From a virus (lineage: Duplodnaviria > Caudoviricetes): a stretch of DNA of 38,707 nt. The stretch is from the IMG/VR virus record IMGVR_UViG_3300010370_000087, positions 1-38,707 of that record; one strand, 5' to 3'. The position numbers were made by a program, and so were the translations under genes. The notes under the pieces are model-generated. The model saw only the letters and a program-made list of their open reading frames with translations. It ran no database searches and was not told where the DNA came from. Below, in pieces: positions 1 to 38,707 of the stretch. Position 1 is the first letter of the stretch. Each line of letters opens with the position of its first letter.

Positions 1-308
1 GCTATGCTTGATTTAAGTTGTTCATATTTTTGATCAAATGCTTGGACAGGAGTGCTATTTTGTAGCATACCACCGAATTTATCAAACCATATGTTGTTAA
101 TTTTTCCGGCAGCATCCTTGGCCTTGCCTATGAGACTTCTCCCTCCGCCCTTCTCAATCGATTTGAATAATTGATTTATTTGATCAGGTTGTAGAGCAAC
201 TTCACATAGAACAGGATGTATTTCTTTTTGCCATTTACGGAAATAGGGATCGTTACTACCTATACTTTCAAATATAGTTTCTTGACCCAGGGCTTGATAT
301 AATTTCAT
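1..308 (-). CDS. Hypothetical late protein, 5' part only (MKLYQALGQETIFESIGSNDPYFRKWQKEIHPVLCEVALQPDQINQLFKSIEKGGG...), runs off the window edge
   Basis: ATG at 308-306 and an open frame to position 1 (my own translation; not in the ORF track). TAAATA late-promoter box at 334-329 lies just upstream. Confidence 0.75.
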   Translation of the reverse strand, partial: MKLYQALGQETIFESIGSNDPYFRKWQKEIHPVLCEVALQPDQINQLFKSIEKGGGRSLIGKAKDAAGKINNIWFDKFGGMLQNSTPVQAFDQKYEQLKSSI

Positions 309-328
309 GATTTATTGACAGTATCCGG

Positions 329-334
329 TATTTA
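329..334 (-). promoter_or_regulatory. Putative gp55-dependent late promoter core (TAAATA)
   Basis: Minus strand reads acTAAATAcc, about 20 nt upstream of ATG 308. The same hexamer precedes the late genes at 6221, 13240, 13726 and 36018. Confidence 0.55.
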
Positions 335-336
335 GT

Positions 337-748
337 AACGAACTGCGTTCGTTTGCTTCTTCGTCTACGAGACTCGAAGCATTTTTGTCTTTTAGTATCA
401 TCTAGATTAAGTGGTCACACTTCGCCCAGGGCGGGCGAAGTTATGCATCATCTGAGTAGCATAGTCACACAGCGTTAGGGTGTTTAGCAGAGGCGGTTGT
501 CCGGTACCTCCATCCCCGTCTTCATACAACGGCGGCTTTACAAATATACGCTATCACATTTGTAAAACGTGCTCTATTAAGAGCGTCTTTTTGCCTTGGG
601 TTTAACCTATTCAAACAACCAAATCACGGCAATTAGTGATCTTCATCCGGGTAGGGTAGTGGTTGAGTTCTCACTTCGGCGGTGAGCATTCCGTCCCTGC
701 GACACGAAGTCCAGGTCTAGGGCGCATGAAATTAGCCTGCGCTAGCCT
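337..748 (-). ncRNA. Putative large structured non-coding RNA of unknown family
   Basis: ORF-free; about 47% GC by hand count over 331-750 versus roughly 30-35% by eye in flanking genes. At least 11 stems (713-748, 670-686, nested stems in ~617-665, 564-590, 537-566, 516-532, 489-511, 442-463, 419-441, 354-381, 337-353). Several imperfect pairs are G-U on the minus strand but A-C on the plus strand. Confidence 0.75.
397..470 (-). repeat. Two copies of GTGTGAC-N10-AGATGAT at a 50-nt period, separated by a perfect 9-bp hairpin
   Basis: Copy 1 (470-447) GTGTGAC TATGCTACTC AGATGAT; copy 2 (420-397) GTGTGAC CACTTAATCT AGATGAT; hairpin ACTTCGCCC-gccct-GGGCGAAGT at 441-419. Confidence 0.85.
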
Positions 749-1183
749 TTAACCGAGTAATTTGCCTTTAATATGGGAGCCATGGACACGAACAGATATC
801 TGTCCGTTATAGTATTCGTCTGATTCTAAAACTTTTCTTGTGAATTGTTCTCGTGCCTCAATGTATGAACATTCTGCCTTTGATTTACAGTAATATAATA
901 TTTCTCTATGAAATTTGTCTGTGCCTAATTGTGCTACGTCTTTGCTGAGATAATCGTTTGAGCCGTAATATGTCTGCCAGTCTGAGTCTATTTTTGATTT
1001 AATTCGTTTCTTTTTCTTTGTGCCGTTTTTTAGTTTTACTGTTTTATAAGAAATTTTACTAAATTTGCCTAATTTTTTGCCTATGTATTTTTTGCCTGTG
1101 ACCAAATTTGTGATAAGATATACGAAGCCTATGCAATCTTCCGGTAATTCTGTGACTAAGGTATTTTTATAATACCAAGTCAT
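749..1183 (-). CDS. Stand-alone GIY-YIG (Seg-like) endonuclease, catalytic domain only
   Basis: GFVYLITN...KKYIGKK (GIY-YIG motif), W..YYGS, FHREIL, conserved Glu in SYIE and terminal YYN. 144 aa, Lys-rich insert KTVKLKNGTKKKKRIKSK, no C-terminal NUMOD/HTH domain. Confidence 0.8.
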   Translation of the reverse strand: MTWYYKNTLVTELPEDCIGFVYLITNLVTGKKYIGKKLGKFSKISYKTVKLKNGTKKKKRIKSKIDSDWQTYYGSNDYLSKDVAQLGTDKFHREILYYCKSKAECSYIEAREQFTRKVLESDEYYNGQISVRVHGSHIKGKLLG

Positions 1184-1911
1184 TCTTTCCAGGAAATTAT
1201 ATGCGTATTCGGTGCTAGATGTTGTACAGTCATTCCTAAGTTATCAAATAAAATATCTAAACTCATATTGCTGTGCATACAAACATGTCCGTTTCTAGGA
1301 GCGATATACCAATAATTTACACCTTCATTTCTAATAATATCATTTGTGAGTGTGTGTATAACAAGTTGACCTTCCCCTTCTTTACTGAAGTTTATAATTT
1401 CTTTAGCAGTTTCATACGGGTCTGGTGTGTGTTCTAAAACTTCAAATGCTGTTATTACATCGAATTTAGCATCCTTATCAAAGTCAGGATCTTTTTTCCA
1501 TAAAGGATCCCAAGAACTTACACTAAAGCCTAGAGCATTTAATTCTGAACCAAATAGCGCAGTACCGGCTCCGTAATCTAATATAGAAAGTTCCTTGTTA
1601 TTATCTAAAAAAGGCAAGATCCACTGCGCTAATTTTTTTGGTCTAATTTCGTCGTACTCAGGGTCGACTAGTTTATACTCTTCATTGTATACATTAGTAA
1701 GGAAGTCATCAAGTGACCAATCGTCGAAATCTACAGTAAAAATAAATTTACAATGATTACATTGATGATAATAAACAGCCGTTCCTGAGTATGGAAGTAC
1801 TTGTACTCCATTTATTTCTTCGCAACTTTTGTTAAAATCTACTATACCGTAAACACTGGTAGGGTTGTCGCAGATTTTACAAGGTATATCTTTGTATTTT
1901 TGACCAATCAT
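1180..1911 (-). CDS. Class I SAM-dependent methyltransferase (Methyltransf_23-like) with N-terminal Zn-binding CxxC pairs
   Basis: CKIC...CNHC, motif I ILDYGAGTA, FDVITAFEVLEH; 4-nt ATGA overlaps with both neighbours. Confidence 0.85.
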   Translation of the reverse strand: MIGQKYKDIPCKICDNPTSVYGIVDFNKSCEEINGVQVLPYSGTAVYYHQCNHCKFIFTVDFDDWSLDDFLTNVYNEEYKLVDPEYDEIRPKKLAQWILPFLDNNKELSILDYGAGTALFGSELNALGFSVSSWDPLWKKDPDFDKDAKFDVITAFEVLEHTPDPYETAKEIINFSKEGEGQLVIHTLTNDIIRNEGVNYWYIAPRNGHVCMHSNMSLDILFDNLGMTVQHLAPNTHIISWKE

Positions 1912-2114
1912 TTTGCTTTCGCTTCTTTCCTTGCGGCCTTTTCTGCAGTGATTTCATTTCTACGGGCTTTAATTGCCTTGCTCATATCTGCTAAGGCCTT
2001 ACGGGCTCTAGTACCAGCAGCAGCATTGCCCTTTTCAAATTTTTCGTTTTCTTTTAGAAAATCTTCAAATAGTGTTTTGAGTTGATCTGAGGTTGAGGTT
2101 GTTTCGTTTGACAT
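1908..2114 (-). CDS. Histone H1-like nucleoid protein (Hc1 family)
   Basis: KFEKGNAAAGTRARKAL...KARRNEI matches the Hc1-family pattern; basic Ala/Lys tail; AAGGA upstream of the start. Confidence 0.75.
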   Translation of the reverse strand: MSNETTSTSDQLKTLFEDFLKENEKFEKGNAAAGTRARKALADMSKAIKARRNEITAEKAARKEAKAK

Positions 2115-2394
2115 TTTTGTTCCTTTTTAATTTAACTGTTCCGTCTGGTCTAATTTCTTTTCTATTTGCTACTTCTGCTTTCCAAATATCTAGTTGTTCT
2201 CTTGTTACTAATGGATTTAATTTTAACATCTCGTGTAGAACAATTCTAAGATCTCTTATAGTATTTCTAATCTCTTTGGCAGTTTTTTTTGTGTATAATT
2301 TTAAGTACGACTGATGATAGTTATGCAAATTTAAACTTAACTCTATATATTTTGAGTAAAGTTCCCTATACTTTAATACTTGTTCAGTCGACAT
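2065..2394 (-). CDS. Basic helical hypothetical protein, possibly a divergent Hc1-like paralogue
   Basis: 109 aa, Lys/Arg-rich, overlaps the gp46 stop and the Hc1 start; amphipathic helical pattern YLKLYTKKTAKEIRNTIRDLR. Confidence 0.6.
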   Translation of the reverse strand: MSTEQVLKYRELYSKYIELSLNLHNYHQSYLKLYTKKTAKEIRNTIRDLRIVLHEMLKLNPLVTREQLDIWKAEVANRKEIRPDGTVKLKRNKNVKRNNLNLRSTQNTI

Positions 2395-4168
2395 ATTCTA
2401 AACTATTCGAATAACTGGTAAATCCATTTTCTTTAATTACCCTGAGCACATTATTGACTCGACCTTGAAGTTCATCTTTGTGACTGATCAAGTAAATGTT
2501 TTTATTTCTTTCTCTACCCATTTTCTTAAGTACTGCTAACGCACTCTCTACACCTGCCGCATCCATGCCTGCGTCAACTAGTTCATCGATAAACAGTAGG
2601 TTAATAGGTTGATAAAGACCTTCCCATACATCCCTGAAGGCAAAACTCATACTTAAGATAAGTCTATTGCGTTCACCTCTGCTAAGATTATCAAAGTCTA
2701 AATCCTGTCCCAACTGTGTAATCTCCACAGACAGATCATTTTGAAATATCACACGATGCGGTAATCCTAGTTTATCTATATAATAACTAAGACGTTTGTT
2801 TAGATAGGTTAGGTTTTGATCTATAATACGTTTTCGTATGAAACTATCTTTATTTGTCAACAATTTCAAAAGAAACTCTTGATGATTTTGAACTCTTGTT
2901 AATTCATTTACTGATGTCCAATCTATTTCCTGTATGGCTGTATCTTTTAATTCTAAAATTTGTTCTTCATAAGGATTAGATTCTTCTGATTTTTGAATTA
3001 ATGCCTTTTCTAAATTTTCTAAATTGTTTTTATGTCCTAATGCTTCTGCTTCTGTGTCGTAAAATGTACTTGGTTTCTTATCTTGGCGACCTATTTTTTC
3101 TATTTCATTCACCACAATACCGTAATCGTTTACTACCTTGAGCGCATATTGTTCTGCCTCTGCCTTAAACTTGAGAGCATCGTCTAGCATTTCTTTATGT
3201 TTATGATCATGTAGTTCTTGTTCACAGGCATGACATCTTTTATCTTTTAGTTTGTCTATTTCAGAAGTGTATTTTTTAACTGTCTTTTCTGCTTGTAATA
3301 CTGCTGTCTCTAAAGTAGCCTGTTGTTTTCTGAGACTGACTAGTTTGTTGTTATTATCTAACCAAACTTTTAATTTATTGTGCGACACTAACTCTGCTTC
3401 GATATCCACTGCTTCTAGGTTAACAATAGCACGACCTAGACTTTCTAATTCTTGATCATGTTTAGACTCCCAGGCGCTACTTTTAATTTTTAAACTATCG
3501 ATACTTTTTTGTACATTATCATTCGCTGATTTAATACCTTCGATTCTAAACGTTTCTTTTGAGATTAGGTCTTTGCCTTCTTTTATCTTATTCTTGAGTT
3601 CTTCTGCTTTAGCAGATAATAAAGTTATTCCTAATAGTTGTTCTATTACTTCTCGTTGATCAGCAGCCCGCATAGCAAGGAATGGTTCGGTATAGGTATT
3701 TAGAGCAACGAGATGTTTGAACATAGTATGGCTCATTTCTAACATTTGCTCTATTGATTTTTGAGTTTCTCTACTGTCGCCCTGACTTTCGTCTTCAGAT
3801 TGTTCTGCTGTTATTTCTTTATTGTTGACAAATAGTTTGAGAACATTTGGTTTACGACCTCGTTCGATACGATAGTTAAGATTATTTTTTTCAAACTCTA
3901 CAGTGACTAACATATGTTTGTTGTTAATCTTATTGATTAAATTTTCTTTTTTAATGTTAGTCAGTGCTTGTCCGTATAGGCCATAACTCAGAGCGTTGAT
4001 GATAGTTGTCTTACCAGTACCATTTCTGGAACCTGTGTCATCGCCACCCAGGTCTAGATTAGATCCTAATACTAGAGTTAACTGTTCCTGATCAAAATCA
4101 ACAGCCTGAGTTTGGTTTCCTACACTCATAAAATTTTTCACGGTAAGTGATTTAATCTTAAAGGTCAT
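2384..4168 (-). CDS. gp46: Recombination endonuclease ATPase subunit (T4 gp46 / SbcC / Rad50-like)
   Basis: Walker A RNGTGKT, coiled coil with Zn-hook CHAC, signature LSRGE, Walker B LLFIDE, ISH. Likely start is ATG 4168 (MTFKIKSLTVKNFMS), not the track's 4198. Confidence 0.95.
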   Translation of the reverse strand: MTFKIKSLTVKNFMSVGNQTQAVDFDQEQLTLVLGSNLDLGGDDTGSRNGTGKTTIINALSYGLYGQALTNIKKENLINKINNKHMLVTVEFEKNNLNYRIERGRKPNVLKLFVNNKEITAEQSEDESQGDSRETQKSIEQMLEMSHTMFKHLVALNTYTEPFLAMRAADQREVIEQLLGITLLSAKAEELKNKIKEGKDLISKETFRIEGIKSANDNVQKSIDSLKIKSSAWESKHDQELESLGRAIVNLEAVDIEAELVSHNKLKVWLDNNNKLVSLRKQQATLETAVLQAEKTVKKYTSEIDKLKDKRCHACEQELHDHKHKEMLDDALKFKAEAEQYALKVVNDYGIVVNEIEKIGRQDKKPSTFYDTEAEALGHKNNLENLEKALIQKSEESNPYEEQILELKDTAIQEIDWTSVNELTRVQNHQEFLLKLLTNKDSFIRKRIIDQNLTYLNKRLSYYIDKLGLPHRVIFQNDLSVEITQLGQDLDFDNLSRGERNRLILSMSFAFRDVWEGLYQPINLLFIDELVDAGMDAAGVESALAVLKKMGRERNKNIYLISHKDELQGRVNNVLRVIKENGFTSYSNSLEYVD

Positions 4169-5171
4169 TATAGATGTCCAAAAGTAATTTTTTATCAAAC
4201 TGTCCGTTATCTATGTTTAATAATTGTTCTGTAACGATTTGATCTATGCTTTCAAATTTTGTGTCAGGATTATCATCGAATGAACTTTCCAAATTGCTTT
4301 TATCTTGAATTAAACTTATTTCTCTAATATCGTAATCTCTAGTAAATTCTTCTTTGATAAAATTAGCCTCTTCAAAACTGATGTCAATATCTAAATTTAC
4401 TCTTAGATACATTTTAGATTTCATTATTGAATCTTTACGATCTATTAAGTCACTTAGTTTAATTGTTCTAAACTTAGGAGCATTGTCCCAATTGATAAAT
4501 TTAGGTTTTCCTCCCCACTTTAAAACCATCATACCTCTTTCATCATCCCATGCGTCACTAAAATTATGAGGAAAGGCATTGCCGATGTAAGTTACGCAAC
4601 CATTTGTTTGACGTTTATGAAAGTGACCACTGAATACGTAATCTGGACCTTGAAAATCTTCAGCATGAAGTTCTCCGTGATCGGGCATTTGTACCATAGC
4701 GTTCATCATAAATTTAGGAAGTTCAAAATGACCAAAAACATATTTTGTTTTTACATTTTTCATCGATTTCCATTCATCACCTACTAACCAAGGTACAAGT
4801 GTGACATTGCTTAGAGTGGTGACAGAGTCTACAACAGTTACGCCTGGAATATGGCGCCCGAACGCACTACTATGAACATCACGCTTGTCTTTATAGAATA
4901 GGTCGTGATTACCGGGGAACCAAAAGAATTGTTCAAAAGCAGCACCTAATTTTTCTAACAATCTTAAACTTGTGTTTAAGGTGTATAAATTAAGACTGTT
5001 TCGATTATGGCTCCAGTCCCCTAAGAATATGGCGGTTTCACAACCTTCCTTTTTTGCGTTATCGATAAACCAGTCTATAAATTCTTCACAGTCCTGTAAG
5101 TGAACTATACTATTTGATTTAGCCCCAACGTGTAAGTCTGTGAAACATGCTACTTTTTTAAATAATGCCAT
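4158..5171 (-). CDS. gp47: Recombination endonuclease nuclease subunit (T4 gp47 / SbcD / Mre11-like)
   Basis: Metallophosphoesterase motifs TDLH, LGDW, GNHD, GHFH; adjacent to gp46; GAGGAG ribosome binding site. Confidence 0.95.
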   Translation of the reverse strand: MALFKKVACFTDLHVGAKSNSIVHLQDCEEFIDWFIDNAKKEGCETAIFLGDWSHNRNSLNLYTLNTSLRLLEKLGAAFEQFFWFPGNHDLFYKDKRDVHSSAFGRHIPGVTVVDSVTTLSNVTLVPWLVGDEWKSMKNVKTKYVFGHFELPKFMMNAMVQMPDHGELHAEDFQGPDYVFSGHFHKRQTNGCVTYIGNAFPHNFSDAWDDERGMMVLKWGGKPKFINWDNAPKFRTIKLSDLIDRKDSIMKSKMYLRVNLDIDISFEEANFIKEEFTRDYDIREISLIQDKSNLESSFDDNPDTKFESIDQIVTEQLLNIDNGQFDKKLLLDIYNDL

Positions 5172-5188
5172 AGGATCTCCTCTGTGGC

Positions 5189-5217
5189 ATTATAACAACT
5201 GCTAACCTAGATGTCAA
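5189..5217 (-). promoter_or_regulatory. Consensus sigma70-type promoter for the gp47-gp46 operon
   Basis: TTGACA (5217-5212), 17-nt spacer, TGn-extended TATAAT (5194-5189). The -35 box overlaps the gp55 stop codon. Confidence 0.9.
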
Positions 5218-6104
5218 ATAGTTTCCTCTTCATCTTCAGGTGTTTCTTCGCTTTTTGGCATTCTTGCATTTTTGTACAGGGCTGCTTGTCTAGCCGTTTC
5301 TTCGGCAAATTCTTGCGCCTGTTGTCTAGTTGAACTAGGTGTAAGACCTGCTTCTACTAACATGTCATCTCGGATGTTTTGATTTTTCTTTTCAATATTT
5401 AAGATACGTGTAAAACTGTTTGTAACTGCAGCGGTGTAATAGGCGAACGGGTTTTCTGATTTTGACTCATCAAATTGTAGACCAATTTGGCTCAATTGTA
5501 GTATGGCTTGTCCCCGCATCTCATCAATGTAGGTATAGCCACGCCAGTTGCTGCGTTGAGCATATCTTTCTGATAATTTAATAAACATCTTACCTAACTC
5601 TTCGGTAATACGTCCGTGTTCTTTACAGAATTTACCAGTTTTGATTCCGCCCTTCCAATGGCTTTTTCCAACACAGATAAGTTCATCTTCTTCATTAAAC
5701 TTCCAATGCTGAAACGGAGGAAAATTGACCTTTTCGTGATTGTCGGATGTAGTTTTTGTTGATTTTTTCCGTCCGGGGCTCAATGGAATATGTTCAAACG
5801 TCATGATTCTAAAGACCAAATCTGTTTTTTCTATTTTTTTATGATTGGGTATGAGTTCGGCTAATTTTACTTTCTTGTCTCCGTTCTCTCTTAGTTCGGA
5901 AAATGCTAACCATCCTATACGTTTGGCTCTATTTTTCTTTGCTTCTAGTATGGTTTTTTGATTGATTTTTTTTAAATCTGTTACGATAAGATCATAATCT
6001 TTAAAATCTTTATGTACGAAACTGGAAAAACTGCACTTACTTTTGTGGATTTCTGATAATAAATCCCTGTTATTTAGGTATTTTACTTTTTTTGTGGTGA
6101 TCAT
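5214..6104 (-). CDS. gp55: Sigma factor for late transcription (T4 gp55-like) with a large internal insertion
   Basis: N-terminal YLNNRDLL; C-terminal ITEELGKMF...NWRGYTYIDEM...FDESKSENPFAYYT; synteny with gp47/gp46 as in T4-like phages. Confidence 0.88.
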   Translation of the reverse strand: MITTKKVKYLNNRDLLSEIHKSKCSFSSFVHKDFKDYDLIVTDLKKINQKTILEAKKNRAKRIGWLAFSELRENGDKKVKLAELIPNHKKIEKTDLVFRIMTFEHIPLSPGRKKSTKTTSDNHEKVNFPPFQHWKFNEEDELICVGKSHWKGGIKTGKFCKEHGRITEELGKMFIKLSERYAQRSNWRGYTYIDEMRGQAILQLSQIGLQFDESKSENPFAYYTAAVTNSFTRILNIEKKNQNIRDDMLVEAGLTPSSTRQQAQEFAEETARQAALYKNARMPKSEETPEDEEETI

Positions 6105-6128
6105 TATTATTATTCTTCCTTTGAAAGA

Positions 6129-6157
6129 ATGATAGCACTATTTGTTATAAAGGTCAA
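6129..6157 (-). promoter_or_regulatory. sigma70-type promoter for gp55
   Basis: TTGACC (6157-6152), 17-nt spacer, TGn-extended TATCAT (6134-6129), then AAGGA before ATG 6104. Confidence 0.8.
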
Positions 6158-6187
6158 GAGGGGAAAAATGGCCTTTTATTTATAAGG

Positions 6188-6193
6188 TAAATA
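6188..6193 (+). promoter_or_regulatory. Late promoter core TAAATA for the baseplate operon
   Basis: ggTAAATAca, 27 nt upstream of ATG 6221; resembles the T4 late consensus TATAAATA. Confidence 0.65.
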
Positions 6194-6220
6194 CAAATTA
6201 TATAAAATTGTGGAACCTCG

Positions 6221-7153
6221 ATGCCAACATTAAATTCTATAGGTTTAACCAGCGAATCAACAGTTCAAACAGATCCTCTGCCAATATTTTCTGAAGAAAG
6301 AGAAGCAATAGTAGCCTCTAAGGTCGCTGCTGACATAGATTCATATACCAATACTAGCCAATCTGATCTAGATATATTGGCCAAATACCAAACAAGTGAA
6401 ATAGTTGATCTTACAGATCCTAATAATACTCAGTCTGAAAGATTTATTAAGTCTACTTTAAATTTAGAAAGATCAGTACCTGGAATAAATTTCGGGGCAG
6501 AAAAGTCAGGTCCTCCTACACTATCTACTCAGACAATAGATAGAAAAGGCAATAAATTAGGCAGAGACTTAAGGGTTAAGATTTTAGTTCCACCTAAATA
6601 TCTAGATAATTCGAGAACAGATATTCTTCAACCTTTTCAAGGAATAGTTTTTCCGTATACTCCTACAATAAGTTATGAAGTTAAAGCAGATTATGGTACA
6701 ACAAATGTTATGCACAATAACTTTGCTGTGAGTTTTTATCAAAGAAGCAGTATTTCTTCTATTGTTATTAATGGTAAGTTTTCTGTTAACAATGAAAATG
6801 ATGCTTTGATCTATATAGGTACAATGGTTCTTTTACGTGCTATTTCAAGAATGAGATCTGGAGGTGCTAAAGGAGGAGATGTAGATAGCGGAGCCCCACC
6901 ACCTGTTTGTAGATTATTTGGTTATGGCGACGATCAACTCAGTAATGTACCTGTTGTGCTTAATAATTATAGAATTGAAATGCCCGATTCTGTAGATTTT
7001 TTCACTGTAAAGTATGATGATAAAGTTACTAGCGTTCCAGTATTATCGACAATAGCACTAACCTTGCTGCCAATGTATAGTAGAAATGAAATGCAACAAT
7101 TTAGTGTTAATAATTATCTGAATGGTAATTTTTCAGGTAAAGGATATATCTAA
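6221..7153 (+). CDS. Baseplate / tail-tube initiator-like protein (gp48/gp54-type position)
   Basis: IVFPYTPTI...GAPPPVCRLFGYG...NVPVV pattern of tube-fold baseplate proteins; first gene of the tube-initiator, LysM, hub, spike, gp25, gp6 order. Confidence 0.6.
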   Translation: MPTLNSIGLTSESTVQTDPLPIFSEEREAIVASKVAADIDSYTNTSQSDLDILAKYQTSEIVDLTDPNNTQSERFIKSTLNLERSVPGINFGAEKSGPPTLSTQTIDRKGNKLGRDLRVKILVPPKYLDNSRTDILQPFQGIVFPYTPTISYEVKADYGTTNVMHNNFAVSFYQRSSISSIVINGKFSVNNENDALIYIGTMVLLRAISRMRSGGAKGGDVDSGAPPPVCRLFGYGDDQLSNVPVVLNNYRIEMPDSVDFFTVKYDDKVTSVPVLSTIALTLLPMYSRNEMQQFSVNNYLNGNFSGKGYI

Positions 7154-7452
7154 TGGCCACATATAATCCTTATAGTCCTTACTATAAAACTCAACAAACT
7201 AATGATTATCTAGATATTCTTAATTTTAGAAATATACCTAGTCAAAACGATGATGTATTATTTGAAATTACATCTACCTATGAAAATAGACCGGATCTAT
7301 TGGCCTATGATTTGTATAAAGATATTAGATTATGGTGGGTCTTTGCTGTTAGAAATAAGGAAACTTTAAAAGATCCTATTTTTGATATGAAACCTGGAAC
7401 TAAAATTTATCTACCTAAGTTATCTTCTATTAAGAAAGTATTAGGAAATTAA
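7153..7452 (+). CDS. gp53: Baseplate wedge LysM-like protein (T4 gp53 / P2 gpX-like)
   Basis: YENRPDLLAYDLY...LWWVFAVRN...PGTKIYLP; position in the operon. Confidence 0.8.
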   Translation: MATYNPYSPYYKTQQTNDYLDILNFRNIPSQNDDVLFEITSTYENRPDLLAYDLYKDIRLWWVFAVRNKETLKDPIFDMKPGTKIYLPKLSSIKKVLGN

Positions 7453-7453
7453 C

Positions 7454-10400
7454 ATGGAATATTCAGGATACGAATCTGCGTTTGTCCCTACTGAGCCATC
7501 GGCGTCTGAAAATGTAGAAAGAAAAACTCAAAAAGCAGATAATCCTACTAACACTAATGAATCAAAAAAAGATGCCGATCAAAAGCAGATATACGAATTT
7601 AGTGGACAAAAAAATGTTTTGAATTTTTTTAGAAGTTATACGTACCATTTCACCTTAGCAGCATTAAACAAAGATCAAGCAAACAATCCATCTAATTATA
7701 GAGATAGCGAATTAGATTTGGTTATTTTAAAATCTGGGGGCAAGGGTCAAGAAGGCATATCTAGTAAAAATGTCAAGTCTGATATAGAGGTTCTTGATGC
7801 TAGAGACGCAAAAGTAAAAGCATCCAGAGAGCAGAAAGATAATCAAAATACAGCAGATCTAATTGGGGGATTCAACGAACGAAGCCCTGGCAAATTTGAT
7901 CTGTTTATTGATAATGTAGAAATAGAAACTATAATGGCTTTTAACGCACAGGGGGGTACAACTCAACCTGTACAGTTTAGATTTGAAGTAATTGAACCAT
8001 ACAGTATAAATGGTTTCATAGAAGCATTACATACATCTGCAGTTGCGGCAGGTTATCCTAGTTATGCTTCATGCAGTTTTTTATTAAAAATAGAGTTTTG
8101 GGGTTATCCAGATGATGATGTTTTAGAATTTAAAGATCCTATAAAAGTTCCTAAAGCAGAAAGATATTTTGTATTCACGTTTACTGGTTTAGAAGTTGAG
8201 GTAACCGAGCGAGGAACGAAGTATTCTTGTAGTGCTATTCCTTTCGCTGATAAGGCCTACGGACAAGCAGGCAGGTTGAAAAAATCTATTAAGATGACAG
8301 GAAAAAATGTAAGAGAAATTCTAAGAGATTTAATGAAAGCCTTAAACAAACAGGAGGCGTTTTCGGAAGAAAAATCAAAGGGAACTGGGTCAGAGTATGA
8401 TTCTTACTCTATTCAATTTTTAAAATTATCTGGAGGAGCATGGGTAGATGATTCAGAAGGCGCTATAGCAAGTAGTAAATTGGTTGAGATTGGTAAAGAT
8501 AATAGTTTATATGCAATGATTGATCCTGCGGAATCACCTAAACCTAATGCCTATCAAGTAGACGCAGTTCAAAAACCCTTGCCTGAACGTAGATCAACTA
8601 AGCCAGAAACTATTCAATATAGACCTGAAACTACTGTTATTCAATTCCCTGAAAATTCTAATCTTCATGATATAATTGCTGCCGTAATTAGAGACAGCGA
8701 ATACACAAGAGATTTAATCAAAGAGTTACCTATTGACTCAAATGGTATGATTGATTATTTCATTGTAAGGATAGAAGTAAAAAATAAACCTACCATAAAT
8801 CCTGATACAAAAAAACCTTATCAAGAATTTACCTATATCGTCACTCCTTATAAGGTACATTATACCAATATTCCAAATTTTGAAAGTCAAAATGTTGACG
8901 AAAAGAAATTAAAAAAAACAACCTTGAGAGAATATAATTATATCTACACTGGACTTAATGTAGATGTTAGAAACTTTAGGTTAAATTTTAATAATTTATA
9001 TTTTGAAGCCATTCCTGCAGATTTAGGTAATAAGGAAACACCTGGCGGAAAAACTGCCGCAAGACAAGGCGAGTCAGTAGAAATTAAGACAAATCCATCA
9101 TCCCCGGGAAGTCCTAAGCAACAAATACCTAGTCCTGCTAAACGAACAGATCCAACAGCCACAGCAGTTAAACCACCTAGCGGGTACAATGCAGGATTAC
9201 CATTAAATGATCCCTACAGTGTGTTAGCAAGAAGCATGCACGAAAAAATTATCAACAGTGTTAGTTTATTAACAGGTGAACTTGATATTATAGGTGATCC
9301 TTATTATCTTGTAACAGGAGGTATTGGAAATTATAATCCAGGTGTAGCAAACGGACAAACTACAGACGGTGAAGCCGCTCATAATGCCGGGCAGGTTAAT
9401 ATCAGTATAAATTTTAGAAATCCTATTGATATTAACAGTTTTGAACAAGGCGGTATGATGAGGTTTGATGCAAACCGAGTGCCGTTTAGCGGTGTGTACA
9501 TGGTTAAAAGTGTGAAAAGTACTTTTAAGGATGGTTTATTCTTACAAAAATTAGATATTATAAGAATTCCTGGACAGATTATTGATATTGATCTAGAACC
9601 TAGTGATCCTAAAGATGTGTTGGCTACAAATCGTAATCCATCAGACGGTATTAAGGCAGATACTTCAGAGGCAGTACCTTTAAGCCAACGAGCAGATGAT
9701 AACAGTGTGCTTGAAATTTTAAACAGAGGTTTACCTAGTTCAGGTGTACCTGGGGAAGGAGTTAATTTTGTTGATGCCCCCGGAGGCTTAGGCGGCGATT
9801 CATCTACATTGAAAAACCAAACATTTGGATCATTTAACAGAGCGTCTTCTGTTTTTTCTGGAGCAGGGCAAGTGGGATTGCCATTGCCTAATGATATTGC
9901 TGCTAATATTAGATTGACATTAAGTGGTTTATCTGATTTAAGCAAGGTGAATTTTGAAAATTCTTCTAAAGTAACAGAAACTATAAAAACTCTAGCATAC
10001 GGGTATAATATGTTTGATACAAAGTCTCTTCAAAAAAGTCTTACTAGTTCTGTTTTAGAAGCAGCAGGTAAAGTTTTATCTCCAGGTTCTGGAATAGGAG
10101 AAGGTGCATCTTACGATTTATCATCCGCTGATAGTCTTGTTCAAAACAATATTTCATTTACTTCTAGACTATCAAACATTTCTAACAGTAATATAAGTAA
10201 TGCCTCTATATTGGATAATTCAGCAGGAATATTGAATAATGCTACGGATAAGATTGCAGGATTGTTAGGATCAATATCTGATCCTCGTGCTGTTGCATCA
10301 AGAGCAGGAATAGATCCTAATTTATTATCTGGGTTAGGGCAGGGGTTACTAAGTAAATCTGTAAATCAACTTGAGTCTTTTAGTGATTTACCTGAAAATG

Positions 10401-10897
10401 TAAATTTAACACAATCTAGGTTTGAAGGTCTAATATTGAATAATATGTCACCTAGCAAATTGAAAAATATACCTGCGACGCAGCCTTATGTTCAAGCCCC
10501 TCCCCCTGATAACGATCCAGAATTCCTTAATTATGTAGCATCCACAGGTGGGGAAAATTCTCTTGCTAGATCATTTGGAGTTAATAATATTAAGAATATT
10601 CCTGGACATTTAGTTGATAGAGATTATCTTTCTGATGCTCTTGCAAATGTTCCTACGGGACAACGAAATCCTTTAAGTAATATAAATGCTTATACTAATT
10701 CTGTTGATATTAATGCTTACACTGATAGAGTACAAAGTTCAAACAGTCAAATAAACCCCTTAACTAGAACTAGATCTGTACCAGACCAATATATCTCCGG
10801 GTCAGTTACCGATAGTCTAGGAAGTTTATCTGCCGGTAAGAATCCGTTGAACAAATTAATCAATAAAAAGAATTTACAAAACCCTAAACTAGGTTAA
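7454..10897 (+). CDS. Baseplate hub protein (gp27 / late control D-like) with a long low-complexity C-terminal extension
   Basis: Sits between gp53 and gp5; hub-like C-proximal segment ELDIIGDPYY...SGVYMVKSVKSTFKDGLFLQKLD. Confidence 0.65.
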   Translation: MEYSGYESAFVPTEPSASENVERKTQKADNPTNTNESKKDADQKQIYEFSGQKNVLNFFRSYTYHFTLAALNKDQANNPSNYRDSELDLVILKSGGKGQEGISSKNVKSDIEVLDARDAKVKASREQKDNQNTADLIGGFNERSPGKFDLFIDNVEIETIMAFNAQGGTTQPVQFRFEVIEPYSINGFIEALHTSAVAAGYPSYASCSFLLKIEFWGYPDDDVLEFKDPIKVPKAERYFVFTFTGLEVEVTERGTKYSCSAIPFADKAYGQAGRLKKSIKMTGKNVREILRDLMKALNKQEAFSEEKSKGTGSEYDSYSIQFLKLSGGAWVDDSEGAIASSKLVEIGKDNSLYAMIDPAESPKPNAYQVDAVQKPLPERRSTKPETIQYRPETTVIQFPENSNLHDIIAAVIRDSEYTRDLIKELPIDSNGMIDYFIVRIEVKNKPTINPDTKKPYQEFTYIVTPYKVHYTNIPNFESQNVDEKKLKKTTLREYNYIYTGLNVDVRNFRLNFNNLYFEAIPADLGNKETPGGKTAARQGESVEIKTNPSSPGSPKQQIPSPAKRTDPTATAVKPPSGYNAGLPLNDPYSVLARSMHEKIINSVSLLTGELDIIGDPYYLVTGGIGNYNPGVANGQTTDGEAAHNAGQVNISINFRNPIDINSFEQGGMMRFDANRVPFSGVYMVKSVKSTFKDGLFLQKLDIIRIPGQIIDIDLEPSDPKDVLATNRNPSDGIKADTSEAVPLSQRADDNSVLEILNRGLPSSGVPGEGVNFVDAPGGLGGDSSTLKNQTFGSFNRASSVFSGAGQVGLPLPNDIAANIRLTLSGLSDLSKVNFENSSKVTETIKTLAYGYNMFDTKSLQKSLTSSVLEAAGKVLSPGSGIGEGASYDLSSADSLVQNNISFTSRLSNISNSNISNASILDNSAGILNNATDKIAGLLGSISDPRAVASRAGIDPNLLSGLGQGLLSKSVNQLESFSDLPENVNLTQSRFEGLILNNMSPSKLKNIPATQPYVQAPPPDNDPEFLNYVASTGGENSLARSFGVNNIKNIPGHLVDRDYLSDALANVPTGQRNPLSNINAYTNSVDINAYTDRVQSSNSQINPLTRTRSVPDQYISGSVTDSLGSLSAGKNPLNKLINKKNLQNPKLG

Positions 10898-10901
10898 AAG
10901 A

Positions 10902-13232
10902 ATGACATCTAATTTTGAACAAAGAAGACGCAATCCGCCGGCCTCATCCGGTCCCTATATCGCAGAAATAACTAGTCATTTGGATCCTATCTATATGGGA
11001 AGACTGGAAGTTAGTTTAATTAAAAATTTACCAAATAGGATTAAAGAACAGTCTGAAACATATATAGCAAATTATTGTAGTCCATTTATGGGGTCAACTG
11101 ATATTAGATTTGAAGGAAACAATTCTAGTAATTTTAACGATGTTCAAAAAAGTTATGGTTTTTGGATGGTACCTCCTGATGTAGGAACAAGAGTTCTAGT
11201 TTTATTCATAGACGGAGATCCTAATCAATGCTATTGGTTTGGATGTATTCAAGATCCTTTTCAGAATCATATGATACCCGGAATAGCCGCTAGTAGGGAA
11301 GCAGCATTAACAGCAGAACAAAGGAGAAAATACGGAGTTGATTATGTTCCTGTCGCTGAGGTACATAAAACAAGTATTAAAGAAGGAGCCACTCCTATGG
11401 GTAAGCCTAAGCCTGTACATCCCTTCGCTGATAGGCTTATGAATCAGGGCTTGCTGAAAGACACAGTTAGGGGAGTTACAAATTCTAGCGCAAGAAGAGA
11501 AGTACCAAGTCATGTTTTTGGGATATCAACACCTGGACCTATAGATGCTAGCCCGAGTGGAAAACGAGGAAAAATCGGATATGGAGACGGAACTCCTGCT
11601 CCTGTAAGTAGACTAGGGGGTAGTTCGTTTGTAATGGATGATGGTGACATAAGTGGACAGAATGAATTAATGAGATTGAGAACTAGGACCGGCCACCAAC
11701 TGCTGCTTCATAATAGTCAGGATTTAATTTACATAGGTAACAGTAGAGGAACTACTTGGATAGAATTTACAAGTAATGGAAAAATAGATATTTTTTCGCA
11801 GGATAGTATTAGTATCCATTCAGAACAAGATTTTAATTTTAGAGCAGATAGAGATATTAACTTTGAAGCAGGGAGAAATATACATATTCGATCTGGAAAG
11901 AATATGGAAACGAATATAGGAGGTTACTACTATCTTACAGTAGATGATAAAAGCAAAATCTCCGTAGGGGGAACACAAGATTATTCTGTAGCGGAAACTG
12001 CTAAATTTACTGTAGGAAGTGATTATGAAATGCTGTTAGGTAAAAATTTTGTAGTCAGTGCTAACGGCGGTCTAGATCTAAGCGGTGAAACTCATATAAA
12101 ACTAGGTAGCGCTGGTAATTTATCTATGGGTACGAATGCTAAAATTATAGTTACTGGAAATAGAGTAGATATAAATGGTCCTATCGCACCTGCTCCTGCA
12201 ACAGCAAGTCAAGCAGAAGTTCCGCCTGACCTGCCTCTTTTTACCTTGCCTAACAGAAAGAAAAAAGAAGGATGGGAAGATTCGAGATTTTATAAAGCAG
12301 ATGATCTTAAGAGTATAATGCAACGTGTTCCTACACATGAGCCTTATGATCAGCATGAAAATATTAACCCACAGCAATTCACGCCAGAAGCCACAGACGT
12401 TACTTTGGCAGATAGGTCGAAAACTGGAGTAGCACCTAATTCTGCTACTAAAGAAGGAGGAGCAAGTGAACCTCAGCAGTCTGCTAACCAGCCAGAAGTA
12501 ACTCCGGGAACATGTAAACCAGAGTTCGCTAAGGACATTAATAATAGTTCAGCACAAGCCGGTATTGCTGCTATAAAGGCAGCATGTAGTAAATTAGGGT
12601 TAACTAGTCCATATGCGGTCGCTGCTTTGTTAGGTATAGCAGGTGGCGAATGTCAATGGAAATTAGTTGAAGAAAGTTTCAAATATAGTGCTCCTAGATT
12701 ATTACAGGTATTTCCTAGTGTATTCAAAGGAGATCAAGCATTGGCACAACAATACGCATCAAATCCTAGCCAACTTCCGGAATTTCTTTACGGGTCAAAT
12801 ACTGCTAAAGGTAAAGGCTTAGGTAATACACAGTCAGGTGATGGGGCTAAGTTTATAGGTAGAGGATATATTCAACTCACAGGAAGATCTAATTATACTA
12901 GATATAGTCAACTACTTTACGATAAGAGATTGGCATCTACTCCTACAAGTTTAGTGGATAATCCTGCTTTGTTAAACACCCCAGAGATTGCTGCTCAAGT
13001 AAGTGCTCTTTATATGTTAGATAGATGTAAGGTTTCTCAAACAGATCCTGGATATTTTGAAGCAGCATGTAAGGCTGTTGGCTTTAATACTCCTGACATT
13101 AAGGCTAGAAAGAAAGGATACTATGAATGTTTCTTGGCCCAATTACAGGGTACAAATCTTAGTAGTGGTACAGGAGGAATTGTTACTGATTCTTCTGGCA
13201 ATCCTATAAGAACAGGTTCAGCAGGTCCATAA
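10902..13232 (+). CDS. gp5: Baseplate central spike (gp5/VgrG-like) with C-terminal GH19 lysozyme/chitinase-fold domain
   Basis: OB-fold motif WMVPPDVGTRVLVLFIDGD, RTRTGHQ, beta-helix-like repeats, then GEC...LGN...GDGAKFIGRGYIQLTGRSNY (GH19 signature). Confidence 0.85.
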   Translation: MTSNFEQRRRNPPASSGPYIAEITSHLDPIYMGRLEVSLIKNLPNRIKEQSETYIANYCSPFMGSTDIRFEGNNSSNFNDVQKSYGFWMVPPDVGTRVLVLFIDGDPNQCYWFGCIQDPFQNHMIPGIAASREAALTAEQRRKYGVDYVPVAEVHKTSIKEGATPMGKPKPVHPFADRLMNQGLLKDTVRGVTNSSARREVPSHVFGISTPGPIDASPSGKRGKIGYGDGTPAPVSRLGGSSFVMDDGDISGQNELMRLRTRTGHQLLLHNSQDLIYIGNSRGTTWIEFTSNGKIDIFSQDSISIHSEQDFNFRADRDINFEAGRNIHIRSGKNMETNIGGYYYLTVDDKSKISVGGTQDYSVAETAKFTVGSDYEMLLGKNFVVSANGGLDLSGETHIKLGSAGNLSMGTNAKIIVTGNRVDINGPIAPAPATASQAEVPPDLPLFTLPNRKKKEGWEDSRFYKADDLKSIMQRVPTHEPYDQHENINPQQFTPEATDVTLADRSKTGVAPNSATKEGGASEPQQSANQPEVTPGTCKPEFAKDINNSSAQAGIAAIKAACSKLGLTSPYAVAALLGIAGGECQWKLVEESFKYSAPRLLQVFPSVFKGDQALAQQYASNPSQLPEFLYGSNTAKGKGLGNTQSGDGAKFIGRGYIQLTGRSNYTRYSQLLYDKRLASTPTSLVDNPALLNTPEIAAQVSALYMLDRCKVSQTDPGYFEAACKAVGFNTPDIKARKKGYYECFLAQLQGTNLSSGTGGIVTDSSGNPIRTGSAGP

Positions 13233-13235
13233 ATA
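13230..13235 (+). promoter_or_regulatory. Late promoter core TAAATA overlapping the gp5 stop codon
   Basis: caTAAATAtactATG; only 4 nt between the hexamer and the gp25 start. Confidence 0.5.
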
Positions 13236-13239
13236 TACT

Positions 13240-13677
13240 ATGCCTTTCAAAAATTTAGAATTAAGTTCAACAGGTTATACTGTTCAACGCGAAACAGTTA
13301 AAGACCATACCTATAAAGGTTTTAGCACTATAGATCCCTATAATAGTGCCAGTAAATTATATGATTTTAATTTAATCAAACAAAATATCATTAATCATTT
13401 TAATACACGCAAGGGCGAACGTGTTATGAATCCCACATTTGGTACAATAATATGGGATTTAATTATGGAACCGTTGACACCGCAGGTTAATGATTTGCTT
13501 ACGAATGATATCAAAGAAATCTGTAATTTTGACCCAAGAGTAACACCCCTTGAAATTAAAATAACAGAATACGACCAAGGATACCTAGTAGAAATATCTT
13601 TATTAATGAAAAGTACAAACGAAACTTCTACTTTGAGACTGGCTTTTGATCAAAAAATAGGACTAAGGGTACAATAA
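13240..13677 (+). CDS. gp25: Baseplate wedge subunit (gp25 / GPW family)
   Basis: LYDFNLIKQNIINHFNTRKGERVMNPTFGTIIWDLIMEP...FDPRV. Confidence 0.92.
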   Translation: MPFKNLELSSTGYTVQRETVKDHTYKGFSTIDPYNSASKLYDFNLIKQNIINHFNTRKGERVMNPTFGTIIWDLIMEPLTPQVNDLLTNDIKEICNFDPRVTPLEIKITEYDQGYLVEISLLMKSTNETSTLRLAFDQKIGLRVQ

Positions 13678-13698
13678 TATACAGCGTTTATTAACAAA

Positions 13699-13704
13699 TA
13701 AATA
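13699..13704 (+). promoter_or_regulatory. Late promoter core TAAATA upstream of gp6
   Basis: aaaTAAATAta in the 48-nt intergenic gap, 21 nt before ATG 13726. Confidence 0.6.
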
Positions 13705-13725
13705 TATTCTACTATAGATAAAAAC

Positions 13726-16700
13726 ATGATTCCTTCAACTACCAGCAAATTATTAGTCAGTGAAGATTGGAAAAAACTCTATCAATCGTTTAGAAATGCC
13801 GACTTTAAAAGTTATGATTTCGAAACATTGAGAAGAACAATGATTCAGTACCTTCAGGAAAATTTTCCTGAAGATTTCAATGATTATATTGAGTCTAGCG
13901 AATATATTGCTCTTATTGATTTAATTGCTTTTATAGGTCAAAATTTAAGTTTTAGAATTGATCTAAATGCCAGAGAAAATTTTCTAGAAACAGCAGAACG
14001 CAGAGATAGTATTCTAAGATTAGCGCAGTTGATAAGTTACTATCCTTCAAGGAATTTACCTGCTAATGGTCTTTTAAAAGTAGTATCAATATCTACCACT
14101 GATAATGTATTCGATTTAAATGGTGTAAATCTTGCAGAAACAACAATTAGTTGGAATGATTCTGTAAACCCAGATTGGTATCAACAATTTATTACCATAT
14201 TAAATTCTGCTACAACCTCTGTATTTGGAAAATCCAGTTCTAAGGGCACCATTGATGGAATTTTAACAGAACAATATCGTGTTAATAGCAGTAATATTGA
14301 TACTCCTATTTTCAATTTCAACAAGGCAATTAACGGAACCAATATGAGTTTTGAGGTAGTTCCTTGTTCATTTTCTGGAAAAGACTATATTTACGAAGAA
14401 GCACCTATTCCGGGTAATTCTTTTAGTTTTCTATATCGAAACGACAATCAAGGTACATCTAGTATCAATACAGGATTCTTCTGCCATTTTAGGCAAGGAA
14501 CTTTGAGTTTGAGCAGTTTTAACATAAACAACCCTGTACCTAATGAAATAATAGGTGTTAATACTCCTGACATAAACAATTCAGATGTGTGGTTATGGCA
14601 ATTAAACAAACAAGGGAATTTTGATACCTTGTGGACTAGGGTACCTGCCGTAACAGGTAATAATATTATCTACAATAGTTTACAAAAAAATCTTAAAACT
14701 ATATATTCTATTACTTCTAGGACTAGTGATCAAATTGATATAAATTTTGCAGACGGTGTCTTTGGAGATCTACCTAAAGGTCAGTTTAGATTATTTTATA
14801 GACAAAGTAACGGATTATCCTATGTCATCAAACCAGAACAGTTAAGTGGTATAGTAATTAGTATCCCCTATCTTAATAAGTCAGGTCAGCAAAATACTCT
14901 TCAAATGACTTTGAGTTTACAATATGCTGTAAACAATTCAAGTGGTGCAGAAACTAATAGCCAAATTCAATTTAGAGCCCCGCAAACCTACTATCTACAA
15001 AATAGAATGATTACAGGAGAGGATTATAATATCGCTCCGTTAAATGCCAGTTCTGATATATTAAAGGTTAAGAGTGTTAATAGGGTCTCTAGTGGTGTAA
15101 GTAAGTATTTTGACCTATCTGATGTTTCGGGTAGATATAGTAAAACAAATATTTTCGGCAATGACGGTGTAATATATAAAGAAGAAAGTGAATCAACCAG
15201 CCAGTTTGAATATGTAAGCAAAACACAGGTGTTTTCATATGTTAAAAACACATTGGCTGAAGTGGTTAATAGTCAACCACTTAGGGCATTTTACTTTGAT
15301 AAATTTTCTAAACCTAATTTAGAAAGTTTAAATCTTAGATGGAAAGAAGTCAATAAAACTCCGGGACAAAGTAGAGGATACTTTTACAACGAAAATGGTT
15401 CATTTCCTGTAGGATCTAACTATACTGACAACAATTTGAAATATGTTCAACCTGGATCTATAGTAAAATTTTTAGCACCTAATGGGAAATATTTTGATGA
15501 GAGTAATAATTTACAATTTATTGATTCATCAAAATTACAGACATTAGGGTTTGATATTTTAGATTTTGTTAATACAACAAAAGGATCATATAATTATGAT
15601 TCTTATTATATTAAGACCCTTAATATTCTTCCTTTATATACATCTAACAATGAATTCACTACTAACATAGGTATTAAGTATGGATTATATAGAGATCCAG
15701 ATTATGATGGTTTAGCCTATTGGGTCAAAGAAGCAATAAACAATGGTAAATCAATAGAGGACATTGATTTTAGAACAGGATTTTTTACAGCCGCTTTACA
15801 ATATGCTTCGGGCGATAGGGCAAATGTTAAACTTAAGCCTTATTTTACTGCCAGCGGTACACAGGCAACTAAAACTCCTTATCAATTAACTCAAATTACT
15901 AATTCAATTCCTATAGGCGGAAGATCCTATATATGGGCAACTGTTAGTCAAGTTATCGATAATGGAGCAGATGTTCTTATAGATGGTACAGGGCCTATAA
16001 TTTTTAATACAAGAATACCTAGCGATGCAGTTCCTGCTGAAGTTCTGCCTAAGTATCCTGACATTCTACCATATAGCATTGAAACAGAAATCGTTAATAC
16101 TTGTTCTCTATTTAAGAATTTTGGTCTTACACTGAATGAAGAAACAAGAGAATGGGACTTTATAACAAGTGCTAACTTAAACACAGTAGATGAATTCAGT
16201 TTAGGTTTTCAAAATTCACAAGGCAGTCAATCTTTAGATTCAAGTTGGTTAATATCATTTGTTTGGACAGGTATAAACTATCAAATAAGATATAGAATAC
16301 TTAATTACATTTTTGAAAGTGTTCAAGAAACTTCATTTTATGTAGACAAAACCACAAAGAATTATGACTATACTAATAATACTGTAGTTAAGGATAAAAT
16401 TAGTATTCTAAATATAAACACTACCCCAGACGCCAGTGCTTTCAATGCTAAAACCCTTGGTACCAGTAATGAATGGCAAATAGATGATGTTGTGATTGAA
16501 GAGGATGGTTTTATTAAACCAAATCGAGTTAAGGTAAGTTTACTTAACTTTAACAATCAAGGAATATTTTCTAATCCTAATAGTTTTCAAGAAATTGTCG
16601 GGGATTTTTATGTATTTTTTAAGAGGACTGATGACGGTTTGACTTATAATATTACTGACACTGATATTACAATATTAGACAGTGAAGATTATTTTACAGA

Positions 16701-17454
16701 CATAATGAAAGTAGACGGGTCATTATATTTCTTTAAAGATACAGAGGTAGTCAAGTATTGGTCCAACATAAATTCTGCTTTGATCTTTTCTGATTTGTAT
16801 TTTGGAAGAAAGGGTAGAAGAAATTTAAAATTCCAATATGTACATAATAGTGGAGATCAGAGAAGATTAGATCCTAGCAAATCTAACATAATAGATATAT
16901 ATTTGCTTACACGAAATTATGATACAAGTTTTAGAAGTTACATTATTGGCAATTTATCTACAGAACCTTTAGTGCCTACCAGTAGTAGTTTGGAACAAAA
17001 TTATAGCCAATACCTAGAACCTATTAAGGCCATGAGCGATGAGATTATTTTCCATCCGGTAAAATATAAAATTTTATTTGGTGATAAGGCGCCTTTAACT
17101 TTACAATGTACATTTAAGGCTGTAAGAAATTCTAGCAGGATCACTAATGATAATAATCTTAAGACAAGAATTCTTAGTGCCATTGATGATTTCTTTAGTT
17201 TAGAAAATTGGGAATTCGGTCAAACGTTCTATTTCGGAGAACTTAGTGCATATGTAATGAATTTACTCAGTCCTGATATTAATAATTTTATATTGGTTCC
17301 AAAAAATAACATAGGATTTGGCAGTTTATTAGAAGTAACTTGCTTATCCAATGAACTATTTGTGAATGGGGCAGGTATAGATAACATTGAAATTATCGAT
17401 GCTATCACAGCAGCCCAATTGCAAACTAATTCTACTATTGTAACATCTGTATAA
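13726..17454 (+). CDS. gp6: Baseplate wedge protein (T4 gp6-like)
   Basis: DFKSYDFETLR...FNDYIESSE...ARENFLETAERRDSILRLA, FADGVFG, QNRMITGEDY; follows gp25. Confidence 0.88.
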   Translation: MIPSTTSKLLVSEDWKKLYQSFRNADFKSYDFETLRRTMIQYLQENFPEDFNDYIESSEYIALIDLIAFIGQNLSFRIDLNARENFLETAERRDSILRLAQLISYYPSRNLPANGLLKVVSISTTDNVFDLNGVNLAETTISWNDSVNPDWYQQFITILNSATTSVFGKSSSKGTIDGILTEQYRVNSSNIDTPIFNFNKAINGTNMSFEVVPCSFSGKDYIYEEAPIPGNSFSFLYRNDNQGTSSINTGFFCHFRQGTLSLSSFNINNPVPNEIIGVNTPDINNSDVWLWQLNKQGNFDTLWTRVPAVTGNNIIYNSLQKNLKTIYSITSRTSDQIDINFADGVFGDLPKGQFRLFYRQSNGLSYVIKPEQLSGIVISIPYLNKSGQQNTLQMTLSLQYAVNNSSGAETNSQIQFRAPQTYYLQNRMITGEDYNIAPLNASSDILKVKSVNRVSSGVSKYFDLSDVSGRYSKTNIFGNDGVIYKEESESTSQFEYVSKTQVFSYVKNTLAEVVNSQPLRAFYFDKFSKPNLESLNLRWKEVNKTPGQSRGYFYNENGSFPVGSNYTDNNLKYVQPGSIVKFLAPNGKYFDESNNLQFIDSSKLQTLGFDILDFVNTTKGSYNYDSYYIKTLNILPLYTSNNEFTTNIGIKYGLYRDPDYDGLAYWVKEAINNGKSIEDIDFRTGFFTAALQYASGDRANVKLKPYFTASGTQATKTPYQLTQITNSIPIGGRSYIWATVSQVIDNGADVLIDGTGPIIFNTRIPSDAVPAEVLPKYPDILPYSIETEIVNTCSLFKNFGLTLNEETREWDFITSANLNTVDEFSLGFQNSQGSQSLDSSWLISFVWTGINYQIRYRILNYIFESVQETSFYVDKTTKNYDYTNNTVVKDKISILNINTTPDASAFNAKTLGTSNEWQIDDVVIEEDGFIKPNRVKVSLLNFNNQGIFSNPNSFQEIVGDFYVFFKRTDDGLTYNITDTDITILDSEDYFTDIMKVDGSLYFFKDTEVVKYWSNINSALIFSDLYFGRKGRRNLKFQYVHNSGDQRRLDPSKSNIIDIYLLTRNYDTSFRSYIIGNLSTEPLVPTSSSLEQNYSQYLEPIKAMSDEIIFHPVKYKILFGDKAPLTLQCTFKAVRNSSRITNDNNLKTRILSAIDDFFSLENWEFGQTFYFGELSAYVMNLLSPDINNFILVPKNNIGFGSLLEVTCLSNELFVNGAGIDNIEIIDAITAAQLQTNSTIVTSV

Positions 17455-17455
17455 T

Positions 17456-20400
17456 ATGGCCGAACAAAATAAAAAAACAGTAAACTTTCTTCCTGATTAT
17501 CTTAAAACAGTTAAGAATGAAAAATTTCTATCGGCCACATTAGATCAATTAATACAATCTCCAGATCTAGAAAGAGTAGATGGTTATGTAGGATCAAAAA
17601 TAACTAGCCTTTACAATCCTGTAAAAGATACATATATTTCAGAAACAGAATCTATAAGATCAAACTATCAAGTAGAACCAGGTCTAGTCTTCAAAAATGC
17701 ATCTGGTGAAATAAATGATGTAAAAGGTTATATAGACTTATTAAGTGCCATTAAAAATAATGGTGGACAAGTAAATGATCTAGATGAATTACTTAGAACA
17801 AAACATTACAGTTTTGATCCTTTAATCGATTGGGACAAACTTATTAATTATGATCAATACTATTGGTTACCAAATGGTCCAAGTGCTATTGTTTTAGATT
17901 TAGAAACTAGTCCATTTACTGAAATTATTGGCAATATGTCTTATGATTTGCCAAATGGCCCTCCATTGAGCAACGGTATGAAACTCATGTTTACACAGAC
18001 ATGGGTACAAGGGCAGAATTCATTAACCAGTTCTACTCAATATCTTGTAGAAGGAGTAGGTAAGTCTATCAAATTGATTGATCTAAAGGACCTTGAAGTA
18101 TCCGGGGATATTTCATCGGCATTCAATGAAACTTTTGATAATACCGATTTTGATACTGTAGGATTTGACAGTGATAAAAAGACAGCAAGTGTGCCTGAAT
18201 ATTATACCATTAATAGAGCAAGTGCTGACCTTAATCCGTGGACCAGATATAATAGATGGTTTCATAAAAGTGTAATAGAAGCGACCGCAGAATATAATAA
18301 AGAAGATTTATCAATAGATTACGAAAGCAGGGCCAAAAGACCTATCCTTGAATATAAAGCAGATCTTCAATTGTTTAATTTTGGATCAAAGTCAATTCAA
18401 AATATTGATGTAATTGATGATTCAACAGTTGAACCTTTCTCCGAAATTGAAGGTTCAGTTGGATATTATATAGACCAAGTGCTATTACAATCTGGATATA
18501 GGGTAATATTTAATAATGCCAATGATCCTGAAGTTAGGTCTAAGGTTTATGTTGTTAATTTTACAACTACAACAAATACTATTGAATTAGTTTCAAGTAA
18601 TGAATTTATAAATGATTTAGATAGCGTATCTGTGAACAATGGAACTAAGTATTCTGGCAAAAGTTTTTATTTTAAGGAATCTAGTTTCAAGTGGATTTAC
18701 GCTCAACAACACACTTACCTTAATCAACCTCCGTTATTTGATGTTTTAGACGAAACAGGGACAAGTGTTTCTGAAAGTGGATTTGAAAATAATTTTAAAG
18801 GTACTAGAATTTTTGGTTATGAGGAAACTACTGGTACACCTGATTCTGTGTTAGGGGTTGCCATAAAACAAACAACCACACCTTTAGGAATTGGTAGTTT
18901 CGTTTTTAAAACATATTTCAATACTGATTCTTTTGATTATGTAAAAAATAATATATCCTATAAAACTAAAATTTCGGGATATTATCTAAAGATTAATAAT
19001 CCCGATAATGGTACATATTTTTTGAATAATATATGGGTAAGTGGAATTTGGTCACAAACTACAGAGTTGGACCTTAATGGCGATTATTTTTATATAGATA
19101 ATTTTACCGTAATCCCAGAAATACCATCTCCTATTATTGAAACTAAATTATTATCTGAAAATACATCGTCTGTTAAAGTTCAAAGTTTAAGAAATGTATC
19201 TACAGTTACGTCAGTAGATACTTTTGTTAATAATATTTTGACAAGTTCAACGTTTACAATTACAAATAACGAAATAATAGTTAATTTTAATTCTACCCTA
19301 AGCCAAAATAGTTTTGTAAGTTTGAATATTGTAGGAGAAGGGAAGTTAGATGAGGAATTGGGATATTACTCAACTCCTTTAAGTTTAAACAGCAATCCTA
19401 TTAATGAAGATCTTGTAAGTCTCACATTAACGCAATTAAGCGATCATTTAAAGAGTATGGTATCTAGAGATTCTAGATTTGTTGGAAATTTTCCTGGAAC
19501 TAGTAATTTAAGAGATCTTAATAATTATTCCATACAAGGTGACAAGTTAATTGTAAATGATAATCCTATTTCCTTTGCCTTAATGTTTTTGACAAAGAAA
19601 GAACATGACTTAATCGAATCTTTAAGGTTTGGAGCCAATCAGTATAATCAATGGAAATATAATTTTATTAGAGAATTATCTAATATTGATACTCAGTCTT
19701 CTCCTAGAGAAATGTTAGATGCTGTTCTACTTAATATGAGCCAGTCAAAGTCTAATAGAGATTCATATTACAAGTCGGATATGTTAGGTTATGGCTCTGA
19801 TAAAACAGTAAGAACTATTACAGTAACTAACTTGTCGTATAGTGAATACTATCTTGGTGAAGAGTTTGATCTAAATAGTCTGAGTTACAGATCTATTTTG
19901 GTATATAAGAACGGCATTCAACTAATTCATGGTTTAAATTATGAATTTGTTTTATCTAGTAATTCGGTTAAATTTTTAACAAGTCTGGATGTTAATGATC
20001 TAATAGAATTCGTTGTATATAACACAACCGTAGGTTGTTACATTCCTCAAACACCTAGTAAATTAGGATTATATCCTGCATATACACCTTCTATAGTTAG
20101 TGACGGTAACTACGCAGGTAATCCTAAAGATGTGATCATTGGTCATGATGGTAGTAGAACTGCTGTGTTCAACGATTATAGAGATGATATAATTTTTGAA
20201 TATGAGAAAAGAGTATATAATAATATAAAGGTAAAATATAATAGGAATTTATTTGATATATTTTCAATTTTACCAGGAATAAACAGAACAACTTCTGATT
20301 ATGATCAACTTTTTAATTCTCTATTAGAAAAAGAATACAGTAAATGGGCTGCAACTTATAATGTAGATGTTGTTTCAAATATAACATACGATCCTGCTAA

Positions 20401-23400
20401 TTTTAAAACATGGAACCTAACTGGTGGTAAAGAATCAAAATATAACAAGCCTATTAAAGGAACTATTCGTAGTGTAAACAAATATTATTTCGATAGTTTA
20501 TCTATGGAAACAACTCCTTGGGAAATGTTAGGATTCCATGAAAAACCGTCTTGGTGGGAAGGGTTATATGGGCTACCTCCGTATTCATCAACGTTATCTT
20601 CTGTATGGCCTGACATAACTAACGGCTATATTGCTTCCGGCGAATATAAAGGAACATGGCCCAAATATGCTAGACCCCAATTCAATACATTATATAATCC
20701 AGTTGATTTTGCAGGTGTTAATCAATGGTTAAATTATCTATCACTAAGTGGACCTTCTGATAGAAAGGCCGATTGGACTTTTGGTGATTATAGTCCTGCA
20801 GAGGTAGCCTTTAGAAATAGCAGTTTTTATCCATTTGCCTTAAGTGTGGTTGCATGTTTGCTTAAACCCGCAGATTATACATCTAAGTTATTTGATCTAA
20901 GTAGAGTTAAATTAAATTACCTAAAACAGGCTATTATATCTGATCAATATTGTTATCTAAATCCTAGAAAAGTGTTAGTAGAAGGAGTAAACACTGAACA
21001 AACTGCTGGATATATTAATTTAATTATAGAAAGAGGTGACAGACTATTTCAAGATTATAGAAATAGTCTAGCACAGGATCTAAGTTATTGTGACTTAAAT
21101 CTACTTTACAAAGTTGGTGGATTTACAAGTAAAGAAAAAATCCAACTTAAGATTGATGCAGTTGATCCAGAGTCTACCAGTCCAGGTGTAGTGATTCCCT
21201 ATGAAGATTATGAATTAAGGTTATCAACTAGTGTACCTATCAAATCTAGTAGAATATCAGGTATTATTGTTCAAAAGAAAAACGGTAAGTTTTTAATTAA
21301 AGGTTATGATAGGCAGAATACTTATTTTACTGTTTATCAACCATTAAAAAATAATGTAATGAGTTCAATTACAGTTGGTGGGAAAACTGAACCTTACACT
21401 GTATGGCAACCTGTATTTTCTGACGGTAATGTAGGACTTACATCTATAGATATTGCTGGATCTAGTTCTGGCAAATTTTATAAGCAAGGTCAAATAGTTT
21501 TTTACAGTAACAAATATTATAGAGTTAAGGTTGCTCATAGTGCAGGAACTAAATTTAATTCAGAATATTTTCAACAATTGCCTGCACTACCTACTAAAGG
21601 TGGAGTTACTGTAAGTACAACTAAAAAATTTGATACTTTGGAAACTAAGGTTCCTTACGGCACATTATTATCTAGTGTACAAGAAGTATATGATTTAATT
21701 ATAGGATACGGAGCGTGGTTAGAAAGTCAAGGGTTTATATTTGATAAAAGTTTATCTGAATTAAATGAGATACTTAATTGGTATTTTACCGGTAAAGAGT
21801 TTTTATATTGGAGTACGCAAAACTGGGCAGATGGAAATTTAATTACTCTTTCTCCTTTTGCTTCTTATCTAAAATATCAATCTAATAATTCTATAGTTGA
21901 TAATTTATTTTCAAAAGGATACGAATACAGTTTACAAAATGCAGATGGTTTATCTTTTCCTAAAGATGGATTTGACATTTATAGGTTTGATAACGCCTGT
22001 GTTATTGAAACTAAAAATACAGAAGATGGGATCTTTTTCGCAGTATTAAATTCTGTACAAAAAGAGCATGTAATTGTATTCAATAATACAACGGTGTTTA
22101 ATGATACAATTTTTGAAAAAGTTACAGGATATCGTCAAAAGCGTATCAAGTATACAGGTTTTAGAACTAAAAATTGGAATGGTGATTTAACTAGTCCTGG
22201 ATTTGTCTATGATAATGTACAAATTGAAACATGGAAAGAAAACAAAAGTTACATTCCGGGATCGGTAGTGAGATTTAATGGGCAATATTTTCAGGCTAAT
22301 CAATCTATTGTAAATGAGATAGCATTTGACTTTCAAAAATGGACCTTTTTAAGTAAAAAACCAATTTCAGGTCTGTTGCCGAATTTTGATTACAAGATAA
22401 ATCAGTTTGAGGATTTTTATAGTGTAGATATTGACAGTTTTGATACTAAACAACAAGAATTATCTCAACATCTTATAGGCTATACACCTAGACCGTACCT
22501 TAATAAGATAATTATCGATCCAGTTGCTCAATATAAATTCTATCAAGGATTTATTAGAGAAAAAGGTACTAAGAATGTTATAGATAAGATTTTAAAAGTT
22601 AGCAACAACGAAAATCAAGAATCTATAGATGTAAAAGAAGAATGGGCCATTAGGGTAGGAAGTTATGGTTCTGATCAAACTTTTAGTGAACTAGAGGTAC
22701 AACTTAGGGAAGGGTTGAACATAGAAAACCCCTATGTTGTTAAATTTGGAAATACAAATCAAAATGAATCTAAGTTGATTCATTATGTACAACCTAGAGA
22801 AATTTTGATCAAACCAGATAATTTTAATCCTTCATCTGTGTTTAAAAATAGAACTGGAACATATAATGACAGCGGTAACATATTATTAACTGCAGGTTAT
22901 GTTCACCCTGATGATATAGATCTCACTGCCTACAATAAAAACAGTTTATTAGATATTGCCAATATTCAAAACCTAAAAAATGGTACAGTAATTTGGCTAG
23001 GATTTTTAGAAAACGGTGAATGGGACGTTTATAGGTATAATTCTCAGCAGGCCAAAGTAACTGGAGTTTTTGTAAGTAACCCAGGATCCTCTATTACTTT
23101 TGTAACAGATATTCATCATTCTTTAAAAGTGGGCGATATTATTTCTGTGGTTAGATTTAATAGGCAAGTTGATGGTGTTTATATTGTAAAGAATATTCCA
23201 AATATCAATCAATTTGAAGTAGCATCTTCATTGGTTGGTATTATAAACGAATCTATTTTGACATTCGGAAGTATATTTAGATTTGAACCATCTAGAATAA
23301 GTTCGTTAGATAACTTTGTAGAATTAGAAAATCTGTTTAATTTACCATTTGGTTCTAAAGTTTGGATAGATAATGATGAAAATTCTAAATGGGCTGTGTA

Positions 23401-26400
23401 TGAAAAAACAGACAATTACAGTTCTAGTACAGAATTTAAATCTTTCTCCAAACCCCTAGGTCAAAATTACGGACGAAGCATTTACGCAAGAGATGATGAT
23501 TTAACTGTATTAGTTTCATCTCCTGGATACCATGTTGCTGGTTCTTTGAATTATGGAAAGGTAAGTGTTTTTAGAAAAACTGCTAATACCCAAAATATAA
23601 CTAATAACTTTGATTATTTTTTAAATGCAGGACAAAATTATTGTGCAGTTAATACCACTACTGATTTCGGCTTCAGCCTTGTACACGACATTGGTAAAGA
23701 TCTTTTTATAGTTGGGGCTCCTGCTGCTTCGAATGTTAGAGCATCTATAGACAGTAATCAAAAAATTACAACTGCTACTAATGCTCTAAGTCCAAGAACT
23801 AATCAAACTGAAGGTCTAGTTAAAATTAGCACAAGAAACCAGGCCAATGTTTCTGAAGTTGCTAAAGTGGTTATTGCTCAACCATTCACAAATACTACGA
23901 CTATGCAGAATTCTAGATTCGGGCATAGCATTTACATCAATCAAGTTCCATCTACGTCTTCTACTACTGTGCTAATTGGTGCACCAGGTAATTCTGCTTA
24001 TCAAAGTACTGGATCTGTTTATGTCTATAAACTAAGTCTTCAAAATGGAAATGTTAATTTAGGATATTTTTATAATACCAGTACTGTAAATGTTCTAAGC
24101 ACTACTAGTGTGGTTATGAATGCTGGTGCAAGATGGGGAGATTCTATAGCAGGATCTAAAACAGGAGATGTTATTGCAATCAGTGCTCCTAAATATTTTT
24201 ATAGGGGTAACAAGGGTATTGTTCAACTTTTTGATAGCAATCTTAATTGGTTTCAAACATTGAACAGTCCATTCGGAAATGACGATCAGTTTGGATATTC
24301 TATTTCTGTAAGTAACTCTGGAACCTTTGTGTTTGTTAGTTCTATATTAAGCCAATCTACATTTGGAACAGAAGGCAAAGTTGCTGTTTATAAAAAGTTA
24401 GATAACCAACAACAATATTCATTAAGTCAAATCATAACCAATCCTATTAGAAATAGCGATTTGAAGTTTGGGGAATCTATTGCTATTAGTGAAGATGAGA
24501 CTTCTTTGTATATTAGTTCTTTGGGTACAAACAAATCAGAATTTGTTAAATTCTATAAAAATAAAAATACAGAAGAACAGGAAACAACTTTTGATAGTGA
24601 TAAAACTAGATTTGTTTCTAGTATAAAAGATTCTGGAACTGTACATGCCTATAGTAATTTTAATGGAAAATTTGTACAAGGATCTGAAATAGTTCCTGTA
24701 AATTTAGAACCAAATGGCAGGTATGGTTTATCCTTAGCAGCGACTAATAGGTCATTGTTTGTAGGAGCACCTCAATCTAAGGTTAAATCTTATACAAGTG
24801 ATAATAGTAAATTTTATCAATTTAAATTATTAGGTAACACGAATATATGGAAAAAAATTAGATCTCAAGAATCATCTGTTGATATCGAATTGTTTAGAAG
24901 AATTAGTCTAATAGATAATCAGCAAGAAGAACTTATTGATTACTTGGATATATACGATCCTCTAAAAGGTAAAATTCCGGGAATAGCAGAGCAAGAATTA
25001 AATTACAAATTCGTTACAGATCCCGCAGTCTACTCAGTCGGTATGGCAGGTACTACTAATGATACGCAAACAAATTGGATTGACGATCATGTAGGTGAGT
25101 TATGGTGGGATCTTAGTACGGCCAAATATGTATGGTATAACCAAGACAATGAAATATTTAAAAAGAACAATTGGGGTAAATTATTTCCGGGCGCCAGCAT
25201 AGATATATACGAGTGGGTCAAATCTGATCTTTTACCTAGCGAATGGGCAGTCCTTGCAGATACCGCTGGCGGACTAGCCATTGGCATTAGCGGACAACCA
25301 AAATATCCAGATAATAGTGTATTAAGCGTAAAGCAGGTTTTCAATACCGTTACGGGAAGTTTTGAAAATGTTTACTTCTTTTGGGTAAAAAATAAAACCA
25401 TATTACCTAAGAATGCAAATAGAAGATTAACTGCCTATCAAGTCGCAGCACTAATTTCTGATCCATTAGCGAATGGAGTAAAATTTATAGAATTTTTAAG
25501 CGACAATTCTTTTGCCTTAGGTAATGTTCAAAATAGGTTAATAGGCAATAGAATTTCTGTTAATATAGCCTACGATAAAATTAACAATAAGATTCCATTA
25601 CACACTGAATGGATGTTAATCGGTGAAGGTGATTCTACAACATTACCTAATGATCAGATTAATAAAAAGTTAATTGATAGTTTATTGGGTAGAGATAATC
25701 TAGGAAATAAAGTACCTGATCCATCTTTATCATTTAGGAATAGATACGGGCTTGGTATTAGACCTCAACAAACCTTATTTGCGGACAGATTCGCTGCATT
25801 AAGGAATATCATTGATTTTGCTAATTCTGTTTTAGAAAAAAATTTAATTACGGGAATTTATAATTTTCAAAATCTTAATAGTGTAGATCCTATTCCAGAT
25901 GATAGTCAAGGAGAATACGATTTTCTTTTAACAGATGTAGAAGAAATTACTGCTATTGATACAGAAATTTTCGTTAAGGCGCAGGTATCGTGTACTGTAA
26001 AAGATGGAATTATAGTTTCTACCAATATCATTAACGCTGGATACGGGTATGCTACTGCTCCTAAAATAACGATTACTCCTAATCCAAATAACAAGGCGGT
26101 GATATCTACTATAATTGATAATCAAGGCAGAGTAATCAGATGTGTTATAGAGAATGCAGGATTTAATTTTAGTAAATCACCTAGTCTTGCTGTTAGAAAT
26201 CATAGTGCTTTGGTAAGTGTAGATAGTAATTCTAACGGAAGATGGGCGCTTTATGAATTTAATTATAATGGTCAATGGAATAAGATAAAGACTCAATTAT
26301 TCAATACCACATTGTATTGGGATTATTTAGACTGGAGTTCTGAATCTTTTGATTCTTTAAAAACACCTTCTATTATTATTGATAATGTTTACCAATTATC

Positions 26401-29400
26401 TAGTCTAAGTTTAGAAGTTAGTAATTATGTTAAAGTTAAAAATATTGGAGATGGAAGAGCAGTTATTTTAGAACGTGTAGTTTCTAATGGTAACTTCTCA
26501 AATGAATTTGATATTGTTTTCAGTCAGAACGGCACATTGAAAATTTCTGATAATCTGTGGAACAGTGAAAATTCTAAATTTACTTTTGCCAGTTCCTCAT
26601 TAGATGAAACCTTATATGATCAACTTCCTGATATAGAATTGTACAACATATTGATAGCCTTGAAAGATGATATATTCACTAATGAATTAAAGGTAAATTG
26701 GAATCTTCTATTTTTTAAAGCGGTTAAGTATGCTCTAACTGAGCAAAAAATTCTAGATTGGGCGTTTAAAACAAGTTACATTAATATAACAAATAATTCC
26801 GGAGAACTTGACCAGCCATTTAATTTTAGAATTGATAATAACCAATATTATCAAGATTATTTCACTGAGGTTAAACCTTATAGGACTAAGATTAGAAACT
26901 ATACTGCTGGATATTCTTATATTGAAGATGCTAGATTACTAACATCTGATTTTGATGTTTCACCTTATTATAATCCATTATCTGAAAAATATGAATCTTT
27001 AAATATTCCATATACCGGACAGTCATCTTTATTAAGTCAATATCCGTATAAAACTTGGTACGATAATTCTACATATTATGTCAGTGAAATAGTTGTAGGT
27101 TATGGAGGAAAGGGATATACATCAGTACCTGAAGTTTATGTTTATAGTAATGGAAATGTTGTTCGTACTGCTACAGCAAAGGCATATTTAAAAAATAATA
27201 AAGTATGGAAAATTATTGTTACAGATCAAGGGGAAGGTTATTACGATACACCTACAATTAGTTTAAGAGGCGGTAATCCTATAGAGGAAGCCAAGGCCTC
27301 GGCTATAATCAAAAATGATACAACTAGAAAGAATATCATTACTATGAAGTTTGACAGGTATTCTCGTAAGGGTGAAATAGAGAATACAGAAGTAACTTAT
27401 ACAATAATTTGCGATGGAATCAACAGCGAATTTGAGTTACCTTACCTTGCCAATACAGATAAGTTAACAATATTTCCGACCTTAGACAGAAAACTAATTC
27501 TGTCTTCCGATTACAAAATAGTAAATTTCAGTAAAACTGATAATACACTACAGAAAAATTACAGCAAATTTGTATTTGTAGATAGAATTCCAAAATCAGG
27601 GCAGTTGTTAAAAATTGTCTATCAAAAAGACTTGTCGTATTATAATGCTATTGATAGAATTGAAAACTTTTATCAACCTACAGAAACTATGGCAGGTAAA
27701 GATCTAAACTTATTAATGACAGGTCTAGAATATCCTAATCTAAGAATAAAAGGAATGGATTTTTCCTATTCGTCTGCTTATAATATAGGTACCACAGGTT
27801 CCTACGGTATGAGTCTAGGGTGGGGTGATTTAACAAATAGTTATTCTAAATCTAGACTTGTAGAACCTGCTACAATGTCTACTAACACACTATATCTTAA
27901 CACAGTAGAAGATATTCGCATAGGACATTCTTTAAACTTTTTAAATACTTCTCAGTTCATTGTTCGGACCGATACAGTAGTTCAAGCGATTGATATTAGT
28001 AATAATATTGTTACAATCAGTAGACCAACTTATACAGCATCGGTGGCAATATCTACCACTACTGCAATAGGTACTGAAATTTTAGTATCTACAGTAAATG
28101 AATTTAGGGGTGCTATAAGACAGAATGATACTGTTGAACTTACTGGATTTTCTCCTAACGAGTTTAATGGAACATATACCATAACTACCATTTATGACAA
28201 TAATTCATTTATTGTTACAGCTTCACAGGTTTTAAGCACTACAACTTCTATAGTAGGGTCTGGTACAATAATAGTCTATAGTTTGCTTCAAAATATTGAT
28301 GTTAGAAATAGAAAAATTGGAGAATATTCATTCCATGTAGGTCCATGTAAATTTCCGGTTTATACAATAGAAAAGAGTATGGGATTTATTTCAGAAGGTC
28401 GAACAGTTACATTTACTGTAGATGGAACTGATGTTTTGTTTGGACAAGGTAGAACCTTCGAGTATGAAATTACCGGTACAAATATATTGGCCAGTGATTT
28501 TACAGATAATACTCTTACAGGATTGGCTAGTGTATTATCTTTACCTATCAACTTTACAAAAACTTTAGCAACGGATAATGATTTAGGTGTAGAGACATTT
28601 ACAGTTAATATTTTTACATATTTTACCAGCGGCACAGCGAATACATCTGTTGTTACTAGCACCAGTGTAACAATTCTACCGTATGATCCTGCTTTGCCAA
28701 CTGTGTACACAATTACAGCCAGTACATCCACAGTCCAAGAAGGCGAGTCTGTAACACTTACTCTGGATGGGACTAATGTTGATTTTGGCGATACAGGAAG
28801 AGCATTTAGATTAACGGCAACCGGTACAAATATAACAGCAGGTGATCTTATCGCAAATACACTAACAAGCGAAGTGGTTATACTAGATCAGTTACCTATT
28901 ACAGTTAGTGCCGGCTTTGCACTAGACAATCTAATTGAAGGCATAGAAAGAGTTTATTTCAATATACAAACATGGTTAAATGGCGCTGCTGAGAATACTG
29001 CTACTGTGGCTAATACGTATGTTGAAATAATTGATGTTGAACAATCTGCTACATATGAGTTTTTTGATACGCCGTCTACTATAAGTGAAGGATCTACACT
29101 GATATTGAAGTTAAGAACACAGAACAAGTCTGTGGGATCTCAAGTAGGATTTAGTCTAAGTACTCAGACAGGTGATTTTACTGTAGCAGATTTAACAACT
29201 TCTACATTGTTTGGTAAATTTATTATGACAGACGGTGCTCCTACATATCCAGGATACCAAATTGGTACATACACATATGTGGTTGCGCAGGATGCAGCAT
29301 CTACAGGTTACGAGATAGCAGAAAAGTTTCGTGTAACTATAAATGAAAATACAGCAACATATATTGATATAACAATAACAGATCAGATACAAAGTTCATT

Positions 29401-29998
29401 TGGCCAATATGGAAGTAAATTAAGTTCGTTCACTTCTAACTCTTATCCGGCTTTTACACAAGTTAGAATTAAATCTACAGGAACATTTGATCTACAAATA
29501 GAGCAGGGGCAATATGCTGTTTATCCTTCAGGATTTTCTCCAGCGTCTATACTTACAGATAAATGGACAGATAATATTACCGGCACATCCGGTTATTATG
29601 TAAGAGCAAGAATGGAGCCGACAGGCAGTCAGTGGTTAGGAAACATTCAGTTTACTGGCCCGGGCTTCGCCACTGTAATTAACGCTGCCAGTTTGACAGC
29701 CTCAAATTATGCGCCAGTTCAGGGCAATTGGGAACTAATTAGTGCTGCAGATAGTTACACCAATGCTAATGGTAACTATGGTTGGTATTGTTTTGCTCAA
29801 TATGATCCTATTCAAGATGTTAGTGCTTATGCTGAGTTTACTATTGTTATTGAAATTAGTAAAACGAATGGTGGAGATATTATTGCCTCGGGTAGTTATC
29901 TTTGTTCATTAGGATCAGTTGGTACAATTAGTGTACCTCCTGGTAGAATTACAGGTGGTAGCAGCGGTAATACCTTATATCCAAATCAATTAAATTAA
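17456..29998 (+). CDS. Giant (4180 aa) baseplate wedge / adhesin protein (gp7-like position) with FG-GAP propeller, CBM5/12-like and Ig/Calx-beta-like modules
   Basis: Uninterrupted ORF directly after gp6. FG-GAP-like repeats (FGFSL, FGHSI, FGYSISVS, FGESIAIS, YGLSLAA with VGAP/IGAP); WKENKSYIPGSVVRFNGQYF; three ..EG...V.F/L repeats near the C-terminus. Confidence 0.75.
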   Translation: MAEQNKKTVNFLPDYLKTVKNEKFLSATLDQLIQSPDLERVDGYVGSKITSLYNPVKDTYISETESIRSNYQVEPGLVFKNASGEINDVKGYIDLLSAIKNNGGQVNDLDELLRTKHYSFDPLIDWDKLINYDQYYWLPNGPSAIVLDLETSPFTEIIGNMSYDLPNGPPLSNGMKLMFTQTWVQGQNSLTSSTQYLVEGVGKSIKLIDLKDLEVSGDISSAFNETFDNTDFDTVGFDSDKKTASVPEYYTINRASADLNPWTRYNRWFHKSVIEATAEYNKEDLSIDYESRAKRPILEYKADLQLFNFGSKSIQNIDVIDDSTVEPFSEIEGSVGYYIDQVLLQSGYRVIFNNANDPEVRSKVYVVNFTTTTNTIELVSSNEFINDLDSVSVNNGTKYSGKSFYFKESSFKWIYAQQHTYLNQPPLFDVLDETGTSVSESGFENNFKGTRIFGYEETTGTPDSVLGVAIKQTTTPLGIGSFVFKTYFNTDSFDYVKNNISYKTKISGYYLKINNPDNGTYFLNNIWVSGIWSQTTELDLNGDYFYIDNFTVIPEIPSPIIETKLLSENTSSVKVQSLRNVSTVTSVDTFVNNILTSSTFTITNNEIIVNFNSTLSQNSFVSLNIVGEGKLDEELGYYSTPLSLNSNPINEDLVSLTLTQLSDHLKSMVSRDSRFVGNFPGTSNLRDLNNYSIQGDKLIVNDNPISFALMFLTKKEHDLIESLRFGANQYNQWKYNFIRELSNIDTQSSPREMLDAVLLNMSQSKSNRDSYYKSDMLGYGSDKTVRTITVTNLSYSEYYLGEEFDLNSLSYRSILVYKNGIQLIHGLNYEFVLSSNSVKFLTSLDVNDLIEFVVYNTTVGCYIPQTPSKLGLYPAYTPSIVSDGNYAGNPKDVIIGHDGSRTAVFNDYRDDIIFEYEKRVYNNIKVKYNRNLFDIFSILPGINRTTSDYDQLFNSLLEKEYSKWAATYNVDVVSNITYDPANFKTWNLTGGKESKYNKPIKGTIRSVNKYYFDSLSMETTPWEMLGFHEKPSWWEGLYGLPPYSSTLSSVWPDITNGYIASGEYKGTWPKYARPQFNTLYNPVDFAGVNQWLNYLSLSGPSDRKADWTFGDYSPAEVAFRNSSFYPFALSVVACLLKPADYTSKLFDLSRVKLNYLKQAIISDQYCYLNPRKVLVEGVNTEQTAGYINLIIERGDRLFQDYRNSLAQDLSYCDLNLLYKVGGFTSKEKIQLKIDAVDPESTSPGVVIPYEDYELRLSTSVPIKSSRISGIIVQKKNGKFLIKGYDRQNTYFTVYQPLKNNVMSSITVGGKTEPYTVWQPVFSDGNVGLTSIDIAGSSSGKFYKQGQIVFYSNKYYRVKVAHSAGTKFNSEYFQQLPALPTKGGVTVSTTKKFDTLETKVPYGTLLSSVQEVYDLIIGYGAWLESQGFIFDKSLSELNEILNWYFTGKEFLYWSTQNWADGNLITLSPFASYLKYQSNNSIVDNLFSKGYEYSLQNADGLSFPKDGFDIYRFDNACVIETKNTEDGIFFAVLNSVQKEHVIVFNNTTVFNDTIFEKVTGYRQKRIKYTGFRTKNWNGDLTSPGFVYDNVQIETWKENKSYIPGSVVRFNGQYFQANQSIVNEIAFDFQKWTFLSKKPISGLLPNFDYKINQFEDFYSVDIDSFDTKQQELSQHLIGYTPRPYLNKIIIDPVAQYKFYQGFIREKGTKNVIDKILKVSNNENQESIDVKEEWAIRVGSYGSDQTFSELEVQLREGLNIENPYVVKFGNTNQNESKLIHYVQPREILIKPDNFNPSSVFKNRTGTYNDSGNILLTAGYVHPDDIDLTAYNKNSLLDIANIQNLKNGTVIWLGFLENGEWDVYRYNSQQAKVTGVFVSNPGSSITFVTDIHHSLKVGDIISVVRFNRQVDGVYIVKNIPNINQFEVASSLVGIINESILTFGSIFRFEPSRISSLDNFVELENLFNLPFGSKVWIDNDENSKWAVYEKTDNYSSSTEFKSFSKPLGQNYGRSIYARDDDLTVLVSSPGYHVAGSLNYGKVSVFRKTANTQNITNNFDYFLNAGQNYCAVNTTTDFGFSLVHDIGKDLFIVGAPAASNVRASIDSNQKITTATNALSPRTNQTEGLVKISTRNQANVSEVAKVVIAQPFTNTTTMQNSRFGHSIYINQVPSTSSTTVLIGAPGNSAYQSTGSVYVYKLSLQNGNVNLGYFYNTSTVNVLSTTSVVMNAGARWGDSIAGSKTGDVIAISAPKYFYRGNKGIVQLFDSNLNWFQTLNSPFGNDDQFGYSISVSNSGTFVFVSSILSQSTFGTEGKVAVYKKLDNQQQYSLSQIITNPIRNSDLKFGESIAISEDETSLYISSLGTNKSEFVKFYKNKNTEEQETTFDSDKTRFVSSIKDSGTVHAYSNFNGKFVQGSEIVPVNLEPNGRYGLSLAATNRSLFVGAPQSKVKSYTSDNSKFYQFKLLGNTNIWKKIRSQESSVDIELFRRISLIDNQQEELIDYLDIYDPLKGKIPGIAEQELNYKFVTDPAVYSVGMAGTTNDTQTNWIDDHVGELWWDLSTAKYVWYNQDNEIFKKNNWGKLFPGASIDIYEWVKSDLLPSEWAVLADTAGGLAIGISGQPKYPDNSVLSVKQVFNTVTGSFENVYFFWVKNKTILPKNANRRLTAYQVAALISDPLANGVKFIEFLSDNSFALGNVQNRLIGNRISVNIAYDKINNKIPLHTEWMLIGEGDSTTLPNDQINKKLIDSLLGRDNLGNKVPDPSLSFRNRYGLGIRPQQTLFADRFAALRNIIDFANSVLEKNLITGIYNFQNLNSVDPIPDDSQGEYDFLLTDVEEITAIDTEIFVKAQVSCTVKDGIIVSTNIINAGYGYATAPKITITPNPNNKAVISTIIDNQGRVIRCVIENAGFNFSKSPSLAVRNHSALVSVDSNSNGRWALYEFNYNGQWNKIKTQLFNTTLYWDYLDWSSESFDSLKTPSIIIDNVYQLSSLSLEVSNYVKVKNIGDGRAVILERVVSNGNFSNEFDIVFSQNGTLKISDNLWNSENSKFTFASSSLDETLYDQLPDIELYNILIALKDDIFTNELKVNWNLLFFKAVKYALTEQKILDWAFKTSYINITNNSGELDQPFNFRIDNNQYYQDYFTEVKPYRTKIRNYTAGYSYIEDARLLTSDFDVSPYYNPLSEKYESLNIPYTGQSSLLSQYPYKTWYDNSTYYVSEIVVGYGGKGYTSVPEVYVYSNGNVVRTATAKAYLKNNKVWKIIVTDQGEGYYDTPTISLRGGNPIEEAKASAIIKNDTTRKNIITMKFDRYSRKGEIENTEVTYTIICDGINSEFELPYLANTDKLTIFPTLDRKLILSSDYKIVNFSKTDNTLQKNYSKFVFVDRIPKSGQLLKIVYQKDLSYYNAIDRIENFYQPTETMAGKDLNLLMTGLEYPNLRIKGMDFSYSSAYNIGTTGSYGMSLGWGDLTNSYSKSRLVEPATMSTNTLYLNTVEDIRIGHSLNFLNTSQFIVRTDTVVQAIDISNNIVTISRPTYTASVAISTTTAIGTEILVSTVNEFRGAIRQNDTVELTGFSPNEFNGTYTITTIYDNNSFIVTASQVLSTTTSIVGSGTIIVYSLLQNIDVRNRKIGEYSFHVGPCKFPVYTIEKSMGFISEGRTVTFTVDGTDVLFGQGRTFEYEITGTNILASDFTDNTLTGLASVLSLPINFTKTLATDNDLGVETFTVNIFTYFTSGTANTSVVTSTSVTILPYDPALPTVYTITASTSTVQEGESVTLTLDGTNVDFGDTGRAFRLTATGTNITAGDLIANTLTSEVVILDQLPITVSAGFALDNLIEGIERVYFNIQTWLNGAAENTATVANTYVEIIDVEQSATYEFFDTPSTISEGSTLILKLRTQNKSVGSQVGFSLSTQTGDFTVADLTTSTLFGKFIMTDGAPTYPGYQIGTYTYVVAQDAASTGYEIAEKFRVTINENTATYIDITITDQIQSSFGQYGSKLSSFTSNSYPAFTQVRIKSTGTFDLQIEQGQYAVYPSGFSPASILTDKWTDNITGTSGYYVRARMEPTGSQWLGNIQFTGPGFATVINAASLTASNYAPVQGNWELISAADSYTNANGNYGWYCFAQYDPIQDVSAYAEFTIVIEISKTNGGDIIASGSYLCSLGSVGTISVPPGRITGGSSGNTLYPNQLN
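28358..29390 (+). repeat. Three ~115-aa Ig/Calx-beta-like protein repeats within the giant ORF
   Basis: VYTIEKSMGFISEGRTVTFTVDGTDV, VYTITASTSTVQEGESVTLTLDGTNV, TYEFFDTPSTISEGSTLILKLRTQN. The 15-mer accggtacaaatata occurs at 28472 and 28820. Confidence 0.7.
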
Positions 29999-30004
29999 AA
30001 TAAT

Positions 30005-32707
30005 ATGAAAACAGTTGATAACTTAAACACATCAAGGTCAGTAACTTTATATACAGACAATATCTATTCAGATATATCTAGACATGAAGTTTCTGTTGAT
30101 GGTTTTGATATATATCCTATAGATCCTAGTAACACAACAACAATATGGTATACATTGACTCAAGATACTATTATCGCAAATCGTGCTGTTGTAATTATTT
30201 ACAATTTAAATTCTGGAACATGTTATCAAATTAATGCTACGATGTATTCAGACCCATTAGTTGAATTTTGGGATTATGATTTTAACACCTCGGCTTTAGA
30301 TACAGCATATAGTTCTAATTTTGAAAACGGGCAATTATCTAATGCTACAGGTTTTTCTGCAGACGAAACTATAATATTAGGTGATGAATTTATGTCACCT
30401 AGTGTAGATTACGCACCGGAAGAACTTGTTCCAGGACATACTACAGATAGTCTAGGAATTGAAGTATATACTCAAGGGGATAATTCTTACGCAAGTATTG
30501 TAACCGGAGCATTTCCTATAGTAGCAGGAGAAAAAACTATAGCAGAAATATCTGTTCAAGAAAATAGTGCTGCCGGAATTAAAGTTTATTTTAATGGTAA
30601 AAATTACAATAGAACAACCAGCACAAACTTTACTACAGATACTCAGTTTTTCTTACAGGGTAAAAGTATTGTTTTACCACCTCAGACCACATCAGGCAGA
30701 GCGGGGTATACAATTGTAAGAATTGGAGGTATTGGATTAATAGACAGTAATTCGGTATATGTAGAAGGTACAAGTACAGTAGTAGTAGAAAGTCTAGGGT
30801 CGATGAAAGACATTGAGTCAGTTTATGTAATGGCCAATGGTGTAGAACTTCCTAAGGTTACTACTTCTACACAGTTTGGTTATATGATAAAAGAAAACTC
30901 TTATGATAATTTTAGAGCATCTGTTTATTGTTATAACCTGCCTGGTACTGAACAACTTGTTGAGGCGTGGTTCTTTAATACCCCATATATGAAATTTAAT
31001 AGGATGAATGAAGAAGTCTTCGTAGCCACAACTACAAGTCAGACAGCATTTACACTTAGTTTTCCTCCAGGAGCATGGGAACCATATAGCGATAAAGCCA
31101 TTGTAGAGTTAACTTCTTTCCCTAATAATACTAGAAAAAGATTAATGCCGCCCCCTGTAAGCAATTATACTATCTCACCAGGGAAACTAGATTACTATAT
31201 TGATGATCTTAAAAAACGGTACTATGCTACTAGTCAGGTCTTTGTTTATGTAAATGGAGTTAGGATTAAACCTGGATTAGAATTTAACTATAGGATAGAT
31301 TTATCTAATCCTAATAATTTTCAAATTATTGATTTAGTTCCTGGGCTGTTTGCGGTTGGATCTTATCTATCCATAATGTATCTGCCTGCAAATGAATACG
31401 ATTATTTTATTTCTGGAAATATTTTAACTTTAGTTAATCAGTCAGTTAATTCTATTAAGGTCACAACTTTTAATAATCACGATTCATTATTTTTTAAGAA
31501 TGAAAGGTTTGCATGGAACCCTGCCAAATTTTTTAAATTGGCAAATCCAGTATTAGATGACAATTATGTGTGGGTTTATGTTGACGGTGTGCCTTTAATT
31601 CATAGATATGAATTTATGATAGAGGATGATAATAGAACTATAAGAATTTTGGAAGAACTTAATATTCAAGGTAATCCTAATGTATTAGTTACCCACATTA
31701 AACGACCTGACTATACTGATGAAATTTATGGTTTTAGATTGTTCAATGACTTTTTTGGCAGAACACACTATAAGAGATTAAGTAAAGCACATACAACATT
31801 TACAATACAAGATACTAGATACTACGATAATTCTATTAAAGTTTTTAACGAAAACGTACTAAGTCCATGGAATGCAGCAAGAAACATACCTGGTATAGTT
31901 TTATTAGATAGAGAAAGAATTGAATTTTTTGCCACCGATAATAACGAGTTACAAAGTCTTAGAAGAGGTACACTAGGAACAGGCCCGGCCTTTTATGTAG
32001 ATAGTGGTGCTAAGGTTATAGATCAAGGAATAATTCAAACGATTCCATATGCTGATAGTGTGTTTGTTCAATCTACTATAACTACTACATCATCGACTTA
32101 TACAATATCAACTTCTGGTAGCAGTATTGTGGGTGAAAATGGTATAATTTTAACACAAGGAATACCTTTTATAGACCAACTAGAAGTTTTCTATGGCGGT
32201 AAGCCTTTAATGAAATCTGGAATGTTTTATCAAGAATCTATGGGGGTATATAACGGACCATGGATACAGTCTACTCAAACAGTCAGTTCTGCTAGTAATC
32301 TATTAACAACAACTACAATTGGCACATCTTATATTAGTACAGATACTAATAAAGTTTGGATATATTTGGATTCAAAAGAAGAAGATGCCGTTAAAGGATA
32401 TGTTTACAAAGGTATTAAATGGAGAGACCCTGAATTCAGTATTAATTCTTTAGGATCTACTCAGACGATTACATTAAATATACAAAATGTAGAACCAGGC
32501 GTTCAACTAACACTAATACAGAAAAAAGGTTATGTTTGGACAATGACTGAGTCTCTATTAACAAGTCAGTCTGTTCAGGCACGATTTATAAGAAACTTTC
32601 CGGCAGAATTGCCAGATTGGTATTTTTATGGTGGAGATCCTAGACTACTTGACGGAAATTACGAGCCATTAGAGGATGGAGATGGTCAATCATTGAGAAG
32701 GTATTAA
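30005..32707 (+). CDS. Virion structural / baseplate-associated protein, possibly the separated C-terminal part of the giant protein
   Basis: 900 aa; APEELVPG motif, repeated V.VNG/V.VDG beta-sandwich units, ERIEF...LRRGTLGT. Same frame as the upstream ORF. Confidence 0.7.
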   Translation: MKTVDNLNTSRSVTLYTDNIYSDISRHEVSVDGFDIYPIDPSNTTTIWYTLTQDTIIANRAVVIIYNLNSGTCYQINATMYSDPLVEFWDYDFNTSALDTAYSSNFENGQLSNATGFSADETIILGDEFMSPSVDYAPEELVPGHTTDSLGIEVYTQGDNSYASIVTGAFPIVAGEKTIAEISVQENSAAGIKVYFNGKNYNRTTSTNFTTDTQFFLQGKSIVLPPQTTSGRAGYTIVRIGGIGLIDSNSVYVEGTSTVVVESLGSMKDIESVYVMANGVELPKVTTSTQFGYMIKENSYDNFRASVYCYNLPGTEQLVEAWFFNTPYMKFNRMNEEVFVATTTSQTAFTLSFPPGAWEPYSDKAIVELTSFPNNTRKRLMPPPVSNYTISPGKLDYYIDDLKKRYYATSQVFVYVNGVRIKPGLEFNYRIDLSNPNNFQIIDLVPGLFAVGSYLSIMYLPANEYDYFISGNILTLVNQSVNSIKVTTFNNHDSLFFKNERFAWNPAKFFKLANPVLDDNYVWVYVDGVPLIHRYEFMIEDDNRTIRILEELNIQGNPNVLVTHIKRPDYTDEIYGFRLFNDFFGRTHYKRLSKAHTTFTIQDTRYYDNSIKVFNENVLSPWNAARNIPGIVLLDRERIEFFATDNNELQSLRRGTLGTGPAFYVDSGAKVIDQGIIQTIPYADSVFVQSTITTTSSTYTISTSGSSIVGENGIILTQGIPFIDQLEVFYGGKPLMKSGMFYQESMGVYNGPWIQSTQTVSSASNLLTTTTIGTSYISTDTNKVWIYLDSKEEDAVKGYVYKGIKWRDPEFSINSLGSTQTITLNIQNVEPGVQLTLIQKKGYVWTMTESLLTSQSVQARFIRNFPAELPDWYFYGGDPRLLDGNYEPLEDGDGQSLRRY

Positions 32708-32708
32708 T

Positions 32709-34325
32709 ATGACAAGAGTTACTGATTTAACATTCATAGGTAGTCCGACATTTGCTACGTCATTTTTAACAGTAGATACTGGAATGACCAAAAGGTTGTC
32801 CTATGAAAACTTATATAATCTTTTGAGGACAACGATCACAGGCGCTGATCAAAATCTAAGCACCACCGCTTCCATAAAATTTAATAATATGGATATTGTT
32901 GGAACCAGTACAACTACTAATTTAGTTGTCAAGGGACAAGCGGCTATAGGGGGTCAAGTAATTGTTAGTATAGGACCTACTTTATCAATTAGTAATTCTA
33001 GCACTCAATTACAGTCTTCGATTAATATAAGAGCATATAAGGATAATTTTAGGGCACTAGATACTAGAAAATATCCATATATAAACCTTGAAAAGTCAAA
33101 TGGTGGTAGCGGAGGCCCGGTACAGACATTGGCAAATGAAGTTTTAGGGGTAATGGGTGTTGGTGGTTATGATGGATATTATTTTACCAATGATAAAGGA
33201 TTTAATACTGGAGGAATAACATTTACTTCTGCTGAACGCTTTCAAGGTAATGTGAGTGAAATTACTAATCAGGGTACAAATTTTTCAATATCTACTTATC
33301 CACCGAGTATAGTTGCTAAAGAAACAAGTTACAATCCGCATGTACACATTCAGCAGATTTGGACAGGAACTGGATATAATCAAATTAATGAATTTAGTAT
33401 TGGAAGTAATTTAGGAAATATAACTCCTACATTGGTAAGAAGTAATGGACTTAATCAAACTGGATTCAATGGTTCTAATATAAAATTTGTAAATGCTGCT
33501 GTTAATGTAATCGGTGTGCCTTCTGAAGACTCTACTGTTGATAATGACACCTTACTTGACACTAATAAGATTGTTTTCTTAGGATCAAGAGGTAATGCTT
33601 CTATTGATAGAAGAAAGGCAATTCTTAGCGGAGATAAATTAGGATATATTCAATTTAGAGGACAAACTACAAGTACGGCTACATTAGTAGGTAGTTTAGG
33701 CGCTCAAATAGTTGTTAGAGCGGTTGATAATTTTACAAGTACAGCAAGCGGAACTAAAATTGTTCTTAGTTCTGTTAATAGCGGCACAAATGTTGAATCA
33801 ACACGACTGGATCTATTCAGTAGGGAACATGTTCATTATAGTGATGTTCATACTTTTAGAACAAGTAGCGGTCAATTATTGGCTAAACTTACCACTTCAA
33901 GTTTTGATGTATCAGTAACGGCTACCTTTCTAGCAACAGGATTATCAATTAGAGATAATGTAACTACAAGCACAACTCTTATAGGCAATAATGCTACTGC
34001 TACTATCACAATGGTAGGTTATAAATCCTATATGTTAAGTAAAATTCAAACATCTGTGCCAACTTGGGTAAGGATTTATACAGACTCAACCAGTAGAACC
34101 AATGATAGTACTCGTTCTGAATTTGATGATCCTAATCCTGGGTCAGGTATTATCGCTGAAGTTATAACTACATCTGGTTCTCTTACACAGTTAATTACTC
34201 CGGGTGTAATAGGATTTAATAATGATGCTACACCTAATAGAAATATCTATCTATCATTGACAAATAAATCTAGTGTGCCTGCTGTTATTCAAGTTACGCT
34301 TACCCTACTTCAATTAGAAGGATAA
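32709..34325 (+). CDS. Tail fibre-like virion protein
   Basis: Thr/Ser/Gly-rich; two related units (KSNGG...EVLGVMGVGG and SRGN...GDKLGYIQFRG); C-terminal WVRIYTD..SR..D..R...DPNPGSGIIAEV domain. Confidence 0.65.
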   Translation: MTRVTDLTFIGSPTFATSFLTVDTGMTKRLSYENLYNLLRTTITGADQNLSTTASIKFNNMDIVGTSTTTNLVVKGQAAIGGQVIVSIGPTLSISNSSTQLQSSINIRAYKDNFRALDTRKYPYINLEKSNGGSGGPVQTLANEVLGVMGVGGYDGYYFTNDKGFNTGGITFTSAERFQGNVSEITNQGTNFSISTYPPSIVAKETSYNPHVHIQQIWTGTGYNQINEFSIGSNLGNITPTLVRSNGLNQTGFNGSNIKFVNAAVNVIGVPSEDSTVDNDTLLDTNKIVFLGSRGNASIDRRKAILSGDKLGYIQFRGQTTSTATLVGSLGAQIVVRAVDNFTSTASGTKIVLSSVNSGTNVESTRLDLFSREHVHYSDVHTFRTSSGQLLAKLTTSSFDVSVTATFLATGLSIRDNVTTSTTLIGNNATATITMVGYKSYMLSKIQTSVPTWVRIYTDSTSRTNDSTRSEFDDPNPGSGIIAEVITTSGSLTQLITPGVIGFNNDATPNRNIYLSLTNKSSVPAVIQVTLTLLQLEG

Positions 34326-34329
34326 TCAA

Positions 34330-35973
34330 ATGGAAGAAAAAGAATATACAGTAACACTGAAGGATATCAATGATTTAGATGACTTCTATGATGACATGGA
34401 AACCCCTGGTGGAAATCTGTATATTCCAAATAGAGCAGTTGATTGTAGTTTAAGAAAGCCTATTAGTAGGAATACAATTTATAGACTAACAGAAGAAGAG
34501 GCTAACCAATTAAGAAATGATCCAAGAGTTGAGCATGTAGATTTAACTCCTCATGAAAAGGGTTATGAATTTAGGCAATTTTACGATCAAACAAGTAGTA
34601 ATTGGGATAAATCTACATCCATAACAAACTCAATGAAAAATTGGGGAATCCTTAGATGTACTGAAGGTGCTCAACGCACTGGATGGGGGCAAGATAGTAC
34701 TCCTACTCAAAGCGGAACTGCTAAAATTTACGGGTCCGGAAAAAATGTAGATGTAGTAATTGTAGATGGTCACATTGATCCTAATCATCCTGAATTTGCT
34801 AAAAATGTAGACGGTACCGGTGGAACTCGAGTTATTCAGTATAATTGGTTTAAGGATGCCTTTCAAGTATATGGGATTACTCCCGGTACCTATGTGTATG
34901 GTCCATATGATACAAGCAATACAAATTTACAAGCATCGATGAATCATGGATGCCATGTAGCAGGTATTGCTGCTGGTAATACTCAAGGTTGGGCCAAAGA
35001 TGCTAACATCTATAATATTGACCCTTCTAGTTTAAACCCAAACGGCGTTGGTTATGTATATTGTTTTGATTTTTTAAAATATTGGCATCTAACTAAACCT
35101 ATAAATCCTGCTACGGGTAGACCTAATCCTACTATAATGAACAATAGCTGGGGATTCGTTAAAACTGGAACCATTTCTAGTTTGCTTACGGTACGATTCC
35201 GCGGAGTGATTTACAACGGACCATTCACTGGCACACAATTATCTGTACAGTTTGGAATTTTAAATAATGGATCTACATATTCTATTTTAGTAAGAGATAC
35301 AGGAGTTGAAACAGATATCAAAGATTGTATAAATGCAGGTATTGTTAGTGTTGGAGCAGCAGGTAATATACATCTGAAGATTAGTAATTACTCTGGATCT
35401 CCGTTAGATGATTATAACAATTATATTGTTGATTCAAGTGGGCAGACATTTTACATGAGAGGCAGTATACATGCCTTAGATAATAGTGTAATGGTTGGCT
35501 CTATAGATGCTAATTCTATAGAAAGAAAGCGTAGTTCTAGTGCTACAGGTCCTAGAACAGATGTTTTCGCCCCCGGATCAAACATTGTTAGTTCTATAAA
35601 TTCTGCAAGAGGGGAAACTTCTACAGCGAACGATGCTAGAAACGCCAACTATCCTTTGGTTAAATATTCTGGTACTTCAATGGCAGCACCGCAGGTCACA
35701 GGTTCTTTGGCCTGTATTTTAGAATATAGAATTAAGTTGAGTGGATCACAAGCAGTACAATTCGTAAGAAACTTTGCTAAGATCAATCAACTTACAACAT
35801 CTTCTGGAGGTTTTACGGATACAACTGATATATTAGGTGCCGGAAATAGGGTTTTGTTTCATCCAGATTTGAGAAGAAGAGAGGGTTATGTAGGAAGTAT
35901 TGATTTATCAGGCTATAGACCCGCATCTGGGCAGGCGTTTCCTAGAACCAAAATCTTTAGATATGGAAGATAA
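34330..35973 (+). CDS. Subtilisin-like serine protease (peptidase S8) with I9-like propeptide
   Basis: Catalytic Asp VDVVIVDG, His HGCHVAGIAAG, oxyanion AAGN, Ser GTSMAAPQVTG; N-terminal LTEEEANQLRNDPRVEHV. Confidence 0.93.
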   Translation: MEEKEYTVTLKDINDLDDFYDDMETPGGNLYIPNRAVDCSLRKPISRNTIYRLTEEEANQLRNDPRVEHVDLTPHEKGYEFRQFYDQTSSNWDKSTSITNSMKNWGILRCTEGAQRTGWGQDSTPTQSGTAKIYGSGKNVDVVIVDGHIDPNHPEFAKNVDGTGGTRVIQYNWFKDAFQVYGITPGTYVYGPYDTSNTNLQASMNHGCHVAGIAAGNTQGWAKDANIYNIDPSSLNPNGVGYVYCFDFLKYWHLTKPINPATGRPNPTIMNNSWGFVKTGTISSLLTVRFRGVIYNGPFTGTQLSVQFGILNNGSTYSILVRDTGVETDIKDCINAGIVSVGAAGNIHLKISNYSGSPLDDYNNYIVDSSGQTFYMRGSIHALDNSVMVGSIDANSIERKRSSSATGPRTDVFAPGSNIVSSINSARGETSTANDARNANYPLVKYSGTSMAAPQVTGSLACILEYRIKLSGSQAVQFVRNFAKINQLTTSSGGFTDTTDILGAGNRVLFHPDLRRREGYVGSIDLSGYRPASGQAFPRTKIFRYGR

Positions 35974-35993
35974 CTGCCCATAAAAATAATTGA

Positions 35994-35999
35994 TAAATA
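35994..35999 (+). promoter_or_regulatory. Late promoter core TAAATA
   Basis: gaTAAATAtc in the intergenic gap, 18 nt before ATG 36018. Confidence 0.6.
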
Positions 36000-36017
36000 T
36001 CATATTGGAAATTACAC

Positions 36018-36632
36018 ATGATGAAGCCAGGTAGAGAAAACGGTTTTTTGAATATAGAGGGTTATCTTAAGATATATGACCCCACGACTGATGAAATTTT
36101 TGTAGATAAAAGAAATGCTATTCACTATGAAAATTTCAGTCAAGGATTGGCCAATGCTATGAGTCATCAAAATTCTGGATTTATTAACTCTATGGCGTTC
36201 GGTAATGGTGGGACTTTAATAGATCCGACTGGGATTATAACATACAAAACTCCAAATACAGTAGGATCTACAGCAGGATTATATAATAGAACCTATCAAA
36301 AAGTTGTCGATTCTAGAGATGCAACAAGCACAGATCCTGCTAGAAATTACATGGAGGTTAGACACCGTCCTGGAACTTATTATAGTGATATTCTTGTAAG
36401 TTGTTTATTAGACTTCGGTGAACCTACTAATCAATTAGCATTTGATAATGAAACAAATAACAATGCTACATTTGTGTTCGATGAAATTGGCCTGTACTCA
36501 TATTCACCTGCAGGTTTACAAGACGGATACTTATTAACTCATGTTATATTCCATCCTGTACAAAAGTCGTTAAATCGTATGATCCAAATTGATTATACCG
36601 TTAGAATACAAAGTTTAAGTTCAGGAACATAA
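36018..36632 (+). CDS. Conserved virion structural protein (baseplate / fibre attachment-like)
   Basis: KRNAIHYEN...FGNGGT...FDEIGL...THVIFHPVQKSLNR; late promoter upstream; located among fibre genes. Confidence 0.65.
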   Translation: MMKPGRENGFLNIEGYLKIYDPTTDEIFVDKRNAIHYENFSQGLANAMSHQNSGFINSMAFGNGGTLIDPTGIITYKTPNTVGSTAGLYNRTYQKVVDSRDATSTDPARNYMEVRHRPGTYYSDILVSCLLDFGEPTNQLAFDNETNNNATFVFDEIGLYSYSPAGLQDGYLLTHVIFHPVQKSLNRMIQIDYTVRIQSLSSGT

Positions 36633-36633
36633 T

Positions 36634-38439
36634 ATGTCAGGAAATTACGTTTTAAAGTTTTCAGATCCTTTTAAAACTTCTAATATTACTGTTCCTAGTA
36701 AGGCTACGGGATCCGGTCTTAATAATTACGACACAAGTTTAGATTTACCAGGTGCTGGAAATGAAAACTATGGTAGTCATATCAGCCAAAATTTCCTAAA
36801 ATTACTTGAACATTTTTCCAGTCCGTACCCTCCTGAGAATGCTATAGAGGGTCAATTATGGTATGATACAAGTAATCCAAATCAAAAAGTTTTAAGAGTT
36901 AATAACGGCACAGATACTAGTAGTAGATGGAGTGCAGCAAGCGGTGTTTACCAACAGTCTAATGATCCGTATGTTCAATTTTTAGATACTGTAAGAGAAG
37001 GAGATATTTGGGTCGACACTCAAAACGGTCAACTTAAAATTAGAACCGGGGCAGAATGGAGACTAGTTGGTCCTGTGATTGGTTCTGATGTTGATAAAAC
37101 TGGAACAGAGTTTGAATTTGTAGAAAGTAATACAGGACAGACATACCCTGTAATTAAGAATTGGGCAAATGGCAATATTGTAGAAATTATAAGTTATAAT
37201 AGTTTTGTGCCCAAAAAAGTAATTCCCGGATTTACCAGTATTCAGACAGGTACAAATTTAACAACCAAAGTTGCAGCAAGATACAACGGTATATCTGAAA
37301 AGGCACAGGGACTTGTAGTAAACAATATTACAGTTTTAAAGGCGTCCGAGATATTAAGAAACCGACCAAGTACTATACAGATTCATACAGGAACGCTGTA
37401 TGTAGATAGTAGTTCTGGTTTCAAGGTAAGAAACGTCAATTTTAATCAAAATATTGAATTTTATAGTGGACAAACCGGTGGATTTATCAATTTTACCGAT
37501 GAAGAAAGACTGTTAACTGTAGGTATAAACGATAAGTCATATTTAAAATTTAATCCTAATGGATTAAATGTAGGAATTAACACCACAACAAATGTGGGAG
37601 ATCCTACCTTAGATGTATTCGGTACTGGAAGATTTACTGGTTTATTGACAATCACAGAACCTAATATATCTTTACAAGTAACCGGTAAGAGCAATTTTGG
37701 AAATAATGTTAGTGTTACTGGAAATTTATCAATTTCAGGTTTAACCACATCTACTGGTAAATTAACAATTGGATCTACATCAAGCAACGGAATAATTTTA
37801 CAGCCTGGTAAGCATGATGTTTATGATATAGGTAGCACGTCAACAAGATTTAGACATATACATGCCGGATCTTTTGGTTATTCTTTAGGGGTAGGAAATA
37901 CCGGTACTGCCACTACAGTATTTTATGGTAGATTAGAAGGTACAGCAACACGACTGCAAAATGCCAGACAATTTAGAATAACAGGACATGTAACAAGCAC
38001 AGCAGTTACCTTCAATGGTGGAGCGAATGTGGTATTCACAACTACCTTACACAGGAGTATGATAACTGCTACCATTAGTACATCTTCTGCTACACTAAAT
38101 CATTCTATGGTAGTGTTGAACACAGGTACAAGTACGAGTGATTTAGAAGTTGTTTCTAAATCAGATTTTCTTAAAGATGTTGAGTTTCCTACTATACCTG
38201 GACTAGTTCCTGCAGGCACGGTTACTGCCTTTGGTACAAATACCAATATTCCCGCAGGTTGGCTGTTATGTGCTAATTCTACCAATTCTCCTACACCACC
38301 TACGAGTACTAACTATCCAAAATTGTATAGTGTGATTGGTACTACTTTTGGTTCATCAGGTCCTGGTACGTTTTTTGTACCTGAAATAACACCGGCAGTG
38401 GTATTAAATGGATCTGTCCACTGGATAATAAAGACCTAA
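36634..38439 (+). CDS. Tail fibre protein with C-terminal phage tail collar domain
   Basis: N-terminal NYG...QNFLKLLEHFS...P..AIEGQLWYD; TATRLQNARQFRITG..V.FNG fibre motif; collar PAGTVTAF...PAGWLLC...YPKLYSVIGTTFG...TFFVP. Confidence 0.82.
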   Translation: MSGNYVLKFSDPFKTSNITVPSKATGSGLNNYDTSLDLPGAGNENYGSHISQNFLKLLEHFSSPYPPENAIEGQLWYDTSNPNQKVLRVNNGTDTSSRWSAASGVYQQSNDPYVQFLDTVREGDIWVDTQNGQLKIRTGAEWRLVGPVIGSDVDKTGTEFEFVESNTGQTYPVIKNWANGNIVEIISYNSFVPKKVIPGFTSIQTGTNLTTKVAARYNGISEKAQGLVVNNITVLKASEILRNRPSTIQIHTGTLYVDSSSGFKVRNVNFNQNIEFYSGQTGGFINFTDEERLLTVGINDKSYLKFNPNGLNVGINTTTNVGDPTLDVFGTGRFTGLLTITEPNISLQVTGKSNFGNNVSVTGNLSISGLTTSTGKLTIGSTSSNGIILQPGKHDVYDIGSTSTRFRHIHAGSFGYSLGVGNTGTATTVFYGRLEGTATRLQNARQFRITGHVTSTAVTFNGGANVVFTTTLHRSMITATISTSSATLNHSMVVLNTGTSTSDLEVVSKSDFLKDVEFPTIPGLVPAGTVTAFGTNTNIPAGWLLCANSTNSPTPPTSTNYPKLYSVIGTTFGSSGPGTFFVPEITPAVVLNGSVHWIIKT

Positions 38440-38443
38440 ACTT

Positions 38444-38707
38444 ATGTCATATACTGTATATAATAATAATGGAACTGTTCTTGTAAGTTTACCTACTGGT
38501 ACCATTGATGATGTTACAACAAGCATAACTTTTATAGGTAAAAATGTTAATAATTATGGTGAAATTTACAACAATAATCTAGTAAAGATGTTGAGTAATT
38601 TTGCCAATGAAAATACTTCTCCTCCTAATAGTCCATTACAAGGTCAACTTTACTACAATAGTACAGAAAAAAGATTGTTAGTATTTGATGGAGAAAAGTT
38701 TAAACCC
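38444..38707 (+). CDS. Tail fibre / baseplate protein paralogous to 36634-38439, partial (runs off the window)
   Basis: My translation: MSYTVYNNNGTVLVSLPTGTIDDVTTSITFIGKNVNNYGEIYNNNLVKMLSNFANENTSPPNSPLQGQLYYNSTEKRLLVFDGEKFKP; same NYG..N...L..F...P...GQL.Y motif. Confidence 0.85.
   Translation, partial: MSYTVYNNNGTVLVSLPTGTIDDVTTSITFIGKNVNNYGEIYNNNLVKMLSNFANENTSPPNSPLQGQLYYNSTEKRLLVFDGEKFKP

What the first reader, a model, noticed from the sequence alone, without database searches (positions are those of the whole stretch)
337..748. ~410-nt ornate, ORF-free structured RNA in an otherwise gene-dense jumbo phage region
Seen: this is by far the largest non-coding gap in the window and is about 47% GC against an AT-rich background. 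Nearly all of it folds. Minus-strand stems: AGG-CUAG-CGCA/UGCG-CUAG-CCU starting at the first base after the GIY-YIG stop (748-713); CUCAC/GUGAG; CAACCA/UGGUUG enclosing AGAUCAC/GUGAUUU; AAGACG+GCUCU/AGAGC+CGUUUU; a 12-bp UUUACAAAUGUG/UAUAUUUGUAAA; CCGUU/GACGG; GGAGGU/GCCUCU; UAUGC/GCAUA; a 9-bp ACUUCGCCC/GGGCGAAGU; two terminal hairpins. Imperfect pairs repeatedly resolve as G-U on the minus strand, which gives the orientation and favours RNA over DNA cruciforms. I see no tRNA, tmRNA, RNase P or group I/II intron hallmarks. Inference: a large phage ncRNA, conceptually like GOLLD/ROOL/HEARO but not one I can assign.
Basis: partly seen in the sequence, partly recalled or inferred. Interest (0 to 1): 0.88.

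Follow-up and report, generated by a model that had tools for sequence, protein, structure and literature searches.

The report
Self-gripping phage origin primer RNA
This gene-free gap in a giant freshwater phage holds a conserved, four-times-knotted fold of about 360 bases whose first third is already catalogued without a function, and it likely acts as an RNA that pairs back onto its own DNA template to start genome copying, as the primer RNA of ColE1 plasmids does.

Summary
The structure is real, but not new at its 5' end: window 747-613 (-) is Rfam Polynucleobacter-1 (111.7 bits). Conservation runs on to ~337. In 111 phage homologues 33 column pairs beat a tree-based null, 19 of them beyond the Rfam model, with four pseudoknots. 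The body ends in two 7-mers flanking a hairpin, identical in 110 of 111 while both change together; the base after them is G in copy 1 and A in copy 2 (86 to 0), as expected if RNA copy 1 pairs with the DNA template of copy 2. A tail with DNA-type C-GNA-G loops follows. The GIY-YIG gene is only a neighbour: the same end module occurs without it in integrase islands and, 4-5 times evenly spaced behind promoters, in cultured Rak2-like phages. A syntenic PA5oct paralogue is a published low-level RNA ending exactly at its second repeat. Best reading (0.6): a ColE1-RNA-II-like origin primer; no priming, R-loop or transcript of this locus is shown, and skew tests were negative. The scan had reached this idea on other DNA (24 notes).

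The parts
395..756 (-). Full-length structured RNA body (~360 nt; 5' edge may reach ~766; 3' end predicted at or just after the second repeat)
   Evidence: ends inferred, not mapped
613..747 (-). Rfam RF01718 Polynucleobacter-1 part: pseudoknot 742-738:726-722, stems 715-712:699-696, 711-709:703-701, 685-682:674-671, 665-660:621-616, 640-636:627-624, non-canonical U.C/C.U pair 656:645
   Evidence: (111.7 bits, gathering 37)
752..756 (-). 5' leader strand, inside the last codons of the GIY-YIG ORF, pairing with loop 680-676 (pseudoknot)
   Evidence: 754:678 above null
471..568 (-). Double-pseudoknot core: long hairpin 568-556:547-535, kiss 552-548:475-471, knot 530-526:500-496, stems 516-513:481-478 and 510-506:494-490
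   Evidence: (both knots 98% paired; 0 of 500 shuffles reach the score)
445..453 (-). Repeat copy 1 (AGAUGAU+GC), predicted to pair with the DNA template of copy 2
   Evidence: 453/403, 449/399, 447/397 covary by identity
420..440 (-). GC-rich hairpin between the repeats
395..403 (-). Repeat copy 2 (AGAUGAU+AC); predicted anchor and RNA-to-DNA switch region
   Evidence: analogy to PA5oct ncRNA004 end
337..394 (-). Tail: A-rich spacer 394-382, hairpin 381-355, terminal hairpin 353-337 with C-GCA-G loop; likely single-stranded-DNA signals (also a possible terminator for the + strand)
749..1183 (-). 144-aa SegE-type GIY-YIG nuclease domain with a basic hairpin and no DNA-binding domain; syntenic neighbour, not a required partner
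   Evidence: PF19835 E 5.6e-32, phrog_447, I-TevI fold Z 7.7, rmsd 3.0, 82 aligned
5189..5217 (-). Perfect sigma-70-type promoter (12 of 12, TG) ahead of the gp47-gp46-...-GIY-YIG run; likely source of the transcript
   Evidence: no minus-strand terminator-like site in 1-6300

Best explanation
The element is likely a transcription-primed replication origin: a conserved, pseudoknotted RNA fold (shown) whose repeat copy 1 is predicted to pair with the DNA template strand at repeat copy 2, which would hold an R-loop and leave an RNA end that primes DNA synthesis. Steps: (1) host-type RNA polymerase reads in from the promoter at 5217-5189 through the GIY-YIG gene (inferred; in Rak2-like phages a promoter sits right in front of the RNA); (2) the RNA folds into four pseudoknots (shown by covariation) that present copy 1 single-stranded beside the hairpin (inferred); (3) copy 1 pairs over ~9-10 nt with the template of copy 2 (inferred from identity covariation and one-sided G/A wobble); (4) the transcript ends or is cut near copy 2 and is extended by a DNA polymerase (inferred; one PA5oct paralogue ends there); (5) the A-rich spacer opens and C-GNA-G hairpins on the displaced DNA load helicase/primase (inferred). 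The GIY-YIG nuclease is likely a branch-processing neighbour that other phages replace by EndoVII or RusA.
For: Twin 7-mers identical in 110 of 111 sequences, 18.6 expected from marginals, rare variants included; they change 24, 12 and 14 times at three positions on the protein tree with no protein residue following and no complement within the RNA or flanks (6 own vs 8.2 other). Position 8 is G/A in 86, A/G in 0, identity resumes at 9-10 (81 and 62 of 111, 0 of 2000 shuffles); mean paired run 9.3 nt for copy1:template2 vs 7.1 the other way. Independent family (44 distinct island copies): 35 identical, 8 differ by one base, all G/A, 1 offset by an insertion. Rak2-like copies: 22 of 22 identical hexamers in 3 variants, double-knot descriptor 22 of 22, 0 of 440 shuffles, 0 of 22 antisense, each behind a -35/TATAAT promoter of the class that PMC5259590 (passages) places before DNA-synthesis genes; 4-5 same-strand copies spread evenly (min-gap P 0.0045-0.047, related genomes). 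Tail: C-GNA-G loops in 65 of 111 tails, 0 in the bodies, 0 of 96 other intergenic 3-4-nt-loop hairpins in four genomes. PA5oct: the syntenic gap has two paralogues; one is ncRNA004 (PMC7318152 Table 1, 0.08/0.03/0.02% of phage reads), whose published 3' end 246,734 is the last base of the second CATAAG repeat, followed by 87.5% AT and a shared tail. An RNase HI gene follows the syntenic gap in phage Phosso. Precedent: rG/dC anchoring in ColE1 and promoter+DUE R-loop origins in T4 (PMC4412123 section 3, PMC5043065 passages).
Against: No transcript, end, R-loop or priming shown for this locus (only low-depth contigs of relatives, no excess over genes). GC skew does not switch at the element in 4 of 4 near-complete genomes, and no saw-tooth skew between the 5 GAP32 copies (Spearman p 0.30 and 0.051). 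Homology to the Rak2-like RNA is not significant by sequence or CM (best E 0.029; E 0.12; no RF01718 hit); the descriptor was written after seeing both families; PA5oct and Phosso fail it. No RNase H gene in G001-G004 (0 of 4). The terminal hairpin has more A-C than G-U on the RNA strand (13 vs 4) and a T-run on the other strand, so it may be a terminator. The G/A state at position 8 may be one inherited state. GAP32 has 13 intergenic C-GNA-G hairpins, only 3 in copies. Integrated islands need not have an origin.
Confidence: 0.6

Rival explanations
1. Template-gripping RNA with another purpose: the RNA-DNA anchor is real but serves pausing/termination, recombination initiation, or tethering of phage DNA, not priming.
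For: Explains the twin-repeat data equally well; resolvase-type nucleases sit beside the syntenic copy (EndoVII, RusA); no skew signal; islands carry integrases (33 of 33).
Against: Even spacing of promoter-led copies and DNA-type tail loops fit origins better.
Confidence: 0.17
2. Free-standing structural ncRNA (ROOL/GOLLD-like) in which the twin 7-mers pair with each other as a parallel homo-base helix or bind a dimeric protein; the tail is a two-way terminator.
For: Pseudo-twofold layout of the two repeat units; homo-pairs would also give identity covariation; terminal hairpin scores as a + strand terminator.
Against: Homo-pairing predicts no G/A direction, yet it is 86:0 and 8:0; the PA5oct paralogue is rare, not abundant.
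Confidence: 0.12
3. RNA partner or guide of the GIY-YIG nuclease (OMEGA/HEARO-like ribonucleoprotein).
For: 76 of 76 RNA loci with enough upstream DNA have the gene upstream on the same strand; 67 of 78 judged gene loci have the RNA; protein has a conserved basic hairpin and no DNA-binding domain; RNA overlaps the stop codon.
Against: 0 of 63 island loci that are RF01718-type (2 of 2 scanned hit Rfam) have the gene; none in 5 Rak2-like/PA5oct genomes; gene without RNA in 11 of 78 loci and in a complete 162-kb genome; unrelated ORFs sit between them in at least 7 loci; no covarying residue.
Confidence: 0.08
4. Cis-regulatory 3' UTR or riboswitch-like element.
For: PMC2864571 table lists it as possibly cis-regulatory; stop codons lie just before it.
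Against: Downstream genes vary and are often convergent (35 of 89 judged); stand-alone promoter-led copies exist.
Confidence: 0.03

Closest known systems
Polynucleobacter-1 RNA motif (Rfam RF01718; Weinberg et al. 2010, PMC2864571)
   Same: Window 747-613 matches the whole 141-position model at 111.7 bits.
   Different: The motif is only the 5' third; the RNA runs ~220 nt further with a double-pseudoknot core and twin repeats, then a DNA-type tail; four pseudoknots not in the Rfam consensus line; no function was assigned in what I could read.
ColE1 RNA II pre-primer
   Same: Promoter-driven folded RNA whose upstream segment would pair with template DNA near its 3' end; downstream displaced-strand signals (works like).
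   Different: No sequence likeness (no Rfam RNAI-type hit, no plasmid match); anchor is a freely varying 7-10-nt mixed sequence, not a G/C run; no antisense control RNA seen; phage and island, not plasmid.
T4 oriF/oriG R-loop origins
   Same: T4-like phage, promoter plus AT-rich unwinding element, several per genome.
   Different: T4 origins, as described in PMC4412123, need no large conserved RNA fold or repeat anchor.
PA5oct ncRNA004 (PMC7318152)
   Same: Paralogue of the gap at the same genomic position; promoter, repeat-hairpin-repeat, AT-rich spacer, hairpin tail.
   Different: No detectable sequence or descriptor match to the window RNA; 619 nt.
HEARO/omega RNA, ROOL, GOLLD (recalled)
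   Same: Large, ornate, in phages or beside a nuclease gene.
   Different: No Rfam hit; nuclease dispensable; abundance not shown.

Membership tests
Polynucleobacter-1 (RF01718) | Score above gathering over the full model | tested here: met
   111.7 vs 37 bits, positions 1-141
ColE1 RNA II family (membership) | Sequence/structure likeness to ColE1-type replicons | tested here: not met
   No such Rfam hit; no plasmid match
ColE1 RNA II-like primer (works like) | Upstream promoter transcribing through the site | tested here: inconclusive
   Consensus promoter 4.4 kb upstream; promoters directly upstream in Rak2-like copies; not shown active here
ColE1 RNA II-like primer (works like) | Upstream RNA segment complementary to template DNA near the 3' end | tested here: met
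   Comparative only:
ColE1 RNA II-like primer (works like) | Persistent R-loop and RNA-to-DNA junction | not testable with these tools
   PA5oct RNA end at repeat 2 is a hint only
ColE1 RNA II-like primer (works like) | RNase H processing | tested here: inconclusive
   PF00075 in 0 of 4 freshwater genomes, present in PBECO4, adjacent in Phosso; host enzyme could serve
ColE1 RNA II-like primer (works like) | Displaced-strand ssDNA signals downstream | tested here: inconclusive
   C-GNA-G loops enriched in the tail; function untested
ColE1 RNA II-like primer (works like) | Antisense control RNA | not tested
   Only a chance-level + strand promoter match at 282-311
Replication origin | Strand-skew switch at the site | tested here: not met
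   skew follows the coding strand; not expected for one-way or recombination-driven replication
OMEGA/HEARO-type RNA-guided nuclease | Obligate nuclease gene beside the RNA | tested here: not met
OMEGA/HEARO-type RNA-guided nuclease | Variable terminal guide matching a target | tested here: inconclusive
   No unpaired hypervariable end seen; no target search run
Retron msr-msd | Reverse transcriptase in the genome | tested here: not met
   PF00078 in 0 of 5 genomes, control rang in 3 of 14
ROOL / GOLLD / group I-II intron / RNase P / tmRNA / tRNA | Match to the family model | tested here: not met
ROOL / GOLLD | Very high abundance | tested here: inconclusive
   searches are contigs only

The most novel reading that the evidence does not exclude
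A widespread, protein-free class of RNA-encoded replication origins in jumbo phages and integrative islands: a multi-pseudoknot RNA that anchors itself to its own template through a reprogrammable 7-10-nt repeat, present as one origin in freshwater phages and as 4-5 evenly spaced origins in cultured Rak2-like phages. It would give the first function to Polynucleobacter-1 and a second, independent solution to ColE1-type priming.
Probability: 0.5. Interest if true: 0.88.

Novelty: new variant of a known kind. Interest (0 to 1): 0.72.

Why it matters
How 300-400-kb T4-like jumbo phages start DNA replication is not known from anything I found. This names the candidate origins, in phages that grow on laboratory E. 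coli and Pseudomonas, and gives a sharp test (single versus double repeat mutants). It also turns a 141-nt orphan motif into a 360-nt RNA with a covariation signature, identity between direct repeats with one-sided wobble, that marks RNA-to-own-template pairing and could be used to find other such origins.

Tried and rejected
Expression: runs X1-X8 are contigs of relatives at low depth and cover genes and RNA alike: no evidence either way. GC/AT skew: negative. Protein residue covarying with the repeats: none convincing (best: residue 94 changes with repeat position 1 on 4 of 4 branches, but 31 A-type copies keep E). Partner for the 7-mers inside the RNA or flanks: none. Second copies in four freshwater genomes: none. 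blastn of the window element against cultured phages and plasmids and of the island RNA against plasmids: no match. CM of the core on Rak2-like loci: not significant. Genome contigs pattern gave 4 hits, all phage-like contigs inside MAGs. Island-type pattern in viral contigs gave 13 chance hits. Hairpin-telomere idea from the fold-back in L076 and the end of L082: dropped, since contig ends scatter along the element and a close relative (L086) reads through. Foldseek gave no match at E<=0.001. No complex prediction was run.

Full report
Observation. The gap 309-748 is the largest in the window (440 nt, next 116) and 47.9% GC against 33.7%. The minus strand folds at z -2.86, the plus strand at -0.71. 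Rfam gives one real hit: RF01718 Polynucleobacter-1, 747-613 (-), 111.7 bits, E 1e-24. No tRNA or tmRNA. The only paper holding that name is PMC2864571; I saw its table row and supplement passages (16 sequences, no function), not Additional files 1 and 3.

Context. The window is an 11%-complete viral record. Upstream on the same strand lie a 144-aa SegE-type GIY-YIG protein (749-1183), a methyltransferase, an Hc1-like protein and genes I read as gp46/gp47/gp55 (gp55; gp46/47 from their sequence and synteny). The nearest cultured phages by gp55 are PA5oct and the Rak2-like group, 42-48% identical. A 12-of-12 sigma-70 match at 5217-5189 points toward the element, with no minus-strand terminator-like site in between.

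Full length and structure. From 80 loci of the nuclease and 119 loci of a core motif, 169 were full length and 111 non-redundant (mean identity 64%). With a home-made R-scape-like null (12 tree-based permutations, threshold 71), 33 column pairs pass, 25 of them at least 80% canonical, 19 of the 33 lying 3' of the Rfam model. They define stems and four pseudoknots: 756-752:680-676, 742-738:726-722, 552-548:475-471 and 530-526:500-496 (the last below my threshold, but 98% paired with three pairs changing on both sides, run on 50 of the 111). The body is RNA-like: G-U 205 vs A-C 38, GNRA loops with non-C-G closing in 74 of 111, a U.C/C.U swap at 656:645.

Twin repeats. Three passing pairs covary by identity (453/403, 449/399, 447/397). 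The two 7-mers, 47-65 nt apart around a GC hairpin, are identical in 110 of 111 (18.6 expected) and change many times on the tree, while the CUC/UCU just before them stays different in all 111, which argues against gene conversion. No partner exists in the RNA or flanks or the protein. Position 8 is G in copy 1 and A in copy 2 in 86 cases, never the reverse, and identity resumes at 9-10. rG:dT is tolerated and rA:dC is not, so the simplest reading is that RNA copy 1 pairs with the template strand of copy 2 (inference). ColE1 uses an rG stretch and a template dC stretch in this way (PMC4412123 section 3, read whole; PMC5043065 passages).

Tail. After copy 2 come an A-rich spacer and hairpins with C-GNA-G loops (65 of 111 tails, 0 bodies), C-TNC-G loops that read GNA on the other strand (36 of 111) and C-GNYA-G loops (15); 98 of 111 tails have at least one; 0 of 96 other intergenic hairpins in four genomes do. 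d(GNA) loops are stable in DNA (PMC3201870, abstract start only); the likeness to primosome assembly sites is recalled, not tested. Against: the terminal hairpin also looks like a + strand terminator.

The nuclease is a neighbour. It is upstream in 76 of 76 judged RNA loci (43 of 119 too short), but 11 of 78 judged nuclease loci lack the RNA, as does a complete 162-kb genome, and other ORFs intervene in at least 7 loci. Sixty-three metagenome loci of the Polynucleobacter type have no such gene; they lie between a DUF6641 gene and an integrase (the DUF6641 count used a loose motif), hit RF01718 (2 of 2 scanned) and carry the same twin-plus-tail end: of 44 distinct copies 35 are identical twins, 8 differ by one G/A in the same direction, 1 is offset (9 loci too short, duplicates removed). 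The predicted fold is an I-TevI-type catalytic domain (pLDDT 82.8; Z 7.7).

Cultured phages. At the syntenic place PBECO4, GAP32, Munch and others have EndoVII and a long gap, PA5oct a RusA-like gene, Phosso a resolvase, a 1-kb gap and RNase HI. The PBECO4 gap has relatives in 73 records and 4, 5, 5 and 3 copies in PBECO4, GAP32, BF and K64-1, all on one strand and evenly spread. All 22 copies from 9 phages begin behind a -35/TATAAT promoter (the class described in PMC5259590, passages), fit a descriptor of the double-knot core (22 of 22; 84 of 111 freshwater; 0 of 440 shuffles; in four genomes only the element itself, 3 of 4) and have identical twin hexamers. Statistical homology is weak, so I call them look-alikes with a shared core, probably related. 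In PA5oct the syntenic gap has paralogues at 12.9 and 246.1 kb; the latter is ncRNA004, seen by RNA-seq at 0.08, 0.03 and 0.02% of phage reads (PMC7318152 passages). Its stated end, 246,734, is the last base of the second CATAAG flanking a G-rich hairpin, followed by 87.5% AT and a tail shared with the syntenic copy. This is one approximate end of an element that fails my descriptor, so it is a hint.

Negative results. No skew switch or saw-tooth; no RT; no RNase H or EndoVII family hit in G001-G004; no expression evidence.

Earlier notes. After I had noted the origin idea at 30%, the scan's notes showed 24 findings on other DNA, most with the primer reading; they gave me the leads to cultured phages, islands and self-template pairing, which I then tested. 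One further note already mentions up to five copies. None of those shown mentions the wobble direction or ncRNA004's end.

Print. Searches found no paper on the full-length RNA, the repeats or origins in these phages; the library lacks most subscription papers.

Verdict. Real RNA structure; member of RF01718 at its 5' end; likely works like ColE1 RNA II without being a member of that family. New variant of a known kind; mechanism 0.6; interest 0.72.

Noticed in passing
window 334-329 (-): TAAATA just after the terminal hairpin, ahead of the ORF starting at 308; resembles the ATAAATA late-promoter motif of PMC5259590; present in 26 of 89 judged homologous loci.
   Followed up: partly
window 1911-2114 (-): 68-aa Hc1 histone-like protein (PF07432) in the operon leading to the RNA.
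   Followed up: no
window 749-1183; phrog_447: The family is labelled 'NAD synthetase' in PHROGs and many records but has a GIY-YIG fold; its slot is held by EndoVII, RusA or a resolvase in related phages, and G001-G004 have no EndoVII hit, so it may be their branch resolvase.
   Followed up: partly
L076 3955-4068: Contig folds back on itself exactly at the terminal hairpin; L082 ends inside it. Assembly artefact or real hairpin end, unresolved.
   Followed up: partly
L278 16559-17574 (Sinorhizobium phage Phosso): 1-kb unannotated structured gap between a Holliday junction resolvase and RNase HI, with C-TTC-G and C-GAA-type tail hairpins; no match to my models.
   Followed up: partly
NC_071039.1 12.7-13.7 kb, 75.7-77.1 kb, 246.0-247.0 kb: Three promoter-led paralogous non-coding elements in PA5oct; the 76-kb one is annotated as several tiny ORFs.
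   Followed up: partly
L314-L376: Small integrase islands (DUF6641, RNA, variable cargo, 188-aa integrase, AAA ATPase) in freshwater metagenomes; no known Rep family among the 13 proteins scanned.
   Followed up: partly
window 17456-29998 (+): 4180-aa ORF in the structural module.
   Followed up: no
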